A stretch of 43,567 nucleotides of DNA. Origin: Escherichia phage IK_ECO1. Location of the stretch: the sequence record PP975109.1, one strand, 5' to 3'. How positions within the stretch are numbered: the first letter of the stretch is position 1; every line of letters starts with the position of its first letter. Position numbers and translations under genes: made by a program. Shown one piece after another: positions 1 through 43,567 of the stretch. The notes below the pieces were generated by a model. That model did not search any database. It saw nothing but the letters and a program-made list of their open reading frames with translations, and had not been told where the DNA came from.

Positions 1-77
1 GCTTTTTTTTTTTGTCCCTGTCTTCAGGGTCCTAGGGGTCTTTAATAGAGGAACAAATATGAGAGAATTAGATGCTG
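1..77. repeat. Window-terminal duplication: nt 1-77 recur at 43491-43567 with one mismatch (pos 25 c vs 43515 a); unit length 43,490 bp
   Basis: Direct comparison of the first and last 77 nt; the duplicated segment spans the capsid terminator T-run and the first codons of the gene at 59. Confidence 0.9.
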
Positions 78-619
78 TGAACTTGACATTAGAGGCTCTA
101 GGGGAGTCTCGGGTTATGGATATCAACACTTCAAACCCCAGCGCCGGGTTAGCGCGTTCTGCGCTCGCGCGCAATCGCCGAGGCCTGCTTAGTACAGGTT
201 ACTGGTTCAACGTAGTTGAGCGAGAGATTACCCCTACTGCTGACGGCTTTATTAAGATTCCATGGAACCAGCTAGCTGTGTATGATGCATGCTCCGACAA
301 TAAGTATGGGGTGCGTGACGGGAATCTTTACAACCTGGTAGAGCAGGATGAATACTTTGATTCTCCTGTTAAGGTTAAAGTAGTGCTGGACCTCAACTTC
401 GAGGACCTGCCGGAGCACGCTGCTATGTGGATTGCGAACTACACAGCTGCGCAGGTGTATCTGAATGACCTTGGCAGTGATGGCAACTACGCTAATTATG
501 CCTCAGAGGCTGAGCGATATAAGTCCCTGGTGCTACGAGAGCATCTTCGTAACCAGAAGTATAGTACCAGTAGGACCAGATTCGCACGTCGTATCCGTCG
601 TGCACGCTTCGTGATTTAA
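59..619 (+). CDS. Tail tubular protein A (T7 gp11-like), 186 aa
   Basis: Complete ORF with RBS agagga upstream; first gene after major capsid plus terminator; size close to T7 gp11; synteny-based call. Confidence 0.5.
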   Translation: MRELDAVNLTLEALGESRVMDINTSNPSAGLARSALARNRRGLLSTGYWFNVVEREITPTADGFIKIPWNQLAVYDACSDNKYGVRDGNLYNLVEQDEYFDSPVKVKVVLDLNFEDLPEHAAMWIANYTAAQVYLNDLGSDGNYANYASEAERYKSLVLREHLRNQKYSTSRTRFARRIRRARFVI

Positions 620-628
620 GGAGGGATT

Positions 629-3007
629 ATGGCGCAATCGTTAGAGGGCACCATTCAGAGTCTGCTCCAGGGTGTTTCCCAGCAGATTCCAAGAGAGCGC
701 CAGCCTGGGCAACTAGGAGCGCAACTGAATATGCTCAGTGACCCGGTGTCAGGGATACGTAGACGTCCCCCAGCAGAGATTGTGTGGGATAGTAGTATTG
801 ACAACCCGGGCCTGGACTCGCTTTATACAGAGTATGTAGAGCGCGGTACTGACGGTAGGCACTTGCTGATTAACACTAGCAACGGTAATTGGTGGTTATT
901 GTCCAAGGATGGTAAATCCATTGTAAACAGTGGGAATGACCCGTACTTTGTAACCACGGTAGGGCAGACCTCTATTCAGACTGCTAGTATTGCCGGGTTG
1001 ACCTATATCCTGAATACGGAGATGGCTCCGAATACTACTGTGGACAACACCGGGCGCATTGACCCAAGTACTACGGGGTTCTTCTACATCAAGACGGTAG
1101 CTTTCCAGAAGCGTTGGGAAGTTACTGTATCCTGGACAGGTGGTTCCGTATCAGGCTATTACAATGCCCCTGATACAAGTCACGACGAATCAGCGGAGTG
1201 GGCTTCAGCGTCATTTGTAGTTAGGGCTTTAGTTGATGGGAACACCAACGGCAGTGGTATAGGTACAGCTATTAGGGCGGCCGGTGGTAGCATAAGCCGT
1301 TTCGAGGGGTGTATGTATATATCTGGGCTACCTAATCTTGTAATTAGTACGTCTGCCGGTGACACCTATGCGATGGCATCCGGGCAGAGTAGGGTCCATC
1401 AAGAACAGGACCTTCCTGCGCAGTTGCCTGCAGAGGCCAACGGAACGATGTGCCAAGTGGGTACAGCTTCAGCTGAGACGGCATGGTATCAGTACAACCA
1501 CAATACCCGTACTTGGTCTGAGGTTGGGGCCTACGGTAGCATCTCCAAAATTACTAACATGCCCCGGGAACTGGCAGCGGATGATAACATCATTGCTCGT
1601 GAATGGGAAGGACGTCTTGCTGGGAACGACGACAACAACCAGGACCCTGGGTTTATTGAGAATGGCTACATTACAGGTATAGCAGCATTCCAGGGCCGTC
1701 TGGTGCTGCTTAGTGGTAGTGTAGTGGACATGTCAGCCTCTGGGCTGTATCAGCGATTCTATCGCTCTACAGTAACTTCTCTGCTGGATACAGACCGTAT
1801 CAGCATTAGCTCGGCATCTGCTCAGGATTCCGTGTACCGTACAGCTATACAATTCAACCGAGACTTGGTTCTGTTTGCAAATAGCATGCAGGCTGTAGTG
1901 CCTGGGTCAGTAGTGCTTACTCCAACTAACGCCAGTATTAGCATCACTAGCACCTACGAATGTGACAGCCGAGTAACGCCAGTAATGGCTGGGCAGACTG
2001 TGATTTACCCGAACAAGCGCAACAACAGCTACGCGGGTATTCTGGAGCTTATCCCATCCCCGTATACTGCCTCACAATATGCTACGCAGGATGCGACTGT
2101 GCACCTCCCTCGGTATATCCCTGGGAGGGTGCTGCAGATGCAAAACTCCAGTGTCACTAATATGGCGTTTGTGCGTATGTCTGGACAGCGCAAGAGTCTG
2201 CTGGTATATGAGTTCATGTGGGGTGGGCAGGATGGTGGTAAGGTGCAAGCAGCCTGGCATCAGTGGACATTCCCATATAATATCCTGGGCGTGCAGGCAC
2301 TTGAAGATGAGGTGTTCCTGTACCTTCAAGGACCTAGTCCCGGCCATAAACTCCTGATTTTATCTATGGACCCACGCGAGGGGTACAATCTCGGCATGGA
2401 GTACACGAACGCCTATGCGGACTTGCAGACACCAGTTACCGTAAGTGGCGGGGTGTTAGATGTGCCCGCAGTGCTGCGCCCGGTTGGTTGGGCAGATACA
2501 TACAAAGAGGACTTAATCCTTACGTATCCAGCCAATAGCCCCATGGGGCCTACTGAGGTGGGTCTCAAGGATATTGCCGGTACAAACCAGCTCAGTGTAG
2601 TGCGGGGTGTTCCTGATGGGCAGTATATCCTGGGTCGCAGGTACAATAGCGCATTCACTCTGACTACCCCAGTACTTCGGGATCAGAATGATAAGCTAGT
2701 TGGTAGTGGGCACGTGCGTTTGTTGCGTCTGGATGTAGCTGTACGTAACTCTGGGCACTTTGATGTTCATGTAACTGACACACCTCGGGATGTTGACTGG
2801 AGTGGAGAACTCACAGGTATCTTGATGAACTCCAAGGAGCTGACGTTGGGGCAGACCTTGCGTATGGACTTGGCTACCATCACAGTACCGTGCCGTACTA
2901 ACGCGGACACTACCGAAATCACTTTGTATACAAAAGGCTCTCAGGAGCTGAATGTGCTGGATATCTCTTATATCCTGCGCTACAACCAACGCAGACGGAG
3001 GATTTAA
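629..3007 (+). CDS. Tail tubular protein B (T7 gp12-like), 792 aa
   Basis: RBS aaggaggg; follows the gp11-like gene; size matches T7 gp12; synteny-based call. Confidence 0.5.
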   Translation: MAQSLEGTIQSLLQGVSQQIPRERQPGQLGAQLNMLSDPVSGIRRRPPAEIVWDSSIDNPGLDSLYTEYVERGTDGRHLLINTSNGNWWLLSKDGKSIVNSGNDPYFVTTVGQTSIQTASIAGLTYILNTEMAPNTTVDNTGRIDPSTTGFFYIKTVAFQKRWEVTVSWTGGSVSGYYNAPDTSHDESAEWASASFVVRALVDGNTNGSGIGTAIRAAGGSISRFEGCMYISGLPNLVISTSAGDTYAMASGQSRVHQEQDLPAQLPAEANGTMCQVGTASAETAWYQYNHNTRTWSEVGAYGSISKITNMPRELAADDNIIAREWEGRLAGNDDNNQDPGFIENGYITGIAAFQGRLVLLSGSVVDMSASGLYQRFYRSTVTSLLDTDRISISSASAQDSVYRTAIQFNRDLVLFANSMQAVVPGSVVLTPTNASISITSTYECDSRVTPVMAGQTVIYPNKRNNSYAGILELIPSPYTASQYATQDATVHLPRYIPGRVLQMQNSSVTNMAFVRMSGQRKSLLVYEFMWGGQDGGKVQAAWHQWTFPYNILGVQALEDEVFLYLQGPSPGHKLLILSMDPREGYNLGMEYTNAYADLQTPVTVSGGVLDVPAVLRPVGWADTYKEDLILTYPANSPMGPTEVGLKDIAGTNQLSVVRGVPDGQYILGRRYNSAFTLTTPVLRDQNDKLVGSGHVRLLRLDVAVRNSGHFDVHVTDTPRDVDWSGELTGILMNSKELTLGQTLRMDLATITVPCRTNADTTEITLYTKGSQELNVLDISYILRYNQRRRRI

Positions 3008-3008
3008 T

Positions 3009-3590
3009 ATGTGGTGGATGGTCGCCGCTATGGCTGCCAAAACTGTGCTGGGTGCTGGCGCACAGGTTGAGGTTGCCAAAGCACGTAACAAAGCAGTAAT
3101 TCAGCAGACAGCGAAGCAGTTAAATGACATTGCGCTGCAACGTGCTCAGTCCAGGGATCGGACTGAGGTTGCCCTGTTCAACGTTCAACAGCAGAAGCTG
3201 CAAGCACAGAGTCAGGTAGGCCTGCAAGCTGCTGCGTCTGGTACTATGGGGGCGTCTGTTAAGGATGCAGTAGCAACCGTGAATACAGTAGCAGATCGTC
3301 AGGTATCTGGAATCAGGTCCCAGCAGGCCACTCAGGAAGAGGGCTACCGAATGATGGTGGATAAGGCCGTGGATAGCGGATTAGCCAATATGGACCTGGA
3401 GAGCGGATACGACAAGATGTTTAATGCCGCCTTGGGCTTTGGTGGGCAGCTGCTCGGGCAATACATAGGGAATGAACTATCCAAGAGCACTCCCGATAGT
3501 ACCGATACCACCCCGGGGCCCGCAGCAGATAATTCGTTCTTGTATGACCTATGGGGCAGCAAGGGTAATAGCAAAGTACACACCTGGTAA
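3009..3590 (+). CDS. Internal virion protein (193 aa), hydrophobic N-terminus
   Basis: ATG at 3009 with RBS ggagga, start abutting upstream stop; position between tail tubular B and large internal proteins. Confidence 0.4.
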   Translation: MWWMVAAMAAKTVLGAGAQVEVAKARNKAVIQQTAKQLNDIALQRAQSRDRTEVALFNVQQQKLQAQSQVGLQAAASGTMGASVKDAVATVNTVADRQVSGIRSQQATQEEGYRMMVDKAVDSGLANMDLESGYDKMFNAALGFGGQLLGQYIGNELSKSTPDSTDTTPGPAADNSFLYDLWGSKGNSKVHTW

Positions 3591-3605
3591 ACTAAGGGGA
3601 AGTAA

Positions 3606-6290
3606 ATGCCTGTAATTCAACCCAACCGACAGGGTCTAAATATCGGCGGCGTGCAATTGCAGGCCAACGAGATTAACTTACCCTCTACCGTAGGGGATGT
3701 AGTAGTAGACACGTCCAAAGCAAACCGCCTTGCAGCACTCTCTGGCTTCGTCCAGGACTTCGGTATAGGGTTTGATGCAGCAGTAAAAGAAAATGCAGCA
3801 GCAGCCACTGTGCGAGGTGCTATGGATGCCCAGGGTGCAGTAGATGCAATGGCCTCTAAAGATGAGGCAGTACAGAAGCAGAATCTATTTGTACGAGAAG
3901 CCTACCAGGATGGTTATGTATCTGCTGCGGCCTACGATTCTCTAGCTAAGTGGCGTACGGATAGTATTACTCGCGCTAAGAAGGCAGCTGAGGCCGGACT
4001 GACTGATGAGGAATTCCACCAGCAGGAGCAAGAGCATGTTCAAGCTATGTCTGACAAGCTCGGTATGTATCTTCCGGATATGTCCAAACAGTCCGCTACG
4101 GCGGTACTGCAACAGCTCCGTGCAACCAGCTTAGCTAACTACACGGCCTTCCAGAAAGGTCGCGCAGAGTTTGCAGTAGCACAAGCAGACCGTGCGCTGG
4201 ACCGTGGGCTCAGCTCCTCCGTTGATGAGTTCTATCAGCGCCTGGATGCTGGGCAGGGTGCTGCTGCACAGATGTCAATTAAGACAGGACTAGACAGTAT
4301 ACTAGCGGCTGAACACTTGGATAAATCCAAGAAGTTGGACCGAGCCAAGCAGTATCTGGTCAGTGTAGCGCAGCAGACCCAGGACCCTCTAATCATCAAC
4401 CAGTTGCAGGAAATGGCAACTAAAGAGCTTGGTGTTAACTCTGTAGACGTTAATGCTGCCTTGTATCAGGAATTTAAGCGTGCTGGGACTCAGATTGAGA
4501 CTCAGGCTCGCTTTGAAATCTCAGATGCAATTCAGTCTCTGGAGGGGCAGTCCCCAGAAGAGCAGGAGCAGACGATGCAGCGTATCCGCAACCGCGTGAT
4601 TGAGCTATCTGCTACGGATGTACTAAGCCCCGGCACCAGTATGGAATTCTGGAACAAGGCTCAGACTATCAGGGAGAAGACTGCCGATACACAGGCTTTA
4701 CGTAGTGCCCTCACAGGAAACCTTCCTACATCCACCTTAGCTGGTATGTTTAAAGGGGATCTGGATAAGGCCCGGTCACAGGTACTCAAAAACTTCCCAG
4801 ACACTCCAGAGGGGAACTTGCAGCTACTGGCTTATGGTAGCAATAGTAAAGATGCGTGGGCCATCAATGAAGCACACAAGCGCATGTCCTCGGATATGGC
4901 GCGCACCCTCACTACACTGGACCAGTTAGGTGAGGATGGGCAGGTGTCCAAGGAGAATGTCAATAGCATCAACCTGTGGGCCCAAGCATATAGTACCAGT
5001 ACCGACTTAGGTAAGATGGCTCTGCTGTCTGAAGTCCCATCTGAGTGGCAGGGGGTGGTTCAGAAGGCCATTGCACAGAACCCCAATAACGCTAGCAACA
5101 CTATTCTGGACGATCTGCGTCGCCAGGCCCGTAACAAGGCTAACGGGCGCTACAGCAACATCAGTAGCAACCCCACAGACAAAATGGTGGATCCGAGTCA
5201 CACTGCTAATTGGTTCAGCTTCTTCGGCACAGCTGACGCACAGCGCCAGGAAGCGCGCGCCGCTATGGAGGAAGAGTATCGGTACGTATACAACCACAAC
5301 CCAGAGGCGTTAGTTGGTAAGGATCCCGATGATATCAACACGATGCTCAAAGGTAACATCCAAGCCCGTAAGCTGGAGTTAGATATCTCTGGGGCTCCTC
5401 GGCACGTGTACCTGCCAGCTGGGACTTCTATTCAATCCCTAATGGGGGATTATCGAGGAGACCAGGAGCAGTTCAAGTCGTCTCTGCAGCAACAGATTCA
5501 GAACCAGGTCAACGCCTTAATCGACCCAAGCAACCTTGAGCGCGTAGTAGTGCAGGCTGCTACAGCAGGCAACTCAGCACAGAATATGACTGTCACCGTA
5601 TTCGACAAGAAGGGTACCTTTCAGACTATGTCTGTGAATCTACAGGATGTTCAATCTACTGCTCAGGATGCTTACAACAAGGCGCTGGCTGGTGAGATGA
5701 AGATTGGCAGCGAGCAAGTTGGTATCCGCCCAGCTACTTTCTACGATCATGACAACGGCAGAGCTGTAAGTGTTCAGGTCAATGGTCGTAATGGGGCTGG
5801 TGTAGAACCTTCTTTATTTAGTGAGATTCTCGCCAATACCATGCAGTTTGAAGGGTTCCGGGAAGGTAAGGGTAACGGCAGTGTAGGTTTTGGTCTGCAC
5901 AACAACTCCGGTATGCCTGTTCCGAAGAAGGTTACTATCGACGATGGTATCAGCATTCTGAAATCCTCTCTGGAGCAGCAATATATCCCGAACGTGAACA
6001 AGCAACTGCGCGGGCAGGGTCTAAGTGCTTCTGCGGATGCTATGAAGGTCATGGTTGACTTGAACTATCATGGTGGCAACGGGAGTTCTGGCCCTGTAGC
6101 AGAGGCCGTGGCACAGGTACGTAAGGCATCTAAGACCCCTGTAGGGGCTTACCAGTATCCTGTATCGGAGGCCCAAGGTAAGGCTTGGCAAGCACTGCGC
6201 AATACCCCAGCTTACAAGCAGGCACAGCCTAAACGTAAGAAATATCTGGAGCAAGGACTGCGTAACTGGATGTTTGAGGTAACACACTAA
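3606..6290 (+). CDS. Internal virion/core protein (gp15-like), 894 aa
   Basis: Long ORF with RBS aagggga; position in internal virion protein block; followed by hairpin at 6294. Confidence 0.45.
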   Translation: MPVIQPNRQGLNIGGVQLQANEINLPSTVGDVVVDTSKANRLAALSGFVQDFGIGFDAAVKENAAAATVRGAMDAQGAVDAMASKDEAVQKQNLFVREAYQDGYVSAAAYDSLAKWRTDSITRAKKAAEAGLTDEEFHQQEQEHVQAMSDKLGMYLPDMSKQSATAVLQQLRATSLANYTAFQKGRAEFAVAQADRALDRGLSSSVDEFYQRLDAGQGAAAQMSIKTGLDSILAAEHLDKSKKLDRAKQYLVSVAQQTQDPLIINQLQEMATKELGVNSVDVNAALYQEFKRAGTQIETQARFEISDAIQSLEGQSPEEQEQTMQRIRNRVIELSATDVLSPGTSMEFWNKAQTIREKTADTQALRSALTGNLPTSTLAGMFKGDLDKARSQVLKNFPDTPEGNLQLLAYGSNSKDAWAINEAHKRMSSDMARTLTTLDQLGEDGQVSKENVNSINLWAQAYSTSTDLGKMALLSEVPSEWQGVVQKAIAQNPNNASNTILDDLRRQARNKANGRYSNISSNPTDKMVDPSHTANWFSFFGTADAQRQEARAAMEEEYRYVYNHNPEALVGKDPDDINTMLKGNIQARKLELDISGAPRHVYLPAGTSIQSLMGDYRGDQEQFKSSLQQQIQNQVNALIDPSNLERVVVQAATAGNSAQNMTVTVFDKKGTFQTMSVNLQDVQSTAQDAYNKALAGEMKIGSEQVGIRPATFYDHDNGRAVSVQVNGRNGAGVEPSLFSEILANTMQFEGFREGKGNGSVGFGLHNNSGMPVPKKVTIDDGISILKSSLEQQYIPNVNKQLRGQGLSASADAMKVMVDLNYHGGNGSSGPVAEAVAQVRKASKTPVGAYQYPVSEAQGKAWQALRNTPAYKQAQPKRKKYLEQGLRNWMFEVTH

Positions 6291-6293
6291 CAG

Positions 6294-6311
6294 AGGCCCT
6301 TCGGGGCCTCC
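6294..6311 (+). terminator. GC hairpin gaggccc-ttcg-gggcctc (UUCG loop) after the gp15-like gene; terminator or RNA processing site
   Basis: Perfect 7-bp stem with tetraloop seen in sequence; no immediate T-run, so function uncertain. Confidence 0.3.
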
Positions 6312-6339
6312 CCTTATCAAAATTCTTTTAGGAGATAAT

Positions 6340-9300
6340 ATGGCTCAGTTTCTGAACCGAGAACCGAATCCACAGGAAAAGGATTCTGCTAAGGGCGCAA
6401 CACTTAAACCTGCGCCTACAAGCGTAGATTGGAATGACGCAGGAGATGATGGGCTGAATGCCCTACAGCGTTCATCTATACTGGCCCAGGCTAAAACCCC
6501 TGCGACGTCAGCAGGGGAGAGCTTTGCTGCTGGGGTTGGTAACAGCATTATAGCTGCAGCCATTAGAAAGGCCTCCTCCCCAACATTCGTCCCAGAGCAG
6601 GGGTTTGATGCTAAGAAACAACTAAGCACCGACTCCCGAGCTAAGCTCTACACCCCTAATCAGGAAGAGATTGATTACTTGCACGGGGCGGTGTCCCTGG
6701 ATGATTATAATTATCGCATTCAGGCTATGCTAGAACAGCGTGACCGTGACCGTCAGATGTCTGATAACACGGTAGCCGGGTTCACCGGTGCACTGGCTGG
6801 TGATGCTCCGTTTATACTGGCTCCGATGTCAGCGGCGGGTATCGCTGGTCGTGCTGGCTTAGCAGTGCGTACTGCTATCCGCGCAGCGGATGTAGGTACA
6901 GCTGTCTATGCACAAGATCAATTGGGACAGTCTGCGGCAGTCACTGCTCTGGTAGCAGGGGTAGCTGGACTAGACCAGCTCTGGGACATGTCTAAGGCTG
7001 CTAAAGTAGCAGCAAAGGCACGCACTGGGCGTGAGCCTATGTTTGACCCGGACGCGCCCACAACTCGTACAGCAAGGGATGCTAATGTTACAGGAGTAGG
7101 AGAAGGGGACACAATACTCACTAAGGTACTGGATGAACCTATCCAAGTTCGCCGGAATAACACTGCTGCTGTTAACATGAAAGCGCAGGACGTAGTCCGT
7201 TTCCTCAAGACCTCTGAACACTTATCTAAAGGTCAGAAGGCTATCCTGGACACCCTGGGTGATGCAGTACAGGATATTGATTTTAAACTGGTGGCTGGTT
7301 CTTCTAACCGTAGCCACTATGGATTTTCACCAGCATCAACCACTGATAGGGGTTTTGTATCTTTACGTGCCCCTAAGAAAGCTAACGGAAGTACCTGGAC
7401 TACTGCTAGGGACGCTCTGCGTGCTATGGATGCGGACACTAGCCGAGTAGCAGTGCACGAGCTGATTCACGCGGCCACCACCAGAGCCATCAAGCAGAAT
7501 CCTGAAATTGCGAGTAAGCTGGAAGAGGTGCGCGCTGCAATAGCATCAGATTCAACTCTTAGTGATAAATTCAAGTATTATGCAAGCGATGTGCACGAGA
7601 TGCTGGCTGGACTGGGAGACAGCCCTGAGTGGGTAGAGTACCTCTCTAGGACTAAATCCCCTACTGGTAAGAGTATGCTTCGCCAGATTGGTGAGTATAT
7701 CATGAATGCGCTTGGGGTCCGTACCAAGGGCTCCGCGCTGGAGGATGTTCTGGACGCGTACGAGGACGCTGTCAAGTGGACCGCAAAGGACTACGCAGAC
7801 CAAGCTCAGGGCTTCCGGAGTGAGTCCTTCCAGGACTTGGCGGATACATCGGTTAAGCATGAGGCCTTGAAAGCTCAGGCTATGATGGACACTGCTAAGC
7901 GTAAGCTCGCCACTATGTTCTCCTTGTATGATAACATCGCAGAAGGTAGTGAGGACCTAGCACGCTTATTAGTATCTGATGCTACTGCTGTAGGAGGTCG
8001 TAAGCCGTCTGTGGTGGACTTCAAGCGTAATCTTACGTTGGAGATGGACGCTAGTGCCAGTGTAGTTGAGGATGCTATACTAGGTGCCCTCAAGGCCAAA
8101 GGTGTAGGTTTCACGGACCGCTTCTTCCATCGTAGCAACTTCCGAGCAGCTCGCGCGGACTTAGAAGACCGCTTAGGCCGTTACCTGGACTCTGCATACA
8201 GTGCTGAGGTTAATGGGCGTCCTGTACCTCTGCCGGACTCCGACTTGGTTCCGCTCGTTGAGGCGTATCGCAACTCTGGTTGGGCTAGTAAGTGGCACGA
8301 CCACATGACCGCTGCCGGTTTAGTGGATGACGGTACTCTGGTTAAATCGGACTACTACTTCCCACGCCAGTATAGCTACGATAAGATGCGCCAAGGTATT
8401 GCAAATGGTCGCTCCCTGGATAATTATCGGGATCTGTTCCGTCAGGCATTACGTGACGTGTATCCATCTATGGAACCTGAGGTCGTTCAACGTGTTGCTA
8501 AGGAGATGGTTGATGGTATCTACAACGGACGCTCCTCGGCCTCTGGTCCTATGTGGAAGCAACTCATCAATGGTATGGGTAATGATGAAGTGGTTATGGC
8601 CATGCGTAATGCTGGCGTAGACGAGAGTGCAATCCAGAGTTTCTTGGCAGGTAATGTCCGAGAATCTGGCGCTACCTCGCCTGCTCGGAACCTGCGTCAA
8701 CGTACCCGCTTCAACATGGATAAAGAGTACATCGTGGATGGTCAGGCTATGCGTATGCAGGACCTGATGGACACTGACGTAGCCAAGGTAATGCACGGTT
8801 ACACCAACCGCATGTCTGGTCGTGTAGGTATGGCCTATGCTGGTGTCTCTGACCTCAAGACTCTAGAGACGATGATTAACGAGTCCAAACACGCCCTAGC
8901 CGATTCGGGTAAGTGGGAGAAGACTGTTAATGATACCATTGACTTTATCCTGGGTGGGGCCCCGGCCGATGCCGGGCAGATGCCGGACCTGTTGCGTGCA
9001 GCGGGGAATATGGCTAACGCTACCATGCTCAAGAACTCTGGATTGTACCAGCTTACTGACACCGCTCTGGCTCTGAAAGAGTTCGGTATGTCCCGAGTAC
9101 TCCGCAGTATGCGTGAGCAGCCCTGGTTTAAAGAGGGTGCCGTAGCTATTCGTAATCCGGACATGGCTAGTCGCCTGGATACAATCCTACGTGGCAGTAT
9201 CCAGAAGGAGATGCGCTTCCGCTGGCTGAATACCTACGCAGACGATAACTTGGACCTGACCCGTCAGGCTTCCTGGTTTAACGTCACGCAGAACGTTGGG

Positions 9301-10038
9301 CAGGCCGCTAGGCATGTTAACGGTATGAGCATGGTGCACAGACTGCAGGTTAACTTGAACTCCGGGATTGTTGCTGATGAACTCAAGCAGATGTTCAAAG
9401 GTGATGCAGAGGCATTCAAACGCCTGGAGCGCTTCGGGCTTACCCGTGATGTTGCAGACCGTGCTATTGCTGCCAATAAGGCTAACCCTGGCGCTATGTT
9501 CCAGCCGGACCTGCAAATGCAAATTGAGGTGGTAGGTACCAGAATGATGGACTACCTGGTGCAGCAAGTACGTACCGGTGAGACCTCACACTTCGCACAG
9601 TTTAACCCTATTGGTAAAGTAATCGTCGGCTACCAGAGCTTTGCCCTGGCTGCCACCAACAAGATTCTCCGCCGAGAGTTGAACGACGCTGGGTGGATTG
9701 GGGTTGCGCACATTATGGCGTACCAGTTCCCGTTGATGCTGCTCGCTACTATGGCGAAGCATGGTATGGATGGCAAAGAGGTAGACACCCAGAAGCTTAT
9801 TGCTGAGTCAGTTATGGGTATGAGTGCCATCGGTGGTATCTCGCTTCTACAGGACATCTTCACTGGGGATTCCCCACGTCACTCGTTGGCGTCTATGGGT
9901 TACGTCACTGGGCTGCTGGGTGCCGTGCAAGCCCTGGCTACTGGGGATATGGATATCCAGACCTTCACTAAGCAGGTCCCGTTAATCCAGGAATTCGCAC
10001 CTACGCGAGCTATCATCAATAACTTCGGAGACGATTAA
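6340..10038 (+). CDS. Internal virion protein D / ejection protein (gp16-like), 1232 aa; contains an HELIH (HExxH) motif
   Basis: Largest ORF, RBS aggaga; position before tail fiber as in T7 gp16; HExxH at approx nt 7456-7470. Confidence 0.5.
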   Translation: MAQFLNREPNPQEKDSAKGATLKPAPTSVDWNDAGDDGLNALQRSSILAQAKTPATSAGESFAAGVGNSIIAAAIRKASSPTFVPEQGFDAKKQLSTDSRAKLYTPNQEEIDYLHGAVSLDDYNYRIQAMLEQRDRDRQMSDNTVAGFTGALAGDAPFILAPMSAAGIAGRAGLAVRTAIRAADVGTAVYAQDQLGQSAAVTALVAGVAGLDQLWDMSKAAKVAAKARTGREPMFDPDAPTTRTARDANVTGVGEGDTILTKVLDEPIQVRRNNTAAVNMKAQDVVRFLKTSEHLSKGQKAILDTLGDAVQDIDFKLVAGSSNRSHYGFSPASTTDRGFVSLRAPKKANGSTWTTARDALRAMDADTSRVAVHELIHAATTRAIKQNPEIASKLEEVRAAIASDSTLSDKFKYYASDVHEMLAGLGDSPEWVEYLSRTKSPTGKSMLRQIGEYIMNALGVRTKGSALEDVLDAYEDAVKWTAKDYADQAQGFRSESFQDLADTSVKHEALKAQAMMDTAKRKLATMFSLYDNIAEGSEDLARLLVSDATAVGGRKPSVVDFKRNLTLEMDASASVVEDAILGALKAKGVGFTDRFFHRSNFRAARADLEDRLGRYLDSAYSAEVNGRPVPLPDSDLVPLVEAYRNSGWASKWHDHMTAAGLVDDGTLVKSDYYFPRQYSYDKMRQGIANGRSLDNYRDLFRQALRDVYPSMEPEVVQRVAKEMVDGIYNGRSSASGPMWKQLINGMGNDEVVMAMRNAGVDESAIQSFLAGNVRESGATSPARNLRQRTRFNMDKEYIVDGQAMRMQDLMDTDVAKVMHGYTNRMSGRVGMAYAGVSDLKTLETMINESKHALADSGKWEKTVNDTIDFILGGAPADAGQMPDLLRAAGNMANATMLKNSGLYQLTDTALALKEFGMSRVLRSMREQPWFKEGAVAIRNPDMASRLDTILRGSIQKEMRFRWLNTYADDNLDLTRQASWFNVTQNVGQAARHVNGMSMVHRLQVNLNSGIVADELKQMFKGDAEAFKRLERFGLTRDVADRAIAANKANPGAMFQPDLQMQIEVVGTRMMDYLVQQVRTGETSHFAQFNPIGKVIVGYQSFALAATNKILRRELNDAGWIGVAHIMAYQFPLMLLATMAKHGMDGKEVDTQKLIAESVMGMSAIGGISLLQDIFTGDSPRHSLASMGYVTGLLGAVQALATGDMDIQTFTKQVPLIQEFAPTRAIINNFGDD
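7085..7102 (+). promoter_or_regulatory. Copy of the repeated motif atgttacaggagtaggag, inside the gp16-like gene; candidate phage RNAP promoter
   Basis: Exact 17-18 nt identity with copies at 18310 and 38994. Confidence 0.35.
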
Positions 10039-10039
10039 T

Positions 10040-11548
10040 ATGGCATACAGCTGGCAAGAGCAAATCAAGCCAGCTGGTACCCAGGATATCCAGTGTGATA
10101 TTGAGTATTTGGACAAGTCCTATATTCATGTATATCTCGACGGCGTCGAAACCACTGGGTACACCTGGACCAGCTCTACAAATATTAGGCTGAACACAGC
10201 CTTGACAGCGGATACGACGGTACTGCTCATTCGCAAGACCGAGCGCGAGTATCTGTACATTGAGTTTGCTAGTGGTTCCCCATTCATCGAGGTGAACGTA
10301 GACTCTCAAAACACCCAGTTCTTACACTTAGCTCAAGAGCTGGTGGAGGGTAGGGCCATCCCCGGATTCTACGGGGATATAAGCATGAACGGCTTCCGCA
10401 TCACCAACTTAGGTACTGGGGTTAATCCGGGGGATGCCGTTAACAAGGGACAGCTTGACGTGGTAGATGCACGTGTAACCAGTCTGGAAGAGACGTGGGT
10501 AACGGCTGCTACCAGCTATCCTTGGTACACTACTACCACCACTGAAACCGACGTACTGGACCCGCCCTTTAACTTCACTAAGGCTGCTCTGTACATCACT
10601 GGTGTGTGCCAGACCCCAGGCTATAGCTACGTGGTAGTAGATAATCAGATTATGCTAGCGGACCCTGTACCTGCGGGTACGCACATCTTTGCCCGCCTAG
10701 GTGAGGATGTAGGTCTAGACCCTAACTATGCCACCGCAGACCAGCTAGCTGCTGCTATCAGTCAAGCGCAGCTTGAGCATAACGCGCTACAGGCGGGTAT
10801 CGATGGCAAAGCAGCTAAGGGTGCTAACTCTGATATCACGAGCTTGAGCGGGCTTATAACGCCTCTCAGCACAACTCAGGGTGGTACAGGTAGTACTACT
10901 GGAGTAGCACCTAAAGCTACTGTTCTTGAAACCTCTCGTACAGTACAAGTAAACCTAGCAACCACCACCGCAGCCAGTTTCGATGGTTCCGCCAACATCT
11001 CTCCAGGTGTAACAGGTACGCTACCTGTAGTCAACGGAGGTACAGGTGGTACTACCCCAGCGGGCGCTCGTGGTAATCTAGGGGCTGCTGCTAGCGGTTC
11101 TAACTCGGATATTACCGCACTCACCTCGTTGAGCGGCGGTATTACTGGCCTGACTACAGGTACTGCGGCTGCTCCGGGTATCGTAGGACAGGAGCTGTCT
11201 GCGTCGTCTGGTACGGCTGTATCCTTAACTTCTGGGACCCTGACCAACGTAGCAAGCATCAGCCTACCTGCTGGGGATTGGGAGCTAGAGAGTGCGTTGC
11301 GTGTAACTAACGCAGGCAACATCACGCTCCTGAACTTTGGGGTCAGTGCTACCTCAGCCACCCTGCCTACAGATTGGTGGGACCGTTACAACATCACTAC
11401 AACGCTGGCAGCAGGTACTTCTACTCGTCAGGGTATGTCTCGCAGGGTTCTGCTCAGCGCGACTACTACACTGTACCTAGTAGCGCAGGCTACCTTCACC
11501 AGTACCTGTACAGCAGACGGTTATATCAGAGCACGGAGGGTGCGTTAA
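10040..11548 (+). CDS. Tail fiber protein with T7 gp17-like N-terminal adaptor domain, 502 aa
   Basis: N-terminal region (…RITNLGTGVNPGDAVNKGQLD…) resembles T7-type fiber anchor; internal repeat GANSDITSLSG / GSNSDITALTSLSG; position before terminase. Confidence 0.6.
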   Translation: MAYSWQEQIKPAGTQDIQCDIEYLDKSYIHVYLDGVETTGYTWTSSTNIRLNTALTADTTVLLIRKTEREYLYIEFASGSPFIEVNVDSQNTQFLHLAQELVEGRAIPGFYGDISMNGFRITNLGTGVNPGDAVNKGQLDVVDARVTSLEETWVTAATSYPWYTTTTTETDVLDPPFNFTKAALYITGVCQTPGYSYVVVDNQIMLADPVPAGTHIFARLGEDVGLDPNYATADQLAAAISQAQLEHNALQAGIDGKAAKGANSDITSLSGLITPLSTTQGGTGSTTGVAPKATVLETSRTVQVNLATTTAASFDGSANISPGVTGTLPVVNGGTGGTTPAGARGNLGAAASGSNSDITALTSLSGGITGLTTGTAAAPGIVGQELSASSGTAVSLTSGTLTNVASISLPAGDWELESALRVTNAGNITLLNFGVSATSATLPTDWWDRYNITTTLAAGTSTRQGMSRRVLLSATTTLYLVAQATFTSTCTADGYIRARRVR

Positions 11549-11850
11549 TGGCAAAGGCGGCAACCAAGAGCCGTCTCAGCGAACTTCACAGGATGTTTGC
11601 TGAGGCGCTGATTAGCGAACTCAAGCAGGCCGGGGAAGATGAGGTCCCTTTACCGGCTGCTGATAAATCTGTTATTGCCAAGTTCCTGAAAGACAATGAC
11701 ATTACCGCCGATGCAGATTCCGAGGAGATGCAGGAGCTACGTGATGAATTCGATGACGAACTAGCGGCGCGCAGAGAGGCGCGTAAGAAAGAGATTTTGA
11801 ACAAGATTAGTGGTTCAGACTCTGAGGACTTACTAGAAGGAATTGTCTAA
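11548..11850 (+). CDS. Putative terminase small subunit (DNA maturase A), 100 aa, acidic C-terminus
   Basis: ATG at 11548 overlapping fiber stop by 1 nt, RBS ggaggg; immediately upstream of terminase large subunit; the track ORF 11374-11850 is the same frame with an earlier spurious start. Confidence 0.45.
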   Translation: MAKAATKSRLSELHRMFAEALISELKQAGEDEVPLPAADKSVIAKFLKDNDITADADSEEMQELRDEFDDELAARREARKKEILNKISGSDSEDLLEGIV

Positions 11851-13706
11851 TGGTATCGGTGAAGACTGCGCGAAGACTGCGCATGCTCAACCAGAAACTT
11901 ACTGGTTATAGTGTGAACCCGCGCAGTATTCCCAAAGAGGAGCGCGAGGATATCGCCATGATGATGGCGGCTACCCTCAGTAATTTCAGGGAGTTCGCAT
12001 ACATCGGTATGCGTTTCCTAGGCTTTACGCTCACGGACATGCAAGCCGACATTGCAGAGTATATGCAGAAGGGTCCTAGAAAGCGTATGGTGGCTGCGCA
12101 GCGTGGTGAGGCTAAATCTACGCTAGCTGCATTATACGCTGTCTGGAGGCTCATCCAGGACCAATCCTGCCGTATACTGATTGTATCTGGTGCGGAGAAG
12201 CAGGCGTCCGACGTTGCGAACTTAATCATTCGTATGTTGGAAACCTGGCCGCTGTTGTGTTACTTGAAGGCTGACCCTACGCGCGGGGACCGTACTTCAT
12301 TCGAAGGTTATGATGTCAACTGCGACCTGAAACCACTGGATAAGTCTGCTAGCGTAGCCTGTGTAGGTATCACTGCATCACTGCAGGGTAAGCGTGCTGA
12401 CCTCTTGATTCCAGATGATATTGAGACTACTAAGAACGGTTTAACACAAACCCAGCGTGAGCAGTTGCTGATGATTTCGAAAGACTTCGCAGCTATCTGT
12501 ACACATGGGGATACACTGTACCTGGGTACACCGCAGACCAAGGACAGTATTTATAAAACCCTGCCGGGACGTGGCTTTGAAGTACGAGTATGGCCTGGAC
12601 GTATCCCGTCAGTTGAAATGGAAGAACGATATGGAAGTACACTTGCTCCTTATATACTGCAGCTCATTGAGCGGGGTTATAAACGTACCGGGTTCGGAGT
12701 AGACGGAACACTAGGTGAGAGCACAGACCCCGGTCGTTACGATGAGGATGCGCTGATTGAGAAGGAGCTGGACTTCGGTCCAGAGGGCTTCCAGCTGCAG
12801 TACATGCTCGATACAACCTTATCGGACCAGATGCGTACCCGTATCAAGTTGTCGGATATGCTTGTGTACTCCGGTAGCCTAGATTCCTCACCTGAGACCT
12901 TCTCCTATATTGCAGACCGTCGGTACTTGTACCAGCATGAGCATGAGGGGATTATGGGTCAGCAGATGTACTTCCCGGCATTCTACGGAGATATGCACTT
13001 GCCGTATCAGCACAAGGTGTTGGTAGTGGACCCAGCTGGTTGTGGTGGGGATGAAGTCTCCTATGCTGCGGGCGGGGCTGCTAACTCATACATTCATCTG
13101 TTCTCCGTTGGGGGCTTCCAAGGAGGTGTGAGCACCGAGAATATCGACAAGCTCATCGACCTGTGCGTAGAGTTAGACATCTCTGACATGGTGGTAGAGA
13201 GTAACATGGGGCACGGTACCGTGTCTATGCTTATTCTGAACCGCTTACGAGAGCGTCACCTTGCTGGTATTGGTGTGCGTGACATTAACAACACCACGCA
13301 GAAAGAACGTCGTATCATAGACACAATCAGTCCAGTAACTCGACGACACCGCCTAGTGGTGCATGAGCGTGCTATTCACGATGATATTGGGACTTGTATG
13401 CTATACTCCCGAGATCGTCGCTGGTTGTACTCTGCGTTCGCACAGCTCGCAGGTATTACGTATGACCGGGGTAGCTTGGCTAAGGATGACCGAGCAGACG
13501 CCATCGCTATGATGGTAGCAGTACTGAACGGGCATCTGGTAGAAGACGAGAAAGTGGTAGCTGCACGAGAGTCTGAGAAGCAGGCACTAGCATTCATCAA
13601 TAACCCGCTGGACTGGGCGCAGGGTATGGTCCAGAAACAGTTGCGGGGAGTCGCTGCACGGCTGCAAGGTCGGGGTAGAGGCAAACAACATAGAGGAAGA
13701 CGATAA
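11850..13706 (+). CDS. Terminase large subunit (DNA maturase B), 618 aa
   Basis: Size and position typical of T7 gp19; nuclease-like segment VLVVDPAGCGGDEVSYA; start overlaps upstream stop. Confidence 0.7.
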   Translation: MVSVKTARRLRMLNQKLTGYSVNPRSIPKEEREDIAMMMAATLSNFREFAYIGMRFLGFTLTDMQADIAEYMQKGPRKRMVAAQRGEAKSTLAALYAVWRLIQDQSCRILIVSGAEKQASDVANLIIRMLETWPLLCYLKADPTRGDRTSFEGYDVNCDLKPLDKSASVACVGITASLQGKRADLLIPDDIETTKNGLTQTQREQLLMISKDFAAICTHGDTLYLGTPQTKDSIYKTLPGRGFEVRVWPGRIPSVEMEERYGSTLAPYILQLIERGYKRTGFGVDGTLGESTDPGRYDEDALIEKELDFGPEGFQLQYMLDTTLSDQMRTRIKLSDMLVYSGSLDSSPETFSYIADRRYLYQHEHEGIMGQQMYFPAFYGDMHLPYQHKVLVVDPAGCGGDEVSYAAGGAANSYIHLFSVGGFQGGVSTENIDKLIDLCVELDISDMVVESNMGHGTVSMLILNRLRERHLAGIGVRDINNTTQKERRIIDTISPVTRRHRLVVHERAIHDDIGTCMLYSRDRRWLYSAFAQLAGITYDRGSLAKDDRADAIAMMVAVLNGHLVEDEKVVAARESEKQALAFINNPLDWAQGMVQKQLRGVAARLQGRGRGKQHRGRR

Positions 13707-14083
13707 TGGCATCAATCATCGCGGCTAAATCTGCGGAGGTCCAGTACACTATTGTGGGTAAGAGCCAGAACCTCGAGAAAGAGGTGGCCCCGGATTACAA
13801 TGCCGGGTTTGTGGGTACGGGTGCGCTGGATAAATTCAACACGTTCTTTACCTACATGGAGTCCCAAGGCTACTCGGCTACAGCTGTCGGGGAATCCTTT
13901 AAGGATGATGGCAACCTGCAGGCGCGACTGTTCTCCATGCTGTTCCAGCTTAGCAAGACCGGTTACGTAGCGCTCACTGGTACAGGTATGCCGCTAGGTG
14001 AGGGTTCTGGTACGGACTTCGACAACTCATTCACGGCCCTACAGTCGGCCTTCGTCGCAGCGACTAACGCTGCTGCAGCATAA
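13706..14083 (+). CDS. Hypothetical protein, 125 aa
   Basis: ORF start overlapping terminase stop; no recognisable motif. Confidence 0.4.
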   Translation: MASIIAAKSAEVQYTIVGKSQNLEKEVAPDYNAGFVGTGALDKFNTFFTYMESQGYSATAVGESFKDDGNLQARLFSMLFQLSKTGYVALTGTGMPLGEGSGTDFDNSFTALQSAFVAATNAAAA

Positions 14084-14096
14084 TAGGAGAATCACT

Positions 14097-14279
14097 ATGG
14101 CAATTGCTAAGGCAACACAAACACAGCAGCAGGAGCTGCTGCGTCAACTGAACATTCTGGGTAAGGACCTCTACGCAATCCTTACTCAGCCCCAGGATGT
14201 AGCTCAGACCGGTGCGGCGTTCGACGCTAAGATTGCTGCCCTAGAAGCAGCTATCACTGCTGTGAAGACGGCCAGCTAA
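14097..14279 (+). CDS. Hypothetical protein, 60 aa
   Basis: ATG at 14097 preceded by RBS taggaga; translationally coupled to next gene. Confidence 0.4.
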   Translation: MAIAKATQTQQQELLRQLNILGKDLYAILTQPQDVAQTGAAFDAKIAALEAAITAVKTAS

Positions 14280-14683
14280 TGCGTAAACTGGTCGCTGGGT
14301 TACTGCTCGTAGCTACTCTGACTGGTTGCTCAGCGACCTCTGCACTTACCGGCTTAGTTGGTTCTAAGCCGGAAGTATCTGCACAGGTTGGTGCTGAGAA
14401 TACCAAGCAGATGCTCGGGCTGAATAATAAGGTGGACTCCAGCACCACCAACAAGACTGATGTACAGGATTCTAACGTAGGTACACTGGATACTTCTAGC
14501 AAGAAGAAAGTGCAGACTATTAGCACCGGCACAATCCAAGCAGATCGCCTACAAGTGGTTAACAACGATAGTTACAGCCTTATCCTCGCCGGATTAGCAG
14601 GGGCCAGTATTCCTTTGGTCTTCCTAGTGACCATTCTGGTGATTCGTAAGCTGTTTAGGAAGAAGGGTCAGCAGGATGATTAA
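14279..14683 (+). CDS. Lipoprotein with C-terminal transmembrane helix, 134 aa; unimolecular-spanin-like architecture
   Basis: N-terminal signal peptide with lipobox LTGC (MRKLVAGLLLVATLTGCS), Ser/Thr/Lys-rich middle, C-terminal hydrophobic helix LILAGLAGASIPLVFLVTILVI followed by RKLFRKK; adjacent to holin and lysozyme. Confidence 0.55.
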   Translation: MRKLVAGLLLVATLTGCSATSALTGLVGSKPEVSAQVGAENTKQMLGLNNKVDSSTTNKTDVQDSNVGTLDTSSKKKVQTISTGTIQADRLQVVNNDSYSLILAGLAGASIPLVFLVTILVIRKLFRKKGQQDD

Positions 14684-14927
14684 AGTAGGAGACGTAGTTG
14701 GGGCAGACCTCGCTACCCGGGCAGGTGCAGCTGTTACTGGCGCTACAGTCTCAGGAGGCTGGTTGGCAGAGCTAATGAGTTGGAACTGGAGTGTTATCAG
14801 CTTCATCACTGCGACGGTGTGTGCAGTGCTAACCCTGGCGTGGAATGCGTACTATAAACGACGCACATACAAGCTCCTAGAAGAGCACGCACGTAAGGGG
14901 ACTATTAAATATGAGTTTAAGGACTAG
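14676..14927 (+). CDS. Putative holin (pinholin-like), 83 aa
   Basis: Weak Gly/Ala-rich hydrophobic segment followed by a clear TM helix (WSVISFITATVCAVLTLAW) and charged C-terminus; overlaps both neighbouring lysis genes. Confidence 0.5.
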   Translation: MIKVGDVVGADLATRAGAAVTGATVSGGWLAELMSWNWSVISFITATVCAVLTLAWNAYYKRRTYKLLEEHARKGTIKYEFKD

Positions 14928-15510
14928 GGTTATAGCTGCACTCGCCGGGGCTACTATGCTTGGCGGGGCTATTACTGAGGTAATCCAGCACAATGAGGGT
15001 TTGAGCCTTACAGCCTACAAAGACAGTGCCGGTATCCCTACGATCTGCTACGGGGAGACAAAGGGTGTCAAAATGGGCCAGAGAGCCACTCTGAGCGACT
15101 GTCAGAAGCAACTGATAGAATCAGCAGGGGAACATGCTAAGGCTCTTGACGGGCTTCCTATGCAGCTCTCTGACGTGGCTCTGATAGGGTCTGTAGACTT
15201 CATCTATAACGTAGGCGTAGCCGGCTTCAATGGCAGCGCCGTGAAACGGCACCTCAAAAACCTTGATTACGCAGCGGCTGGAAAGGCTGTGCTGGACTGG
15301 CGTTACATTAGCAAGTACCAGCAGAAGTCCCCAGGCACCGGTTGGGTGTACAAGGGTGGCAACCGCTGGACCTTTGATTGCTCTCAGTATATTAACGGGC
15401 AGCGTAATAAGGTGTGCTGGGGCCTCTGGGAGCGCCGTCAGTGGGAAGCCAAAGCTATTGGCAATGAGTTTAAATCCATGCAGGCAGCAGTAGCTGCTAT
15501 GCCTAAATAA
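14911..15510 (+). CDS. Endolysin, phage lysozyme (GH24, T4-lysozyme-like) with SAR-like N-terminus, 199 aa
   Basis: Catalytic pattern E-x8-D-x5-T in HNEGLSLTAYKDSAGIPTICYGET matches T4 lysozyme spacing; N-terminal weakly hydrophobic stretch VIAALAGATMLGGAIT. Confidence 0.7.
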   Translation: MSLRTRVIAALAGATMLGGAITEVIQHNEGLSLTAYKDSAGIPTICYGETKGVKMGQRATLSDCQKQLIESAGEHAKALDGLPMQLSDVALIGSVDFIYNVGVAGFNGSAVKRHLKNLDYAAAGKAVLDWRYISKYQQKSPGTGWVYKGGNRWTFDCSQYINGQRNKVCWGLWERRQWEAKAIGNEFKSMQAAVAAMPK

Positions 15511-15519
15511 GGAAATAGT

Positions 15520-17643
15520 ATGGCTCTCGTACGTAATATTACTGTCCCGAGTTATTACTCTGGACTTAACGTTGTTGACTACGGGGTAGTAGGCGACGGT
15601 ATCTCGGATGATACAGTAGCCTATACTCGAACTGTTGAAGCTGCTAATGCACTGCAACTGCCTGTATATGTACCTCCAGGTATGCGTGTCCGTATCACCG
15701 GTAGTTCTAACATTACACATAAGTACGGTTTTAACTTTAACGGCAGTACCTTGGATATTCAAGAGTATGCTGGTAAGTTCCTGTTCCAGCGCCAGGTAGC
15801 CCCTGTTCAATACTCTGCTGGTTCGCCACTTCTTACTGCTTTAGCAAGTACTACTTTAAGCGGAACTTATAACAGTGTTATGTCAGGCCGTACAGAACTG
15901 GATAACTGCTACGTAAATATAGTTACTAACCAGCCGTACTATACCTACCGTGGGGCTGTTACTACTCGTACTGAACGTTTAGCTGTAATCCGTAACGGTA
16001 TGCTTGAGGGCACTCTTAAATATCCGCTTGCAGGTTCTAGAATCACAGGCATCACTGCATACCCTCTTCCAGATAAGGAAGTAGTGTATGAGAACGTGGT
16101 GGTGGACGTAGGTGCTAATCAGCTGCAAGGTAACCCGTTCCTGATTGAGGCCGATAAGGTACGTTTAGAGAACTGGTCTTTTAAGCAATCTAACGTACTA
16201 TTTACCTCTGTAAATCCAGTATACGTAGTCATGCGTAACTGCTTCCATATGCGCGTACGCAACTTCCAGATGCAGTGGACTACTCGTACCGCTGCTAACA
16301 ACTTTACGTACGGCGTGGCTGCTGAGTACTGTTCAGATATCGAGTTTGACTCAATGAAAGGTGTAGGCGACGGTTGGGGCATGACCGGTTTCAACGAGAA
16401 TCGTCGCTGTACCTTCAGGAACTGTCAGCTTAGCCGAATAGATACGCACCAGCCTTTCATTGAATGGTTGCGTGTGCTGGACTGTGATACCGGTCAGTGG
16501 GGTATTAGTCTAACTGCCTTAGGTGATGTTATTGTTAAAGGTGGTAGCATTACCCTGACTAACGATAGCGTTTATACAGATAAGGTAGGCTTTATACTAT
16601 TGCGTAATGAGTGCGGCGGGGTACTGGATGGTCAGTTAGTAGTTGATGATGTTACCCTCAAGAACTACACCAGTACTACAACTCAAGCCTTAGTATATCA
16701 CCGTGGGGACTTAGCAGATGCCCCACCTTCAGGTTCCCCTGTTAACTTCCAATGCAGTAGCAGTATGCTCATCAAGAACCTGCGTTCAGATGGCCGCATC
16801 GTAGAGCTTGCCCCTACCATCAACGGTGCTTCAGGTATTAAGTACCCGGCCAGTATCGTAGTTCAGGACTGTATTGAAGGTATCTACAGCTTTGCTACTA
16901 ATATAAGTACCTTTACCCCGAACAGTACGATAACTACTCCAGTCGATAACGCCTTAGGTAGTATCTCGAATCTGAAGGTACAGTTACGTAGCTGCAATAT
17001 CCGCAGTAACGTCTCCCTGGTAGATACGTCCATCCCACAGAAATTTGTAGTGGATATGCTGCTTGATGGTGTATTCGGAAACGGTGCATTCAATCCGGGA
17101 CTACAGGTTAAGTTCGGAGGTACTGTCAGCTGTGTTAACTCTGTACTGGAAGGCTTGGACTTCTTCTCAGGGGCTGCACTGGACCGGTACTTGAAGGTGT
17201 CAGTAGTAGGTGGAGGTATTCGCCACACTGGACGTTTCCGTACTGTACCTGTGAACGGGGCTAATACCTTAGTCTCGGTTATTATCCAGGGAGCTGCATT
17301 GCAGAGCACTACGGCTGCTGCATTACGTTATTATATGGTGGCGCATCTGCAAGGTTGTACCTACAGCGTAGCCGGGTCTGCCAGTACCCCTACATTAACT
17401 GTCACCCCAGATGGTAGTACTAGTTACGATACTGGGGTAGTTGGTATTAACAGTAAGAACCTAATGCAACTTACAGCCAGTGTAAGTGGGGTACTTAGAA
17501 GGGTACCGTTCTTCCTGCCTGCTAGTGGTGGTAGTACTTACGTGCAGTTAGATAACGGTGTTTACGCTAACATAACCTACAGCGGAAGTACTGTAACTGT
17601 TTCTACCACAGCAGGTTTAGGCGGGATTACGTTGGTAGGCTGA
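15520..17643 (+). CDS. Tailspike / polysaccharide depolymerase, right-handed beta-helix (pectate-lyase-like), 707 aa
   Basis: N-terminal motif NVVDYGVVGDGISDDT typical of pectate lyase 3 / beta-helix tailspikes; last structural-type gene before the non-coding region; lacks T7 fiber anchor domain. Confidence 0.6.
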   Translation: MALVRNITVPSYYSGLNVVDYGVVGDGISDDTVAYTRTVEAANALQLPVYVPPGMRVRITGSSNITHKYGFNFNGSTLDIQEYAGKFLFQRQVAPVQYSAGSPLLTALASTTLSGTYNSVMSGRTELDNCYVNIVTNQPYYTYRGAVTTRTERLAVIRNGMLEGTLKYPLAGSRITGITAYPLPDKEVVYENVVVDVGANQLQGNPFLIEADKVRLENWSFKQSNVLFTSVNPVYVVMRNCFHMRVRNFQMQWTTRTAANNFTYGVAAEYCSDIEFDSMKGVGDGWGMTGFNENRRCTFRNCQLSRIDTHQPFIEWLRVLDCDTGQWGISLTALGDVIVKGGSITLTNDSVYTDKVGFILLRNECGGVLDGQLVVDDVTLKNYTSTTTQALVYHRGDLADAPPSGSPVNFQCSSSMLIKNLRSDGRIVELAPTINGASGIKYPASIVVQDCIEGIYSFATNISTFTPNSTITTPVDNALGSISNLKVQLRSCNIRSNVSLVDTSIPQKFVVDMLLDGVFGNGAFNPGLQVKFGGTVSCVNSVLEGLDFFSGAALDRYLKVSVVGGGIRHTGRFRTVPVNGANTLVSVIIQGAALQSTTAAALRYYMVAHLQGCTYSVAGSASTPTLTVTPDGSTSYDTGVVGINSKNLMQLTASVSGVLRRVPFFLPASGGSTYVQLDNGVYANITYSGSTVTVSTTAGLGGITLVG

Positions 17644-17662
17644 GGCATATCTGAGGCATATC
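17641..17662. repeat. Tandem 11-mer tgaggcatatc x2 beginning at the tailspike stop codon
   Basis: Seen directly in sequence. Confidence 0.8.
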
Positions 17663-17681
17663 TCAGGAAAGTGCATTAAGG

Positions 17682-17707
17682 TACATGGAAATCCTACATG
17701 GAAATCC
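17682..17707. repeat. Perfect tandem 13-mer tacatggaaatcc x2
   Basis: Seen directly in sequence. Confidence 0.85.
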
Positions 17708-17819
17708 CAGACTGAGCGCATGTAAACGTGCAGTTCATTTTTATTATACTTATGCGAGGACCTCCCTCACCCTCAACGCGCCCCAGTGCCCCCATAGGGG
17801 GTGCCCAGTGGAAATTAGA

Positions 17820-17830
17820 GGGGGGGGGGG
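17820..17830. repeat. G11 homopolymer flanked by palindromes (cccccataggggg; gcaggccaactagtgggcctgc)
   Basis: Seen directly in sequence. Confidence 0.8.
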
Positions 17831-17857
17831 TGGACGTTTAGACGTCTAGCAGGCCAA

Positions 17858-18280
17858 CTAGTGGGCCTGCTAGTGCGCTCTAGGGAGCCGTAGAAGCTCC
17901 CTGCGTGCCTTAGTGGGTATTGCTAGTGCTATCCTATGCTTATCGCTGTGTGCCTCTTGTAGAAGCTCTGGGAAGCTCTGGGAGGCACTGGGCTATCCCT
18001 TGCTATCCCTGCGTATTCACTGGGTGCGCTCTGGGCTATCCCTGCGTGCTCTCTGTGGGGCGTAGGGGGTGCGCTCTGCCTTGCTTATTTTGTGCCTGTA
18101 TTGTGCGCCTAGTGGGCCAGCTAGTGCGCTGTGGTGCTATCCCTAGTGCGTACTAGGCTATCCACTGGCTATCCTTAGTGCTTTACATTGTGCCGATTCT
18201 GTGCTACGCTGCGCGCTCCCCACTAGGGCGCACATCCACTACCCACCACACACCGCCACCTAGTGCTATCTCTTCACCCT
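17858..18280. repeat. Dense family of short direct repeats (ctagtg(c/g), gctatcc(c)t, gaagctctggg x2, ctgggctatccctgcgt x2) in non-coding DNA; probable genome-terminus / packaging or replication-associated region
   Basis: Repeats read by eye; no credible ORF; resembles short-repeat arrays near T7-type genome ends. Confidence 0.5.
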
Positions 18281-18309
18281 TACTTTCATTCGAAAGCTAA
18301 TAAGAAATG

Positions 18310-18327
18310 ATGTTACAGGAGTAGGAG
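18310..18327 (+). promoter_or_regulatory. Copy of repeated motif atgttacaggagtaggag in non-coding region; candidate phage RNAP promoter
   Basis: Exact identity with copies at 7085 and 38994. Confidence 0.4.
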
Positions 18328-18781
18328 GGTTTTAGGGCACTACATACACACTACCTACTACTACTCACTAGTATCCCCTAGTAATGCCCTATATTACGAC
18401 CGTAGGGAGTAAGCATTACCTACACAGTCACCGCATCACTACGTGCCCTTTCACTTCGTACGGGCACTACGTTCTGCTTATGTAGTGTTAGATGGTATTA
18501 GTTAGCATTGGCTAGTATTGGTTACAGCCATTGGCTGCATAGTGCTATCTCTAGAGCTATCACTAGAATAGAAGCATTGGCTAAGTGTTTGCCCTGCTTA
18601 CTCTTTTTGCTCTTAAGGATAAATAGTTGCAAAAAGTATCAAATAGTACTTGCTTCTTTTGGTTTATTGGCGCTATAGTTCAATCACCGGGAGGCACTGA
18701 GGCGCTGAACGGGGTAGAGTCGGGAGACTCCACCGGATTAAAGCTAGATGGTGTGAAGGGTTAGATACTCGATAAAAAGAG

Positions 18782-18810
18782 TTGACACCGCGAAGAACAT
18801 AAGCTAGATT
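18782..18810 (+). promoter_or_regulatory. Candidate host sigma70 early promoter: TTGACA - 17 nt - TAGATT
   Basis: Perfect -35 hexamer, 17-nt spacer, -10 with TAnnnT; upstream of early genes on the coding strand. Confidence 0.45.
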
Positions 18811-19010
18811 GAATCCCGAAGTAAGTAGTAAGGGTCGCTACCGGCTCCCACGGTAGCAGTTCGGGAAGGTACTACAACCTAACAAGGGCTTGACTAGCCC
18901 GCTAGTGTACCGCTGAGGCGGAGTAATACAGGACGCAAAGTGTCGCCCGCTGAGGGGCTACAGCTCACGGGGGAGGTTAACAGGCTCCCGATTTAGTAAG
19001 AAATAAACGC

Positions 19011-19039
19011 TTGACAAGTTCCGCTTACCTGAGTAACTT
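19011..19039 (+). promoter_or_regulatory. Candidate host sigma70 early promoter: TTGACA - 17 nt - TAACTT
   Basis: Perfect -35 hexamer, 17-nt spacer, weaker -10; further TTGACT/TTGACG hexamers at 18890, 19092, 19104 lack good -10 elements. Confidence 0.35.
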
Positions 19040-19070
19040 AGATAGTGAACAACGTAGTAAGCTGGTTTGC

Positions 19071-19082
19071 GGGGGGGGGGGG
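19071..19082. repeat. G12 homopolymer in the early leader
   Basis: Seen directly in sequence. Confidence 0.8.
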
Positions 19083-19431
19083 CCCAGTACCTTGACTGGT
19101 ACGTTGACGACCCATCCCCTAGACAATCAGTAGTAGTGAAGATGTAACGTCAAGAGCTGAGACGACAAACGGCTGGGGCGCTGAGGCGCTGCCCCTTAAA
19201 AGAATAGCGCCGAGAGGTTGAGTCCCTTCCACGGTTGTGCAGTGGGTCGTACTCACAGGTTGGCAGTCCTGAGCCGATAAGTGCATAGGCAGTCGCTCCC
19301 GTATCCAGTGAGCGCGGCAAATACTGCTGGTATCCTAGCAACCACTGGGCTAGGGGTGTTTGAGTTGGGTTTTAGGCGGGCAAATACATTCCGCCAGAAC
19401 TCAACCCATCAAACACTGAGAGGAGTACACA

Positions 19432-19647
19432 ATGAAATATCGTGATAAGTTAGCGCAACAATTCGCGGGGTTGGGGAAGCTATCTGGCGCTGAGTTGAGG
19501 AAGCGTCGGGATGCACTAAATCGTGCTGGGTATATGCGGGTGAAGCAATCTGCGACGTTCAGTACGAATGTACGCGGTAAGACCAAAACAAAGGGCAGTA
19601 GCAAGGCCCCGCAAGGCTGGTATACTGCTGGGCAGTTCGGACGCTAA
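19432..19647 (+). CDS. Early hypothetical protein, 71 aa, basic
   Basis: RBS gaggag 7 nt upstream of ATG; first ORF after the promoter region. Confidence 0.5.
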   Translation: MKYRDKLAQQFAGLGKLSGAELRKRRDALNRAGYMRVKQSATFSTNVRGKTKTKGSSKAPQGWYTAGQFGR

Positions 19648-19676
19648 TTACAGCCTATAGCATCCTGTGGGGTGCT
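19642..19676 (+). promoter_or_regulatory. Conserved stem-loop element, copy 1 (agcctatagcatcctgtggggtgctatgtgaagta)
   Basis: One of three related intergenic elements; stem tagcatcc / gggtgcta. Confidence 0.4.
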
Positions 19677-19725
19677 ATGTGAAGTAATTCGTTAGGTAAA
19701 CAATCAACAATCGATGAGGTGTATC

Positions 19726-20310
19726 ATGACTAAAGCAACCAATGCAACCGCTAAAGTATTCAAGTTAACTGCTGCGGGTAGCATCCGCAAAGCGCTGGGC
19801 GATGTAGTGGAAGCAAAGCGTAATATTACTATCAGTGCTCTGTTCCACGGTCTGATTAGTAGCAACGTTTCATGGGCTACGGATATGCAGCGTAGTGATG
19901 CCGCTGATTTCGATATGGTGCTGCGTACTTTGTTACCTATCAAGTTCAACAAAGAGTCGGGCAAGTACGAGTTCCACGCCAAAAAGTGTTATACATCGGC
20001 TGAGAAGCTGGGTATTGAGCTGGATAGTGTGCGTCTGGATTATAAACAAGCTGACAAGCAAGGCCGCGAAGAGATTGTTGCCAGCTTCTACAGCGCCTGT
20101 ATGGCCCTGTACGCTGCAGAAGCAGAACAAGTGAAGAATGATGCCCTTGATGCCGACGCAATGCGTCTACAAGCTCTGGGGCGCGTTAAAAATGCCATTA
20201 AGAAGGCAAAAGAGACTGGCGTAAGCGATTCAGATTTAGTAAGCATGCTTATCAGTCAAGGCGTTGATGTACGCGCTGTTCTGGATGCAACGCTGAAGGT
20301 GCCAGCATGA
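19726..20310 (+). CDS. Early hypothetical protein, 194 aa
   Basis: ATG 19726 with RBS gaggtg; track ORF starts 12 nt earlier at 19714. Confidence 0.5.
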   Translation: MTKATNATAKVFKLTAAGSIRKALGDVVEAKRNITISALFHGLISSNVSWATDMQRSDAADFDMVLRTLLPIKFNKESGKYEFHAKKCYTSAEKLGIELDSVRLDYKQADKQGREEIVASFYSACMALYAAEAEQVKNDALDADAMRLQALGRVKNAIKKAKETGVSDSDLVSMLISQGVDVRAVLDATLKVPA

Positions 20311-20439
20311 TTTATAAGGTTCCGGTTATCAAGTGGTGGGCGCTGTGCCCTGCGGCCAACGATGCGGACGCCTTCAACATCCCCACCCGTGGCCGTCACA
20401 ACAAGTGGCGGTATGAGGGATTAGGGGAATACGTATAGT
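20308..20439 (+). CDS. Small hypothetical protein, 43 aa (MIYKVPVIKWWALCPAANDA…)
   Basis: ATGA overlap with upstream stop; below ORF-track threshold; coding status uncertain. Confidence 0.25.
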
Positions 20440-20443
20440 GGCA

Positions 20444-20478
20444 AGCCTATAGCGTCCTACGGGGCGCTATGTGAATAC
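20444..20478 (+). promoter_or_regulatory. Conserved stem-loop element, copy 2 (agcctatagcgtcctacggggcgctatgtgaatac)
   Basis: Stem tagcgtcc / gggcgcta; differs from copy 1 by paired compensatory changes. Confidence 0.4.
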
Positions 20479-20498
20479 CGCTAACAATGAGGTTTCAA

Positions 20499-20720
20499 AT
20501 GAAAGCAAAGTTAATCTATCCGAGGCACGTGCTTTGGCCCTTGTGGCGCAACCAAGTGCACCCAGAGTACAACTACACTGTGATGATCTTCTCTGACCGG
20601 GACATCAATCAGGAATCCCCTTTAGACCTTGTTGATACTCATACCGAAATGGCGGCGCGCACTCTGCTGGACGCCGTGAATCTAGGTGTTATTACCGACT
20701 GGAGGCAACTTTATGCTTAG
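20499..20720 (+). CDS. Early hypothetical protein, 73 aa
   Basis: ATG 20499 with RBS tgaggt; track ORF begins at 20487. Confidence 0.45.
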   Translation: MKAKLIYPRHVLWPLWRNQVHPEYNYTVMIFSDRDINQESPLDLVDTHTEMAARTLLDAVNLGVITDWRQLYA

Positions 20721-20747
20721 CATTATTAATTGTGTTTGGAGCTAACT

Positions 20748-20936
20748 ATGCGGAATCTATACGGGAAGAATCCTGAGCAATTGCTTATGCGTAAGCAACA
20801 ACCAACAATAGACGGGCTGGCGCGGGAGTACAGCGCAAAGGCAACGCTGCGCCGGCACTACGAGAAACAAGCGAAGCGTCTGGGTATGACCCTGCGCGGC
20901 TACTGTCAACGTTTTAATGTACGAGGTGTAGTATGA
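20748..20936 (+). CDS. Early hypothetical protein, 62 aa
   Basis: ATG 20748 preceded by ggag; track ORF begins at TTG 20730. Confidence 0.45.
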   Translation: MRNLYGKNPEQLLMRKQQPTIDGLAREYSAKATLRRHYEKQAKRLGMTLRGYCQRFNVRGVV

Positions 20937-21136
20937 ATGACCTGGTTGAGTATGACTTGTACAAGCGCCCGAACGGGTTACTATACCGAGTATCGCTGCG
21001 TAGTGCGCTGCACGAGCACGCTGAACACTATAGCAATACTCTGCAGCGGTGGTTAAAGTCAGACCACAAAGTTGGCGGTATAATATCCAGCTGCACGAGC
21101 ACGCTAGTGGCCCGCAATGTAGTATTCAAGGATTAA
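20933..21136 (+). CDS. Early hypothetical protein, 67 aa
   Basis: ATGA overlap with upstream gene. Confidence 0.45.
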   Translation: MNDLVEYDLYKRPNGLLYRVSLRSALHEHAEHYSNTLQRWLKSDHKVGGIISSCTSTLVARNVVFKD

Positions 21137-21138
21137 AT

Positions 21139-21483
21139 ATGCTTACAGTAGACGAAACAGCGCTACTGTGTTGGCGCTTGCTAGAGACGCAGGGCAAGTG
21201 CGGTTGCAGTTGGGAAACATTCAAAGAGGTCCCTAATGAACTCAAAGGAATCGTACCAGTTGAGCGTCGATTACTCCACGTTAGAAAAGAAGGTGTTGGC
21301 ACTGTACTCAAAACCTATCGAGAGTACACTGAATCAGCCGCGCGGAGACTTCAGGAGCATATCTCATTTAATGTGGTTGCGGCGCTACGGCAGTATGGAT
21401 ATAGGGGAGCTTATACGCAATTTAGAGCAGCAGTGCGCGCCTATTACAAGCAGCGACAGCTCTCTGCGTGGTATGCACGCTGA
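21139..21483 (+). CDS. Early hypothetical protein, 114 aa
   Basis: ATG 21139 with RBS aagga, directly after upstream stop; track ORF 21049-21483 same frame with earlier start. Confidence 0.45.
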   Translation: MLTVDETALLCWRLLETQGKCGCSWETFKEVPNELKGIVPVERRLLHVRKEGVGTVLKTYREYTESAARRLQEHISFNVVAALRQYGYRGAYTQFRAAVRAYYKQRQLSAWYAR

Positions 21484-21529
21484 ACTTTTAATTCATGATG
21501 AAATAGCATTAACACTGGAGACAAAGAAA

Positions 21530-23251
21530 ATGCAAACGACTCGCGAGATGCAAGAAACTAGCAAAGCAGTTGCAGACATCAATGTGCCTGAATACGAGAA
21601 TTGGACCATCAAATTTCCAGAAGGGGTCAACGCTCTTCCACTGAAGGAACAGATGTACTCTTCCGGGGATTACTGGTGCCAACTTCCCTACCTATCAACT
21701 CAAGGCCATGCGCGCGTGCAAAGTAACAAAACCCGTGCGCTTTTGTATGGCTTTTATATGTTGTCAAAGGTGCTGCCGGGGTATGTTGTAGCACTCGGCA
21801 ACTTCACAGCTGCAGGAGAGGACTTGGGTGGGTGTGTTGGGCCGCTGGGCACGATTGATCTTAGTGACACTCTCCTGTATAAGCTCTTTGACTGTGCAGG
21901 TACCTACGACCAAGCATTCAGTTTATCTAGCAGAACCTTCTATGATGGCCCTGACGTAGTTACAGAACGCGTAGTAGAGGCGGTCCAATACTTTACCGGA
22001 TACAAGGTGCACAAGCAGGCTATCGAGCTGTTCGAAGAGATTATGCTAGCACCTACTTACTCCCTTCGGGCCAAATACACTCGCGGCTTGTACGGTGAGC
22101 GTGATGGTAATTACTGGGCAGCAACCTTGCTTATGCAGTTGCACGGATTTGTAGTATCTAGATTTGCAATCCCACTAGGTTTCGGCTTCCGCAACGGTGA
22201 GCCTGTAGTAATGCTGGGGCAGCCGCGACTGCACAAAGATTATGCTGCAATTACAGAGTATCGCTGTGTAGAGATGCGCGTAGGTAAGTGGCTCGCTAAC
22301 TATTACGGCAGTGGTGTAGACTTCCGGGAATGTATTGAAGACCTCAAAGCTATGAACGTGGAGCCTACTACATATCTTTGTAAGACCGAGCGGGAGTGGT
22401 ACTACGCATACGAGAACGGCCCTCGTAGCTGCATGACTGGATACGACTTCGAGGCTAGTCCGGTGCGTGTATATGCCACGACTAGTCACGGCTTGCCGGA
22501 CAATAATCTGCGCCTGTTCATCCAGTATACTGGTGAACTTTTTGGCGACGACTTTAAAGTGCATGCCCGTGCTATCGTTAACATTGAAACCAATGAATAT
22601 GTCCGTGCATACGGGGATGCTGCAGATGCCATCCTGCGTGCTAATGGGTATGCGAACGATACAGACTGCTTAGATGGTGCAATGCTGGCGCGTATCCCAC
22701 ACCCAGAGCATGATGGTGCCGTGCTTATGCCGTACTTGGATGGGAGCCAAGACGGGGTGGATGCCGAAGGGGATAGTGCATTCGTCATCTGTTATTGCTA
22801 TGACTACGAAGCACAAGACGCTGACGGGTACATTTGGATTGATGATGGTCGCAGTGCTTGTGTAGAGTGCGGGGAGCGATTCGACGAAGAGGACATGTTC
22901 GAGACTTCTGGTGGAGCTTATGTGTGCCCGCACTGTATTGGTGATACTTACGTACAGGTAGTAGGGCGCTCGGTGGTATATCCGTCATGGGATTGTTCAT
23001 GGTCCGACTACCACGATTGTTGGGTATATGACTTTGACGTAGCAGATTGTGCTGTAGAGGGTACAGTGCACGACCGAGAGCCGATGCAGTGTGCGCAAGG
23101 GTACGATGTTCTTAGCATCCACACCGAAGCACACCCAGTGCACGGCATAATCCTCACGGAGTACGCTGCGTCAGTGCTGGATGAGCCTTACCTCGGCAAC
23201 GAGGAAGCTAAAGAAGACAAAGAAGCTAACGCGGAACAGGAGGCAGCTTAA
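21530..23251 (+). CDS. Large early protein of unknown function, about 573 aa, Cys-rich zinc-ribbon-like C-terminal region and acidic tail
   Basis: ATG 21530 with RBS ggaga 9 nt upstream; track ORF 21236-23251 has an earlier in-frame start overlapping the previous gene; CxxC…CxxC (CVECGERF…CPHCIG) near C-terminus. Confidence 0.5.
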   Translation: MQTTREMQETSKAVADINVPEYENWTIKFPEGVNALPLKEQMYSSGDYWCQLPYLSTQGHARVQSNKTRALLYGFYMLSKVLPGYVVALGNFTAAGEDLGGCVGPLGTIDLSDTLLYKLFDCAGTYDQAFSLSSRTFYDGPDVVTERVVEAVQYFTGYKVHKQAIELFEEIMLAPTYSLRAKYTRGLYGERDGNYWAATLLMQLHGFVVSRFAIPLGFGFRNGEPVVMLGQPRLHKDYAAITEYRCVEMRVGKWLANYYGSGVDFRECIEDLKAMNVEPTTYLCKTEREWYYAYENGPRSCMTGYDFEASPVRVYATTSHGLPDNNLRLFIQYTGELFGDDFKVHARAIVNIETNEYVRAYGDAADAILRANGYANDTDCLDGAMLARIPHPEHDGAVLMPYLDGSQDGVDAEGDSAFVICYCYDYEAQDADGYIWIDDGRSACVECGERFDEEDMFETSGGAYVCPHCIGDTYVQVVGRSVVYPSWDCSWSDYHDCWVYDFDVADCAVEGTVHDREPMQCAQGYDVLSIHTEAHPVHGIILTEYAASVLDEPYLGNEEAKEDKEANAEQEAA

Positions 23252-24285
23252 TGTATGGTGTTGACCTTAAACTACTGACAAAGATACTAACAACGCACCG
23301 ACCTAGCTGGGGTAGTACCAAATGGTTTGAGCCTCTTCTTAGTGGTGCCCTTGCCAATGCAGAGCACTATGTAAGGGATGCGCACGGTAACTACTTTGTA
23401 CTAATTGGTAACTCTGAACAGAGCGACGTAGCGTTTACATCACACCTCGATACAGTGGCCCGGCCCGGTAGCGCTGCGCCGGACATTGCAATTACTAACA
23501 AGGGCGTAATGTTCCTGCGGAATCCACAGGTTGCGGACTGTCTCGGGGCAGACTGTGGTGCCGGTATCTACCTGATGCTGGAGATGATTAAGCGCGGTGT
23601 GCATGGACGTTACTGCTTCTTCGTGGATGAGGAAGTAGGTTGTGAGGGCAGCAGAGCATCAGCCAAGGACGATACTGGCTTCTGGACTGGGGTCAAGGCA
23701 ATGATTAGCTTTGACCGCCGGGGTGATGGTATCATCACGCATCAACGATACCAGCGTTGCTGTTCTGATACGTTCGCAAAAGAACTCGCGGCCCGGCTAG
23801 GGCGCACGGAAGCGCACTTACAGAAAGGAGTGTACACTGACTCTGCCGAGTTCATAAGTATTATCCCAGAGTGCACTAACGTAGGCGTAGGGTACATGCA
23901 TGAGCATACACCAGACGAGGTGTTGGACTTGAATATACTCGGACAAGTACTTGAGCGCGTACTACAAGCGGGTACGTTCAAGCACCTACCGATTGAGCGG
24001 GATCCTAAGGTAGTGGAGCCGGATGCGTGGTTGTCCGCCTCAGCGTACCCTTTTGTCACAGCGCTGGATATTCCCCCTGCAGAGGATCCGCATTTACTAG
24101 CAGCATTCAAGGAGGTGTCACAGCTTTCTAAGCAGCAACTGATTGGTTGGGTGTTGGATAACCCGGCAAGAGCGGCAGAGTACATCATGGTGTATTCTGA
24201 CTATGGATTTAAAGATGAGCTGATTGAACTAGGTACCCGAGTTGTAGAGGACTGGGGTGGGTATGATAATATTGTGGAGGGTTGA
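23251..24285 (+). CDS. Putative Zn-metallopeptidase-like protein (M20/M28/M42-type motif order), 344 aa
   Basis: Motif order H-x-D (SHLDTV), GADCGAG, DEEVGCEG, later HEH, as in aminopeptidase-type metal sites; read by eye, not searched. Confidence 0.35.
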   Translation: MYGVDLKLLTKILTTHRPSWGSTKWFEPLLSGALANAEHYVRDAHGNYFVLIGNSEQSDVAFTSHLDTVARPGSAAPDIAITNKGVMFLRNPQVADCLGADCGAGIYLMLEMIKRGVHGRYCFFVDEEVGCEGSRASAKDDTGFWTGVKAMISFDRRGDGIITHQRYQRCCSDTFAKELAARLGRTEAHLQKGVYTDSAEFISIIPECTNVGVGYMHEHTPDEVLDLNILGQVLERVLQAGTFKHLPIERDPKVVEPDAWLSASAYPFVTALDIPPAEDPHLLAAFKEVSQLSKQQLIGWVLDNPARAAEYIMVYSDYGFKDELIELGTRVVEDWGGYDNIVEG

Positions 24286-24287
24286 TT

Positions 24288-24746
24288 ATGTCTAAGTTTA
24301 AAGTTGGTGATAAGGTTGTACGCAAACATTATAAAGATGATGAGATATTTAAAAGCAGACAAGGGGATTGTATTTACTACACAATTACTGATATGTCCGA
24401 ACATGGCTACTGGCTGCAGTTGAATAACTTTTCCTACGATGGTGATCGCGTGCCGTGGTCTGCTGCCAACTTCGAGCTATATCAAGAGCCGGACGACGAG
24501 CTGCCACCGGTTCCGGACAGCGTCTACTATCCGGATATGTACACACTGTTAACGGGGTTACGTGCATGTGAAGGTACATCCGGGTTAACTGTGCGGAAAT
24601 CTCCATATACCTCGGGGGCTTTAAGCCTATCTATTGATGATAGTAAATGGACACGATTAGATGCGGATGCAGCCCTGCAGTTAGCGCATGACCTACGCCG
24701 CATGGCTATGGAGATTCGGAGGAAGGAGAAAGCTAGTGAAGTATGA
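24288..24746 (+). CDS. Hypothetical protein, 152 aa, N-terminal FKVGDKV barrel-like motif
   Basis: ATG 24288 with RBS ggaggg; N-terminus similar to the protein at 27422. Confidence 0.45.
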   Translation: MSKFKVGDKVVRKHYKDDEIFKSRQGDCIYYTITDMSEHGYWLQLNNFSYDGDRVPWSAANFELYQEPDDELPPVPDSVYYPDMYTLLTGLRACEGTSGLTVRKSPYTSGALSLSIDDSKWTRLDADAALQLAHDLRRMAMEIRRKEKASEV

Positions 24747-25197
24747 GTATAACCCGGATACCGGCGAGATACTCCGTTACGGAAAACCCGTGGGGTCTAA
24801 GGACTCCTCTGGGTATTTGGTGGTATGGGTAGATGGCAAGTGCTGGAGAGCACACCGTCTTGCTTACCATTTGCAAGGCCTGCCTGTACCCAAACAAGTG
24901 GACCACATAAACGGCATCCGAGACGATAACAGGTGGATTAATCTGCGAGCAGCCACTAACTCGCAGAACCAATACAATAGAAAACCCTGCTCTTCCTCAG
25001 GGAATTTGAAGGGTGCTTATTACAATAAAGCAATGCGTAGTTGGTATTCTTTAATCAGGGTAAATGGTAAACGTAAGTATCTAGGTTCCTTTACTTCTGA
25101 GGAAGCAGCTCACGCTGCCTATGTGGAAGCGGCACAGCAACTACATGAGGGTTTTGATATATGGACGAGCCGTGGCTTAGAGCCTGCAAGCGCCTAG
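24736..25197 (+). CDS. HNH homing endonuclease with AP2-type DNA-binding domain
   Basis: HRLAYH…VDHINGIRDDNRWINL…SQNQ (HNH) followed by GAYYNKAMRSWYSLIRVNGKRKYLGSFTSEEAAHAAY (AP2-like); GTG 24736 likely start, or ATG 24688. Confidence 0.7.
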   Translation: MKYEYNPDTGEILRYGKPVGSKDSSGYLVVWVDGKCWRAHRLAYHLQGLPVPKQVDHINGIRDDNRWINLRAATNSQNQYNRKPCSSSGNLKGAYYNKAMRSWYSLIRVNGKRKYLGSFTSEEAAHAAYVEAAQQLHEGFDIWTSRGLEPASA

Positions 25198-25949
25198 CTA
25201 TAGGGCAGTCCAGCAGGTTCAGGTGCTGCGGGAGCACTCCCGCGGCGATAATCTACAACAAGCAAGACGCCTGGAGTATGTACTGTTTCCGGTGTCACAA
25301 AACAGTTAATGAGCGCAAGCAGTATCAGCGCATACAGTTACAGGAAGAGCCGAGGGTGCAGCCCTCTGCACCTGCAGATGCAATTTGCATTAGCCAAGCG
25401 ACTGCAGAAACACAGAGTTTTATTTACGGATTCCTTGCTTCAAAAGGAATCATGCCTGAAATGGTGGAGGATGCAGAATGGAGCAACGAGAAACAGCGGA
25501 TACTATTCCGTGTCGGGGGTGCTGTACTGGGTCGTGCTGTTCATGCCCGACAGCAACCGAAGTGGGTAATGTACGGCCAGCCAATACCGTTCGCTGCCGT
25601 GGGACCTGCCGTAGCACCGGATGTAGCTGCGGCCGCACCTCTAAAGGTCGTGCTCACCGAGGACTTACTCTCAGCCCGGAAGATACAGCACGCAGTTACG
25701 AGCTACAGTGCGTTGAACGTGCAGGCTATAGCTATGCTGGGTACACGCTTGCCCACGCCGCTAAGGGCCTGGCTGATTCAGAATCGCCCGGAAGCGATTC
25801 TGATGCTAGACAATGACCCGGCAGGGCACGCTGGGGTAGCGGCGGCGCGCAAAGCACTGCGCCCGTTCATGCAGTGCCGAGAACACTACTTCGCTGCGGA
25901 CCCTAAGGACGCAGAAATCAAGGAGATACTGGAGGCTTTGGATGTTTAA
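25161..25949 (+). CDS. DNA primase (zinc-binding N-terminus plus TOPRIM), 262 aa
   Basis: Cys cluster CCGS…CFRCH; TOPRIM-like LTEDLLSA and LMLDNDPAGHAG motifs; precedes helicase. Confidence 0.6.
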   Translation: MDEPWLRACKRLAIGQSSRFRCCGSTPAAIIYNKQDAWSMYCFRCHKTVNERKQYQRIQLQEEPRVQPSAPADAICISQATAETQSFIYGFLASKGIMPEMVEDAEWSNEKQRILFRVGGAVLGRAVHARQQPKWVMYGQPIPFAAVGPAVAPDVAAAAPLKVVLTEDLLSARKIQHAVTSYSALNVQAIAMLGTRLPTPLRAWLIQNRPEAILMLDNDPAGHAGVAAARKALRPFMQCREHYFAADPKDAEIKEILEALDV

Positions 25950-26148
25950 GAATAAGTACAGAGTAGTGCAGGACAGCTACGCAGGATTTGAGGCGCAGGT
26001 TAAGTTCTGGTGGTTTCCGGTGCGCTGGTGGCAACTGTGCAGATCCGGGCGTGGGGTGGGTACTAACACGTACCCCAACCTTCATGAGGCAGAGAGCCTG
26101 TGTCGAGTACACGCCAGAAAGAGTACCATCTACAAAGTGGAGGTTTAA
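25942..26148 (+). CDS. Hypothetical protein, 68 aa
   Basis: RBS ggagg before ATG; between primase and helicase. Confidence 0.4.
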   Translation: MFKNKYRVVQDSYAGFEAQVKFWWFPVRWWQLCRSGRGVGTNTYPNLHEAESLCRVHARKSTIYKVEV

Positions 26149-27429
26149 TTGGACCTAATAGTAGTCAAGGCAATGTGCACGCAGAAGGTCTGGAACCGAC
26201 TGCGAGAGCAGATACCAAAGAGCATGCTCGCCCCCGATACCTCTAACCTACTGGACTGGGTAGGGCTGTACTGGAACACGTACCCGGAACACCAGGAGGT
26301 GCAGTGGGATGCGATGCAGAGCATGCTCAACCTCCGGGCCGGGCATCTATCCCGTGAAGAGCGGGTGATTATGGATGAGCTTATGCGGGGAGTACAAGCC
26401 GTGCCACAGGATTCTGTGGTGGGGATTGTCCAGACCCTGAACGAGCTAGCCTACAGCGGGGAGGTTGCGGCACTTACACAGCGCTACCAAGACGGTGAGG
26501 AGGTTGATTATCTTCTGGAGATGAAGCACCTCCAGCGCAAGTACGGTGATGGTGCTGCTGTTCATGATTCGCTACTGGAATGGGAGAGCGGAAGTGTTGA
26601 TGAGATACTTGCCGCGACTGATGAAAGTGGCGGGCTTAAACTGGGTGTGTTTGAGCAGCTGTCTAATAGCATTCGTGGGCTTCGCGGCGGTGATTGCATC
26701 GCCGTTGCTGCCCCTGTTGATTCTGGTAAAACTAGTCTACTCGCTGCTATTGCCGTGGACTTTGCTAAGCAGATGCAGCAGCAACCGGAAGTATACGGGG
26801 ATCGTCCGATTCTGTGGTTGGTTAACGAAGGCCCGGCGACGCGTACAGTGCCGAGGGTATATCAAGCGGCGCTGCATTGGACTCTGGCTGAGATTAAGGA
26901 GAGGCACAGTAAGCAAGAGTTTGTGCCAGCCTATCTAGAGAAAGTAGGTAGGGCCGACCGTATTCGTATCAAGGCAGCTCACTCTCTTACTATGGCTCAA
27001 ATCTCTACACTCATGGAGGAGATGCGCCCGGCAGTAATCATCATAGATATGGTGGCCAACATCCGTGGCGGAACTATGGAGAGCGAGCACCAGAATCTAG
27101 AGGCGAAGTGGCAGGAGCTGCGTATCTTGGGGTGTGAGAATGACTGTGCTGTTATTGGTACTATGCAGCTTTCACTCGAAGGTTACAACCTACTGTTTCC
27201 TCCGCTCACAGCAATGAAGCAGAGTAAGATTGGTGTACAAGGCGCTTTGGATTTGGCGATTATGATGGGGTGCTTGGACAGGAACGAGCAGCCGCATATG
27301 CAAAACATCCGTGGTATCAGTACACCTAAGAACAAGATGGCACTGTCTGGTAAGGAGTCGCTACTGCAATTTGAGGTAGCATTCGACCCAGGTAGGTGCC
27401 GATTTAATGAGGGTCAAATTAATGTGTAA
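26149..27429 (+). CDS. Replicative DNA helicase (DnaB/gp4-like), 426 aa
   Basis: Walker A AAPVDSGKTSLLA and Walker B-like VIIIDMV; TTG start at 26149 or ATG at 26173. Confidence 0.7.
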   Translation: MDLIVVKAMCTQKVWNRLREQIPKSMLAPDTSNLLDWVGLYWNTYPEHQEVQWDAMQSMLNLRAGHLSREERVIMDELMRGVQAVPQDSVVGIVQTLNELAYSGEVAALTQRYQDGEEVDYLLEMKHLQRKYGDGAAVHDSLLEWESGSVDEILAATDESGGLKLGVFEQLSNSIRGLRGGDCIAVAAPVDSGKTSLLAAIAVDFAKQMQQQPEVYGDRPILWLVNEGPATRTVPRVYQAALHWTLAEIKERHSKQEFVPAYLEKVGRADRIRIKAAHSLTMAQISTLMEEMRPAVIIIDMVANIRGGTMESEHQNLEAKWQELRILGCENDCAVIGTMQLSLEGYNLLFPPLTAMKQSKIGVQGALDLAIMMGCLDRNEQPHMQNIRGISTPKNKMALSGKESLLQFEVAFDPGRCRFNEGQINV

Positions 27430-27742
27430 TTTTAAAATTGGTGATAAAGTACGGCGCGATGTTGACCTAACCCGTGAGGCAGCTGACCGTACAGGTGTTC
27501 GTAGGGGTCGTGTATACACCGTTCGTAACGCAAGCGAGGCGATGATACAGCTGGTCGAATCAAAGGAACCTACCTTTCACTTTGCTCCAGAGGCATTCTC
27601 CCTAGTATCCCACAGTACTAATTGGGATGTAAATGAAGCGTTACGTCTGCGGGACTTGGCGGTACAGGCTATACAGGAGTATAACACGTACCTGCTGCGG
27701 CAGCCGCTGCTAGAGGCTATTGATATTCCGCTAATCAAGTGA
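27422..27742 (+). CDS. Hypothetical protein, 106 aa, N-terminal FKIGDKV motif (paralog of 24288 gene N-terminus)
   Basis: MCNFKIGDKVRR aligns with MSKFKVGDKVVR; alternative ATG at 27407. Confidence 0.45.
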   Translation: MCNFKIGDKVRRDVDLTREAADRTGVRRGRVYTVRNASEAMIQLVESKEPTFHFAPEAFSLVSHSTNWDVNEALRLRDLAVQAIQEYNTYLLRQPLLEAIDIPLIK

Positions 27743-27747
27743 CTTCC

Positions 27748-27780
27748 CTAGCGCCTTCCTAGAGGGCGCTATGTAGGTAC
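27748..27780 (+). promoter_or_regulatory. Conserved stem-loop element, copy 3 (ctagcgccttcctagagggcgctatgtaggtac)
   Basis: Stem tagcgcc / ggcgcta followed by tatgt…gta as in copies 1 and 2. Confidence 0.35.
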
Positions 27781-27792
27781 ATAGGAGGCTAT

Positions 27793-27948
27793 TATGCTTA
27801 AACCGTCAGACATCAACTACCTCGATGACGAGGTAATCAAGGTGTACGCTGCATCTGCAGGTACTTTCCGTAAACGATTCGCGCTGGAAGTTAGCCAGCT
27901 GATTGTGCATCTGGCTATCAACAAGGCTCGGAGGACTAATTGGAAATG
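27793..27948 (+). CDS. Small hypothetical protein, 51 aa
   Basis: RBS ataggagg before ATG 27793; stop overlaps HNH start (ATGA); below track threshold. Confidence 0.3.
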
Positions 27949-28395
27949 AGTGAGTGCGTAGACCACGGACAGAAGGGAAGCACTTGCCGAGGAAAGGGTG
28001 CTGGATATGGCCGCTCCAGATTTGACGGGGAGACAACTGGCAGCCACCGCAAAGCATACTGTATAGCCCACAACTTGAAGCTGAGCGATATCGCGGGACT
28101 TGTAGTCCGGCATTCGTGCGACAATCCTCGGTGCATAAATCCGGAGCACCTGCTACTAGGGACTTCTAGCGATAATATGCAGGACCGAAATAAAGGTGCG
28201 CGTAATTTACTGGGCAGCCGCAACCCTGCTGCCAGACTTACCCCAGAAGACGTGCACAGCATACGAGAAGCATACGCTGGCGGTGAGACCCAGGTATCTA
28301 TAGCGAGACGCTTCGGGACAAGTCAAGGATACATATCTAATATCATAAAGGGGAGGGTATGGAATGAGCAGAAGCATCCTGATAACGGATTATGA
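27946..28395 (+). CDS. HNH endonuclease, about 149 aa
   Basis: VVRHSCDNPRCINPEHLLLGTSSDNMQDR; ATG 27946 with RBS ggagga; 3' end overlaps the DNA polymerase start by 32 nt. Confidence 0.7.
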   Translation: MSECVDHGQKGSTCRGKGAGYGRSRFDGETTGSHRKAYCIAHNLKLSDIAGLVVRHSCDNPRCINPEHLLLGTSSDNMQDRNKGARNLLGSRNPAARLTPEDVHSIREAYAGGETQVSIARRFGTSQGYISNIIKGRVWNEQKHPDNGL

Positions 28396-30739
28396 GACGC
28401 AAAATCACCCGTATTACGGTAGCGTTGCTTCCCCGTACTGTCCGGATAATTACATCGTAGAATCAGCGTGGCGTATTGACCGCACGCACGATGACGGTAC
28501 GGTAGAAGTAGGCCCCGTAGAGAGTGTACGGTATAACAGTCGCGCGCACTTTGAAGCGGCACCTGTATCAGAATGGCTCCCAATACCAGCTGACTGTTGG
28601 CTGATTGTGGCCCACAACGCCGCATATGAGATTAGCTGGTTCCTAACCTTTGCGCGCGCCGAGTTTGAGGCCTTCCTAAAGCGGGGAGGTCGCGTATTCT
28701 GTACGATGCATTCTGAGTACATCGCCTCGGACTTTCAGAACATGTATCCTTCGCTGGACGAGACGGCTCCTAAGTACGGCGGTACGCACAAAGTAGATGG
28801 GGTTAAGATTCTCTGGGAGCAGGGTGTATTAACCTCCCAGATTGACCCGATGCTGCTGCACGACTACCTAGTTAACGGGGACATCCCGAACACGGCCCTA
28901 TGCTTCTACGGGCAGTGCGCTACGTTCGCCCAGCGTAACCAGATGCAGTACGTGTGGGAACGTATGGATGCCTTACTGGCCTGGGCCTACTGCGAATGGT
29001 TCGGTCTGTTCGTGAACATGCCCATTGCTCGCAAGAACCAAGAAGAGCAGGAACAGCGTATACTGGAGATTAAGAAGGAGCTGCAGCAGTACATCCCGAA
29101 GGACTTGCCGGAAACACTGGATTTCAACTTCGGCTCTGACTTTCATATGTCTGCGCTGGTCTACGGCGGGCCTATCAAGTATCGCAAGAAAGTGCCGTAC
29201 GACCCACCACAGTACGTTAAGTATGATGCGTATCTAGTGCAGGGCACTGACGGGACATTCGTACCATGCGATAGCACAGACGTTTCTGGGCCACATAATT
29301 ACGTAACCTACAAAGCAGGGAAGAACAAGGGCCTGCCAAAAGTGTTCCGAGTGGACACCGACGAGGAGAAACTTAAATGGGAGGATGATCTCTACTTCTG
29401 TCCGGGCCTGGTTAATATCCAAGAACTCCCCGAGGTGCTTCGAGAGAAGTATGCCGAGCGCGGAGAGTTCAGGCAAGCCCGGTGCCTGCAGGATGGGACA
29501 CCAGTCTACAGTACTAGCACCGACGCTATGGAAGCCCTAGCACGTCACGGGTTTGAGTTCTGTCGATTGGTGAACGAGCTAGGCGCTCTGGAGAAGGACA
29601 CGGGAACCTACTACTTAAGGGAGGTTCTTGATTCTGAGGGGCGCGTCAAAGAGCGCAAGGGGATGCTGCAGTATGTAATCCCGGAACGAGAAGATGGTTC
29701 AGGTATTATCCACCACCGTTTGAATACCAGCGCTACTGTGACGGGGCGTTTAAGCAGCTCTAACCCGAACCTGCAGAACCTGCCCCGCCCAGATGAGGAC
29801 GGGGATGGGGTGGCTAAATCCAAGGTGAAGCAGGTATTCACCAGTCGATTCGGCGATAACGGACGCATCACTGAGGTTGACTACTCGGCGCTGGAAGTGG
29901 TTATGTCCTGCGTGCATACGGGTGACAAGAAACTGCTGGGACTGCTGCAGAGTGGTACGGATATGCACTGCTACCGCCTAGCTTTCCGCGAGGAACTGCC
30001 CTATGAAGAAGTATATGAGCGCTGCCACAACAAGAAGCACGAGCTGCATCCGGTTTGGAAGGCAATGCGTACAGGTATTAAGGCTCCTAGCTTTGCAGCC
30101 CAGTATGGCGCTACGGCTAAGGGGATTGCGTTTGCTACTGGATGTACGGTGGAATTTGCACAGGCTTTCTTGGACAATGAGGCTGCGCTGTTCCCGCAAA
30201 CAATTGGCTTCCGCGCTGTTGTCAAGGAAGAGGTAGAGCGTACTGGGGCAGCCGGGCGTATTTATCGGGAACAAGCTGATGATGGTAGCTACCGCATCTA
30301 TCGCATTGGCACCTGGACCAGCCCAGCTGGTGCACGGTACAGCTTCCGCCAGAAGGAGCAGTGGAAGGAAGTAGTACCTGGCCAGCGCAAACAAAAGGTG
30401 ATGGACTACAAAGAAACTGAGATGGCTAACTACTGGTGTCAGGGTGAGGCATTCTTCCTGATGGCAGTAGCAGCTGGCATGGTTCTGCGTGCAATGCTGG
30501 CGCGTGATTGGTTCGATAACCAGGTGTGTTTGATTACGAACGTGCACGATGCGTTGTATCTGGATAGTGCTAATCCAGAAGTAGGCAGAGAAGCGAGCTT
30601 GTTGGTCAAGCAGTGTATGGAGGATGCGCCTAAGCGTATCCACCAGCTCTGGCCTAACTACGGCATCATTGGCGAGGTCCCGTTCCCAGCGGAAGCTGAA
30701 ATGGGTACGAGTATGTACAGCAAGGAGAAAGTAGAATGA
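28364..30739 (+). CDS. DNA polymerase, family A (T7 gp5-like) with 3'-5' exonuclease domain, 791 aa
   Basis: Exo I motif ITDYETQ; Pol I motif TGRLSSSNPNLQNLP; motif C-like NVHDALY. Confidence 0.85.
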   Translation: MSRSILITDYETQNHPYYGSVASPYCPDNYIVESAWRIDRTHDDGTVEVGPVESVRYNSRAHFEAAPVSEWLPIPADCWLIVAHNAAYEISWFLTFARAEFEAFLKRGGRVFCTMHSEYIASDFQNMYPSLDETAPKYGGTHKVDGVKILWEQGVLTSQIDPMLLHDYLVNGDIPNTALCFYGQCATFAQRNQMQYVWERMDALLAWAYCEWFGLFVNMPIARKNQEEQEQRILEIKKELQQYIPKDLPETLDFNFGSDFHMSALVYGGPIKYRKKVPYDPPQYVKYDAYLVQGTDGTFVPCDSTDVSGPHNYVTYKAGKNKGLPKVFRVDTDEEKLKWEDDLYFCPGLVNIQELPEVLREKYAERGEFRQARCLQDGTPVYSTSTDAMEALARHGFEFCRLVNELGALEKDTGTYYLREVLDSEGRVKERKGMLQYVIPEREDGSGIIHHRLNTSATVTGRLSSSNPNLQNLPRPDEDGDGVAKSKVKQVFTSRFGDNGRITEVDYSALEVVMSCVHTGDKKLLGLLQSGTDMHCYRLAFREELPYEEVYERCHNKKHELHPVWKAMRTGIKAPSFAAQYGATAKGIAFATGCTVEFAQAFLDNEAALFPQTIGFRAVVKEEVERTGAAGRIYREQADDGSYRIYRIGTWTSPAGARYSFRQKEQWKEVVPGQRKQKVMDYKETEMANYWCQGEAFFLMAVAAGMVLRAMLARDWFDNQVCLITNVHDALYLDSANPEVGREASLLVKQCMEDAPKRIHQLWPNYGIIGEVPFPAEAEMGTSMYSKEKVE

Positions 30740-30957
30740 CCATTAAACCGGGTAGTATTGTGGAAATAATTGGGCTTGGGCCGGAACCCTTAGAGCCTAG
30801 ACATCGTGACTACTTTGCACCGGGTACTCAGCATCGAGTGATATCTTATGACCCTGAACTTTGGGAGGTGGAGTTAATGAATCCAGACAATAATTCAGAG
30901 AAGCCTGGAGATGGTATTACCTTCTTCTCTGGAGAGTACAAACTTGTAGCGGAGTGA
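30736..30957 (+). CDS. Hypothetical protein, 73 aa, small barrel-like
   Basis: ATGA overlap with polymerase stop; N-terminus IKPGSIVEII. Confidence 0.4.
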   Translation: MTIKPGSIVEIIGLGPEPLEPRHRDYFAPGTQHRVISYDPELWEVELMNPDNNSEKPGDGITFFSGEYKLVAE

Positions 30958-31080
30958 TGATAGGTGGACCCTTGGGTGGTGTAGGGGGTTAGGGTAACAT
31001 GAGAATTAGCTGGGGTCAAGCAGATAATTAAATAAAATTATTTGTTGACTCTGGCTTGATTTTGTGATTCACAGAGAATT

Positions 31081-31099
31081 AATGTGATACGAGTAGGAA
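31081..31099 (+). promoter_or_regulatory. Variant of the repeated motif (aatgtgatacgagtaggaa), 20 nt upstream of the HNH gene at 31119; candidate phage RNAP promoter
   Basis: 16 of 19 positions match aatgttacaggagtaggaa; lies in an AT-rich intergenic segment. Confidence 0.3.
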
Positions 31100-31118
31100 C
31101 AACATAAGAGGATACCAA

Positions 31119-31553
31119 ATGTCGATGTGCATTGACCATGGGTATACCAAATGCCTTAATAAGAATGGGTACCGCCGGGCATGGTATAAGCCAACTAAGC
31201 GATTAGAGCTTCTGCACCGAGTGGTGTACGCTGAGCATAATGGGATAGATATAGGGGAGATGGCCGGGCTGTCTGTTAGACACACCTGCGATAACCCTAG
31301 GTGCATTAATCCAGAGCACTTAGTGCTGGGGACGCACTTAGATAATATGAACGACCGTGCAGAACGTGGGAGGAACCCGGATGTACGGGGAGAGCGGAAC
31401 CCAAAAGCACTGCTATCTTGGGAGGCCGTGCGGGATATTAGGGCCAACTATGTCCCGTACAAGAAAGGTGTGCGGCAACACTTTGCTAATAAGTATGGTG
31501 TGGGTGTACATGTAATTAGTGACGTAATAAGTAACAGGAGCTGGAATGCCTAA
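31119..31553 (+). CDS. HNH endonuclease, 144 aa (paralog of 27946 gene)
   Basis: SVRHTCDNPRCINPEHLVLGTHLDNMNDR, near-identical core to the 27946 protein; AT-rich codon usage. Confidence 0.7.
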   Translation: MSMCIDHGYTKCLNKNGYRRAWYKPTKRLELLHRVVYAEHNGIDIGEMAGLSVRHTCDNPRCINPEHLVLGTHLDNMNDRAERGRNPDVRGERNPKALLSWEAVRDIRANYVPYKKGVRQHFANKYGVGVHVISDVISNRSWNA

Positions 31554-32526
31554 GTTAAACACAATAAAGTTATTCACCAAAGAGCAACACGTAGATATCT
31601 TAAGCAAGCACAGTTCTAACGTGGACGCTGCGGCTGCTTACAATAAGCTTGCGGGATTAAGCGAGCCAGTGGTGTACCGCCAGATGGTTAAGTATTGGCG
31701 CAGCATCTTCCTAGACCATGGTGGTAGCAAGGGTAAGGCTGTGTCACATATGAAGGAAGCATTAAAGCTCATACAGCCAAGTCCGACTGATGACTTAGGT
31801 AAAACCTTTGTACCAGAGGTATGTCACCGCATCTTAGTGGTGGGGGATCTGCACGCCCCTTACACCCACATAGACGCTATGGACTTCTTAGAGTCTGTCC
31901 GAGACACTTACTGCCCGGACATGGTTGTACAGGTTGGGGATGAAACTGATGGGCATGCTATTTCGTTTCACGAAAGCAATCCGAACCTGGATAGCGCTGG
32001 GGTGGAGTTAGAGAAAGCCAAGCTCGTGCTGGAGGAGCTGTATGAACTATTCCCGAACCTACTGGTTTGCGATTCCAATCACGGGAGTCTGGTGTATCGC
32101 CGCGCCAAGGCTCACGGTTTACCAGTACAGTTCATTAAGAAATATCGGGACATTCTGTTCCCCGAACATGGTGCGCCTGCATGGTCGTGGGCTGACGCTT
32201 GGGTACTTAACACCCCTCTCGGCCCTGTACGTTTCCAGCACCAAGTTAGTGGTGACTTCATGCTTAACGCTTCCCACGAACGTACAAGCCTCGTCCTCGG
32301 TCATGAACATGGGCGCTTCGAGGTTCAGTATGCAGCATCAAGCACCGCTCTTTACTTCGGGGCATACGCCGGGTGCTTGATTGACCGCAAGAGTATGGCC
32401 TTTGCATACGGCAGACTCTCCCGCAAGAAACCAATCCTGGGTGTGCTGGTAATCACCGAGGGTTGCCCGCAATTAATTCCGATGCTGCTCGACGAAGATG
32501 GTCGTTGGGTTGGTCGTTCTAAATAA
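31546..32526 (+). CDS. Putative calcineurin-like metallophosphoesterase, 326 aa
   Basis: Motif order GDLHAPY, GDETDGH, CDSNHGS, LGHEHG resembles the metallophosphatase signature; read by eye. Confidence 0.45.
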   Translation: MPKLNTIKLFTKEQHVDILSKHSSNVDAAAAYNKLAGLSEPVVYRQMVKYWRSIFLDHGGSKGKAVSHMKEALKLIQPSPTDDLGKTFVPEVCHRILVVGDLHAPYTHIDAMDFLESVRDTYCPDMVVQVGDETDGHAISFHESNPNLDSAGVELEKAKLVLEELYELFPNLLVCDSNHGSLVYRRAKAHGLPVQFIKKYRDILFPEHGAPAWSWADAWVLNTPLGPVRFQHQVSGDFMLNASHERTSLVLGHEHGRFEVQYAASSTALYFGAYAGCLIDRKSMAFAYGRLSRKKPILGVLVITEGCPQLIPMLLDEDGRWVGRSK

Positions 32527-32539
32527 TAGAGAGGTAGTG

Positions 32540-32704
32540 ATGAAAATGGGAATCTGTTCTGTACTGGGCCTCATCTTCGTAACCCTGAAACTGACTGGAG
32601 TTATCGCCTGGTCTTGGCTGTGGGTGCTGCTCCCGTTCTGGGGCCCTGCTGCGCTGGCTGTAATCCTGGTGTTCGTTGCCGCCGCCGTCGCTTCAAAACG
32701 CTAA
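32540..32704 (+). CDS. Small membrane protein, 54 aa, two hydrophobic helices
   Basis: ATG 32540 after RBS gagg; sequence MKMGICSVLGLIFVTLKLTGVIAWSWLWVLLPFWGPAALAVILVFVAAAVA. Confidence 0.4.
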   Translation: MKMGICSVLGLIFVTLKLTGVIAWSWLWVLLPFWGPAALAVILVFVAAAVASKR

Positions 32705-32755
32705 GCCCTGCATCTGCACGTAAATATTATTTGAACTAAACGAGGACATAATTAT

Positions 32756-33589
32756 ATGACTATGAATGCACTGGACACTCTGAACTCCCTGGTAGCTGCT
32801 GCGATTGAAACGCAGGATGTTGATATGACTGAAACCTCACAGGGTGGTGCGTACGAGGATGTACTGCTGCCGAAGGGTGAGTACTATGGCTACTTCACCG
32901 AGTATGTGGAAATTGGTAAACGCCTACCGACTAAGGGTGGTAAACCTACGGGTAAGCCCGCCGCAGCGAATGTGCGTATCGGGATTGTGGTGTATGGCCC
33001 GAACGGTGAGGTGAAGCGTATCCGTCCGTATCCGATGACTATCAGCAACTTTGAGCGCGCTGGCTTCAAGAAGTTCTTCGACAAACTCAACTATGATGGC
33101 AGCATTAAGCACGCTGCGCAGCGACTGGGACAGGCGTTCGTATTCCCAGTGGATGAGCACACCAGCACGGCAGGTAAGAAGTCTAACATTGTAGACCTCG
33201 CAGCAATCCGTCCGATTCCGAAGTTCGACCCGAATACCGGCGAGCCGATTAAAATGCCTGAGCTGGATGCTTCCGAGATTAAGCTGTTCTTGTGGAACAA
33301 TCCGACCAAAGAAACCTGGGATAGCTTGTATATCGAAGGGACCAAGGATGATGGTAAGAGTAAAAACTGGATTCAGGAGGACATGTACAAGGCCGTAGAC
33401 TTCCCAGGCAGTGCGTTGGATATTATGCTGAATGCTGGTTCGGTTCCGAGTCCCCAGTCTATGCAGGCCCCAGCCACCCCGGCTGCGCCCACTGCACCAG
33501 CGGCACCAAGCGCCCCTGTAGCACCAGCAGCGCCAGTGGCTCCAGCGGCCCCTGTAGCGCCTGTAGCGCCTGCTGCACCGCAAGCCTAA
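32756..33589 (+). CDS. Hypothetical protein, 277 aa, C-terminal Pro/Ala-rich repeat tail; possible DNA-binding protein
   Basis: ORF with RBS gagga; C-terminus APATPAAPTAPAAPSAPVAPAAPVAPAAPVAPVAPAAPQA; function not assignable. Confidence 0.4.
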   Translation: MTMNALDTLNSLVAAAIETQDVDMTETSQGGAYEDVLLPKGEYYGYFTEYVEIGKRLPTKGGKPTGKPAAANVRIGIVVYGPNGEVKRIRPYPMTISNFERAGFKKFFDKLNYDGSIKHAAQRLGQAFVFPVDEHTSTAGKKSNIVDLAAIRPIPKFDPNTGEPIKMPELDASEIKLFLWNNPTKETWDSLYIEGTKDDGKSKNWIQEDMYKAVDFPGSALDIMLNAGSVPSPQSMQAPATPAAPTAPAAPSAPVAPAAPVAPAAPVAPVAPAAPQA

Positions 33590-33612
33590 GCAACCCTATT
33601 ACTAACTAATAC

Positions 33613-33628
33613 GGCCCCGCCTGGGGCC
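33613..33628 (+). other. GC hairpin ggcccc-gcct-ggggcc in intergenic spacer
   Basis: Perfect 6-bp stem, 4-nt loop; no T-run. Confidence 0.3.
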
Positions 33629-33641
33629 TTAGAGGAAGCCT

Positions 33642-33896
33642 ATGAATATCATCAAGATTCTCACCAAACTCCTGAGTGCAGCTTATACAGCAGAAGCTAA
33701 ACGTGCTGACGCTAAGGCACAACTGAATGAGCAGTTGTCGATTAAGTTTGCAGATGATGCGGTGCGCCTGGCGGCACAATCCGAGGCACGAGTAGAAGAC
33801 TCCAAACGCAGCAAAGCTGAAGCGGCTAAGTGCGCTGAACAGGCTGATAAACTGCGCGCTAAGCGTGATGAAGTAGTAAACTTTCTGGGGGTATGA
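33642..33896 (+). CDS. Hypothetical protein, 84 aa, predicted helical and charged
   Basis: RBS-like gaggaag upstream. Confidence 0.4.
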   Translation: MNIIKILTKLLSAAYTAEAKRADAKAQLNEQLSIKFADDAVRLAAQSEARVEDSKRSKAEAAKCAEQADKLRAKRDEVVNFLGV

Positions 33897-33899
33897 TTG

Positions 33900-34277
33900 A
33901 TGGATAAAGTACTAGATGCATACAAGAAGCTGGCCATTGCGGTCAGCGGCGCAGTTCACGATGCTACGATGGCAGATGCAGTGCGCATATACCGCCTTTG
34001 CGATGTTTATGACGCCCTGGACAAGCTCGCAGCCCTATATGGCATGGACCTGGAGCTGGCTGCCACCGCCTTCAAGGAGCACAATGACCTGGCGGCACAT
34101 GCCGATAAGTTACGAGGCGACGACCTAGTGCTTATTCGTGTAGTGGGTACACTTAGTATTGGTCTGGCGGAGATTGGTTCTTGTATCTATGACGTAGACC
34201 AGAGCCTGCGTACGCCGGAAGTAATCGGGGACATGCTTGGTACCGTGCTGGTGCTGTCTGAACTGGAGGGTAAATGA
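33900..34277 (+). CDS. Hypothetical protein, 125 aa
   Basis: ATG 33900 directly after upstream stop; track start is TTG 33897. Confidence 0.4.
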   Translation: MDKVLDAYKKLAIAVSGAVHDATMADAVRIYRLCDVYDALDKLAALYGMDLELAATAFKEHNDLAAHADKLRGDDLVLIRVVGTLSIGLAEIGSCIYDVDQSLRTPEVIGDMLGTVLVLSELEGK

Positions 34278-34438
34278 TGCGTAAAGTTATATCCTACATA
34301 TTCTTATTTCCCGCACTAGCGTTACTTGCAATTGGTTTGACGTTAATGGCGCTGGCGCTTAGTGTGGCAGGGGGCGCAAAGGGCGTGTCTGTGTTAACTC
34401 GTGCAATCCGTGCTTTTACTGATCACTTAAAGGTGTAG
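34274..34438 (+). CDS. Small membrane protein, 54 aa
   Basis: Overlaps upstream stop; hydrophobic core ISYIFLFPALALLAIGLTLMALALSVAG; below track threshold. Confidence 0.3.
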   Translation: MMRKVISYIFLFPALALLAIGLTLMALALSVAGGAKGVSVLTRAIRAFTDHLKV

Positions 34439-34441
34439 AGC

Positions 34442-34603
34442 ATGCGTAACTTCTTTGCGAAATCATTTTACTTCCTGTTAGTAGCCCCTCTAATTCCAGT
34501 GGCTATCCTGTGCTGGGTGTTTGAGAAGGTAGAGAACAGCAAGGCGCTCGCTGCATGGGAATCCTGGGCGCGTAAGTTAACTAATAAGGTTACGGGGGTC
34601 TAA
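34442..34603 (+). CDS. Small membrane protein, 53 aa
   Basis: Hydrophobic segment FYFLLVAPLIPVAILCWVF; stop overlaps next start. Confidence 0.3.
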   Translation: MRNFFAKSFYFLLVAPLIPVAILCWVFEKVENSKALAAWESWARKLTNKVTGV

Positions 34604-35571
34604 TGATTATCAATGGGGTTGACTTGTCCCAGCTCGGGGAGCAGTTAGCTCCGCAGAACTCTGGGAAGATTCTGCTGTACGATGCAGATTTCACAGTTTA
34701 TAAATCTGCTGCTACAGTGAAACGTTTGGACACCGCGATACGCCGCTTCTATCAGCTGCTGCTTGAGGACATGTTCCTGGTCGGTTGCTCTGAAGCAGTG
34801 GCGTATCTAACGCCCACAGGCTGTGCTAAGTGCTTACGCTGGCACCTGCCTACGGCTAAACCCTACCAGGGGCAGCGCGCTAACCGGCAGGAACTACCAC
34901 TGAAGGCGCCTTTGAAGCGGCACCTGATTGATAATCCGGACCAATATTCTGAGCAGGGTATCCAGGTAGTTAGTAGTGACTTCTTCGAGGCGGATGATCT
35001 GTTCATAATGGATTCGTACGCCTTCAAGGAGCGTGGCATACTGATGTCACAGGATAAAGATTCCTGGCTCAGTCCTATGGCTAGGTTTGATATCCCAACA
35101 GGTACAGTGTGGCCTGCACTAGAAGACCCATTCGGATGGATTAAATGGGACGATACCCAGGCTATGCCGGTACGGGCACACGGATTGAAGTTCTTCTGGT
35201 GGCAGATGCTAGCAGGGGATGACGCAGATAACGTAAAAGGCATCACATTGCTTGATGGGAAGCCCTGTGGCAAGCGAACAGCCTTTGATGCTATCTACCC
35301 TATTACCTCAGAGCAGGACGCCGCAGAATTCGTTGTAGCGGCTTATGCTAGAAACAATCAAGATGTACTCGCAGAGGCTGAATGCCTGTTCCTGCGACGC
35401 TCCCAATCGGATTCTGCCTATCAGTATCTGATGTCACTGTTGACTACTCCCAGTCTACGTGACTGGGTGCAGTCGCTGCACGAGTACCATAAACAGCACA
35501 TACAGTGGATACAGGAGCACCCAGACAATGGCGAAGATGTCTGCGAAGGAAATGAGCCTGCGGGCGATTGA
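34603..35571 (+). CDS. 5'-3' exonuclease (FEN / T7 gp6-like), 322 aa
   Basis: Acidic clusters LLYDADFTV, FEADDLFIMD and GDDADNVKGI typical of FEN-family metal sites. Confidence 0.6.
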   Translation: MIINGVDLSQLGEQLAPQNSGKILLYDADFTVYKSAATVKRLDTAIRRFYQLLLEDMFLVGCSEAVAYLTPTGCAKCLRWHLPTAKPYQGQRANRQELPLKAPLKRHLIDNPDQYSEQGIQVVSSDFFEADDLFIMDSYAFKERGILMSQDKDSWLSPMARFDIPTGTVWPALEDPFGWIKWDDTQAMPVRAHGLKFFWWQMLAGDDADNVKGITLLDGKPCGKRTAFDAIYPITSEQDAAEFVVAAYARNNQDVLAEAECLFLRRSQSDSAYQYLMSLLTTPSLRDWVQSLHEYHKQHIQWIQEHPDNGEDVCEGNEPAGD

Positions 35572-35731
35572 GTTATACTATGAGGGGAAACATGATGAAC
35601 TTGAAACTATTCTGGACGCGTTGCGTGAACGAGCACCCAAAACACATCGAAGAACAGTTGAGCATTTGGATTCTCTCATTCACGACAATGCTCTGCTGGA
35701 TGTAGTAGGGGAGATTGAACTGTGGCCCTGA
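35528..35731 (+). CDS. Hypothetical protein, 68 aa
   Basis: ATG 35528 in the track ORF 35459-35731; overlaps exonuclease 3' end in another frame. Confidence 0.3.
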   Translation: MAKMSAKEMSLRAIELYYEGKHDELETILDALRERAPKTHRRTVEHLDSLIHDNALLDVVGEIELWP

Positions 35732-36144
35732 GAAAGATTACACGTGCCCAGATTCGCTCTGTGGCTATTAAGCTTGCCAAGGACCAGGGAGGCGTATGCC
35801 TCCTTTGTGGCAAACCTTTGGACTTCACAATCAAGGGGGTAACTGGTGATTCTGTTGTCGTTGACCACGATCATATTACTGGGCGTATTCGGGGTGCTCT
35901 TCATCGCTCGTGCAATGGAGGGGAAGGCAAAGTGGCATCTGCCGCTGGGCGCTGGATTGTTGGTAGCATGCAATCTTCTAGGGCTATTGCTGAATCTCTA
36001 CGTAGGGTCGCCGATTACCTAGACCGCGAACCTACGGATATGCTATACTATACGCACAAGACGCCGGAAGAACTAGCACAGGCACAGAAGCTCAAGGCCC
36101 GCAAGGCCCGGGCACGACGTAAAGCACGGGAGATTATTAAATGA
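35722..36144 (+). CDS. Endonuclease VII-family Holliday-junction resolvase, 140 aa
   Basis: CLLCGK…VVVDHDHITGRIRGALHRSCN matches the endo VII zinc/HNH-like signature; GTG start. Confidence 0.7.
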   Translation: MALRKITRAQIRSVAIKLAKDQGGVCLLCGKPLDFTIKGVTGDSVVVDHDHITGRIRGALHRSCNGGEGKVASAAGRWIVGSMQSSRAIAESLRRVADYLDREPTDMLYYTHKTPEELAQAQKLKARKARARRKAREIIK

Positions 36145-36377
36145 GTGATGTAGTAAACTCACCTAAGCACTATCAGTTCTTCCCGGACCTGGAGGCAATC
36201 GAGGTGATCGCACGCAGTATGACGCAAGAGCAGTTCTACGGATACTGCTTAGGTAACAGATTAAAATACAGACTGCGCGCCGGGAACAAGGATAAGCTAG
36301 AGCAGGATATTGCTAAGTCTGACAAGTACTTAGAGTTGTATGGGCAGCACAAAGGGGAGTGTATTGACACCGAGTGA
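36141..36377 (+). CDS. DUF3310-family protein, 78 aa
   Basis: NSPKHYQFFPDLEAIEVI … GNRLKYRLRAGNKDKLEQDIAKSDKYL matches the conserved DUF3310 pattern; ATGA overlap. Confidence 0.55.
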   Translation: MSDVVNSPKHYQFFPDLEAIEVIARSMTQEQFYGYCLGNRLKYRLRAGNKDKLEQDIAKSDKYLELYGQHKGECIDTE

Positions 36378-36518
36378 GTGGTGTCACTGGATGTGGCAGA
36401 AAGCAATAGAGCGGGGTGATGAAAGCTCCGCTAATGACTACCTGGAGATGTACAATCTCTGGTTAAGTCGAAACCAGTAATTAGAAATACCGGACATAAC
36501 CAAGGAGATTAAGCGCCT

Positions 36519-38987
36519 ATGATTAGCGCCCTGAATACGGTTGTAGTACCAGAGGAAGCACTGGTGGAACGCCAGTTGGAGCTTGAAGAGACCTACAAGA
36601 TTCGCGGCATTGAACGTGCTCGCAAATTGATTACCGATGCTCTACAAAACGGCGGGATTATGAACCTGCCTATGACTCAGCGCATGCTAACCTCTGCGTA
36701 CGACGTGGCCTCTGCAGCCATTGAGGAAATGCGTAATGTCAAAGCCCCGGGTATCGGTGGAAAGTACCGCCGATTCCTACGCTTAGTCCCCTTGGATGTC
36801 CTAACTACTCTGAGCCTGTGCACAATGTTTGAGGCGTTCAGTGTTGCCCCTGGTGAGTCCGCCAGTCGCCGCCAGACAGCTCAGGCAGTGATGTCCGCTC
36901 TGGGTAGGAATGTACAGTCAGAGCTGCTGGCCCTACAACTACGTAATGTTGCTCCAGCGTATATGGACCGGGTATATGAATACCTCACTGAGCGCCGTAC
37001 TAAGTCACCTACGCACATTCTGCGTACGCTCCGCGCCAGTGCTGAGAACGTGCACTATGGGCATGAGCCTTGGACCAACGCTCATAATATTTCTGTGGGA
37101 CGTCTGCTGTGTTCCGCAGTGTTTGAGACGGGGCTGTTCCAGTGGAAGACTGGTAGCGGGAACTTGAGTATGCTCTATCCCGCAGATAATGTTATGGAAG
37201 CATTTCAGCAGTTAGTGGAATCTGCTGACACTGTAACTATGAAGCCTCCGATGCTGGTACCGCCGGTGCAACATACTACACTGTGGGATGGTGGATACCT
37301 CACCCCAATCGATAACCGTGGGACGTACCACAACTCACACATTGACCGCGCCAGACTGCGTGAAGTAGCGGAAGCATTTAAGTCTGCGGACGGTATCAAG
37401 AAGGCACTTAATAAGGCGCAGGAAACCCCTTATCGCATTAATAAGCGAATACTGGAACTGGTACAAGAAGCACGGGCCTTAGGTATTGGTGTAGGTATGC
37501 CGCGCTCAGTGCCAGAGCCGAAACCTGAGTGGTACTTAGATGGTGTACCAAAAGAGAATTACACCGAGGAGGAACTCGACCGCTTCGGAGAGTGGAAGAC
37601 GCGCATGTCCTTATGGTACAGCGCCGACCGTAAACGTGTGTCGCAACTACGTAGTCTATTGACCACGCTAGAGATGGCAGAGGAATTCAAAGATGAGAAA
37701 GCCCTATACTTCCCAACCTGTGTGGATTGGCGGTACCGGCTGTACTTCAAGTCCTCACTGCACCCCCAAGGTTCTGATTTGCAGAAGGCACTTCTTGAAT
37801 TCGGACGAGGTAAACCTCTGGGAGAGAGAGGGTTATTCTGGCTTAAAGTGCACGTCGCTACCTGTTTTGGTTATGACAAAACCCTATTCGAAGACCGTGC
37901 AGCTTGGGTTGATGCAAACTTTGCAGAGATTGAGCAGCTCGCGGATTCTCCTTTTGATTGCCCTGCTTTTACCTCCGCCGACAGCCCTTGGTGCTTCCTG
38001 GCAGCCGCTATCGACTTGGTTAATGCTGTACGTTCTGGATGCCCAGAAGAGTATATTAGCCGAATCCCAGTTGCTATGGATGCTACAAACTCAGGTGGTC
38101 AGCACCTCTCAGCGCTCCTGAGAGACCCTGTAGGCGGGCGTCTGACTAACCTGTACTGGGAGGGTAACGACAAGAAAGCGGACCTGTATATGGACGTGAA
38201 GCGCCGTACGGACGAGAAGGTGATACTGGACCTGGACAAAGAGGATTTCGTTATCCAGAGCACGTACTGGAGAGAGAACGAAATCACTCGAAGCATGACC
38301 AAGCGTCCTAGCATGACCTACTTCTACAGCGCCACGGTGCGCAGCTGCAGCGACTACATCTTTGCAGGGGCCTGTGAAGAGGGGTATGAAGGAACAGACA
38401 CGCACAGTCTCTGGAACCTTTCCTGCTACCTTGCCCCTAGGATGCGTAGCGCTATCGAGGAAGCTAACCCGGCAGCAGCAGCAGCTATGGGGTATCTGCA
38501 GAACCTCGCTAGGCGTGTACCTGCTAGTCAGCACCTGCAGTGGAAGACCCCGCTAGGGGGGCTGGTGATGAACCGGTACTCTCAACGAGAGGAGGTGCGT
38601 GTACGTATTGACTGCATGAACTTGTCTGCCGTGCTGGTGCACAACCGTGACTTTAAGACCTGTAATAAGCGCAAGGCCGCCTCTGGTATTGCCCCGAACT
38701 TTGTACATAGCCTGGATAGCACACACCTCATGATGGTGCTCTGTGCTGCAGAAGGTATAGATATTATACCTATTCACGATTCGATGGCTACTCACGCATC
38801 TGACGTTGATGCTCTGCACCGCCATATCCGTGAACAGTTTGTGAAGCTGTACGAGGAGCATGATCTTCTGGGGGATATTACCCGAGCAGCTGCTGAAGCG
38901 GGGGCAGATCTTACAGACCTGGAGATGCCTGCAATAGGTACTTTGGACATCCGACAAGTACTGGAATCACCCTTCTTCTTCTCATAA
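36519..38987 (+). CDS. DNA-directed RNA polymerase, single-subunit T7-type, 822 aa
   Basis: Catalytic-region motifs AMDATNSGGQHLSALL (T7 DGSCSGIQHFSAML equivalent) and IPIHDSMATHASD (T7 HDSFGT equivalent); size. Confidence 0.9.
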   Translation: MISALNTVVVPEEALVERQLELEETYKIRGIERARKLITDALQNGGIMNLPMTQRMLTSAYDVASAAIEEMRNVKAPGIGGKYRRFLRLVPLDVLTTLSLCTMFEAFSVAPGESASRRQTAQAVMSALGRNVQSELLALQLRNVAPAYMDRVYEYLTERRTKSPTHILRTLRASAENVHYGHEPWTNAHNISVGRLLCSAVFETGLFQWKTGSGNLSMLYPADNVMEAFQQLVESADTVTMKPPMLVPPVQHTTLWDGGYLTPIDNRGTYHNSHIDRARLREVAEAFKSADGIKKALNKAQETPYRINKRILELVQEARALGIGVGMPRSVPEPKPEWYLDGVPKENYTEEELDRFGEWKTRMSLWYSADRKRVSQLRSLLTTLEMAEEFKDEKALYFPTCVDWRYRLYFKSSLHPQGSDLQKALLEFGRGKPLGERGLFWLKVHVATCFGYDKTLFEDRAAWVDANFAEIEQLADSPFDCPAFTSADSPWCFLAAAIDLVNAVRSGCPEEYISRIPVAMDATNSGGQHLSALLRDPVGGRLTNLYWEGNDKKADLYMDVKRRTDEKVILDLDKEDFVIQSTYWRENEITRSMTKRPSMTYFYSATVRSCSDYIFAGACEEGYEGTDTHSLWNLSCYLAPRMRSAIEEANPAAAAAMGYLQNLARRVPASQHLQWKTPLGGLVMNRYSQREEVRVRIDCMNLSAVLVHNRDFKTCNKRKAASGIAPNFVHSLDSTHLMMVLCAAEGIDIIPIHDSMATHASDVDALHRHIREQFVKLYEEHDLLGDITRAAAEAGADLTDLEMPAIGTLDIRQVLESPFFFS

Positions 38988-38993
38988 AATTTA

Positions 38994-39010
38994 ATGTTAC
39001 AGGAGTAGGA
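38994..39010 (+). promoter_or_regulatory. Copy of repeated motif atgttacaggagtagga directly downstream of the RNAP gene, abutting the ATG of the next gene; candidate phage RNAP promoter
   Basis: Exact identity with copies at 7085 and 18310; position analogous to T7 promoters just downstream of gene 1. Confidence 0.4.
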
Positions 39011-39454
39011 ATGAAGTTAAAACACACTAGTAAAACACCCAATACTCACTCACTAAAAGTTCTGCATAAGCACGATGATATTAGAGAAGCAGTGAGGGCT
39101 CTGCACGAACTTGGTCACGGCATTAGTCGGGGCCTTACCACAGAGCAACACTATTGGAGAGTACTAAAAAGTATACTAGGTAAACAGTATATACTAGGAG
39201 TCTATGACTCCCGGGGCGACTTAGTAGGTGCTGTCAGTTACTACCCGGAAGCTGTAGAGGACTGCCATTACGTAGAGCCTGTGTTGTACACAGACTTCTT
39301 CGTATTGAAACCAGGAAACAGTGAGGCAATGCTTGTAGTTATGAAGGGTCTGCAAGCAATCGCTAAGTGTATGCGAGCTGGGCGCATCGCCATTAGTCGC
39401 AATACATCGGATAATACTTACAAAACAACTTACCATTTAGTGAGGTCAGCATGA
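39011..39454 (+). CDS. Hypothetical protein, 147 aa, possibly GNAT-like acetyltransferase fold; lower GC than neighbours
   Basis: ORF with AT-rich codon usage; weak resemblance to GNAT core (ILGVYDSRGDLVGAVSYY … FFVLKPGNSEAMLVVMKGL); speculative. Confidence 0.3.
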   Translation: MKLKHTSKTPNTHSLKVLHKHDDIREAVRALHELGHGISRGLTTEQHYWRVLKSILGKQYILGVYDSRGDLVGAVSYYPEAVEDCHYVEPVLYTDFFVLKPGNSEAMLVVMKGLQAIAKCMRAGRIAISRNTSDNTYKTTYHLVRSA

Positions 39455-39714
39455 GCGGTGGATTAGGTAAACTGTTAGGTAAGGCCACGGATATGCTTGG
39501 CCTTACTGATAACGAAGGATTAGAACAACAGCAGCGTATGGCTGAGCAGCAGGCTGAAGCAGCAAAACAGCAGGCAGCCTTAGAGGCGAACAGTGCAGCT
39601 GACAATATTACTGAGGTAAACCCCTCCGGCGCGGCCTCTGCATCTGCAGATGCAATTACGTCTGAGCAGAAGAAACGGCGACAGGCAGGGCAGAGCAACC
39701 CCCTGGGCCTGTAA
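39451..39714 (+). CDS. Hypothetical protein, 87 aa, Gln/Ala-rich
   Basis: ATGA overlap with upstream gene; precedes portal. Confidence 0.4.
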   Translation: MSGGLGKLLGKATDMLGLTDNEGLEQQQRMAEQQAEAAKQQAALEANSAADNITEVNPSGAASASADAITSEQKKRRQAGQSNPLGL

Positions 39715-39723
39715 GGAGGAAGC

Positions 39724-41319
39724 TTGGACTATAAAAAGACATTAGCGGAACTGTTCCTGGGGGACCAGGATGCTGGCGTACTGGATGCGTCAGAGAAGTT
39801 TGCTGAGTGGACGCTACCTACAATCTTTACCCGAGAGCTCTATACTGATGGGCGGCGTATGCAGCTTAGTCGAGACTATCAGAGTACAGGTGCTCAGCTG
39901 GTCAATACAGCAGCGACTAAAATTGTAGGTGCATTATTCCCGCAAGGTACTAGCTTCTTCCGGTTCTCTAAGAGTGCAGCCCTTGACAACTTTATTAGTA
40001 GTCTGGGAAGTTCTAGCACTGCGGAATCCCGTTTATCCGAGGTAGAGAACACCGCCTCTCAGAAGGTGTTTGAGAAGGATGGGTATGCTGCTAAGCTTCA
40101 AGCTGTGAAGTTGCTGCTTATCACCGGGAACGCATTGGAGTATATCGATGAAAGAACCGGGAAATCCATTATCTACTCGGTCCGTAACTTTACCGTTCGA
40201 AGGGATGGTAGCGGGAACGTGCTGCGACTCATTATCAAAGAGCGCGCCAGCATCCAGGACCTCCCAGAAGACATTCAAAAAGCACACTACAATGGTCGAG
40301 ACCCATACAGCGACATTGATATCTACACTGCCGCTTGTCGTAAGATTAAGCACCTTCCAAATGGGGAAGAAGCAGTAAGCTATGAGGTGTATCAAGAAGT
40401 TGATGGCCGTCGCCTAGGCGAGAGCAGCACATACCCTGAGCTGGAACTTCCGTATAACGTATTGGTGTGGAACCTGGTTAACGGTGAGCACTACGGACGC
40501 GGTCTAGTGGAAGACTATGCGGGTGACTTTGCGCGACTGTCTGTGCTGACAGAGGCGTTGACCAACTACGAGATTGAGGCTTCCCGCCTTATCCCTATGG
40601 TTGATGCTAGTTCTGGACTGGATGTGGATGAGTTCTCTCAAGCCGAGACCGGTGAGGCAGTACAGGTTGGTGGTGGTGGTAGTAATGGTAACACCAAGTC
40701 CCCTGTAACAGCTTACGAGGGTGGTGCAGCTCAAAAGATTCAGTGGATTGCTAGCGACATTCAGATGCTTGAGCAGAAACTGGCTCGTGCGTTTATGTAC
40801 ACCGGCAATGCTCGACAGGGTGAGCGTGTAACTGCTTATGAGATTCGTCAGAATGCTAAAGAGGCAGAGTACGCTATGGGTGGTGGATTCAGCATCCTCA
40901 GTGACTCCTGGCTGCGTAAGCTCGCGTACCTGTATACTATCGTGGCATATCCTAAGTTCAAGGTGTATCTCACCGAGGGTGTAGTGGATATCAACGTGAT
41001 GGTAGGTACTGCAGCACTAGCTAAAGCAGCAGCAGCAGATAAACTGCTAGAAGCTACCCAGGCTATGCAGCTGGCTATTCCTGTTCTCAAACAGCTTACC
41101 CCACGCTTCAATGAGGATGCTTGTGTAGACTGGTATCTGGATGCGTACGGTATCGTAAGTGGACCGTTCATGCTCACAGAGGAGCAGTTGCAAGAGAAGC
41201 AGCAGGTTCAAGAGAACGCAGCGGCGGCATCAGCAGCTCAAGCGCAATCGCAGGTACAAGATCTCCAGGCAGCGGATCCTACCGTAGCGGGACAACAACT
41301 AGGCCTGTTACCGGGCTAA
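39724..41319 (+). CDS. Portal (head-tail connector) protein, 531 aa, TTG start
   Basis: RBS aaggagga 5 nt upstream of TTG; size matches T7 gp8; position before scaffold and capsid. Confidence 0.55.
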   Translation: MDYKKTLAELFLGDQDAGVLDASEKFAEWTLPTIFTRELYTDGRRMQLSRDYQSTGAQLVNTAATKIVGALFPQGTSFFRFSKSAALDNFISSLGSSSTAESRLSEVENTASQKVFEKDGYAAKLQAVKLLLITGNALEYIDERTGKSIIYSVRNFTVRRDGSGNVLRLIIKERASIQDLPEDIQKAHYNGRDPYSDIDIYTAACRKIKHLPNGEEAVSYEVYQEVDGRRLGESSTYPELELPYNVLVWNLVNGEHYGRGLVEDYAGDFARLSVLTEALTNYEIEASRLIPMVDASSGLDVDEFSQAETGEAVQVGGGGSNGNTKSPVTAYEGGAAQKIQWIASDIQMLEQKLARAFMYTGNARQGERVTAYEIRQNAKEAEYAMGGGFSILSDSWLRKLAYLYTIVAYPKFKVYLTEGVVDINVMVGTAALAKAAAADKLLEATQAMQLAIPVLKQLTPRFNEDACVDWYLDAYGIVSGPFMLTEEQLQEKQQVQENAAAASAAQAQSQVQDLQAADPTVAGQQLGLLPG

Positions 41320-41333
41320 CAACAGAGGTATAA

Positions 41334-42206
41334 ATGGACGGCGTAGAAACCACTCAAACTAACGTAACAACTACCCAGGTAGAGAACCAAGGCGGCCCTA
41401 AGATTCCGGGCCTGGGCGCTCCTCTTAACGCCCCAAATAATCAGGGTGTGCAGGATGCGCAGATCTCTATGCAGCAGCAACAGGGCAAAGATTCCCCTGC
41501 ACCTGCAGTAGTTCCGGCAGTAGCTCCAGCACAGATTCCTCTGGATATCGAAGCCCTAAAAGCGGCCCTTAATGACAAGGGTGGCGATAGCACCAAAGAG
41601 CAGCCTCAGGAGCTGGCTCAAACAGGCAACCCGACGATTGATGCCGGTGTAGCAATGTTGAAGCAAGTCTCTGGGTTAACTGACTCGGACATGGTGCGGG
41701 CACTTAGTAAGGCCCTGGAGTATCAGGACCCTAACCTAATCGATACGGCCTTCATCAAGGAGCGCTTCGGTGAGCACGCTGCGTATGCAGAGCTGCTGGC
41801 TAAGGCATATCTTGAAGACCAGGTGGGACAAGCCACTAAGGCTGTACAGGAAGCGTATGACCTCGTAGGCGGGAAGGAGAATTGGGAGGTAGCAGCGCAG
41901 CTGTTTAATTCCAAGGCCCCAGAGCCTCTACGTAAGGCTGCACGAGTCCTGGCTGATTCTGGTGAGCTTAAACAGGCAGCAGAGTTAGTGGCAGGTTACT
42001 GCCGTGATATGGGTCTTATCAAGACCTCAAATCCATTGGTACGTGGTGTCCCTGGCAACAATGCCTTGTCCGCTGCGGACTTCAAAGTAGAGTATGCTAA
42101 ACTGCGTCAGGAGGCAGGGAACCGAAGCTTGGAATCCCAGCAGTTCAGTCAACGTTATCACGATTTACTCGCACGCCGTGAAGCCGGTAAACGCGTAGGT
42201 CTTTAA
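41334..42206 (+). CDS. Scaffolding protein, 290 aa
   Basis: Position between portal and capsid; acidic, Ala/Gln-rich, helical composition. Confidence 0.5.
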   Translation: MDGVETTQTNVTTTQVENQGGPKIPGLGAPLNAPNNQGVQDAQISMQQQQGKDSPAPAVVPAVAPAQIPLDIEALKAALNDKGGDSTKEQPQELAQTGNPTIDAGVAMLKQVSGLTDSDMVRALSKALEYQDPNLIDTAFIKERFGEHAAYAELLAKAYLEDQVGQATKAVQEAYDLVGGKENWEVAAQLFNSKAPEPLRKAARVLADSGELKQAAELVAGYCRDMGLIKTSNPLVRGVPGNNALSAADFKVEYAKLRQEAGNRSLESQQFSQRYHDLLARREAGKRVGL

Positions 42207-42230
42207 TATCATTTAAAAGGAAAGTAATAC

Positions 42231-43250
42231 ATGGCAGATACTATTTATAAAGCTGGTGACACTCGTCCACATTGGGGCGGCGCGGCGTCCGACGTCGATA
42301 TTCACCTGGAAGTGTACCAGAACGAAGTGGACACCCGCTTCCAGTACCAGGCGCTGTTCCTAGGCCTCTCTAGCCAGCGCTCTATCAGCGGCTCTAACAC
42401 CTACCGTATCGACCGCCTGAATACCTCTGCGGTGAAGGGTCGTCGTTCCGGTGAAGCGCTGGATAGCACTCCGGTCCGTAACGATAAGATGATTATCGTA
42501 GTGGATACGGTGCTGTACATCCGTAACCCAATCGACTACCAGGACGACTGGACTGGTCCGGACTTCCTCTCTGAGATGGGTCAGAACAACGGTTCTGAGT
42601 TCGCAGAGACCTTCGACCAGGCGCACCTGATTCAGCTCATCAAGGGCCGTTCCTGGGTTGCGCCAGCGCACCTGAAGCCTGCGTTCAACGACGGTATTGA
42701 AGTCGGTGCCTCCATCCTCGTAGCAGGTAGTACTCCAGATAAGCAGCTGACCCAGGCTGAGATGGAAGCCAACGCCATGAACATCAACCTGGCTCACAAG
42801 GCTGGTATTGATGAGCTCATCAAGCGTAAGACCCCGCTGATGGATATGATTACTCTGGTGGACGTAGATACCTACTCCCGACTGTTGGAGCATCCGAAGC
42901 TGTTAAATATTGAGTTCGGTGCAACCAACGACGACGGTTACAAGAACCGCCGAGTTGTGAAGATGAACGGTGTGCCGGTAGTAGAGTGCACCGAGTTCCC
43001 GACCGAAGCTGGTACGCACCCGCTGGGTACAGCTTACACGGTCACTGAGGATGATGCGAAATGCCGCATGGTGACTTTCAGTAAGTCCAAGACCTTGGTG
43101 ACGGTGGAAGCTAAACCGTTCACTTCTCGTATCTGGGATGACCAGCGCGAGTTCAACAACGTTCTGGACTGCTACGCGATGTATAACATCGGTCTGCGTC
43201 GTCCGGATACCGCCGCAGTGACTAAGTTCACCTTCACCACCAAAGTCTGA
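42231..43250 (+). CDS. Major capsid protein, 339 aa
   Basis: Strong RBS aaaggaaag; codon usage of a highly expressed gene; size near T7 gp10A; strong terminator downstream. Confidence 0.6.
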   Translation: MADTIYKAGDTRPHWGGAASDVDIHLEVYQNEVDTRFQYQALFLGLSSQRSISGSNTYRIDRLNTSAVKGRRSGEALDSTPVRNDKMIIVVDTVLYIRNPIDYQDDWTGPDFLSEMGQNNGSEFAETFDQAHLIQLIKGRSWVAPAHLKPAFNDGIEVGASILVAGSTPDKQLTQAEMEANAMNINLAHKAGIDELIKRKTPLMDMITLVDVDTYSRLLEHPKLLNIEFGATNDDGYKNRRVVKMNGVPVVECTEFPTEAGTHPLGTAYTVTEDDAKCRMVTFSKSKTLVTVEAKPFTSRIWDDQREFNNVLDCYAMYNIGLRRPDTAAVTKFTFTTKV

Positions 43251-43261
43251 TTGGAGGTTAA

Positions 43262-43459
43262 ATGGCAGTAATCGCCGTGTTCGGTCTGGAGACTCTCCAG
43301 GCCAACGCCGCTCAACGTGAGGCGGTCAAGGCCGCCTCTGAAGTGGCAAAGAATATCCAAGTAGGTTCAGTTGAGTCTGGCCGTAAAGCTACTAAACGTA
43401 CCCGTAAAGCTGTAGATGCAGTAACTGATGCAGTCACTAGTACGGAAACTACAAAGTAA
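43262..43459 (+). CDS. Hypothetical small protein, 65 aa, downstream of capsid gene
   Basis: RBS ggaggt before ATG; lies between capsid gene and terminator. Confidence 0.4.
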   Translation: MAVIAVFGLETLQANAAQREAVKAASEVAKNIQVGSVESGRKATKRTRKAVDAVTDAVTSTETTK

Positions 43460-43463
43460 TATG

Positions 43464-43502
43464 CGCCCCTGGTGCCTTCGGGTGCCAGGGGCTTTTTTTT
43501 TT
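43464..43502 (+). terminator. Rho-independent terminator: 12-bp stem gcccctggtgcc / ggtgccaggggc, UUCG loop, T11 tail
   Basis: Seen in sequence; lies after the capsid gene cluster, analogous to T7 T-phi; the T-run is also the start of the window. Confidence 0.8.
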
Positions 43503-43567
43503 TGTCCCTGTCTTAAGGGTCCTAGGGGTCTTTAATAGAGGAACAAATATGAGAGAATTAGATGCTG

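Follow-up and report, generated by a model that had tools for sequence, protein, structure and literature searches.

A KP34-like lysis cassette predicted in Escherichia phage IK_ECO1: unimolecular spanin, pinholin-type holin and SAR endolysin

[quoted passage not shown] We give this reading, for which homology and sequence features have been used, a probability of roughly 0.9. The cassette is an ordinary one: it is the standard KP34-type lysis module, which was published in 2015 and is already known.

Identity and layout of the cassette

The window shares ∼94% nucleotide identity with Escherichia phage Minorna, a member of Drulisvirus, and its related records number 251. The Minorna record (MK598851) labels the homologous positions as unimolecular spanin, holin and endolysin, and the genome announcement of this phage names the same three. 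The order spanin, holin, SAR endolysin has been described as a defining trait of the "Kp34likevirus" (Eriksson et al., 2015, PMC4411677) and the arrangement has also been reported later (Buttimer, 2018), the descriptions for KP34 and Phimunavirus in both papers being in silico. The literature search has returned no paper joining "unimolecular spanin" with "Drulisvirus". By sequence look-up, the exact 83-aa holin is already public in a cluster of 455 members with members named 'Holin, Drulisvirus', and for the spanin and endolysin public collections so far contain no exact match.

The KP34/Drulisvirus phages including Minorna carry the three genes in the same order (gp54 spanin, gp55 holin and gp56 endolysin; Eriksson et al., 2015, PMC4411677), with the cassette preceded by the large terminase plus two small conserved ORFs and followed by the tailspike. 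The lengths of spanin (134 aa) and holin (83 aa) are equal, and amino acid identities amount to 93-96% for the spanin, 95-96% for the holin and 88-95% for the endolysin. The cassette differs in an allelic manner only; the tailspike downstream in IK_ECO1 is unrelated to that of Minorna. The features of the cassette are collected in Table 1.

Table 1. Predicted genes and sequence features of the IK_ECO1 lysis cassette, with positions in the window
Feature	Positions	Strand	Evidence
Predicted unimolecular spanin (u-spanin), 134 aa, T1 gp11 family	14279..14683	+	ORF, PHROG 1804, T1 gp11 homology
Predicted lipoprotein signal ending in lipobox LTGC (Cys17)	14279..14329	+	Pfam LPAM_1, 9-sequence alignment
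Predicted C-terminal transmembrane anchor (about aa 100-122) and basic cytoplasmic tail RKLFRKKGQQDD	14576..14680	+	Hydropathy, single-sequence AlphaFold model
Predicted holin, 83 aa, S21-like (pinholin-type)	14676..14927	+	ORF, PF04971, PHROG 20, EssD
Predicted SAR-type endolysin, 199 aa, glycoside hydrolase family 24 (T4/P21-type lysozyme)	14911..15510	+	PF00959, PHROG 7, PDB matches
Putative signal-arrest-release (SAR) segment, aa 7-25, VIAALAGATMLGGAITEVI	14929..14985	+	Hydropathy, 3HDE/4ZPU alignment
Catalytic motif E29-x8-D38-x5-T44 (EGLSLTAYKDSAGIPT)	14995..15042	+	Regex, alignment

The three lysis genes overlap one another, as an earlier note made from this DNA had stated. All lie on the + strand; the overlap is 8 nt between spanin and holin (ATGATTAA) and 17 nt between holin and endolysin, and the upstream stop codon and the spanin start have 1 nt in common (TAATG). 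These overlaps suggest that the cassette genes are co-transcribed and, possibly, translationally coupled. Consensus scans have yielded 7 promoter-like sites against 9.4 expected from shuffles and 8 terminator-like sites against 4.7 expected, i.e., counts equal or close to the shuffle level. Within the cassette, neither a promoter nor a terminator has been found that is convincing, and no terminator-like site lies on the + strand inside 14279-15510.

The same note had called the gene order unusual, which holds in comparison with T7, phiKMV and T1 only, whereas among KP34-like phages the order is conserved, published and genus-defining. The order is kept in the 4 podophage lineages checked, and the neighbourhood of the spanin gene, with holin and endolysin adjoining, is the same in 8 other genomes. 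T7 (gp18.5/18.7) and phiKMV, for which pinholin, SAR endolysin, Rz and Rz1 have been described (Briers et al., 2011), have a related podophage genome architecture, and phiKMV also shares the pinholin and SAR endolysin strategy (Eriksson, 2015, PMC4411677; Buttimer, 2018). Both differ, however, in encoding two-component i-/o-spanins after the endolysin, where IK_ECO1 has a single predicted u-spanin before the holin.

Holin and SAR-type endolysin

The 83-aa protein matches the PHROG 20 holin family (E 9e-17) and, marginally, PF04971 'Bacteriophage P21 holin S' over residues 27-67 (27.7 bits against a gathering score of 26, E 2.8e-6), which is its only Pfam family above threshold. A weak BLASTP similarity links it to EssD, the S21-type holin of prophage DLP12 (28% identity over 58 aa, E 2e-4), with an alignment that covers both TMD1 and TMD2. 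The second of these segments (aa 38-56) is clear, with a Kyte-Doolittle hydropathy of 1.8-2.1, and is followed by a charged C-terminal tail. According to the EssD alignment, it carries a small-x3-small-x3-small stripe (S42/A46/A50), whose positions presumably match the pore-lining motif G40/S44/G48 of S21. Compared with the phage 21 and DLP12 systems the identities are low (27-28%), the IK_ECO1 holin N-terminus shows no dual-start (antiholin) motif, and the spanin of phage 21 and DLP12 is of the two-component, embedded type (rzpD/rzoD).

The earlier note had reasoned that a SAR endolysin would imply a pinholin partner. SAR endolysins need only membrane depolarisation, so this implication is not strict, and in phage P1 a SAR endolysin works beside a non-pinholin holin. 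The IK_ECO1 protein could thus be a canonical large-hole holin, as any depolarising holin would be enough to activate the endolysin. Such a reading gains from the Pfam score, which lies just 1.7 bits over the cut-off, from the weak pairwise similarity to EssD and from the putative TMD1 (about aa 16-34), which is very weakly hydrophobic (Kyte-Doolittle about 1.0) with R15, D11 and E32 nearby; in addition, the KP34 record predicts a single TMD for the holin, and the Minorna paper likewise credits it with one. We nevertheless consider it unlikely, as the sole Pfam match over the cut-off is to the family of the prototype pinholin and the small-residue stripe of TMD2 aligns with the presumed S21 motif. 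Members of the T1 gp11 family, to which the IK_ECO1 spanin is assigned below, moreover sit in cassettes with a pinholin and a SAR endolysin in all except two cases (Kongari et al., 2018). The assignment as a putative pinholin-type partner draws on the holin's own weak homology to PF04971 and EssD.

The endolysin belongs with PF00959 (E 4.8e-21) and the PHROG 7 endolysins (E 1e-36), and its PDB matches are 3HDE as the best, 4ZPU (RrrD) and 3HDF, with E about 1e-9. All three align from residue 2 on; the alignment to 3HDE, which we take to be the SAR endolysin R21 of phage 21, runs through the hydrophobic N-terminus, and that to T1 gp12 (28% identity) starts from residue 1. The putative SAR segment is preceded by R4 and R6, is moderately hydrophobic (1.51 for a 17-mer on the Kyte-Doolittle scale), consists to 59% of Gly, Ala, Ser and Thr, and is located directly before the catalytic Glu29. 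In RrrD, the residues aligned to E29, D38 and T44 are E35, D44 and T50. D38 and T44 are invariant in all nine aligned endolysins, and E29 and with it the full triad are found in eight of them, the exception being the unrelated endolysin of Lidtsur; as neither the 'holin' nor the 'endolysin' of this phage aligns, both have been left out of the SAR and pinholin conclusions.

Taken with the PF00959 match, the triad and the 3HDE alignment, the SAR-like N-terminus that the earlier note had recognised is supported, and with it the assignment as a SAR-type lysozyme. The first 30 residues contain no Cys, and this Cys-free segment suggests an activation of the R21 type and not the disulfide mechanism of the P1 Lyz type; the Cys-free hydrophobic N-terminus and the E-x8-D-x5-T triad are shared with 3HDE and RrrD. 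Near the C-terminus, the endolysin has an insertion of ∼30 aa with two Cys (residues ∼133-170), which is clade-specific and absent from T1 gp12, R21 and RrrD.

One may alternatively read the N-terminus as an ordinary cleavable Sec signal peptide, with the enzyme being secreted as a soluble protein to the periplasm, given that R4 and R6 would form an n-region, V7-L17 an h-region of ∼11 residues, and G18-G19-A20 a possible signal-peptidase site. This is very unlikely. The segment aligns with 3HDE, RrrD (4ZPU) and, from Met1, T1 gp12, and both its 59% Gly/Ala/Ser/Thr and its low hydropathy resemble SAR domains. An active lysozyme secreted constitutively would lyse the cell prematurely. The segment also abuts the catalytic Glu29 as it reportedly does in R21, where the released SAR segment is said to join the active fold.

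The 134-aa spanin

The assignment of the first protein of the cassette as a unimolecular spanin of the T1 gp11 type, proposed in the earlier note, is supported by homology and by a shared dual-anchor architecture. BLASTP against T1 gp11 has given 40% identity over 126 of 134 aa (E 4e-25), and the identities to the Minorna 'unimolecular spanin' and to KP34 gp54 are 96% and 93%, respectively. The match to PHROG 1804 'Rz-like spanin' (E 2e-50) is, with homologs present in 1,140 phage records, far beyond chance. For the T1 gp11 family, SpaninDB sets the threshold of relatedness at ≥40% identity across ≥40% of the length, and it places KP34, F19 and NTUH-K2044-K1-1 in it (Kongari et al., 2018, their Table 5); the IK_ECO1 protein reaches this threshold both against T1 gp11 and against the listed member KP34 gp54.

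At the N-terminus, MRK forms the n-region and LVAGLLLVATL the h-region, and the lipobox L-T-G-C comes next. Residues 1-18 match Pfam LPAM_1 (lipoprotein attachment site) with 20.0 bits, exactly at its cut-off of 20. The lipobox Cys17 is the sole Cys of the protein, which is also true of all nine homologs, and G16-C17-S18 is invariant across the nine-sequence alignment, which comprises Drulisvirus, another Slopekvirinae phage, Phimunavirus, Bonnellvirus and three Drexlerviridae. With Ser18 at position +2, sorting to the outer membrane is predicted. At the other end, residues 104-122 represent the best 19-mer (Kyte-Doolittle 2.40), the tail following it has a net charge of +3, and the hydrophobic anchor recurs in each of the nine aligned sequences, which come from two phage families. 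Both the N-terminal lipoprotein signal and the C-terminal transmembrane helix with its basic tail, noted earlier as the marks of a u-spanin, have thus been confirmed as sequence features, and all features of this architecture are kept across the nine homologs.

A single-sequence AlphaFold2 model of the spanin has reached a mean pLDDT of 57.5, with the helix 97-129 scoring best (66-82 per 10-residue block); residues 28-96 are without assigned secondary structure at a pLDDT of at most 52 per block and mostly <50, which is below confidence. For the family including KP34, the periplasmic domain has been predicted to start with a short helix, after which several beta strands come (Kongari et al., 2018). 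A solved structure for the spanin has not been found, as the PDB search has given chance PsbM matches to the TMD only.

T1 gp11, which is the prototype of the unimolecular spanins (Summer et al., 2007; Kongari et al., 2018), and the IK_ECO1 protein share the lipobox L-[ST]-G-C with Ser, and thus a non-Asp residue, at +2, the lack of periplasmic Cys, a C-terminal TMD with a basic tail and a periplasmic segment of ∼85 residues with the conserved motif AQVGAENTKQ, and both are paired with a SAR-type lysozyme. T1 differs in being a siphophage (Drexlerviridae) with the order holin, endolysin, spanin, while in IK_ECO1 the spanin comes first, and the holins of the two phages are marginally similar (E 4e-6 over 35 aa).

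[quoted passage not shown] We regard this as extremely improbable: the protein is clearly homologous to T1 gp11, for which complementation of the lambda Rz/Rz1 defect has been reported (within the family, for T1 gp11 only; Kongari et al., 2018), the dual membrane anchors are strictly conserved, and in every genome examined the gene is part of a lysis cassette, where it overlaps the holin gene.

The earlier note had further held that the protein is not part of a two-component Rz/Rz1 pair, and this is supported by the genome-wide six-frame scans, which have not returned an i-/o-spanin pair. Inside the 134-aa gene, the check for an embedded Rz1-like gene has revealed no ORF of at least 25 aa in the other frames of the + strand. 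Over the 43.5-kb genome, scanning of all six frames from every start codon for ORFs of at least 20 aa with a signal and lipobox has uncovered no Rz1-like gene, and lipobox and hydropathy scans together no conventional Rz/Rz1 pair; nor, in a hydropathy scan of all + strand ORFs, does any protein of 100-200 aa near the lysis genes have a TMD at its N-terminus. The probability that such a pair is encoded elsewhere and the 134-aa protein is redundant is close to nil: the one weak embedded ORF in its favour (about 35846/35915-36022, with a lipobox-like VAC, out of frame in gene 35722-36144) has been rejected as Rz1 because its host gene encodes a recombination endonuclease VII (PF02945, E 2e-12) without an N-terminal TMD, the embedded peptide is hydrophobic past the Cys and located in a DNA-metabolism region, and a signal sequence with lipobox is present in no other + strand ORF. 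The membrane ORFs 32498-32704, 34274-34438 and 34442-34603 have likewise been rejected as i-spanin candidates, being too short and located in the early/middle region.

Proposed lysis mechanism and meaning of the cassette

By homology, lysis of the host would proceed as follows. The endolysin would be exported by Sec and held inactive at the inner membrane by its weakly hydrophobic N-terminal SAR segment, while the holin would accumulate and trigger at a set time, with small holes that collapse the proton-motive force. Depolarisation would then free the SAR segment, upon which the lysozyme may refold (R21-type activation without a Cys switch) and degrade the peptidoglycan. In the meantime, the spanin is expected to receive its lipid at Cys17 and to reach the outer membrane, while its C-terminal helix would stop transfer and anchor it in the inner membrane; with these two anchors, it would extend across the periplasm and pass through the murein mesh. 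Loss of the murein would then leave the spanin free to act on the outer membrane, which it would disrupt, probably by fusion with the inner membrane.

Two departures from this scheme may be imagined, both of which we rate as a long shot. The spanin-first order with its 8-nt and 17-nt overlaps might enforce a translational coupling that sets the stoichiometry or timing from spanin to pinholin to endolysin, or the ∼30-aa endolysin insertion with its two Cys might be an extra periplasmic element, either regulatory and disulfide-dependent or murein-binding. If true, the coupling or the role of the insertion would be a modest variation in the mechanism of a system already known.

The predicted cassette confirms the genome as that of a typical Drulisvirus/KP34-like phage. 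A practical use lies in the curation of genomes for phage therapy, where the 'Rz-like spanin' or 'hypothetical protein' of many related records would be the u-spanin. The question for the field is by what means a single-chain, beta-rich spanin disrupts the outer membrane, and here the IK_ECO1 spanin offers no easier access than T1 gp11 already does. With the IK_ECO1 spanin, the T1 gp11 u-spanin family would gain one more allele, and its occurrence both in Drexlerviridae siphophages and in several Autographiviridae-type podophage lineages reflects a mosaicism of lysis genes that has already been noted.

Layout and genomic setting of the lysis cassette

[quoted passage not shown] The stop codon of the preceding 61-aa gene overlaps the spanin start (TAATG), and this gene and its 125-aa neighbor, both without a TMD, are kept in Minorna and KP34.

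Coordinates of the cassette, its neighbors and the small membrane proteins
Feature	Window position	Strand	Remark
125-aa small gene, phrog_7128	13706-14083	+	Between large terminase and spanin
61-aa small gene, phrog_7375	14094-14279	+	Between large terminase and spanin
134-aa ORF	14279-14683	+	Spanin
83-aa ORF	14676-14927	+	Holin; 8 nt shared with spanin ORF (ATGATTAA)
199-aa ORF	14911-15510	+	Endolysin; 17 nt shared with holin ORF
707-aa tailspike or depolymerase	15520-17643	+	Directly after endolysin
Predicted membrane protein, 68 aa	32498-32704	+	Two hydrophobic segments; early/middle region
Predicted membrane protein, 54 aa	34274-34438	+	One hydrophobic segment; early/middle region
Predicted membrane protein, 53 aa	34442-34603	+	One hydrophobic segment; early/middle region

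The region is matched by 251 related records, mostly from Klebsiella phages, and shares 94% nucleotide identity with Escherichia phage Minorna. There, GenBank labels the homologous genes unimolecular spanin, holin and endolysin; they keep the order seen in the window and likewise follow the large terminase and a pair of small hypothetical genes. The announcement of Minorna describes a ‘myophage’ with ‘T1-like’ relatives and predicted headful packaging (PMC6554615); the GenBank taxonomy (Autographiviridae, Slopekvirinae, Drulisvirus) and the gene content indicate a KP34-like podophage, and the classification in that paper should be treated with caution by anyone leaning on it. The window ends (1-77 and 43491-43567) are direct repeats of 77 nt that differ at one position (C/A). 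Most likely, they are the overlap left when the assembly was closed into a circle, which gives a unit genome of ~43.49 kb (about 43,490 bp) and makes the window start arbitrary.

The nucleotide similarity to Minorna ends at ~15522. The tailspike has a pectate-lyase-like N-terminus (PF12708), and the closest of 50,697 phage records, those of the Aeromonas jumbo phages CF8 and PS1, show only 29% amino acid identity to it, with 26-27% for Proteus podophages. It resembles a receptor-binding module that has been swapped and is as yet unsampled, and the host or capsule specificity is thus probably unlike that of all close relatives.

A predicted spanin of the T1 gp11 type

The lipobox LTGC and the C-terminal hydrophobic segment with a basic tail, on which the earlier note had based its proposal of a u-spanin, are both present in the 134-aa protein. 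The N-terminus (MRKLVAGLLLVATLTGC) comprises a basic n-region and a hydrophobic h-region ahead of Cys17, the sole cysteine, with Ser at +2; the best hydrophobic 19-mer spans 104-122 (Kyte-Doolittle 2.40), and the tail behind it, RKLFRKKGQQDD, has a net charge of +3. The protein is assigned to phrog_1804 ‘Rz-like spanin’ (PHROGs, E 2e-50), and direct comparison with T1 gp11, to which 126 residues align at 40% identity (E 4e-25), supports the proposed type. T1 gp11, the prototype u-spanin, is reported to complement the lambda Rz/Rz1 defect, and a periplasmic cysteine is reported for no u-spanin (Kongari et al. 2018, PMC6139136). Homologs have been detected by tblastn in 1,140 phage records, which divide into KP34-like podophages (identity of ~90% and above) and T1-like siphophages (~40%); the nearest one listed, from phage ZH5, is 97.8% identical.

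Nine spanins have been aligned (window, Minorna, KP34, P64441, PhiM1, Lidtsur, vB_EcoS-12210III, KP36 and T1). They conserve the core of the lipobox, G-C-S, as well as a motif in the periplasmic part (consensus AQVGAENTKQ; invariant Q36, G38, E40, N41, K43). All nine have a residue other than Asp at +2, lack a periplasmic Cys, possess a periplasmic part 81-103 residues long and carry a hydrophobic 19-mer at the C-terminal end (KD 2.0-3.0), and eight have a net positive tail. No solved structure has been found for the spanin, and as a single-sequence AlphaFold model has recovered the two terminal helices and nothing more, the beta-rich fold of the periplasmic domain, as described for the T1 gp11 family (Kongari et al. 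2018, PMC6139136), is not confirmed for the window protein.

The two-component alternative has been sought by a six-frame scan, which took each start codon in turn and looked for ORFs with a signal plus lipobox, and by a hydropathy scan. Neither has yielded a conventional Rz/Rz1 pair. On the coding strand, the former has returned only the 134-aa gene and one weak out-of-frame ORF (35894/35915-36022), rejected as Rz1 because its host gene encodes a recombination endonuclease VII (PF02945, E 2e-12) without N-terminal TMD; the latter has given no i-spanin-like protein. The three small membrane proteins, none of which has a Pfam match, are not spanin candidates.

Endolysin and holin

The 199-aa protein matches PF00959 (E 4.8e-21) and contains E29-x8-D38-x5-T44, which corresponds to E35, D44 and T50 of RrrD. 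In its N-terminus (MSLRTRVIAALAGATMLGGAITEVIQHNEG), two Arg precede an only moderately hydrophobic stretch of 19 residues (59% Gly/Ala/Ser/Thr), which is followed by the catalytic Glu. The top solved-structure matches are 3HDE, 4ZPU (RrrD) and 3HDF, of which we take 3HDE and 3HDF to be the full-length and truncated phage 21 R21 SAR endolysin. Since the HMMER alignment to 3HDE and 4ZPU starts at residue 2, the N-terminal hydrophobic segments align, and T1 gp12 aligns from Met1, which argues for the suggested SAR-type N-terminus. On sequence alone, a cleavable signal peptide is possible though unlikely, with G18-G19-A20 as a candidate cleavage site. For the SAR reading, the lack of cysteine in the putative segment, together with established knowledge, points to an R21-type conformational activation and not to a P1 Lyz-type disulfide isomerisation.

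Residues ~133-170 (window ~15307-15420) hold a ~30-aa insertion, SKYQQKSPGTGWVYKGGNRWTFDCSQYINGQRNKVC, with two cysteines (C157, C169) that could form a disulfide-bonded periplasmic loop. T1 gp12 and the T1-like endolysins lack it, Minorna, KP34 and PhiM1 share it, and P64441 has a shorter version; the alignments with RrrD and 3HDE likewise stop at about residue 132-139.

For the holin, PF04971 ‘Bacteriophage P21 holin S’, to which the prototype pinholin belongs, is the sole Pfam family above the gathering score (27.7 vs 26 bits). A BLASTP alignment with EssD, the S21-type holin of the DLP12 prophage (28% identity, 58 aa, E 2e-4), runs from the end of TMD1 through the whole of TMD2 and places S42, A46 and A50 where we presume the S21 G40/S44/G48 motif to lie. 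As TMD1 is very weakly hydrophobic and other annotators credit the protein with one TMD, a pinholin is probable, not certain. The earlier argument that a SAR endolysin would imply one is not strict, as SAR endolysins require depolarisation only.

A known cassette in its clade

The cassette is an already known system. It has been described for KP34, SU503, SU552A, F19 and NTUH-K2044-K1-1 as a u-spanin, a holin of 83 residues and a SAR endolysin from which a pinholin was deduced, in the order spanin-holin-endolysin, and serves as a genus criterion (Eriksson et al. 2015, PMC4411677). The T1 gp11 family has 28 members, including KP34, F19 and NTUH-K2044-K1-1, and all but two lie in cassettes that combine a SAR endolysin with a pinholin (Kongari et al. 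2018, PMC6139136); the same cassette is reported for Phimunavirus (Buttimer et al. 2018, PMC6115819). Public sequences include the exact holin but neither the exact spanin nor the exact endolysin allele. The initial observation is confirmed and its interpretation supported; lipidation, complementation, SAR release and hole size are predicted functional traits throughout the podophage branch of the family, and not in the window alone.

The gene order, previously called unusual, follows the large terminase identically in four podophage lineages, KP34, P64441 (another Slopekvirinae phage), PhiM1 (Phimunavirus) and Lidtsur (Bonnellvirus), whereas T1-like siphophages have holin-endolysin-spanin; the order is therefore clade-typical and not anomalous. 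In Lidtsur (NC_048177, 1690-3066), a gp11-family u-spanin of 162 aa, whose periplasmic domain contains a ~20-aa insertion, precedes a 127-aa protein and an endolysin without E-x8-D-x5-T, both unrelated to the S21/R21-type pair. Consequently, recombination of the u-spanin module is independent of the holin and endolysin with which it is paired.

Follow-up and report, generated by a model that had tools for sequence, protein, structure and literature searches.

The 43,567-bp window analysed here comprises the complete genome, in circularly permuted form, of a podophage of the KP34-like genus Drulisvirus (Autographiviridae, Slopekvirinae). Over positions 1-15519 it exhibits ~94% nucleotide identity with Escherichia phages AV102 and Minorna across 93% of the length, and additional genome matches were found to Drulisviruses of E. 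coli, Shigella and Klebsiella. The late genes follow the order nozzle, internal virion proteins, tail fibre (10040..11548), terminase, spanin, holin, endolysin (14911..15510) and tailspike (15520..17643); the fibre, the spike and the protein features described within them all lie on the plus strand. The spike gene starts 9 nt past the endolysin stop codon and is the final late gene, in keeping with the position at the far end of the late region noted originally. It is followed by the non-coding, repeat-rich genome end (17644 to ~18400) and then by the early region. A gene for a second receptor-binding protein (RBP2) that stands apart from the fibre gene, after the endolysin and last in the late region, is the arrangement of the KP34-like (Slopekvirinae) anchor-branch system, and the layout is the same in AV102, Minorna, Salmonella phage KKP 3828, phiKDA1 and Pectobacterium phage Peat1. 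The post-endolysin slot itself holds a different spike each time in AV102, Minorna, KP34, phiKDA1 and KKP 3828. A scan for sigma-70 promoters and terminators around the spike gene gave background level only.

The spike gene is an intact ORF of 707 aa with an ATG start and a ribosome-binding site, AAGGA, 8 nt upstream. Its product matches PHROG 16586 (tail fiber; E 6e-50), and 185 relatives at E <= 1e-3 were detected when 1.84 billion cluster representatives were searched exhaustively; together these matches rule out a chance ORF. A pseudogene or fused ORF was likewise rejected, the reading frame being intact and co-linear with its homologues over aa 7-707. The N-terminal cap and first beta-helix turns (15568..15750), with a GDG..DD motif, correspond to a match to PF12708 (rhamnogalacturonase A/epimerase, pectate-lyase-like) at aa 17-77, with E 5e-7 and a score of 30.1 bits that is just over the curated Pfam threshold of 27. 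The motif itself, VDYGVVGDGISDDT, occupies aa 19-32 (15574-15615). The Pfam search of the spike did not find the T7-type anchor PF03906, and a hidden anchor was also rejected, for the N-terminal adaptors of 100-300 aa carried by the homologues are simply missing from this protein. The original prediction of a pectate-lyase-like spike bearing this motif and lacking the anchor is therefore confirmed.

To describe the fold, the spike monomer was modelled with AlphaFold2 from an 8-sequence alignment. The model is nearly all beta, with a mean pLDDT of 80.1 and a pTM of 0.81, and pLDDT falls below 50 at residues 1-5 and 11-17. The top Foldseek match in the PDB is 8X8M, the depolymerase K64-ORF41 (E 8e-26, TMq 0.76), followed at lower rank by AP22 gp54, phi297 gp61, P560dep, the K1 lyase, LKA1 gp49 and the HK620 and P22 tailspikes. 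Matches in BFVD were exclusively phage tail fibres and spikes, among them the K64-specific depolymerase of K64-1. As modelled, the spike has the right-handed parallel beta-helix of phage tailspikes. The two computational checks named in the original prediction, structure prediction and comparison with known depolymerases, gave a beta-helix, the absence of which had been put forward as grounds for rejection, and a capsule depolymerase as closest structural match.

K64-ORF41, from Klebsiella phage SH-KP152410, is a beta-elimination lyase with catalytic residues Tyr528, His574 and Arg628 (reviewed in PMC11652154). A tag lengthens the 8X8M chain by 20 residues relative to native K64-ORF41, and this offset was applied when mapping residues. 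His574 and Arg628 then align with His310 (16447..16449) and Arg362 (16603..16605) of the spike in both phmmer and profile alignments, while Tyr528 aligns with Tyr264 (16309..16311) in the profile alignment but falls 2 residues off in the single-sequence phmmer alignment. His310 lies within a conserved L-x-R-x-D-x-H-x-P stretch that also comprises Arg306 and Asp308. When 105 of the 185 relatives, reaching down to ~22% identity, were aligned with MAFFT, Tyr264, Asp308 and His310 proved to be kept in all 105 representatives, and Arg362 and Arg306 in 103 of them. By homology, the spike is most likely a Tyr/His/Arg polysaccharide lyase acting on a uronic-acid-containing polymer, its body belonging to the family typified by K64-ORF41 and Tyr264, His310 and Arg362 being the predicted active-site residues. 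We propose that the protein, presumably a trimer, would degrade a host surface polysaccharide, a capsule or O-antigen containing uronic acid that it would cut by beta-elimination, and would thereby open the way to the outer membrane. K64-ORF41 differs from the spike in being a first receptor-binding protein of 1017 aa with its own KP32virus-type anchor; it is the nearest characterised enzyme, at only ~20% identity, and its K64 substrate specificity is not transferable to the spike.

The nature of the polymer bears on the original prediction, which had proposed degradation of capsule or exopolysaccharide. The capsule has to share its place as candidate substrate: an acidic O-antigen is about as likely, because the closest homologues of the spike reside in P22-like late operons and beside gtrABC. 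In E. coli or a related enterobacterium, the same architecture could be directed at the LPS O-antigen (or at an O-antigen capsule) and not at a K-type capsule or exopolysaccharide, a reading to which we give slightly less than an even chance. A homologue from an E. coli prophage (P0003), 49% identical to the spike, directly adjoins a gtrA/gtrB/gtrC-like O-antigen glucosylation operon. Two others (P0005 and P0007) carry a P22 head-binding domain, P0005 within a P22-like late operon, and the fold matches include the O-antigen lyases LKA1 gp49 and phi297 gp61. A 97%-identical copy of the spike is encoded by a phage whose backbone is nearest to the E. coli O104:H4 phage ECO104 4-5-2 and to PAS7. 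The latter, an Escherichia phage of the genus Cepavirus within the E. coli Slopekvirinae, likewise has an anchorless RBP2, to which the role of recognising O-antigen on the O103 host of PAS7 has been assigned; the beta-helix of this protein is shared with P22-like prophage tailspikes via horizontal transfer and is a different module from that of the spike studied here. Against an O-antigen substrate, the nearest solved and characterised relatives by sequence and fold are the capsule lyases K64-ORF41, K1 lyase and AP22 gp54. P22-like adaptors are moreover able to carry capsule enzymes, as does that of CUS-3 with its endosialidase, and a lyase can act only on repeat units that include a uronic acid, as those of some but not all O-antigens do.

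That the spike is not a lyase but a glycoside hydrolase or a deacetylase, its Tyr, His and Arg residues serving in binding or structure, appears improbable. Many beta-helix tailspikes of like fold are indeed hydrolases (P22, HK620, KP34gp57, KP32gp38), and identity to the sole characterised member of the family is low. Yet the residues catalytic in K64-ORF41 are, together with Asp308 and Arg306, the most conserved positions among the 105 representatives, and no other Asp/Glu pair was seen to be conserved.

The tail fibre (RBP1, 502 aa) carries a T7 gp17-like anchor domain at aa 13-141 (10076..10462), matched by PF03906 with E 4.7e-15 and 56 bits (cut-off 25.2), in agreement with the gp17-like fibre originally described at this locus. 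It matches PhiM1 gp47 (8vbx_R) with E 2e-152, the domain at aa 139-502 alone giving E 5e-138, and its aa 1-256 match HRP29 gp44 (8es4_G) with E 7e-95. In KP34viruses, the first receptor-binding protein combines a T7-type anchor with a T4gp10-like branching domain, the latter assigned via HHpred, and the second is encoded after the endolysin and starts with the heptapeptide MALxxLV (Latka et al. 2019, PMC6872550). The equivalent segment of the window fibre, which runs from SYPW to ARLGEDV at aa 159-224 (10514..10711), is homologous to that of KP34-type fibres and is the presumed docking site of the spike. It aligns with the matching segment of a 307-aa KP34-type fibre (23sh_r) and with HRP29 gp44, and is kept in 35 distinct fibre sequences. 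Its sequence, SYPWYTT...GVCQTPGYSY...MLADPVPAGTHIFARLGEDV, is of the phiKDA1/KKP 3828 type and distinct from the KP34 type. A direct hhalign comparison of the branching domain with T4 gp10 gave no signal (probability 0.3%), using a shallow profile of 12 sequences and a single-sequence template; given its low power, we do not take this comparison to refute the published assignment.

The spike begins with the heptapeptide MALVRNI (aa 1-7; 15520..15540) and passes into the beta-helix from about aa 17, which is the organisation of an anchorless RBP2 with a short conserved docking peptide. Relative to the KP34virus consensus, MALVRNI is a variant that departs from an exact MALxxLV by an Asn instead of Leu at position 6 and by an Ile at position 7, the latter also occurring in some Drulisviruses. 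The same heptapeptide is found unchanged at the N-terminus of the phiKDA1 spike and in the 97%-identical spike mentioned above, and related forms begin the spikes of KKP 3828 (MSLVNVI), Peat1 (MSLVQLI) and contig L065 (MTLVKTI). The fibres of phiKDA1, KKP 3828, Peat1, L065 and the window have one common type of branching domain. More broadly, the post-endolysin genes of 60-odd related viral contigs mostly start with MAL[TVIS]x[LV][VI] and diverge completely thereafter.

These features place the two proteins close to known fibre-spike pairs. KP34 gp57, an RBP2 and K63 capsule depolymerase, is likewise a post-endolysin gene product from the end of the late region that lacks an anchor and leads from a short MAL... 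peptide straight into the beta-helix, and the KP34 first RBP resembles the window fibre in its T7-type anchor and homologous branching domain. The KP34 peptide is nevertheless MALTKLV and not MALVRNI; gp57 is a hydrolase with Glu266 and Glu300 to which the spike body has no detectable sequence similarity; and the KP34 fibre is a truncated adaptor of 307 aa, whereas that of the window retains its own distal domain, as in the KpV74-like group B of Latka et al. In Pectobacterium phage PhiM1 (gp47/gp39; 8VBX) and Shigella phage HRP29 (gp44/gp52; 8ES4), a fibre or adaptor trimer homologous to the window fibre carries a spike trimer, although these spikes are of the P22/Sf6 kind and have no sequence relationship with ours. 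Six gp47 fibre trimers of PhiM1 adapt gp39 spike trimers as well, according to cryo-EM (PMC11440229), but gp39 is unresolved in that structure, so that the contact between peptide and domain is unseen at the atomic level; the HRP29 pair gp44/gp52 is known as a purified complex of tail proteins. Experiments in KP32/K11 have validated the pairing of branching domain and conserved peptide, and loss of either one abolished RBP2 incorporation in KP32.

Based on these parallels, we propose that the fibre is held to the tail by its own T7 gp17-like anchor and that the spike, which lacks a tail-binding anchor, would dock through MALVRNI onto the trimeric fibre at its branching domain (aa 159-224), giving a fibre-plus-spike complex at each of six tail positions. 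The earlier suggestion of a KP34-like second RBP attached through the fibre is favoured by the KP34-type slot, the KP34-class docking peptide and the fibre's branching domain, as read from sequence. The absence of an anchor domain, the departure of the docking peptide from MALxxLV at position 6 and the negative T4 gp10 comparison, made with its shallow profile, could be taken to mean that the spike is a non-catalytic adhesin, a soluble non-virion enzyme or a direct tail binder bypassing the fibre, but this is very unlikely given the conserved catalytic triad, the same slot and peptide type in all surveyed relatives, the spike trimers held by homologous fibres or adaptors in PhiM1 and HRP29, and the dependence of KP32 RBP2 on peptide and branching domain. 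Taken as a whole, the account of the spike as the second receptor-binding protein of the virion, a fibre-docked beta-helix lyase delivered by a horizontally exchanged cassette, is in our judgement probably correct.

Comparison with AV102 and Minorna, the closest phages, indicates at the sequence level that both receptor-binding modules are mosaic cassettes. Homology to these two genomes ends at 10480 and returns at 11569, leaving out the fibre from aa 147 on, and is interrupted a second time over the whole spike, ending exactly at 15522 and returning at 17712. In place of this spike, AV102 and Minorna have an unrelated one of 506 aa, and three short ORFs occupy their fibre slot. At the 3' edge of the swapped spike cassette (17644..17711), an 11-nt tandem duplication overlaps the stop codon; AV102 homology resumes past this edge.

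The fibre gene itself is composite. From nt 10040 to ~10370 it is Drulisvirus-like, with 56-65% identity to KKP 3828, and from ~10370 to 11567 this identity rises to 88-99%. Over its distal 355 aa, the fibre protein shares 96% identity with that of KKP 3828 and 93% with that of Enterobacter phage phiKDA1 (Koutsourovirus; fibre gpORF53, spike gpORF61). As judged from these alignments, the fibre is a chimera in which a Drulisvirus-type anchor is joined to a shaft, a branching domain and a tip of Koutsourovirus type. PhiKDA1 and KKP 3828 share the gene order of the window in addition to the distal fibre, but their spike bodies (461 and 557 aa, respectively) are modules unlike that of the window and their backbones reach only ~68-77% nucleotide identity to it.

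The spike gene bears further marks of exchange. The metagenomic contig from the Logan collection that encodes the 97%-identical spike (L003) has a backbone only 66-72% identical to the window, and this identity steps up to 96-100% exactly at the spike gene borders, dropping again after ~17650. The GC content of the spike gene is 46.8% and its GC3 43%, against 51.2% for the genome and a GC3 of 53-66% for core genes. Elsewhere, the spike body (aa 7-707) is joined to a P22 head-binding domain, to a siphophage N-terminus or, in E. coli and Lelliottia prophages, to a TSP1/Gp66-type N-terminus. The cassette borders are precise, and there is evidence of a recent transfer between phage genera. In the scenario that we propose, the spike gene is a horizontally exchanged cassette which, with the distal two-thirds of the fibre, would form a Koutsourovirus/Cepavirus-type receptor-binding set on a Drulisvirus backbone.

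A more speculative extension, which we regard as possible but hold to be less probable than not being the case, is that docking peptide and branching domain constitute a matched, lineage-specific "address code". A Koutsourovirus/Phimunavirus-type M-x-L-V-x-x-I peptide would go with CQTPGYSY...LADPVP in the fibre, and the KP34-type MALxxLV with GVGQIRGYSF. The phage studied here would then be a natural cross-genus transplant of both halves, its Drulisvirus backbone having gained the fibre from about aa 110-147 onward together with a spike that still fits it. Were this the case, the sequence would disclose which peptide pairs with which domain, a rule that could guide the design of RBP swaps.

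The dual-RBP architecture is already well described for KP34-like phages; the spike, for its part, is without close relative in sequenced phages. Megablast of the gene against 50,697 phage records and blastn against 5,426 complete E. coli genomes returned zero matches, a word-indexed protein search with profile A1 added no spike homologues to those in hand, and the exact sequences of spike and fibre are absent from a 15-billion-protein collection. The best protein match in the 50,697 phage genomes is 29% identical, and very large metagenome collections yielded 1 near-identical copy only; consequently, the spike would represent an uncharacterised specificity in a small lyase family of 185 representatives. 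The spike probably sets the polysaccharide serotype open to attack by the phage. Its designation as the main determinant of host range was part of the original prediction, and it stands as a candidate for that role but not as the sole one: the fibre, being full-length, chimeric and swapped relative to the nearest phages, is a second candidate. What this analysis adds is the assignment to the Tyr/His/Arg lyase family, the docking-peptide variant with its matching branching domain, and the precise borders of the cassette. Those sharp borders and the co-acquired part of the fibre make this phage a clear-cut case, found in nature, of the modular swapping of RBPs that phage engineers now imitate.

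The tail-fibre gene (RBP1, window 10040-11548) is a chimera in its own right. Its anchor part, up to about nt 10370-10480, shares 94% identity with Drulisvirus AV102, and beyond the anchor part the gene exhibits 88-99% nucleotide identity with Salmonella phage KKP 3828 (Koutsourovirus). At the position of this distal fibre part, AV102 and Minorna instead have three short reading frames, of 250, 148 and 113 aa. The spike gene (RBP2, window 15520-17643), with a GC content of 46.8% and a GC3 of 43%, lies clearly below both the genome (51.2% GC) and its core genes (GC3 53-66%). The swapped distal fibre part has a slightly raised GC content (54%).

RBP2 docking heptapeptides and RBP1 branching domains each fall into sequence types, and the two appear to co-vary, as suggested by a comparison of the related loci L003 (a Logan contig with a 97%-identical spike), L065, L083, L084 and L085 with loci L006-L062. 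Branching domains of the CQTPGYSY/LADPVP type are paired with the heptapeptide M-x-L-V-x-x-I, a pairing represented by no more than about six independent cases, whereas GVGQIRGYSF or GVNQIPGYSF branching domains are paired with MALxxLV, the KP34virus consensus. The spikes of AV102 and Minorna, the nearest E. coli relatives (19578-21098 in L001 and 19577-21097 in L002, respectively), start with MLNLTKV..., also off the MALxxLV consensus, and the fibre branching domain of these two phages, IPWCTVTT...GVHQDIGYGF, represents a further, separate sequence type.

A 158-aa ORF with a TTG start (window 11374-11850), taken from a mechanical ORF list, overlaps the fibre gene at its 3' end. The match of this ORF to the small terminase family PHROG 891 is confined to its last ~100 residues (aa 58-156), and its true start is probably an internal codon located just past the fibre stop.

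The region 3' of the spike gene (window 17640-18400) is non-coding and repeat-dense, and is probably the genome end or a terminal-repeat zone. It contains numerous short repeats bearing CTAGTG, a 13-nt tandem repeat (TACATGGAAATCC x2, 17682-17707), a stretch of 11 consecutive G residues (17820-17830) and a 14-nt palindrome (17846-17873). An 11-nt tandem repeat (CTGAGGCATAT x2, 17640-17661) overlaps the spike stop codon and may be a recombination scar.

A tailspike 49% identical to the IK_ECO1 spike is encoded by an E. coli prophage (GCA_019840545.1; L086 10576-13337). On the opposite strand, 3' of this tailspike gene, lie gtrA (PF04138), a gtrB-like glycosyltransferase gene (PF00535) and a 494-aa gtrC-like gene, which together are an O-antigen glucosylation (serotype conversion) operon.

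Follow-up and report, generated by a model that had tools for sequence, protein, structure and literature searches.

The record of Escherichia phage IK_ECO1 (PP975109.1), analysed here at its full length of 43,567 nucleotides and called the window, raises the question where the physical ends of the genome lie and what is encoded or controlled by its sole long gene-free stretch, 17644-19431. This interval is bounded on the left by the stop codon of a 707-aa tail fibre/spike gene (15520-17643) and on the right by the first early gene, whose ATG is at 19432. An earlier note on this DNA, made from the letters alone, had described it as the only long stretch without genes and had placed the genome ends and an early control region in it; its bounds proved exact. 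We conclude that 17644-19431 is very probably the concatemer junction and early control region of a KP34-type (Drulisvirus) phage, the genome of which was circularised by the assembler. For every element the identity or homology of its sequence is established below, together with its experimental status in relatives.

Assembly closure and relatives

The window represents the genome of a Drulisvirus (KP34-like, Autographiviridae) phage, assembled as a closed circle. Comparison of the window ends showed that 1-77 and 43491-43567 differ at a single one of their 77 nt, and the assembly break falls inside the T-run of a terminator hairpin. Since bases 1-77 recur at 43491-43567, the window ends are assembler ends and not physical ends, as had been suspected. 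Escherichia phage Minorna is approximately 91% identical to IK_ECO1 over 91% of 24 kb. The genome encodes terminase subunits and a single-subunit RNA polymerase (PHROG matches phrog_891, 1.6e-31; phrog_38, 3.6e-115; phrog_414, 2.1e-275), with the small and large terminase subunit ORFs at 11374-11850 and 11850-13706, respectively, and a polymerase of 822 aa that shows 95% identity to that of KP34. Exact-protein look-ups found neither the tail fibre protein nor ORF1 on record, and an exact 23-mer search of IMG/VR for the same phage, looking for ends of independent contigs, gave no match. The region belongs to a new species-level member of a known architecture and its layout is ordinary, as in studied relatives; what is new here is the precise map.

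Predicted termini and the terminal repeat

Two members of the genus have experimentally determined termini. The ends of fHe-Kpn01 were established by PhageTerm, restriction analysis, ligation and Sanger sequencing as blunt, with a 222-bp repeat (PMC7291057), and both ends of phiBO1E, which has a 224-bp repeat, were Sanger-sequenced (PMC5453958). Record annotations give terminal repeats of 216 bp for KP34, 247 bp for AttikonH1 and 267 bp for SAA231. All five genomes start with (C)CCTCACCCT and in all five the repeat ends with GCGCTC, in SAA231 one base further. The annotations of KP34 and SAA231 deviate from the others, with a one-base difference at each boundary.

The start motif (17765) and the GCGCTC end motif (18071-18076) occur once each in the window, and both boundaries that they predict, 17765 and 18076, are homologous to termini mapped experimentally within the genus. 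By homology of these motifs to mapped and annotated termini we predict a direct terminal repeat of 312 bp at 17765-18076 on the plus strand, present as a single, collapsed copy in the assembly. The predicted left terminus is at 17765 (±1; 17764 by the KP34 annotation) and the predicted right terminus follows 18076, the last base of the repeat. The earlier placement of the true genome ends in this region is thereby supported at the level of sequence homology.

Conserved islands sit exactly at both predicted cuts, with a variable, indel-rich interior between them. Where the unique sequence terminates on the right, just before the left cut, a block at 17716-17764 (plus strand) that includes the A/T-rich TTTTATTATACTTA is conserved in 15 aligned junctions and 32 distinct sequences, and may act as a packaging or cleavage signal. 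The right repeat boundary, GCGCTC/TGCCTTGCTTATTTTGTGC (18071-18095, plus strand), is a nearly invariant island among 46 distinct sequences. About 100-165 nt to the right of the repeat the junction alignment revealed a further block, GTGCTTTACATTGTGCC...CCCCACTAGGGCGCACATCCAC (18180-18240, plus strand), which is identical across nearly all of the 15 aligned junctions. Several independent assemblies begin within a few bases of the left motif (L023, L024, L027, L035 and L063), and others exactly at it or one base earlier (L036, L040, L044, L046 and L048). Two terminator-like sequences, at 17718-17731 and 18055-18079, were rejected as terminators; their stems are poor and the structures unconserved.

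The ends could also lie in this region with repeat boundaries other than those predicted, giving a shorter or longer repeat with a remodelled interior array. The interior is indeed poorly conserved, with merely ~75% identity to the nearest relatives, and it carries a lineage-specific insertion at approximately 17985-18040, which therefore leaves the repeat length without a check against any relative; moreover, boundary-motif spacing gives repeats that vary from 192 to 338 bp among relatives, the annotations of which lie one base apart. However, the boundary islands themselves are nearly invariant in the 32 left and 46 right distinct sequences, and the same cut motifs are used in four relatives, two by experiment (fHe-Kpn01 and phiBO1E) and two by annotation (KP34 and AttikonH1). 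We consider such shifted boundaries unlikely and retain the 312-bp prediction.

Several smaller elements lie in or beside the repeat. The 13-nt palindrome CCCCCATAGGGGG (17789-17801), found by sequence match 25 nt in from the predicted left terminus, has one copy in the window as compared to 0.04 expected and is found in 50 of the 67 fetched loci. The identical 13-mer is present at 26-38 of both T7 and KP34, shorter forms occur in SP6 and phiKMV, and a literature search for the palindrome string found no paper. Other palindromes are GACGT-TTAG-ACGTC (17833-17846), read from the sequence, and a near-perfect one of 28 nt (17846-17873) obtained by an inverted-repeat search, in agreement with the palindromes reported around 17779-17870. 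Long-range inverted repeats near the right boundary were set aside as probable by-products of partly self-complementary CTAG-centred units. G runs of at least eight are confined to this region within the window: a G11 tract lies inside the terminal repeat (17820-17830, plus strand), where most relatives have a G run of 9-15, and a second tract, G12 (19071-19082, plus strand), is shorter among relatives. The two tandem repeats of the earlier note were recovered by TRF, namely CTGAGGCATAT x2.5 (17640-17667, plus strand; period 11, 94% matches), which overlaps the tail fibre stop codon, and the perfect TACATGGAAATCC x2 (17682-17707, plus strand; period 13, 2.0 copies, 100% matches). Both are unconserved in relatives according to the junction alignment, and the former is probably a lineage-specific slippage duplication.

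A further element is an array of short direct repeats, CTAGTG/CTAGGG/CTGGG plus GCTATCC units, that occupies 17840-18280 on the plus strand in one orientation with a period of ~11 bp, as determined by motif counts and autocorrelation. It spans the right boundary of the terminal repeat and continues ~200 bp past it. GCTATC is found 10 times in the region and 17 times in the remaining 41.8 kb, its complement GATAGC is absent from the region, and CTAGTG is found eight times as compared to 10 in the remaining 41.8 kb; the short repeats of the earlier note are strongly enriched and of single orientation. Autocorrelation of 4-mers in the array peaks at lags 10-12, 22, 32-34, 43-45 and 53, and the best spectral period is 11.0 with a power of 1.98, versus a shuffle maximum of 1.00 and at most 0.59 in coding controls. 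The 11-bp period is common to nine relatives. It is tempting, albeit speculative, to envisage the array as a helically phased platform on which DNA is wrapped by a protein ring, with the small terminase subunit as candidate, that positions both cuts; CCCCCATAGGGGG would then be a terminus-processing element of several Autographiviridae subfamilies. Both the phased platform and a terminus-processing role of the shared palindrome are absent from the literature searched.

Promoters, coding potential and the leader

The control elements start with S2, a strong promoter for the phage RNA polymerase (TGATGTTACAGGAGTA, 18308-18323, plus strand). It matches the 16-nt KP34 promoter sequence T(A/G)ATGTTACAGGAGTA and is identical to S2 of KP34, which is active in vitro (PMC6834552). 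Transcription is predicted to start at G 18324 and to proceed rightward; a start at the base after the 16-mer was demonstrated for KP34 alone, in vitro (PMC6834552). The distance between S2 and the predicted end is 544 nt, as compared to 475 nt in KP34, and the S2 flanks are highly conserved in the junction alignment. S1 copies are found at 7083 and 38992 and, together with S2, their genome positions match the three KP34 sites. The single copy of a promoter-like motif described before is present at 18308-18326 (motif family D2). The 'phage promoter' motif published in 2015 was discarded, as it lies outside the region (19652-19685) and is inactive with KP34 RNA polymerase (PMC6834552).

Three candidate sigma70-type promoters follow, all on the plus strand. 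The first, TTGCTT-N18-TATAGT (18650-18679), was read from the sequence; it sits in a nearly invariant block at 18580-18815 and is absent from the strict scan. The second, TTGACA-N17-TAGATT (18782-18810), has 10 of 12 matches in the promoter scan, is also annotated in the KP34 record and is identical to the predicted host promoter of KP34, SU503, SU552A and F19 (PMC4411677). The third, TTGACA-N17-TAACTT (19011-19039), is conserved and matches the predicted TTGACAAGTTCCGATTCACTGAGTAACTT of F19 and NTUH-K2044-K1-1 (PMC4411677). The generic scan detected only 18782-18810 in the region, versus 2.3 sites expected in shuffles, and the two others are weaker matches recognised by inspection. Conservation extends to all three, and published predictions agree with two of them. 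The sigma70-like promoters of the earlier note are thus backed by conservation and by published predictions but not by enrichment, and its early control region does hold the KP34 promoter S2 as well as the candidate host promoters published for the genus. A boxA-like TGCTCTTAAGG at 18609 was dropped, since the host promoters would start transcription downstream of it.

The composition profile shows that the most A/T-rich segment (18560-18680, 31-35% G+C) lies upstream of and overlaps the first host promoter. By analogy with the secondary origin phiOL of T7, S2 and this downstream segment might have an additional role as replication origin, which would be compatible with the main explanation. 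The arrangement is T7-like, with an A/T-rich stretch between the phage promoter and the host promoters, and conservation of S2 and its flanks is very high. Nevertheless, ~250 nt separate the A/T-rich segment from S2, and this segment could equally well represent upstream elements that belong to the host promoters; we regard an origin here as possible but rather doubtful. Cumulative GC skew is uninformative on this point since all genes are on one strand.

Alternatively, the stretch may contain genes after all, either for small proteins, which some relatives have annotated here, or for a dedicated non-coding RNA. Annotation pipelines call many 'hypothetical proteins' of 30-70 aa here in Hope, JLBP1002 and AttikonH1, and the conservation of block 18580-18815 exceeds that of the neighbouring gene. 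However, the seven internal ORFs of at least 50 aa have no match among PHROG families and remain open for 80% or more of their length in just 0-5 of 62 related loci; the control, neighbouring ORF1, does so in 55 of 62. The invariant block lacks a relaxed third-position pattern and is the same block that holds promoters. Regarding RNA genes, the covariance models of Rfam 15 gave nothing in the region even at E-values up to 1, and a tRNA/tmRNA search of the region found none. Since the internal ORFs lack PHROG matches and are unconserved, the coding explanation was dropped, and a protein or RNA gene in this stretch is, in our opinion, very improbable. The 'hypothetical proteins' called in this stretch of relatives should be left uncalled in IK_ECO1.

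A long imperfect hairpin of ~25 pairs (19355-19417, plus strand; energy z-score -3.6) stops 2 nt short of the Shine-Dalgarno sequence GAGGAG (19420-19425) of the first gene, and three of its stem pairs are changed on both sides among eight sequences. A hairpin also occupies this position in relatives with a leader version of unrelated sequence (z -3.65 and -2.6), and the one that precedes gene 0.3 in T7 has a z of -2.9. By analogy with the RNase III processing hairpin R0.3 of T7, hairpin 19355-19417 is probably a processing site or stabiliser. The alignment fold gave a second leader hairpin, GGGGC-GCTGAGGCGCT-GCCCC (19175-19195, plus strand), in which one stem pair changes from G-C to A-U in two of five sequences. 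Folds of three segments covering the whole leader are not unusual (z about -1.45), hence just the two local hairpins are supported and a large structured RNA is not.

Proposed packaging and entry, and comparison with known systems

From these elements we infer both the activity of each in IK_ECO1 and a mechanism, the steps of which are largely modelled on T7. The virion DNA would be linear, running from about 17765 to 18076 with a length of ~43,802 bp; since it would begin at 17765 and end at 18076, the segment 17765-18076 would be present at both virion ends. During replication one repeat copy would link two genomes in concatemers, and during packaging the terminase would cut at the two conserved islands that flank the repeat, which would be duplicated. 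The packaging signal probably includes the palindrome located 25 nt in from the left end, as well as the G tract and the one-orientation array with its period of ~11 bp. At infection the left end would enter the cell first and host RNA polymerase would fire at the sigma70 promoters, 886-1275 nt from the end; host transcription would proceed rightward into the first gene (19432), through the long leader that ends in the hairpin. Later the phage RNA polymerase would transcribe the same region from S2 (18308-18323), like phiOL in T7. Headful packaging or circular permutation, in which the region would have no fixed ends and be merely intergenic control, would likewise yield a circularly closed assembly, but so does a collapsed terminal repeat, every characterised member of the genus has fixed blunt ends and direct repeats, and the terminus motifs and T7-type palindrome are conserved in IK_ECO1, and we consider this reading extremely remote.

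Given fixed ends with a terminal repeat, the annotation is best re-oriented to start at 17765, with the 312-bp repeat at both ends and a virion genome of ~43.8 kb. The array and boundary islands provide defined targets for studies of how T7-type terminases recognise and duplicate the repeat, and should be useful for KP34-based packaging vectors.

IK_ECO1 shares with KP34, fHe-Kpn01 and phiBO1E the terminus motif (C)CCTCACCCT, the palindrome at 25-26 nt, a similarly placed G-rich tract, the right boundary GCGCTC/TGCCTTGCTTATTTTG, the S2 16-mer, the TTGACACCGCGAAGAACATAAGCTAGATT host promoter and the first gene. It differs from its Drulisvirus relatives in its predicted repeat, 312 bp as compared to 216-267 bp, which is longer because the short-repeat array has expanded, and in the two tandem repeats that follow the tail fibre gene, which are specific to IK_ECO1. 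Its leader is one of three unrelated versions in the genus.

The order of elements corresponds to that of T7, which has the terminal repeat, repeats, phiOL, A1-A3 and gene 0.3. It adds a further example from the KP34 group of the T7 left-end layout, in which the terminal repeat and short repeats are followed by a phage promoter, host promoters, a processing hairpin and then the first gene. Both phages begin with similar bases (TCTCAC in T7, CCTCAC in IK_ECO1) and have the identical CCCCCATAGGGGG equally far from the left end, an A/T-rich block immediately left of the cut, one-orientation short repeats in and beside the terminal repeat, a phage promoter before three host promoters and a long hairpin abutting the first gene. 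A CCCCCATAGGGGG located ~25 nt from the end is thus common to distant subfamilies. The repeat units are different, CCTAAAG at ~13.5 bp in T7 versus CTAGTG/GCTATCC at ~11 bp in IK_ECO1, and the array is an analogue rather than a homologue of the T7 SRL/SRR arrays. Furthermore, the repeat measures 312 bp as compared to 160 bp in T7, the distance from the end to the promoters is about double, and a phage promoter near the right end, such as phiOR in T7, is lacking. The right boundary has a different conserved motif instead of ATCTGTT, the pause signal for T7 RNA polymerase that T7 has at the equivalent spot.

A similar organisation is found in the T7-like Yersinia fPS phages, the terminal repeat of which holds 10-bp and 12-bp repeats and variable homopolymer tracts, with a variable repeat array between the terminal repeat and the first phage promoter (PMC5923468). 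These phages belong to another genus, their repeat sequences are unrelated and their homopolymer is, as written, poly-C rather than poly-G (PMC5923468).

The gene-free stretch and its genome

The earlier note had read the long gene-free stretch at 17644-19431 as the probable genome terminus and early control region, and this reading is supported on both counts. The stretch is real, with edges that fall exactly at the stop codon of a tail fibre/spike gene (707 aa, phrog_16586) and at the ATG of an early gene (71 aa, phrog_6352), and no second plus-strand intergenic gap in the window is as large. A coding function was rejected since no ORF internal to the stretch has a PHROG match and the open frames are not conserved among relatives. 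A known RNA was rejected as well, since searches of the region identified no Rfam family and no tRNA. The public records of Hope (L011), JLBP1002 (L014) and AttikonH1 (L004) show up to ten "hypothetical proteins" of 30-70 aa on both strands of the homologous non-coding region, which appear to have been over-called by annotation pipelines. Some relatives have an HNH endonuclease gene inserted into the otherwise gene-free region, which in vB_VIPKPNTPH03 separates the repeat array from the host promoters (L017, 2238-2624) and in SAA231 the tail fibre gene from the right repeat (L006, 2120-2581).

Both the gene-free region and the remainder of the window match phages of the genus Drulisvirus (KP34-like, Autographiviridae, Slopekvirinae), most closely Escherichia phage Minorna, with approximately 91% identity across 91% of a 24-kb query, which is below the usual species line of 95%. 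Bases 1-77 recur at 43491-43567 with a single mismatch (C at 25 vs A at 43515, possibly a polymorphism in the phage population), and the window breaks in the T-run of hairpin GCCCCTGGTGCCTTCGGGTGCCAGGGGC (43466-43492), which the literature describes as a terminator conserved in the genus. It follows that the window is an assembly closed into a circle, with an assembler overlap at the join and a unique length of 43,490 bp, and its boundaries, as had been suspected, are not the true ends.

Predicted physical ends and terminal repeat

The ends of fHe-Kpn01 (blunt, repeat of 222 bp) were determined by PhageTerm, restriction analysis, ligation and Sanger sequencing (PMC7291057) and both ends of phiBO1E (224 bp) were Sanger-sequenced (PMC5453958), while those of KP34 (216 bp), AttikonH1 (247 bp) and SAA231 (267 bp) are record annotations. 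The annotated copies are identical to each other in phiBO1E, AttikonH1 and fHe-Kpn01. All five genomes start with (C)CCTCACCCT(G/C)AACG and end the repeat with GCGCTC, after which the left unique sequence continues with (T)GCCTTGCTTATTTTG or something very similar; KP34 and SAA231 are each offset by one base at one boundary as compared to the other relatives. The window has CCTCACCCTCAACG at 17765 and GCGCTC at 18071-18076, followed by TGCCTTGCTTATTTTG from 18077. Since both boundary motifs match the termini of the relatives, the true ends are predicted to lie in this region, as the earlier note had claimed, with a terminal repeat of 312 bp at 17765-18076. This length is within the range of the relatives, since the same two motifs give 192-338 bp in at least 25 related contigs; the extra length corresponds to an insertion in the repeat array (~17985-18040). 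Several independent IMG/VR assemblies begin at the left motif itself, one base before it or no more than a few bases away, as would be expected of a genuine DNA end.

An alignment of 15 junctions, with consensus over 32 and 46 distinct sequences, shows two sharp conservation islands exactly at the predicted cuts. The left island (17716-17810) consists of an A/T-rich TTTATTATACT block, then CCTC, the predicted cut and CCTCACCCT, and then GCCCCCATAGGGGGTGC; the right island spans 18050-18095, and the interior between them is variable with many insertions and deletions. The palindromes that had been noticed are present at 17789-17801, 17833-17846 and 17846-17873. The first, of 13 nt, is single copy in the window and was found in 50 of the 67 fetched loci. 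The identical 13-mer is located at 26-38 of the T7 genome, which starts with TCTCAC where IK_ECO1 has CCTCAC and likewise has an A/T-rich block immediately left of the cut; in SP6 the sequence is CCCCATAGGG (29-38) and in phiKMV CCCCCGTAGG (~26). Because of these recurrences the left cut site appears to be an old, shared design.

Approximately 30 nt after the start of this palindrome lies a tract of 11 G (17820-17830), found in the same place with 9-15 G in relatives. Together with a second tract of 12 G (19071-19082), longer than those of relatives, it accounts for all G runs of at least eight in the genome, although homopolymer lengths are error-prone in sequencing. The segment GGACGTTTAGACGTCT at 17832-17847 resembles two tandem 8-bp met boxes of MetJ, the consensus of which is AGACGTCT. 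Among four aligned relatives phiBO1E alone also has the segment and the likeness is probably a coincidence of 8-bp repeats.

TRF confirmed both tandem repeats reported earlier, at 17640-17667 (11 nt, 2.5 copies) and 17682-17707 (13 nt, two perfect copies), and motif counts of the region versus the rest of the window bore out the enrichment of ctagtg and gctatcc-type repeats, which is strictly in one orientation. GCTATC occurs ten times in the region vs 17 times in the other 41.8 kb, with its complement absent from the region, CTAGTG occurs eight times vs ten elsewhere, and CTAG is four times as dense as elsewhere. Self-matches of 4-mers in 17840-18280 peak at lags 10-12, 22, 32-34, 43-45 and 53, in each half of the array, inside and outside the terminal repeat. 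The spectrum peaks at a period of 11.0 bp, with a power of 1.98 as compared to a maximum of 1.00 across 200 shuffles and at most 0.59 in eight coding controls, a signal owed partly to a few recent duplications (D1, D8). Nine Drulisvirus relatives have periods of 11-11.5 bp, which, the relatives being homologous, are not independent tests. SP6 has a period of 11.5 bp and T7 one of 13.5 bp, and spectral analysis found no period in phiKMV. In T7-like Yersinia phages, the terminal repeats are described as containing comparable repeats of 10 and 12 bp and homopolymer tracts of variable length.

Predicted promoters and the early leader

Four copies of the promoter-like motif occur in the window and one, as stated before, in the region. 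This copy, TGATGTTACAGGAGTA at 18308-18323, is identical to KP34 promoter S2, which drives KP34 RNA polymerase in vitro with initiation at the next base (Lu et al., PMC6834552). Its distance from the predicted end is 544 nt vs 475 nt in KP34, and the RNA polymerases of the two phages are 95% identical. Two further exact copies, at 38992 (right after the polymerase gene) and 7083, match in genome position those at 22197 and 33721 of KP34. A degenerate copy, TAATGTGATACGAGTAGGA at 31080-31098 (84% to the reference), has no reported counterpart in KP34; it could be a weak promoter or else a chance relic.

The sigma70-like promoters of the earlier note rest on conservation and published predictions, whereas a generic scan identified a single site in the region, fewer than in shuffles. 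In the 15-junction alignment block 18580-18815 is nearly invariant and more conserved than the first gene. It contains a candidate host promoter (18650-18679, TTGCTT-N18-TATAGT) and a predicted one (18782-18810, TTGACA-N17-TAGATT) that corresponds letter for letter to the published prediction for KP34, SU503, SU552A and F19. A third, at 19011-19039 (TTGACA-N17-TAACTT), matches another published prediction. With S2 and these predicted promoters, the assignment as early control region is supported.

The untranslated RNA from the predicted host promoters to the ATG would measure 390-750 nt. Its stability as a whole is not unusual (z about -1.45), but two local hairpins are supported: GGGGC...GCCCC at 19175-19195, with one G-C to A-U exchange, and one of ~25 pairs at 19355-19417 (z -3.6), three pairs of which have changed on both sides in a set of eight sequences. 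The last 200-230 nt before this first gene, ORF1, occur in three sequence-unrelated versions in the genus (L023-L065), by which the leader directly upstream is, at the sequence level, a mosaic exchange point. In the second version a long hairpin ends directly upstream of the ribosome binding site (z -3.65 and -2.6); the third lacks a hairpin and carries an additional small ORF that has a ribosome binding site of its own. T7 has a hairpin before gene 0.3 (z -2.9), where its R0.3 RNase III site lies.

Four copies of decamer CGCTGAGGCG, exact or with one mismatch, lie in the early leader (18695, 18911, 18948 and 19179), always on the plus strand, and some of them are part of small hairpins, in either the loop or the stem. 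Three copies of AGCCTATAGC.TCCT..GGGG.GCTATGTGAA, a motif that contains a hairpin, are present (19652-19685, ~20445-20478 and ~27747-27780). This motif had been described in 2015 as the "phage promoter" of the genus and proved inactive with KP34 RNA polymerase in 2019 (PMC6834552); a processing site or a terminator are candidate functions.

Proposed working

Judged by sequence, all these elements are present and homologous or identical to elements whose role in relatives has been measured, for the termini and S2, or published as a prediction, for the host promoters. The region belongs to a well described kind, of which it is a new species-level example, with an architecture already published for KP34, fHe-Kpn01 and phiBO1E. 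Modestly new, and absent from the papers searched, are the exact predicted ends, the agreement with T7 in both the palindrome and its spacing from the end, which are identical, the 11-bp periodicity of the array and the pre-gene hairpin kept in position across unrelated leader versions.

By analogy with T7, for which the steps were reportedly established by Dunn and Studier, Chung and Hinkle, Molineux, and Zhang and Studier, concatemer junctions would each carry one repeat, which would be duplicated when terminase cuts both boundary islands. The left end would be the first to enter the cell, where host polymerase would bind the promoters in the first 1.3 kb and read into the early genes. Phage polymerase could later read through from S2, and the final leader hairpin may act as a site of processing or stabilisation. 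Immediately right of the repeat, TGCCTTGCTTATTTTG occupies the position of the polymerase pause signal ATCTGTT in T7, and a similar role is possible.

Follow-up and report, generated by a model that had tools for sequence, protein, structure and literature searches.

The genome record of Escherichia phage IK_ECO1 (PP975109.1; the window, meaning the whole stretch of 43,567 nt analysed here) contains two long G homopolymers, which raise the question of whether they are genuine elements of the phage DNA or products of sequencing and assembly, and whether they point to the physical genome ends. Direct reading of the sequence bore out the two runs described in the initial annotation, together with their coordinates and their spacing of about 1.25 kb: tract 1 is a G11 at 17820–17830 and tract 2 a G12 at 19071–19082, and their starts lie 1,251 nt apart. 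No other G/C homopolymer in the 43.6-kb window exceeds 6 nt, and within coding sequence G runs reach 6 at most. An independent-base model predicts 0.024 G runs of 11 nt or more in 43.6 kb, and a first-order Markov model 0.016; since only about 0.02 such runs are expected in the window, the two observed are far above chance. Besides the two tracts, the window has just one long run, a T11 at 3–13, whose second copy at 43493–43503 is seen because the contig ends overlap by 77 nt.

The ORF list confirmed that both runs are non-coding, as had been proposed. They lie within a 1.79-kb gene-free stretch (17644–19431), which is bounded on the left by the tail-spike gene (+ strand, ending at 17643) and on the right by the first early gene (+ strand, starting at 19432). 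The long ORFs are all on the + strand, and both tracts are G on this strand, the same strand as all genes.

The predicted collapsed terminal repeat

The window is a circularly permuted assembly, with the direct terminal repeat (DTR) collapsed, of a Drulisvirus-like (KP34-like) podophage of the T7 superfamily. The 1.85-kb region matched 261 phage records, 243 of which are Klebsiella phages, and the closest relatives are E. coli drulisviruses. The contig looks unpolished and circularised, and its 77-nt end overlap contains a mismatch. By homology to annotated and experimentally mapped repeats, the DTR is predicted at 17765–18076 (+ strand) as a single collapsed copy of 312 bp, with CCTCACCCTCAACGCG as its left end and ...GGGGGTGCGCTC as its right end. 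The reference repeats were those of AttikonH1 (1–247), KpV475 (1–243), KP34 (1–216), phiBO1E (1–224), and fHe-Kpn01 (1–222). The termini of fHe-Kpn01 were mapped experimentally by PhageTerm, ligation, and Sanger sequencing, and its genome starts with CCTCACCC (PMC7291057). In the Kpn13 record, an ONT adapter and barcode are joined straight onto CCTCACCC. In addition, the first 48 nt of the predicted repeat matched 221 records, many of which begin at nt 1–3, and many of these 221 annotate a left direct repeat at that start.

Upstream of the predicted repeat, the right-end unique non-coding DNA (17644–17764, + strand) extends from the tail-spike stop in the ORF list to the repeat and contains short tandem repeats; a terminator scan found a weak hairpin with a T-rich, terminator-like site at 17718–17731, just upstream of the repeat. 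Inside the DTR, the 10-nt unit GAAGCTCTGG is repeated in tandem in about three copies (17962–17992, + strand), and phiHAO78-1 has four copies of this unit. The DTR of the window is predicted to be longer than those of the relatives (312 versus 212–247 bp) because of extra short tandem repeats. A 1.25-kb terminal repeat bounded by tracts 1 and 2 was also considered and was rejected, being contradicted by the 212–247-bp mapped repeats of the relatives and by the conserved repeat-end motif at 18066–18076 in the window.

An end-proximal palindrome, CCCCCATAGGGGG, is located at 17789–17801 (+ strand; nt 25–37 of the repeat) and is invariant across 33 distinct Drulisvirus DTRs. An element of the CCCC(C)-A/G-TAGG type begins at nt 25–29 in T7, T3, SP6, phiKMV, and KP34, and, of these five phages, only T7 and KP34 have it as an exact palindrome. 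Single-strand folds predicted a hairpin for CCCCCATAGGGGG. An Rfam scan of 17600–19500 gave no match with an E-value of 1 or less, and a literature search for the palindrome string found nothing.

A variable G tract inside the predicted repeat

Tract 1 (17820–17830, + strand) occupies nt 56–66 of the predicted repeat. Of 38 distinct DTRs from relatives, 37 have a G run or cluster 15–31 nt 3′ of the palindrome, and the window shows the same layout; the relatives are linked by descent, so that such counts are not independent. The run is uninterrupted and at least 9 nt long in 22 of the 38 DTRs (9–15 G in clean assemblies), and another 15 carry clusters of G4–5 at the site, such as GGGGGTGGGG, GGGGGCGGGG, and GGGGTGGGGTGGG, with interrupted forms including G5NG4 and G4TG4TG3. 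The remaining DTR, that of F19, has no G run at the canonical site and a G11 about 50 nt further on. G elements of this type were found on several different flank haplotypes. The G11 of the window is on the + strand and has a length inside the 9–15 range of the relatives, its flanks align with those of the relatives on both sides, and its spacer haplotype, GGAAATTAGA, is common to the window and Kpn13 only. Judged by this sequence comparison, tract 1 is a genus-wide hypervariable element, located by homology near the left end, and not an end artefact; it is very probably real, conserved, and inside the predicted DTR. Our search of the literature on Drulisvirus and KP34 terminal repeats found no description of a poly-G, a homopolymer, or a G-quadruplex.

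The terminator scan found no terminator at tract 1 or tract 2; downstream of the palindrome come an A/T-rich spacer and then G, with no T run, which is not the arrangement of an intrinsic terminator. Neither a promoter nor a credible ORF was found near tract 1. Alignment inspection led us to discard a sigma-70 or leftward promoter overlapping the tract, which is not conserved across haplotypes, and a small ORF begun by an AAGGAGG-like spacer likewise is not conserved across them. A broad IMG/VR scan for CCCCCATAGGGGGT returned mostly chance 14-mer matches in unrelated contigs. Two IMG/VR contigs with the palindrome followed by G5NG4 (L147 and L050) share no proteins with the window and were left uncounted, and the G cluster of L147 belongs to an ordinary hairpin and T-run terminator.

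Several assemblies of the relatives are broken at this site. The SPAdes node of EC22.5-2 stops within the run, the PSK2 record begins with G10, and the IMG/VR contigs L013 and L014 terminate in the run. Two further contigs are chimeras: L009 is inverted, with poly-G at the join, and in L007 the chimeric part lies 3′ of the run. Since contigs of the relatives end, start, or turn chimeric there, tract 1 is an assembly hazard. The homopolymer lengths in public records are also unreliable, with 12 versus 11 in EC22.5-2 and, for two copies of one site in phiHAO78-1, 16 versus 14. Tract 1 accounts for the frequent breaks, starts, and chimeras of Drulisvirus assemblies at the same spot. It also serves as a dependable homology landmark for a left physical end predicted at about 17765 and a repeat at about 17765–18076, which permits re-orienting of the permuted contig and restoration of the missing second repeat copy. 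The proposal that the runs point to the genome ends is upheld to the extent that tract 1 locates the end by homology, and not as an artefact.

The early leader and tract 2

Downstream of the repeat, the leader contains a copy of a 19-nt motif of the TAATGTTACAGGAGTAGGA family (18308–18326, + strand), of which the window has four copies and which is kept in the leaders of the relatives; we infer that it is a candidate promoter for the phage RNA polymerase, placed like phiOL of T7. A promoter scan found an early sigma-70-type promoter, TTGACA-17-TAGATT (18782–18810, + strand), whose counterpart in KpV475 and KP34 carries a promoter annotation. A second one, TTGACA-17-TAACTT (19011–19039, + strand), is homologous to the promoter annotated at 1038–1066 in KpV475. 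Tract 2 (19071–19082, + strand) begins about 32 nt past the −10 box of this second promoter and 350 nt before the first start codon, outside any promoter spacer, ribosome-binding site, or ORF. Immediately 3′ of it is the conserved hairpin GTACC-TTGACT-GGTAC (19087–19102, + strand), which is present in the predicted fold and shows compensatory changes in two relatives (GCACC/GGTGC in L031 and ATACC/GGTAT in L004).

Comparison with the relatives identified tract 2 as an expanded GG(G/T)GAGG heptamer. All 21 relatives compared, including the five closest, have this heptamer with identical flanks. IMG/VR contained no other run of at least 7 G at the site, and the single hit of this type in the JGI metagenomes was an unrelated chance match. 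Tract 2 is probably a real expansion private to this lineage, and it would most likely have arisen when an A-to-G change gave a G7 that replication slippage then lengthened. Lying 1.3 kb inside the genome, it has no relation to the termini and is probably of little or no functional importance. We also considered that tract 2 pairs with the downstream CCCATCCCC and rejected this, since the partner is not conserved in the relatives. The idea of real slippery or G4-prone tracts near the termini therefore stands for tract 1, which is conserved, length-variable, and 56–66 nt inside the predicted left end, but falls for tract 2, which lies 1.3 kb from the end in the conserved early leader. Private G expansions recur in the non-coding DNA of the clade: phiHAO78-1 has a G11 where the window reads GGGG (19669–19672) and an additional G14–16 run upstream of its DTR.

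Proposed role, alternatives, and known systems

The two 25-nt segments with the highest G4 propensity in the whole window are tracts 1 and 2. A G4-aware RNA fold gave a two-layer quadruplex in each tract and none in the ancestral GGGGAGG. The canonical G4 motif (four runs of at least 3 G with loops of 1–7) is present in neither tract: the G11 is followed by TGG and the G12 by CCC, leaving at most three G3 runs, which allows no more than a two-tetrad quadruplex. Folds of single-stranded DNA around the two tracts were no more stable than shuffled sequences (z = −1.2, −0.5, and +0.95) and showed no unusual hairpin involving the tracts themselves. [quoted passage not shown]

The class II pause signal ATCTGTT is located at the edge of the terminal repeat in T7 (161), T3 (232), and SP6 (174), and in T7 it has been placed at the concatemer junction (preprint 10.1101/2021.01.11.426313). 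The heptamer is absent from 17644–19431 of the window, including the repeat, and from the repeats of KP34, fHe-Kpn01, KpV475, and phiKMV. Since the Drulisviruses lack this signal, we propose the G tract as their polymerase barrier. Late read-through transcription would cross the concatemer junction from left to right and, because all genes run in this direction, the G tract would be on the non-template strand. Tract 1 could then act as a barrier to the phage RNA polymerase (encoded at 36519–38987 in the window) at the junction, which would insulate the early region of the next genome unit and would possibly couple transcription pausing to terminase cutting. G-rich non-template sequence blocks T7 RNA polymerase in an orientation-dependent manner (PMC3561996), termination at CSB II also occurs with T7 RNA polymerase via a hybrid G-quadruplex (PMC4176368), and POLRMT is terminated by continuous G9–G18, more efficiently by longer tracts (PMC5027508).

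Several observations weigh against such a barrier. The support comes from other polymerases, not from the Drulisvirus enzyme. The two positions differ, tract 1 being on the left side of the repeat and the T7-type pause signal marking the right edge. The 414-bp repeat of phiKMV has neither ATCTGTT nor a G tract, so that a missing T7 signal is no predictor of such a tract. Non-coding DNA could also retain a neutral, slippage-prone tract in the absence of selection. The weak terminator-like hairpin at 17718–17731 precedes the repeat, and the arrival of late transcripts at the repeat is presumed. By analogy with the polymerases cited, a pause or barrier function of tract 1 is thus a tentative proposal with perhaps a one-in-several chance of being correct. 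Somewhat more doubtful is its most specific form, in which the tract would be a length-tunable pause and termination signal acting through an R-loop or hybrid G-quadruplex, replacing ATCTGTT and coupling arrest to end maturation as a counterpart of CSB II.

Tract 1 might instead be a functionless, neutral mutational hotspot that is tolerated in non-coding DNA, with slippage and point mutations generating forms such as G5NG4. This would fit its length of 9–15 nt with no obvious optimum, the difference between two copies in one record (G12 in L033 and G13 in L037), the resemblance of the interrupted forms to decayed homopolymers, and the F19 repeat without a run at the canonical site; mere tolerance also predicts the lack of runs longer than 6 G in coding sequence, and the private G expansions elsewhere in the non-coding DNA of the clade point the same way. 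However, 37 of 38 distinct DTRs, representing at least five flank haplotypes, are G-rich at one and the same position, while the neighbouring 8–10-nt spacer and the downstream sequence diverge freely. The interrupted forms still hold two or three runs of 4–5 G, the G11 of F19 is elsewhere in the repeat, and outright loss of a neutral homopolymer would be expected in many lineages, so that we take neutrality seriously but consider it on balance unlikely. The tract may also act on DNA, as a site of terminase or portal recognition, as a stall for DNA polymerase during repeat duplication, or as a G:C nucleation point for annealing of single-stranded repeat tails. It lies inside the repeat and adjoins the 45 nt that are best conserved at the genome end, including the palindrome-type element also present at a similar distance from the end in T7, T3, SP6, and phiKMV. 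A role at this end would also agree with the behaviour of T7-type DNA, whose left end sits in the exit channel and is the first part to enter the cell. Nevertheless, a protein-recognition site is normally intolerant of length variation over 9–15 nt or of interrupted clusters, and no G tract is needed there for the same end chemistry in T7, T3, SP6, and phiKMV, which makes a DNA-level role unlikely.

The tracts, or at least tract 2, might also be products of sequencing or assembly, such as two-colour-chemistry poly-G or homopolymer miscalls; in the version of the initial annotation, such artefacts would mark DNA ends. For tract 2 an artefact has some appeal, as the run is confined to the window assembly (the 21 relatives, IMG/VR, and the JGI metagenomes have none), the contig appears unpolished with a mismatched end overlap, and the homopolymer lengths of public relatives are unreliable. 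Absence from independent relatives, as expected of an artefact, holds for tract 2 (21 of 21) and is false for tract 1, which many laboratories have sequenced independently at the homologous site of dozens of genomes, some of them with mapped termini, and which starts 55 nt from the end, not at the end. Both tracts are internal with no break in collinearity, whereas poly-G tails give runs at contig ends or chimeras, as in L007 and L009. The conversion of GGGGAGG into G12 needs a substitution and a 5-nt insertion, which is atypical of a miscall, and an independent isolate, phiHAO78-1, carries the same kind of private expansion. The artefact proposal is therefore not supported for tract 1, with its collinear flanks in independently sequenced relatives, and as a marker of an end it is not supported for tract 2 either, where the early-leader sequence is unbroken on both sides at 1.3 kb from the end; an artefactual origin of the tracts, or at least of tract 2, is quite improbable. 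Least likely of all is a contingency switch, in which the slippage length of tract 2, and possibly of tract 1, tunes sigma-70 early expression as in bacterial phase variation. The position of tract 2 in the early leader, between a −10 box and the first gene, is compatible with this, a change of length alters the predicted RNA structure, and T7-like Yersinia phages show poly-G7 to G13 variation at a ribosome-binding site (PMC5923468). On the other hand, tract 2 is in no promoter spacer, ribosome-binding site, or ORF and is 350 nt from the start codon, and there is no sign of maintained variability because it is private to one genome.

The explanation that we favour overall, by a little more than an even chance, combines the identity of the two tracts, a conserved one in the repeat and a private one in the leader, with the putative barrier function of tract 1. 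If the barrier reading is true, tract 2 and other private expansions of its type would represent the same kind of barrier, copied by accident into the early leader. Tract 2 also calls for caution, since it may be a real slippage product or an error, and its assembled length is not to be trusted alone.

The repeat of the window agrees with the Drulisvirus DTRs of KP34, KpV475, NTUH-K2044-K1-1, and fHe-Kpn01 in the end CCTCACCC..., the palindrome at nt 25–37, the G tract or cluster 15–31 nt past the palindrome, and the right-edge motif ...GGGGTGCGCTC with early promoters downstream. It differs in its predicted length (312 versus 212–247 bp) and in the extra private G12 in the leader. Poly-G tails and assembly breaks of two-colour Illumina data resemble tract 1 in that contigs of the relatives break there, but the tracts of the window are internal and collinear, and conservation marks tract 1 as biological, not as a product of the instrument; tract 2 is unique to the window assembly, as an error would also be. 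In the fPS series of T7-like Yersinia phages, poly-G7 to G13 and poly-C tracks in the left terminal repeat vary (PMC5923468 Table 4). Homopolymer length variation among close T7-type relatives is thus common to both groups, whereas the fPS phages belong to a different subfamily, have their tracts at different positions, and include one tract that is part of a ribosome-binding site.

Mitochondrial CSB II (G5-6AG7-8, with continuous variants) is, like tract 1, a length-polymorphic G tract on the non-template strand, and the polymerase that reads it is a T7-related single-subunit enzyme, as is proposed for tract 1. The two share no sequence homology; the role of CSB II is to generate replication primers at an origin, and for tract 1 no origin role is indicated. 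The class II signal of T7, T3, and SP6 and tract 1 are both short cis elements tied to a terminal repeat, and we propose the former as a functional analogue, since each would act from the non-template strand on a single-subunit RNA polymerase moving from left to right. ATCTGTT and tract 1 have no sequence similarity, and the former is at the exact right edge of the repeat whereas the latter is 56–66 nt from the left. Tract 1 is a G-rich, variable element at a fixed spot beside an end palindrome that extends across the family (T7, T3, SP6, phiKMV, and KP34), which makes it a candidate for polymerase stopping or concatemer-junction processing in phages without ATCTGTT.

Genome form and the predicted terminal repeat

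The two G runs described in the initial annotation, G11 at 17820–17830 (tract 1) and G12 at 19071–19082 (tract 2), read as reported there. Only 0.016–0.024 G runs of at least 11 nt are expected in the window, and no other G/C homopolymer longer than 6 nt occurs in it. Both tracts are indeed non-coding, lying within 17644–19431, the sole long gene-free stretch, which is flanked by the tail-spike gene and the first early gene, and both carry G on the strand bearing every long ORF. The only other long run is T11 at 3–13, recurring at 43493–43503. Positions 1–77 duplicate 43491–43567 with one mismatch (position 25, C vs A), and the contig is therefore a circularised assembly with a unit length of 43,490. 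The two T11 runs are one site, which lies just past the capsid-gene module and looks like the usual late terminator.

The non-coding stretch has matches in 261 phage records, 243 of which are Klebsiella phages, and across coding DNA the window shares about 91% identity with E. coli/Shigella drulisviruses (among them Minorna, EC22.5-2, PSK2, phiHAO78-1, and SFN6B). The annotation of phiHAO78-1 displays the usual KP34-type order: early genes, DNA metabolism, RNA polymerase, structural genes, terminase, lysis genes, and tail spike. Judging from these matches, the coding identity, and the gene order, the window is a permuted Drulisvirus-type genome in which both terminal-repeat copies are merged into one.

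That the left end of these phages lies at CCTCACCCT is supported in several ways. All isolate genomes with annotated repeats start with (C)CTCACCCT (AttikonH1 1–247, KpV475 1–243, KP34 1–216, phiBO1E 1–224, and fHe-Kpn01 1–222), and for fHe-Kpn01 the termini have been mapped with PhageTerm, with adaptor ligation, and with Sanger sequencing (PMC7291057). The end most similar to that of the window is that of Kpn13 (95.8% over 48 nt). Positions 1–52 of the deposited Kpn13 record (L158, GenBank OQ790081) are contamination, a leftover nanopore adapter and native barcode, ttacgtattgct-AAGGTTAA-N24-CAGCACCT; the AAGGTTAA-N24-CAGCACCT layout is the nanopore adapter/native barcode format (PMC11984142). 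The adapter/barcode is joined directly to CCTCACCCTC and therefore marks the physical left end there. In the window, the left-end sequence begins at 17765. On the right, the repeats of KP34, KpV475, and AttikonH1 end in ...GGGGTGCGCTC, followed by TGCCTT, and that of fHe-Kpn01 ends in ...GGGCGCTC; the window junction at 18076/18077 matches this repeat-end junction. Homology thus predicts a repeat of 312 bp at 17765–18076. The region 17640–18660, comprising the repeat and the leader, is dense in short tandem and dispersed repeats (CTGAGGCATAT ×2.5, TACATGGAAATCC ×2, GAAGCTCTGG ×3, and arrays of the GCTATCCCT and CTAGTG type), whose copy numbers vary among relatives and which recall the short arrays flanking the T7 terminal repeat.

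The G tract within the predicted repeat

For tract 1, IMG/VR and GenBank supplied 38 distinct repeat sequences of the Drulisvirus type for comparison. Their initial ~45 nt are at least 90% conserved, including a CCCCCATAGGGGG palindrome at nt 25–37, and are followed by a variable A/T-rich spacer, a G element, and then divergent sequence. The G element is an unbroken run of at least 9 G in 22 of the 38 repeats (9–15 in clean assemblies; for example, G14 in NTUH-K2044-K1-1 and G10 in KpV475) and an interrupted cluster (GGGGGTGGGG, GGGGGCGGGG, GGGGTGGGGTGGG, or GGGGCGGGGTGGGGG) in 15. Only F19 departs from this pattern: it lacks a run at the canonical site, where TCAATTTA is directly followed by CACTGG. 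Its G11 is found ~50 nt deeper into the repeat (L157, 1–170), which is annotated at just 119 bp; this displacement could be a real relocation or a finishing problem. At least five different spacer haplotypes carry long G runs. The G11 of the window occupies nt 56–66 of the predicted repeat. Because relatives carry the element at the same position in their repeats and the flanks align on both sides, tract 1 is, on comparative grounds, a real, position-conserved, and length-variable feature. Many public Drulisvirus genomes show this feature; the window's copy adds one more example, ordinary for the genus and useful for placing genome ends. A literature search on the terminal-repeat G tract of Drulisvirus/KP34 found no description of it.

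Tract 1 also poses a hazard to assembly. The SPAdes node of EC22.5-2 stops within the run, the PSK2 record opens with G10, two IMG/VR contigs terminate in the run, and copies of the run within one record may differ by 1–2 nt. Two further metagenomic IMG/VR contigs of relatives turn chimeric at tract 1 and are useful examples of true poly-G assembly artefacts: L007 (12082–12132) has G19 followed by sequence unlike that of every other relative at this point, and L009 (13058–13250) is an inverted duplication joined via poly-G/poly-C (G23/G12/C10/C16/C20).

The G tract in the early leader

Tract 2 lies 1,306 nt inward of the predicted left end. Sigma-70-type promoters lie at 18782–18810 (TTGACA-17-TAGATT, from a promoter scan) and 19011–19039 (TTGACA-17-TAACTT, homologous to an annotated KpV475 promoter), and tract 2 starts 32 nt past the -10 hexamer of the second. 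Immediately 3' of it is a conserved hairpin, GTACC-TTGACT-GGTAC at 19087–19102, whose pairing is preserved in relatives by double changes (GCACC/GGTGC and ATACC/GGTAT), suggesting that the early leader contains a structured element here; the hairpin has no match in Rfam.

All 21 relatives examined at this position, among them Kpn13 and the nearest E. coli phages, have GCGG(G/T)GAGGCCCAGTACC; in the window, the flanks are identical and the sequence is GC-G12-CCCAGTACC. When at least 7 G at the site was searched for as a pattern, IMG/VR gave no match and JGI metagenomes gave one, an unrelated chance match. The change from GGGGAGG to G12 requires one A-to-G substitution and five additional G, which is not a typical miscall, and the internal, collinear flanks are unlike the products of poly-G read tails. 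An independent case of the same kind is found in phiHAO78-1, where a G11 occupies a hairpin loop (ATAGCA...TGCTAT) whose counterpart in the window is GGGG at 19669–19672. We regard tract 2 as probably a genuine private slippage product of uncertain exact length. The phiHAO78-1 genome carries a second private run, G14–16, in the interval separating its tail-spike gene from its repeat, the two copies differing in length; its private runs are at 63–76 and 2216–2226 in one entry (L004) and at 17–32, 41705–41715, and 43855–43868 in the other (L154).

The early/middle region has three copies of a small TCCT(A/G)NGGGG(C/T)GCTATGT-type element (19663–19680, 20455–20472, and 27757–27774), which may serve in processing or termination; at 19657–19678 it makes the ATAGCA...TGCTAT hairpin. 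The plus strand has four copies of a 19-nt motif, TAATGTTACAGGAGTAGGA (7083–7101, 18308–18326, 31080–31098, and 38992–39010), which is a candidate phage-RNA-polymerase promoter; the 18308 copy, in the leader, has a position like that of T7 phiOL.

Tracts 1 and 2 are unrelated objects. The suggestion that they are artefacts marking DNA ends fails for tract 1, with its conserved position and collinear flanks, and for tract 2, which is internal with collinear flanks; the alternative, real slippery tracts near the termini, holds for tract 1 but not for tract 2. No meaning was found for their 1.25-kb spacing, since the mapped repeats of relatives are 212–247 bp.

Possible role of the repeat tract and known systems

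In a comparison of five Autographiviridae subfamily representatives, T7 (L041), T3 (L151), SP6 (L153), phiKMV (L150), and KP34 (L152), a CCCC(C)-A/G-TAGG-type element was found with its onset at nt 25–29 of every repeat. The exact CCCCCATAGGGGG palindrome (17789–17801 in the window, 26–38 in T7) is limited to T7 and KP34 among the five, and a literature search for the string found no mention. The element resembles a genome-end signal common to the whole family. A CTCTCTGTG motif near the right repeat edge is common to T7 and drulisviruses. The class II pause/termination signal ATCTGTT, which has been placed at the T7 concatemer junction (preprint 10.1101/2021.01.11.426313), lies exactly at the right repeat edge in T7 (161–167; 160-bp repeat), T3 (232–238; 231), and SP6 (174–180; 174). 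A sequence search found it absent from the terminal repeat regions of the window, KP34, fHe-Kpn01, KpV475, and phiKMV.

Our preferred mechanism, put forward tentatively and unlikely as we judge it, is that tract 1 would act as a barrier to polymerase at the concatemer junction. All genes run left to right, so any transcript that crosses that junction would have tract 1 on its non-template strand. T7 RNA polymerase is blocked by G-rich non-template tracts in an orientation-dependent manner via R-loops (PMC3561996); CSB II, a mitochondrial G tract, causes termination by the mitochondrial enzyme and also by T7 RNA polymerase, by way of a DNA:RNA hybrid quadruplex (PMC4176368), and continuous G9–G18 terminates the mitochondrial enzyme with efficiency increasing with length (PMC5027508). 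By a simple score of G4 propensity, no 25-nt stretch of the window ranks above those of the two tracts (2.12 and 2.08), and G4-aware RNA folding gave a two-layer quadruplex in each but none in the ancestral GGGGAGG. We prefer the barrier because non-template G tracts stop related polymerases, ATCTGTT is missing, and the tracts top the G4-propensity ranking. Our confidence is kept low because the T7-type signal is at the right edge of the repeat whereas tract 1 is in the left part, phiKMV has neither ATCTGTT nor a G tract, the polymerase role is argued by analogy, and there are serious rivals: a neutral hotspot, which is quite possible if well short of likely, and a DNA-level packaging role, which seems rather improbable. 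The functional interest of tract 1, like that of tract 2 as a private expansion of uncertain length, is modest and speculative.

Set against known elements, tract 1 fails the defining tests of a T7 class II signal (no ATCTGTT), an intrinsic terminator, and a canonical quadruplex of three tetrads, and likewise those of a contingency locus and a poly-G artefact; in sequence, it agrees with a CSB II-like non-template G tract. Related observations come from T7-like Yersinia phages, which have poly-C tracks in the repeat and poly-G7–13 elsewhere (PMC5923468).

Follow-up and report, generated by a model that had tools for sequence, protein, structure and literature searches.

At the left end of phage T7, the activity of the early promoters and the cleavage of the leader by RNase III are established; the promoters and processing site of the Drulisvirus genome described here are predicted from sequence. 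Phage HK022 carries put, two adjacent stem-loops just downstream of an early promoter that make RNA polymerase terminator-resistant in cis, and put, the lambda nut leaders and the rrn boxA-boxB leaders are all structured RNAs that act on the polymerase transcribing them. Candidate non-coding RNAs derived from the 5'UTRs of virulent phages are known from ONT-cappable-seq (Putzeys et al. 2024, PMC10914365). For the 'Kp34likevirus' group, two sequences have been predicted to be host promoters of the sigma70 type (Eriksson et al. 2015, PMC4411677, Table 3), and the same two are found here as P1 and P2: our P1 is identical to their TTGACACCGCGAAGAACATAAGCTAGATT, and our P2 has the hexamers and spacing of their TTGACAAGTTCTGATTCACTGAGTAACTT, with substitutions in the spacer. 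Their predictions concern genomes in which the two promoters lie 68 nt apart, whereas here a structured RNA element, which we call ELE, lies between them; neither this element nor a further candidate promoter, P0, is mentioned in the passages of that paper that deal with these promoters.

The DNA analysed, Escherichia phage IK_ECO1 (PP975109.1; all 43,567 nt, hereafter the window), is a circularly permuted Drulisvirus (KP34-like) genome, to which the closest genome is that of Minorna (~89.5% identity). Its physical left end is near window position 17765, from which the records of relatives that start at their own physical end align. The interval 18782-19039 is very probably an array of early promoters for host RNA polymerase, situated at the left end of this KP34-like podophage; the array P0/P1/P2 is on the + strand, 0.9-1.25 kb from the physical left end and upstream of gene 1. 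Read rightward from the terminal repeat, the predicted order would be a phage-RNAP promoter at 18308, P0 at 18650, P1 at 18782 and P2 at 19011, then a structured leader of ~390 nt that would end in a long hairpin before the first gene at 19432:

18308-18323, + strand: strong promoter of the KP34-type phage RNA polymerase, TGATGTTACAGGAGTA; like phiOL of T7, it precedes the host promoters
18650-18679, + strand: P0, candidate third sigma70 promoter TTGCTT-18-TATAGT with an A-rich stretch upstream; hexamers conserved, spacer variable
18782-18810, + strand: P1, predicted sigma70-type early promoter TTGACA-17-TAGATT (-35 at 18782-18787, -10 at 18805-18810)
19011-19039, + strand: P2, predicted sigma70-type early promoter TTGACA-17-TAACTT (-35 at 19011-19016, -10 at 19034-19039)
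19418-19425, + strand: ribosome-binding site of the first gene, GAGAGGAG, preceding the start at 19432
19432-19647, + strand: first early gene, 71 aa, from the ORF list; relatives have homologues annotated as their first CDS

Terminal repeat, phage-RNAP promoter, tandem sigma70 promoters, untranslated structured leader and long hairpin before the first gene have the same order and orientation as at the T7/T3 left end, and by this analogy the layout is the T7 phiOL-A1-A2-A3-R0.3-gene 0.3 plan. The spacer of P1 has GAAG(T)AACAT in common with T7 A2, and leader segments have demonstrably been exchanged between T3-like phages and the lineage of the window. The window leader is longer than that of T7 (386-746 nt against about 175-430 nt) and, unlike the T3 leader, has no boxA: the consensus (T/C)GCTCTTTAACAA is absent at up to 3 mismatches from 16779-20180, which includes the whole leader. 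The phage promoter TGATGTTACAGGAGTA matches exactly a promoter validated in vitro at KP34 nt 475-490 (PMC6834552), and promoters of this type occur three times in the window (7085, 18310, 38994).

A preliminary description of this DNA had placed two TTGACA -35 hexamers with 17-nt spacers and TAnnnT -10 elements at the coordinates of P1 and P2, where both are indeed found, and had likened them to the clustered A1-A3 promoters of T7, a likeness that holds in their rightward orientation, their position near the left end and downstream of a phiOL-like phage promoter, and their conservation in relatives. Promoter prediction by consensus scan (17500-20500) agreed in part: P1 was its single site (score 10/12, 17-nt spacer), but P2 failed the -10 threshold (-35 6/6; -10 TAACTT 3/6 with A2 and T6 kept; 17-nt spacer). 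P0 (-35 TTGCTT 3/6, 18-nt spacer, -10 TATAGT 5/6) was also below the threshold. That one site compares with 3.3 +/- 1.6 promoter-like sites in shuffles of the region, the window has 16 copies of TTGACA where 19.5 would be expected, and by consensus statistics alone P1 and P2 are unremarkable. They stand above chance because of their conservation in relatives, not because of consensus frequency. We checked 31 related loci: 27 retain P1 (<=3 substitutions in a 38-nt query), and the other four are one locus that is cut short and three of a divergent lineage; P2 is present in 20 of the 31, with variants in two more (at least 22/31). P0 was found in 27 of the related loci checked and in three divergent loci, its hexamers conserved over a spacer that varies among Drulisvirus relatives, and TTGCTT-18-TATAGT/TATATT is also retained in the divergent lineage L012/L013/L024, where the downstream leader is unrelated. 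The record of phage KpV475 annotates P1 as a promoter at 969-997 and P2 at 1038-1066. We infer that P0, P1 and P2 would fire with host sigma70 RNA polymerase early in infection.

Among relatives the spacing from P1 to P2 ranges from 68 to 345 nt. In the window, ELE occupies this interval, and similarity to other subfamilies is limited to query positions 221-387. ELE was found by blastn in 70 of 50,697 phage records, all of them Enterobacterales Autographiviridae. Its carriers belong to at least seven genera or subfamilies of that family and infect Klebsiella, E. coli, Salmonella, Yersinia and Erwinia; copies with 73-99% identity sit in the early leaders of Teetrevirus, Berlinvirus, Kayfunavirus, Przondovirus, Foetvirus and Melnykvirinae phages, always in sense orientation and always upstream of the first genes. 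The window copy is 98.8% identical to that of Klebsiella phage AttikonH5. ELE is nevertheless missing from most Drulisviruses, and because most relatives do without it, it is not essential to early transcription. Minorna has a different insert in the ELE slot; phiYeO3-12 has ELE, and T3 and T7 are without it in their first 1.5 kb. A covariance model detected a single copy in the window (192 bits), and no additional or divergent copies were found in the window, in ELE-less Drulisviruses, in the inserts of L008 and L004, or in T7 and T3. In Foetvirus P1723, two near-identical promoters flank ELE, and the P2 -10 element with its initial transcribed sequence (GTAACTTAGATAGC) occurs on both sides of it. 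ELE is an accessory module, mobile in its distribution, that recombines between similar early promoters of different Autographiviridae subfamilies. A check of the distribution of 'Cassette B' of Minorna and phiKT found it in only 4 records. ELE lies between P1 and P2, so that transcripts starting at P1 would carry it in their 5' part and those starting at P2 would not contain it; this region of the genome is probably the first to be transcribed.

The element and its parts are as follows:

18827-18992, + strand: ELE, accessory structured leader RNA, 166 nt, between P1 and P2; cross-subfamily blastn matches are confined to it
18832-18835 with 18844-18847, + strand: PK1, H-type pseudoknot
18837-18843 / 18851-18857, + strand: helix A
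18867-18870 / 18877-18880, + strand: helix B
18886-18889 / 18897-18900, + strand: helix C, loop UUGACUA
18907-18913 / 18918-18929, + strand: helix D, its apex being motif copy 2 (see below)
18942-18948 / 18955-18961, + strand: helix E, its loop being motif copy 3
18951-18954 with 18964-18967, + strand: PK2, H-type pseudoknot
18971-18978 / 18982-18989, + strand: helix F

For an alignment of 19 distinct copies from about eight clades (alignment A2), RNAalifold predicted 39 pairs, 20 of them with compensatory changes. With both pseudoknots included, the structure has 44 pairs, of which 23 show compensatory changes, and 99.2% of its cells are paired, against ~40% in slid (register-shifted) controls; because the 19 sequences form only about eight clades, the independent compensatory events are fewer than these cell counts suggest. 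Support for PK1 consists of one variable pair (6:22) with three pair types, GC, AU and CG, and PK2 shows two independent compensatory events. G.U pairs make up 87 of the 835 paired cells (~10%), which would be A.C mismatches if the other strand were the one that folds. For the window copy by itself, MFE folding gives no gain in stability over shuffled sequence (z = -0.34), and many unpaired nucleotides of ELE are invariant. By covariation, ELE folds as + strand RNA into six helices and two H-type pseudoknots. A long-range helix proposed by RNAalifold (columns 7-9 with 145-147) was rejected because substitutions in Kp6937 and P1723 break it and yet are compensatory for PK2. The other covarying column pairs met in a search for tertiary contacts were mostly single-sequence artefacts; the only extra lead is a change in loop C from G:C to A:U together with GUCG to GUUG in PSK8, a single event on which we make no claim. 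ELE has no terminator and no defined 3' end, helix F being followed by GAUUUAG.

We found no match between ELE and any known family or host sequence. Rfam 15 returned nothing at E<=1 in 17500-19800, and for the ELE copies of the window and four other phages E<=10 brought only chance-level matches; ARAGORN found no tRNA or tmRNA in 17600-19700. No host copy was detected in GTDB species genomes using two degenerate patterns, and there was no match in 5,426 E. coli genomes or 72,556 plasmids. ELE overlaps no ORF of 30 aa or more on either strand. A 19-codon GTG frame read by eye was rejected as not conserved, the GTG being lost in other ELE copies. No description of ELE was found in searches for its sequence or in the literature searched on Drulisvirus transcriptomes, T7-group leader RNAs or phage anti-defence RNAs, and the element is apparently undescribed so far. 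Like ELE, the RNAs reported by ONT-cappable-seq (PMC10914365) are short and structured, stem from promoter-proximal leaders in early and middle units of phages and are conserved among relatives; those RNAs, however, are defined by premature termination and conserved within a genus, whereas ELE is without a terminator, is defined by covariation and crosses subfamilies.

ELE appears to function as RNA, and most likely acts as such on a conserved host component. In the mechanism that we prefer, ELE would be made within the first transcripts and would bind a conserved enterobacterial component; such a partner is proposed because the phages that carry ELE share almost nothing else. The targets it might act on in trans include a defence sensor or effector, a ribonuclease, an RNA chaperone and RNA polymerase, and the P1-P2 interval, which in other Drulisviruses holds different structured inserts, may be the RNA counterpart of accessory anti-defence gene slots. 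That ELE is a trans-acting decoy or inhibitor is a serious possibility, somewhat short of an even chance. The fuller proposal is more tentative: that ELE represents a new class of phage non-coding RNA, a mobile double pseudoknot made from the strongest early promoters before any protein, which would act in trans on a conserved enterobacterial target to protect or accelerate infection.

Some modification in cis of the transcribing polymerase, or of the stability of the leader, is also plausible, though clearly below an even chance, and what probability remains goes to other modes of action. In its specific form, which we regard as possible but rather doubtful, ELE would be a leader domain that makes the elongation complex arriving from P1 or P0 resistant to Rho and terminators, or shields the 5' end of the leader from decay, thereby securing transcription-driven genome entry and early expression. 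The position of ELE suits such a role, as it is always in sense orientation in an untranslated early leader, has no terminator of its own and lies 7-45 nt past a sigma70-type -10 element in five clades, a put-like placement just downstream of early promoters; an untranslated leader of 400-750 nt is, moreover, a natural target for Rho. A boxA-like CGCTCTTTAACAA follows about 10-25 nt after ELE in Przondovirus, Kp6937, PSK8 and PRF-SP4, which recalls the nut and rrn leaders. A link between ELE and boxA was nonetheless dropped because T3 has boxA without ELE; boxA is independent of ELE, and the window leader has none. A second promoter usually lies directly downstream of ELE (P2 here, and likewise in P1723, phiYeO3-12/Berlinvirus and Kayfunavirus), so that many early transcripts bypass it. 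Further points against a cis-acting domain are that the Kayfunavirus copies have no proximal promoter, that close relatives are entirely without this accessory element, and that the fold, with its six helices and two pseudoknots, does not resemble put, which has two hairpins.

The preliminary description had also suggested that the long leader, about 600 nt by its estimate, may carry processing or regulatory signals, which for regulatory RNA signals is borne out, and had put the first gene start at 19432, in agreement with the ORF and ribosome-binding site listed above. Outside ELE, the leader holds these hairpins:

18693-18706, + strand: small hairpin GCAC-UGAG-GCGC carrying motif copy 1, with an A.C mismatch in the window
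18711-18734, + strand: conserved hairpin in the P0-P1 interval, capped by a GGGA (GNRA) tetraloop; 2 compensatory pairs (UA<->CG) among 26 variants
19087-19102, + strand: hairpin GUACC-UUGACU-GGUAC, whose loop is the TTGAC of 19092; 2 compensatory pairs among 22 variants
19148-19164, + strand: hairpin CGUC-AAGAGCUGA-GACG; G-C to A-U compensatory change in 6 variants
19175-19195, + strand: GC-rich hairpin GGGGCGC-UGAG-GCGC(U)GCCCC with motif copy 4; nearly invariant
19355-19417, + strand: long hairpin with imperfect pairing that immediately precedes the gene 1 ribosome-binding site; predicted by MFE and centroid folding alike

Covariation at the RNA level upstream of P1 implies that transcription enters from P0 or from the phage promoter. 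In the hairpin at 18693-18706, relatives show G-C, G.U and A-U combinations. For the hairpin at 19175-19195, 22 IMG/VR contigs contain the exact 21-mer, some of them from lineages whose promoters differ; an alternative pairing of the hairpin's 3' strand with AGCGCC at 19206-19211 may occur, and the double change in L006 is consistent with this. The hairpin is not an intrinsic terminator because no U-tract stands behind it (CUUAAAAG comes next), and a scan found no intrinsic terminators or attenuators between 18080 and 20500. The hairpin at 19355-19417 has the form of an R0.3-type site, an imperfect hairpin of ~20 bp or more just upstream of the first gene, with 3 compensatory pairs among only 3 comparable sequences, and is a candidate RNase III-type processing site like T7/T3 R0.3. 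Further TTGAC hexamers noted earlier near the promoters are present at 18890, 19092 and 19104, but as -35 boxes those at 18890 and 19092 do not stand, both being hairpin loops. ELE also shows that the untranslated early leaders of these phages are no mere spacers but have a mosaic, structured makeup that is under selection.

The motif gctgaggcg had been described as recurring four times between the promoters and the first gene. The four copies are present (ACTGAGGCG at 18696, GCTGAGGCG at 18912, GCTGAGGGG at 18949 and GCTGAGGCG at 19180), but they are not one recurring signal, as they occupy four different structural contexts: the first and the fourth are each the apex of a hairpin, the second is a hairpin apex with a loop that differs from phage to phage, and the third is a loop engaged in a pseudoknot. 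The motif is the 3' stem and UGAG loop of short GC-rich hairpins and, once, a pseudoknot-forming loop. Two of the four copies (18912 and 18949) belong to the horizontally exchanged structured-RNA cassette, outside the core leader, and are restricted to genomes with the accessory insert. It is improbable that (c)gctgagg(c)g is a repeated cis signal of the early leader, whether the binding site of one factor or a set of RNase processing sites. Four + strand copies do fall inside 490 nt, and 4 copies of CTGAGG in 500 nt of the + strand amount to a local clustering with P ~0.02 under random placement, in a test chosen post hoc; three copies have a GC stem with a UGAG loop in common, and the copy at 19180 is identical in all related leaders compared bar L006, which has one change. 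Genome-wide, however, GCTGAGG occurs 9 times in the window against 8.45 expected, and counts of GCTGAGGCG are also at chance level. Moreover, the copies are not kept as a set (1 to 4 per relative); the loop at 18912 differs among ELE copies (UGAG, CGUG, CGAG, UUAG); an unrelated hairpin, CUAGC-GACUA-GCUAG, takes the place of the one at 18693-18706 in 9 of 26 sequence variants; and at 18949 the copy forms a hexaloop, its UGAG being base-paired to a CUCA further downstream. We consider the anatomy as a whole, a promoter array with a mobile structured RNA in which the motif is part of hairpins, to be likely, an estimate that does not extend to any particular function of ELE.

It is very unlikely that the conserved insert works as DNA, with extra -35-like boxes, a protein-binding array, or an origin or packaging signal, and with its hairpins incidental. 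ELE does belong to a promoter array close to an end of the genome, its helix C loop has the sequence TTGACT and its helix F loop TTAACA/TTGACA, and in phiYeO3-12, JSS2 and ETEP21B a TTGACA-17-TAAGAT promoter has this latter loop as its -35. In the window, however, no usable -10 stands 16-18 nt from the TTGAC and TTAACA boxes, and the compensatory changes in 23 of 44 pairs, the paired fraction far above that of the register-shifted controls and the ~10% of G.U cells, tolerated on the + strand only, all argue against this reading. Equally hard to sustain is a ligand-sensing riboswitch for the first early genes (SAM hydrolase or Ocr in T3/T7-like carriers), which the compact, pseudoknotted multi-helix fold with its many invariant unpaired nucleotides and the presence of SAMase genes downstream in several phages might suggest, but against which stand the lack of an expression platform or a terminator after helix F, the 78-440 nt of variable sequence, often with another promoter, between ELE and the first start codon, the differing downstream genes of the carriers (SAMase, Ocr, small unknown proteins) and the absence of any Rfam riboswitch match.

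The promoters themselves add little, because they had already been predicted for Drulisvirus. ELE, by comparison, is a covariation-supported RNA fold found neither in Rfam nor in the literature searched, present in what is probably the earliest transcribed DNA of its carriers, the well-studied phiYeO3-12 among them, and passed as a cassette from one genome to another that is otherwise unrelated. Natural relatives with and without ELE make it directly testable. If ELE acts on the host, as in the reading that we prefer, it would be an RNA-level tool of early takeover or counter-defence in the T7 supergroup, which includes many Klebsiella and E. coli phages under development for therapy.

The genome (43.6 kb, circularly permuted) is that of a KP34-like podophage (Drulisvirus, Slopekvirinae, Autographiviridae), whose nearest whole genome is Escherichia phage Minorna at ~89.5% identity. 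The left ends of 319 phage records match the non-coding region 17644-19431, and since records deposited from the physical end align from about 17765, the probable early promoters P1 and P2 and the early-leader element between them (ELE) would, by analogy with T7, lie ~1.0-1.25 kb from the DNA end entering the cell first, upstream of gene 1, the first that is conserved (19432-19647, 71 aa). The features of this region are the following.

18308-18323, + strand: exact copy of the strong promoter of KP34 RNA polymerase (TGATGTTACAGGAGTA), upstream of P0
18650-18679, + strand: P0, candidate sigma70-type promoter, TTGCTT-18-TATAGT, upstream of P1
18711-18734, + strand: GNRA-capped hairpin between P0 and P1, with two compensatory pairs
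18782-18810, + strand: P1, TTGACA-17-TAGATT
18827-18992, + strand: ELE, a 166-nt insert between P1 and P2
18832-18835 with 18844-18847, + strand: PK1, H-type pseudoknot of ELE, from a covarying-column scan
18951-18954 (UGAG, helix-E loop) with 18964-18967 (CUCA), + strand: PK2 of ELE, with compensatory substitutions
19011-19039, + strand: P2, TTGACA-17-TAACTT
19087-19102, + strand: hairpin GUACC-UUGACU-GGUAC downstream of P2, with compensatory changes
19148-19164, + strand: hairpin downstream of P2, with compensatory changes
19175-19195, + strand: invariant or nearly invariant GC-rich hairpin downstream of P2
19355-19417, + strand: long imperfect hairpin abutting the ribosome-binding site of gene 1

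The two consensus -35 hexamers with 17-nt spacers reported in the preliminary description are both present, as are the further TTGAC copies nearby (18890, 19092, 19104). By statistics alone, neither these promoters nor the accompanying gctgaggcg motif stand out: TTGACA occurs in the window at chance level, and a consensus scan found one promoter-like site in 3 kb against 3.3 expected, recovering P1 and rejecting P2 on its -10 element. The case for both as promoters rests on comparison with relatives. P1 is nearly unchanged in 27 of 31 related loci checked (the four lacking it are a truncated locus and three from a divergent lineage); P2 is found in 20 of the 31, with the variants TTGACA-17-TAACTT and TTGACG-17-TAAATT in two more, and is absent from JKT5. 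The reading as early promoters thus appears correct and is not new, being known previously as a prediction: both sequences stand among the predicted sigma70 host promoters of "Kp34likevirus" in Eriksson et al. 2015 (PMC4411677), and the KpV475 record annotates them at 969-997 and 1038-1066.

From left to right, the region holds a terminal repeat, the phage promoter, P0, P1, P2, a structured leader, a long hairpin and the first gene, an order that parallels phiOL, A1-A3, R0.3 and gene 0.3 of T7 and T3. The phage promoter has been validated in vitro at KP34 nt 475-490 (PMC6834552); its core ATGTTACAGGAGTA has three exact copies in the window (7085-7098, 18310-18323 and 38994-39007), at the three positions reported for KP34, namely the left end, after the RNAP gene and in the late region. 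At P0, the hexamers and an A-rich upstream stretch are conserved among the relatives compared while the middle of the spacer varies, and TTGCTT-18-TATAGT/TATATT is kept in a divergent Drulisvirus-like lineage (IMG/VR contigs L012, L013 and L024) whose downstream leader is unrelated. In these contigs AAGTCATACGAAAAACAGGTATTGACAAC, a near match to the promoter region of T3 A2, lies ~150-200 nt upstream of the conserved hairpin and is followed by TTGACA-17-TATAGT. This T3-A2-like stretch is one of several leader segments common to more than one subfamily, and across subfamilies the early promoter regions are mosaic. The sequence TGCTCTTAA at 18608-18616 resembles the lambda nut boxA core; it is probably fortuitous, given its place upstream of P0 and the lack of conservation of its TTAA part in relatives. 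The window's leader contains no boxA.

The four gctgaggcg copies exist, at 18696 (ACTGAGGCG), 18912, 18949 (GCTGAGGGG) and 19180, and their reading as one recurring signal finds no support. GCTGAGG occurs in the window at chance level, and four CTGAGG within 500 nt have P ~0.02 under random placement, in a test picked post hoc. Copies 1-4 lie in four separate hairpins, so the repeat reflects shared stem-plus-loop composition. Copy 1 is a small hairpin ~8-20 nt downstream of the predicted P0 start; its variable pair is G-C, G.U or A-U in relatives and an A.C mismatch in the window, and 9 of 26 variants have another hairpin, CUAGC-GACUA-GCUAG, in its place. Copy 2 caps ELE helix D (CCGC-UGAG-GCGG), with a covarying stem (CCGC/GCGG, CCAC/GUGG, CCCA/UGGG) and an unconserved loop (UGAG, CGUG, CGAG, UUAG). 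Copy 3 is the nearly invariant hexaloop of helix E, whose UGAG forms PK2, and copy 4 is the apex of hairpin 19175-19195. Likewise, the TTGAC copies at 18890 and 19092 are the loops of ELE helix C and of the hairpin at 19087-19102.

We aligned 19 distinct ELE copies with MAFFT, and the RNAalifold consensus gave 39 pairs, with compensatory double changes in 20. A long-range helix in that consensus was discarded, being contradicted by two substitutions that are both compensatory for the pairing of the helix-E loop with CUCA (UGCG/CGCA in Klebsiella phage 6937, UAAG/CUUA in P1723). PK1 was defined from the perfect covariation between the nucleotide preceding GGUCG and nucleotide 4 of the helix A loop (GC 12, AU 4, CG 3). 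The final model, helices A-F with PK1 and PK2, has 44 pairs, 23 of which show compensatory changes. On a structure-independent alignment 99.2% of cells were paired, versus 34-48% in controls with the partners slid by 1-3 columns, and the covariation score was 0.468, a value reached by 0 of 500 shuffles, versus 0.04-0.09 in the slid controls; because the sequences form ~8 clades, the cell counts overstate the number of independent events. G.U pairs make up 87 of 835 paired cells, counted from the covariation table, and would be A.C mismatches on the complementary strand, which indicates that the folded molecule is the + strand transcript. Rfam 15 has no family matching ELE, for the window copy or copies from four other phages; ARAGORN returned nothing, and no ORF of at least 30 aa overlaps ELE in the window. 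AttikonH5 (725-892, +; 1105-1242, -) and other records annotate "hypothetical protein" ORFs across the leader, one of them over ELE; these ORFs are probably miscalled genes, since the covariation is at the RNA level and no frames are conserved.

ELE is shared by only a minority of Drulisviruses, and in blastn across other Autographiviridae subfamilies and genera the insert alone matched. Carriers include phiYeO3-12 (Teetrevirus), JSS2 and ETEP21B (Berlinvirus), PRF-SP4, TM1 and CHX131 (Kayfunavirus), cp13, K5-2 and PEA128 (Przondovirus), P1723 (Foetvirus), Klebsiella phage 6937 (Melnykvirinae), an Erwinia phage and others, for a total of 70 of 50,697 records at 73-99% identity. The window's copy shares 98.8% identity with the ELE of Klebsiella phage AttikonH5, and Minorna has a different insert in the same slot. 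In all carriers examined, ELE is sense-oriented within the untranslated early leader and precedes first genes encoding SAM hydrolase, Ocr or small ORFs, and a covariance model detects a single copy in each carrier. Even with filters off, the model detected no copy in ELE-less Drulisviruses or within the first 1.5 kb of either T7 or T3. Two degenerate patterns did not find ELE in 185,579 bacterial and archaeal species genomes, nor was it found in 5,426 complete E. coli genomes or 72,556 plasmids.

Among relatives, P1 and P2 are 68 to 345 nt apart, and unrelated structured inserts occupy this interval in other Drulisviruses (L014, which is Minorna, L019, L008 and L004); it is a cassette slot. 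One such insert of ~82 nt, cassette B, has a covarying hairpin (CUGAUA/UAUCAG versus CCGGUG/CACCGG) and occurs in four phage records only. In the window, (T)AGTAAG repeats border ELE on both sides; in ELE-less relatives these repeats adjoin each other. phiYeO3-12 carries ELE while T3, otherwise collinear in the flanking leader, does not. (T)AGTAAG occurs four times within 240 nt on the + strand (18820, 18827, 18995 and 19056), just after P1, at both ELE edges and after P2, with three in tandem in ELE-less relatives; its genome-wide count is that of chance, and it may represent recombination joints or a shared initial transcribed sequence. In P1723, ELE is flanked by two near-identical promoters (TTGACA-17-TAACTT followed by AGATAGCAAG) that have the -10 and initial transcribed sequence of P2. 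In phiYeO3-12 and Berlinvirus, the helix-F loop is itself the -35 of the next promoter, TTGACA-17-TAAGAT (phiYeO3-12 812-846, where it is unannotated; ETEP21B 875-904), the positional equivalent of which in T3 is A3; the promoter labelled "A3" in the phiYeO3-12 record (628-656) is an additional one, predicted to drive ELE. Kayfunavirus has TTGACA-18-TAGTAT ~10 nt or less after ELE, and other carriers have a boxA-like CGCTCTTTAACAA there, a boxA that T3 has without ELE. The simplest explanation is that ELE spreads by recombination within similar early promoters during co-infection.

RNA-level constraint on the hairpin between P0 and P1 implies transcripts that begin upstream of P1. Conservation within the leader is highest in the core 19140-19215 (AAGATGTAACGTCAAGAGCTGAGACGACAAACGGCTGGGGCGCTGAGGCGCTGCCCC), which is kept even where the lineages' promoters differ. 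Hairpin 19175-19195 lacks a U-tract and is thus no terminator; its 3' strand can pair instead with AGCGCC at 19206-19211, which a double substitution in one relative (L006, n=1) fits, and the core may switch between the hairpin and this GGCGCU/AGCGCC pairing. The long hairpin at 19355-19417, found in both MFE and centroid folds and with three compensatory pairs in a small comparison, is by position and shape a candidate analogue of the RNase III site R0.3 of T7/T3. A run of 12 G at 19071-19082 reads GGGGAGG, 5 nt shorter and with an A, in 21 of 21 related leader variants; the run is either an error of homopolymer sequencing or assembly, or a genuine slippage tract within a small GGG...CCC hairpin. 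A 32-nt hairpin motif, AGCCTATAGC.TCCT..GGGG.GCTATGTGAA, has copies at 19652-19683 and 20444-20475; Eriksson et al. (PMC4411677) propose it as a phage promoter, and KP34 RNAP does not use it in vitro (Lu et al.). As each copy follows an early ORF, these may be processing or termination hairpins.

Host sigma70 RNAP would start at P0, P1 and P2 while the DNA end enters, placing ELE near the 5' end of P0 and P1 transcripts and leaving P2 transcripts without it. Its partner is most likely a conserved host component, because the carriers' early regions share essentially nothing else, yet all infect Enterobacterales. A trans-acting RNA, such as a decoy or inhibitor, is favoured by the placement of ELE between promoters, by its accessory, horizontally exchanged distribution and by the processing-type hairpins downstream; we consider this role quite possible, if short of probable. 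That ELE modifies, in cis, the polymerase transcribing it or the stability of the leader is nearly as likely: its obligate sense position just after promoters and lack of a terminator fit, but the downstream promoter often bypasses the element, which is also dispensable. With no expression platform, a riboswitch is unlikely, and a DNA-level role is contradicted by the covariation. No description of ELE was found in Rfam or in the literature searched by sequence string and keywords, which covered few subscription journals. The promoters are ordinary and had been predicted; ELE is apparently an undescribed, covariation-supported RNA element, mobile across subfamilies, and the P1-P2 slot looks like a hotspot for accessory leader RNAs.

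Follow-up and report, generated by a model that had tools for sequence, protein, structure and literature searches.

What are the stem-loops that recur between genes in the early and replication regions of Escherichia phage IK_ECO1, and are they read as DNA or as RNA? The window, that is, the whole stretch of DNA analyzed here, comprises the 43,567 nucleotides of this phage (PP975109.1), and all of its long ORFs lie on the + strand. About 265 phage records, mostly from Klebsiella phages, match the 10.8 kb surrounding the stem-loops at 80 to 95% identity. The best covered of these matches, at 87 to 90% identity, are Klebsiella phage Hope, Shigella phage SFN6B, and Escherichia phages Minorna and PSK2. 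On the strength of the matches to KP34-type phages, among them KpV475 (Autographiviridae, Slopekvirinae, Drulisvirus), we judge the window to be a circularly permuted Drulisvirus (KP34-like) genome. Its landmarks are the helicase gene (26149-27429), the DNA polymerase gene (28364-30739), and the RNA polymerase gene (36519-38987).

An earlier note on this DNA described three such stem-loops as one family and offered three roles for them: RNase III-type processing sites, attenuators, or regulator binding sites. By comparison with known substrates, RNase III processing is the best supported of the three. We consider it likely, by analogy with T7, that the host RNase III processes early and middle polycistronic mRNA at copies 1 and 2 and probably also at copy 3. 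Most likely, they represent an ordinary kind of element that has so far gone unrecognized in the KP34-like lineage. This proposal gives an orphan motif a concrete, testable function. If it is true, the genomes of about 250 Klebsiella phages that are therapeutic candidates become open to annotation correction, processing of early mRNA would be common to T7-, SP6-, and KP34-type phages of enterobacteria, and phage engineers would know which intergenic segments to leave intact.

Position and fold of the elements

The motif GGGYGCTATGTR occurs exactly three times in the window, at 19670, 20462, and 27764, always on the + strand, where 0.01 occurrences would be expected. A repeat finder independently returned a 32-nt pair (19652-19683 and 20444-20475, 88% identity) and an 18-nt triple, one member of which is 27757-27774. 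Copy 1, supported by RNA folding and by the covariance model described below, occupies 19644..19691 on the + strand. It consists of a lower stem (19644-19651 with 19684-19691), an internal loop in which AG-C-C (19652-19655) faces U-G-AA (19680-19683) and C19654 pairs with G19681, a 10-bp upper stem (19656-19665 with 19670-19679), and the tetraloop UGUG (19666-19669). Copy 2, at 20436..20483 on the + strand and supported by the same two methods, has a lower stem with one C.A mismatch (20436-20443 with 20476-20483), an internal loop (20444-20447 and 20472-20475), an upper stem (20448-20457 with 20462-20471), and the tetraloop UACG (20458-20461). The architecture common to copies 1 and 2 is a two-part helix of about 48 nt and about 21 bp-equivalents with internal loops: a lower stem of 6 to 8 bp whose sequence is free, the invariant internal loop AGCC / UGAA, a 10-bp upper stem in which two G.U pairs are conserved, and a tetraloop.

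Copy 3, at 27739..27782 on the + strand, is a related but distinct hairpin, delimited by RNA folding and by conservation. Its lower stem joins GUGACUU (27739-27745) to AGGU(A)CAU (27775-27782), its internal part is C.U / C-G / C.U (27746-27748 against 27772-27774), and its upper stem (27749-27758 with 27762-27771) is capped by the triloop CUA. We found that all three copies are irregular hairpins of about two helical turns, made up of a lower stem of 6 to 8 bp, a loop region equivalent to 4 bp, and a 10-bp upper stem. The hairpins first described are therefore real, but copy 1 had been set about 14 nt too far to the left (19642-19676), and the hairpin of the earlier description makes up just the upper half of a longer helix in two parts.

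As + strand RNA, the copies reach minimum free energies of -20.2 kcal/mol (copy 1, z -3.45), -24.5 kcal/mol (copy 2, z -3.88), and -21.4 kcal/mol (copy 3, z -3.52). RNA of the - strand folds more weakly (-14.1, -18.1, and -14.0 kcal/mol for copies 1, 2, and 3, respectively). As DNA, the copies reach just -8 to -9 kcal/mol (z from -1.4 to -1.9 in copies 2 and 3), with still weaker folds on the - strand. No further elements of this type were found in a scan of the whole window for strong local hairpins or in folds of the other intergenic gaps. An Rfam scan of 17600-28400 in E-value mode returned no match to copies 1 and 2. In the same scan, mir-6644 appeared over copy 3 (27729-27794) with 20.4 bits (E 2.2), short of its gathering score of 82; we took this sub-threshold match as chance. 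Public phage records carry no annotation of the element; the features under the matches are flanking or overlapping CDSs.

All three elements are intergenic, lie on the transcribed strand, and, like the T7 sites discussed below, begin at a stop codon. The early gene upstream of copy 1 (19432..19647, +; 71 aa, phrog_6352, function unknown) ends in a TAA stop at 19645-19647, within the 5' arm of the lower stem. Between copies 1 and 2 lies an early gene of unknown function (19714..20310, +; phrog_5277), the likely true start of which is ATG 19727, preceded by the ribosome-binding site GAGGTG. It is followed by a small early gene (20307..20438, +; 43 aa, phrog_10968) whose TAG stop, at 20436-20438, falls within the 5' arm of the lower stem of copy 2. 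The early gene 3' of copy 2 (20487..20720, +; phrog_7657) likely starts at ATG 20499 after GAGG, and the small gene 3' of copy 3 (27794..27949, +; 51 aa, phrog_4548) has the ribosome-binding site AGGAGG at 27783-27788. Thus, the stop codons of the upstream genes are inside the lower stems, and the ribosome-binding sites of the downstream genes are just outside the elements. The distance to the next start codon is roughly the 10 to 50 nt given in the earlier note.

Two promoters on the + strand precede copies 1 and 2. A sigma-70-type host promoter, TTGACA-17-TAGATT, lies at 18782..18810 and matches the host promoter listed for KP34-like phages (PMC4411677, Table 3). A strong phage RNA polymerase promoter of the KP34 type, TGATGTTACAGGAGTA, lies at 18308..18323, 5' of the early region (PMC6834552); its sequence is unrelated to the stem-loops. 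Each of these promoters would put copies 1 and 2 inside transcripts. Because the hairpins are rich in G+C, we considered whether they are intrinsic terminators or attenuators, the latter being one of the roles originally offered. However, none of the three copies is followed by a U-run (the absence of a T-run had been noted before and holds throughout), a scan of 17600-20800 did not flag copies 1 and 2, and the real terminator of this genome, at 43465, has an 11-T run. The missing U-run rules out termination in our view and leaves the attenuator role without support, and we regard either function as extremely improbable.

Covariation and the strand under selection

Copies 1 and 2 had been reported to differ by a paired change, A...T in one and G...C in the other. 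This change is indeed present, at 19662/19673 in copy 1 and 20454/20465 in copy 2. We gathered further variants by a pattern scan of viral contigs and by a synteny-based fetch of 40 loci, namely, loci encoding the gene that lies between copies 1 and 2. About 80 distinct variants were obtained, and in nearly all of them the flanks pair too. They fold in the order lower stem / AG / C-G / C.U / 10-bp stem / tetraloop, the common minimum-free-energy fold being (((((((..(.((((((((((....)))))))))).)..))))))). The flanks that form the lower stem are diverse in sequence: cTAATTACag...tgaaGTAATTa in the copy 1 type, TAGTAGCAag...tgaaTGCAACTA in the common copy 2 type, AGTGGCAag...tgaaTACCGCT in copy 2 of this window, and, in others, GGTTAATag...tgaaATTAACC, GGTTGACag...tgaaGTTAACC, GAGTGATGaa...tgaaCATCATTC, or AAGTAATag...tgaaATTACTT.

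We scored a 19-pair structure on a gapless alignment of 62 columns (A1). Paired cells made up 93.4%, compared with 76.1% in shuffles, and none of 500 shuffles attained the observed value; controls in which the structure was slid were 25 to 43% paired. Two-sided changes were present at 13 of the 19 pairs, each pair of the lower stem took 3 to 5 pair types, and the covariation score was 0.426 against 0.137. The covariation was confirmed on the synteny-chosen set. The pair at 19662/19673 is GC in 41, AU in 35, and CG in 3 of the 80 variants. The upper stem is far more conserved than the lower, although a change from UAUAG/CUAUG to UACAG/CUGUG was seen, with one single-change intermediate, and distant members carry several compensated upper-stem changes. 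The loop is free to vary in both sequence and length, from 3 to 8 nt (8 nt in contig L018 and 5 nt in L072, a viral contig of 43 kb with two family members).

A covariance model (R1, below called the family model) was built from the 80 variants and defines the Drulisvirus CCUAUAG...CUAUGUGAA element family. It matched copy 1 at 19638-19699 (73.1 bits, E 1.4e-20) and copy 2 at 20430-20491 (69.9 bits, E 1.4e-19), whereas the reverse complements scored 12.2 bits (copy 1) and 10.6 bits (copy 2). In the 40 synteny loci, the model found 79 copies, every one with at least 61 bits and all 79 on the coding strand. No locus is without a copy; two are present in 36 loci and three in 3. The RNA structure of copies 1 and 2 is genuine and strongly conserved.

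The strand on which selection acts can be read from the wobble pairs. Two U.G pairs are kept, one in 79 and the other in 78 of the 80 variants, and on the opposite strand these would be A.C mismatches. Therefore, that selection acts on the + strand RNA and not on the DNA is strongly supported. The earlier note had inferred selection on structure and had suggested RNA folding with a covariance-model search in related phages as a check. The paired positions are conserved there, and the claim has gained strong support from the covariation, the conserved G.U pairs, and the placement of copies on the coding strand only.

The same observations bear on whether the elements work as extruded DNA hairpins or cruciforms, serving as a replication or priming signal, as a site-specific nick, or as a hairpin promoter in the style of N4. 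The promoters of the N4 virion RNA polymerase are, like our elements, short hairpins in the early region of a podovirus with a T7-like polymerase. They are formed by the DNA of the template strand, with a stem of 5 to 7 bp and a loop of 3 nt. In contrast, our elements have G.U pairs, a bias to the coding strand, and weak DNA folds, all of which argue for RNA. A nick at this motif was put forward as an alternative by Eriksson et al. (PMC4411677), the promoter test of 2019 used linear double-stranded DNA only (PMC6834552), on which an N4-style hairpin promoter would not show, and palindromes of T7-type RNase III sites affect the Lamassu defense at the DNA level (PMC11707656). These points favor a DNA-level role. 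However, in DNA the conserved G.U pairs would turn into G.T or A.C mismatches, the DNA folds are weak, and 79 of 79 copies occupy one strand relative to the genes. We therefore consider such a role very unlikely.

The three hairpins had been taken to be one family. This is right for copies 1 and 2, but copy 3 gives no hit to the family model even when filters are switched off and E<=10 is allowed. Thus, copy 3 is a separate class and not a member of the family defined by the model. What it shares with the family is just TAGCG...GGGCGCTATGT and the overall geometry, together with a C-G pair that has C.U mismatches on either side and the 3' sequence GGGCGCUAUGU. It is conserved in 240 phage records. 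In these relatives, the stem is invariant, the triloop alone changes (CUA, UAU, or UAC), and the hairpin is mostly found directly 3' of the helicase gene. Here, an extra ORF of 111 codons (27407-27742) separates the helicase gene from copy 3, and its stop codon lies in the lower stem.

A motif published as a putative promoter and its distribution

The motif of copies 1 and 2 is a known sequence with a discredited label. In 2015, Eriksson et al. tabulated these two early sites under the name "putative phage promoters" for five KP34-like phages and gave the consensus AGCCTATAGCGTCCTACGGGGCGCTATGTGAA for the 32-nt core (PMC4411677, Table 3). Their motif has the same sequence and the same two early positions as copies 1 and 2; the lower stem, the covariation, copy 3, and the occurrence outside the genus are not in that paper (PMC4411677). 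In favor of the label, this is the longest repeated intergenic motif and lies 5' of genes (PMC4411677). However, Lu et al. amplified the region in 2019 and obtained no RNA from it with purified KP34 RNA polymerase (PMC6834552). The real KP34 promoters were T(A/G)ATGTTACAGGAGTA and a weak site inside the polymerase gene (PMC6834552). We found the strong KP34-type promoter elsewhere in the window, at 7083, 18308, and 38992. According to a 2025 paper, the standard KP34 promoter of a promoter-prediction tool is at odds with the one validated by experiment (PMC11880802). With the failure of the promoter reading in 2019, the motif has been without a function since.

The earlier note did not include the lower stem, the separate class of copy 3, the 2015 paper that presents the motif as a putative promoter, or the 2019 test that rejected this role. 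In the searchable literature, which does not extend to older subscription-journal papers on SP6, K1-5, and K1E, we found no paper that names the motif an RNase III site. Likewise, no mapping of Drulisvirus transcript ends was found in the searchable literature.

We observed that the element is not confined to Drulisvirus. SP6 (Zindervirus, Molineuxvirinae) carries it between genes 6 and 7, 5' of the polymerase gene (67 bits with the family model), and K1E (Vectrevirus) carries it at the syntenic site, the gp5-gp6 gap (45.2 bits). It is also present in J8-65 (Bonnellvirus; 69.3 bits) and in K1-ULIP33-like Klebsiella phages (Molineuxvirinae). The carriers in Drulisvirus, Bonnellvirus, Zindervirus, and Vectrevirus are all phages of enterobacteria. 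The promoter of the SP6 polymerase is unrelated to that of KP34. Since the element is common to SP6 and KP34-type phages, whose polymerase promoters differ, its distribution points to a host factor rather than to a phage polymerase as its likely reader. The conservation of the motif in SP6, K1E, and J8-65 is a further argument against the promoter reading, as is the covariation that preserves pairing in flanks of free sequence, which is unlike the evolution of a double-stranded promoter. Taken with the failed transcription and the promoters found elsewhere, this makes it highly improbable that the elements are promoters for the phage RNA polymerase.

Likeness to the RNase III sites of T7

According to the text of Pertzev and Nicholson (2006; PMC1540722), substrates of E. 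coli RNase III typically have two helical turns, and internal loops limit cleavage to one phosphodiester, which leaves a protective 3' hairpin. The same text gives an 11-bp helix from the cut to the tetraloop as the minimum for good reactivity and describes the tetraloop sequence as irrelevant to the enzyme (PMC1540722). The freely varying loops of our variants fit this indifference to the loop. We found that the C.U mismatch and the 10 bp above it make up a helix of 11 positions between the predicted scissile bond and the loop in copies 1 to 3 and in the SP6 and K1E members, a length identical to that of T7 R1.1. From bottom to top, the pairs of R1.1 are C.U A-U A-U G-C G-C U.G C-G A-U U.G U-A C-G. 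Those of copy 1 are C.U U.G A-U U-A A-U G-C C-G A-U U.G C-G C-G, those of copy 2 are the same except for G-C at position 7, and those of copy 3 are C.U U-A A-U G-C C-G G-C C-G C-G U.G U-A C-G.

The text of PMC1540722 describes three boxes as the determinants of reactivity, namely, a proximal one of 4 bp, a middle one of 2 bp, and a distal one of 2 bp (U-A / U.G). The optimal proximal box has G-C at pb1 and A-U at pb3, G-C/C-G is disfavored at pb2 and pb4, and R1.1 has a U.C pair at position 4 of this box (PMC1540722). We assigned the box positions from the residue numbers in that text. With this text-based mapping, all copies have C.U at pb4 and A-U at pb2, and thus the antideterminant G/C pairs are absent. 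By the same mapping, copies 1 and 2 have U-A at pb1, U.G at pb3, and C-G at db1, all of which are sub-optimal, and copy 3 has the canonical G-C at pb1 and U-A at db1. At db2, as mapped from the text, U.G is found in all three copies, in the SP6 and K1E members, and in 78 of the 80 variants. T7 R0.3 and R1 likewise have C-G at db1. The covarying position 7 would lie outside the three boxes, and this would fit its free exchange between A-U and G-C.

The early RNase III sites of T7 (R0.3, R0.5, R1, R1.1, and R1.3) were folded at what we take to be the coordinates of Dunn and Studier 1983. RNase III sites are not listed in the T7 feature tables retrieved (NC_001604 and V01146); the folds at these coordinates, together with the 28-nt product given in the text of PMC1540722, agree with them indirectly. 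Like our elements, the T7 sites have a lower stem, an internal loop, an upper stem of 9 to 10 bp with G.U pairs, and a loop of 3 to 5 nt, and both are intergenic in polycistronic early RNA. The likeness extends to the register: in R1.1 as in the elements, 10 bp stand above a C.U mismatch, and position 8 is U.G. The stem top CAUYC-loop-GRGUG and the 3' flank UAUG.. or U|AGGUAC are also found in both, and U|AGGUAC at the predicted cut of copy 3 is the same heptamer context as in T7 R1. However, the internal loop of the elements is smaller than that of the T7 sites and symmetric (AG-C-C / U-G-AA, with an embedded C-G pair), and the base of the upper stem is UAUAG/CUAUG in the elements but AAGG/CCUU in the T7 sites.

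From this comparison, we propose the following course of processing. The host promoter at 18782 and the phage promoter at 18308 would give rise to long polycistronic + strand RNAs of the early and middle regions. Each element would fold directly behind the stop codon of the gene before it, into a helix of about two turns, with a lower stem, a small internal loop, an upper segment of 11 positions (C.U and 10 bp), and a loop as cap. RNase III, the double-strand-specific endonuclease of the host, would bind this helix and, because of the internal loop, would cut the 3' side alone, 2 nt past the C.U mismatch. The upper product of R1.1[WC] is 28 nt, which puts its 3' cut 2 nt beyond the pb4 nucleotide according to the text of PMC1540722; by this measure, the predicted cuts are 19682|19683, 20474|20475, and 27774|27775. 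The upstream mRNA would retain a 3'-terminal hairpin as protection against 3' exonucleases, and the downstream mRNA would get a defined 5' end 19 to 45 nt before the start codon. Cleavage, with its effects on mRNA stability and translation, is what we infer from the observed structure, covariation, strand, positions, distribution, and register.

The structure, the covariation, and the strand would be the same if the RNA were structured for a purpose independent of RNase III cutting, that is, as a barrier to exonucleases or RNase E, as a translation uncoupler, or as a site that RNase III binds and leaves uncut. The sub-optimal pb1, pb3, and db1 of copies 1 and 2, as mapped from the text, would suit a binding-only site. 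According to the text of PMC1540722, box substitutions lower the reactivity of a minimal substrate, and substrates that resist cleavage and remain competent for binding are known. However, a barrier hairpin would need neither the two-part geometry, nor a segment of exactly 11 positions, nor the distal-box U.G that the elements have in common with R1.1. We hold a function without cutting to be unlikely, if worth keeping in mind, and continue to favor processing by RNase III.

The internal loop calls for separate consideration. Across four genera, hardly any change is seen in columns 15-22 and 39-46 while the lower stem drifts, although this invariance of the internal loop is partly imposed by the pattern used to collect distant members. 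The invariance exceeds the known needs of RNase III and could mean that another factor is involved. The loop (A.A, G.A, C-G, C.U, and U.G) could be the RNA site of a specific protein of the host or the phage, either a translational repressor or a component of nut-like antitermination on early transcripts. The near-invariant loop columns beside a varying lower stem are what such a site would lead one to expect, and so is the presence, as for nut sites, of two or three copies in each early region. The lambda nut (boxB) and HK022 put elements are, like ours, small cis-acting RNA hairpins present in two copies 3' of early promoters. However, lambda boxB has a 5-bp stem and is recognized by its loop, whereas our elements have a freely varying loop on a helix of about 21 bp, and no N-like protein or boxA was found. 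Further, there is no candidate protein common to the carrier phages, and in SP6 and K1E the polymerase gene is close to the early promoters, so that long-range antitermination is unneeded there. Since the pattern used in collection also made part of the loop invariance, we consider a dedicated protein site quite unlikely.

The non-canonical stack of A.A, G.A, C-G, C.U, and U.G is invariant across at least four genera, which represent two subfamilies and an unplaced genus. This allows the RNase III reading to be extended: the element might be a dedicated module with a second reader, either a host or phage RNA-binding protein that gates cutting by RNase III and so times the early genes or, for a DNA hairpin, a palindrome-sensing defense such as Lamassu/DdmABC. 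We rate this extension as unlikely. The elements may also matter to palindrome-sensing host defenses.

Finally, we compared the family with the T7 sites directly. The family model did not match any of the five T7 sites (T7 1-8000, E<=10), and homology is thus undemonstrated; what the two have in common is a likeness of architecture and register. The one bridge to the T7 sites, a weak one, is an R0.3-like hairpin before the ocr gene of K1E, which the family model recognizes weakly (17.2 bits, E 0.006). In SP6, similar two-part hairpins are present in the gaps on each side of the element. The early genes of J8-65 are separated by gaps of about 70 nt, one of which is filled by the element, and the hairpins of the neighboring gaps almost match T7 R1 (ACAGGCCAUCUGCGGGUGGCCUGAA) and resemble R1.1 (CUCAAGCC...GGCUUUAUG).

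Two-part hairpins in related phages

Stem-loops built in two parts, with a lower stem, an internal loop and an upper stem, also occur in other phages. In Escherichia phage J8-65, almost every early intergenic gap contains such a hairpin (2532-2611, 2922-2989, 3258-3329, 3604-3681, and 3932-4005). Two of these have an upper stem nearly identical to that of the T7 early RNase III site R1, and another resembles R1.1. The J8-65 record carries no annotation for any of these hairpins. In SP6, the family member is flanked on both sides by further two-part hairpins (2113-2181 and 3319-3392), one of which lies immediately before the RNA polymerase gene, as R1 does in T7. A hairpin in K1E (2271-2331), immediately 5' of an ocr-like gene, is close to T7 R0.3.

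In some Drulisvirus genomes (L124, L133, and L146, and also L062, L089, and L111), the family has a third member, located about 90 nt downstream from copy 1, the first window site. This member has its own lower stem, GGTTAAT/ATTAACC, which suggests that a small gene was inserted and that the site either came with it or was supplied to it.

In Vibrio cholerae, T7-type RNase III-site palindromes cloned on plasmids have been shown to cause cell death that depends on DdmABC (Lamassu) (PMC11707656). Elements like the window stem-loops might therefore also be sensed by host defenses at the DNA level.

KP34-type promoters and a terminator

The strong promoter of KP34 established by experiment, T(A/G)ATGTTACAGGAGTA, has three exact copies in the window, all on the plus strand: within the 6340-10038 ORF (7083-7098), upstream of the early region (18308-18323), and directly 3' of the RNA polymerase gene (38992-39007). 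These mirror the three promoter positions reported for KP34. A strong rho-independent terminator on the plus strand (43465-43503; GCCCCTGGTGCCTTCGGGTGCCAGGGGC followed by 11 T) matches the one listed after the major capsid region in KP34-like phages.

Probable genome end, possible insertions, and an inverted repeat

In the stretches 17776-18160 and 19066-19081, we observed G11 runs (17820-17830 and 19071-19081) as well as short direct repeats, CTAGTGGGCCNGCTAGTGCGCT and GCTATCCCTGCGT, which separate the last structural gene from the early promoters. Together, the runs and repeats probably mark the physical genome end and the terminal-repeat region of this permuted assembly.

Two plus-strand ORFs, 24282-24746 and 27407-27742, have in common a near-identical 29-nt 5' end (24288-24316 versus 27422-27450; 86% identity). 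The latter ORF, which separates the helicase gene from copy 3 (a related but distinct hairpin), is absent from KpV475. Since HNH endonucleases are annotated in the same region in relatives, both ORFs may be mobile homing-endonuclease insertions.

Finally, the 160-nt gap 3' of the DNA polymerase gene and a small-ORF cluster contains a perfect, very A+T-rich inverted repeat, GGGGUCAAGCAGAUAAUUAAAUAAAAUUAUUUGUUGACUCUGG (31020-31075). This region could resemble an origin or carry a promoter.
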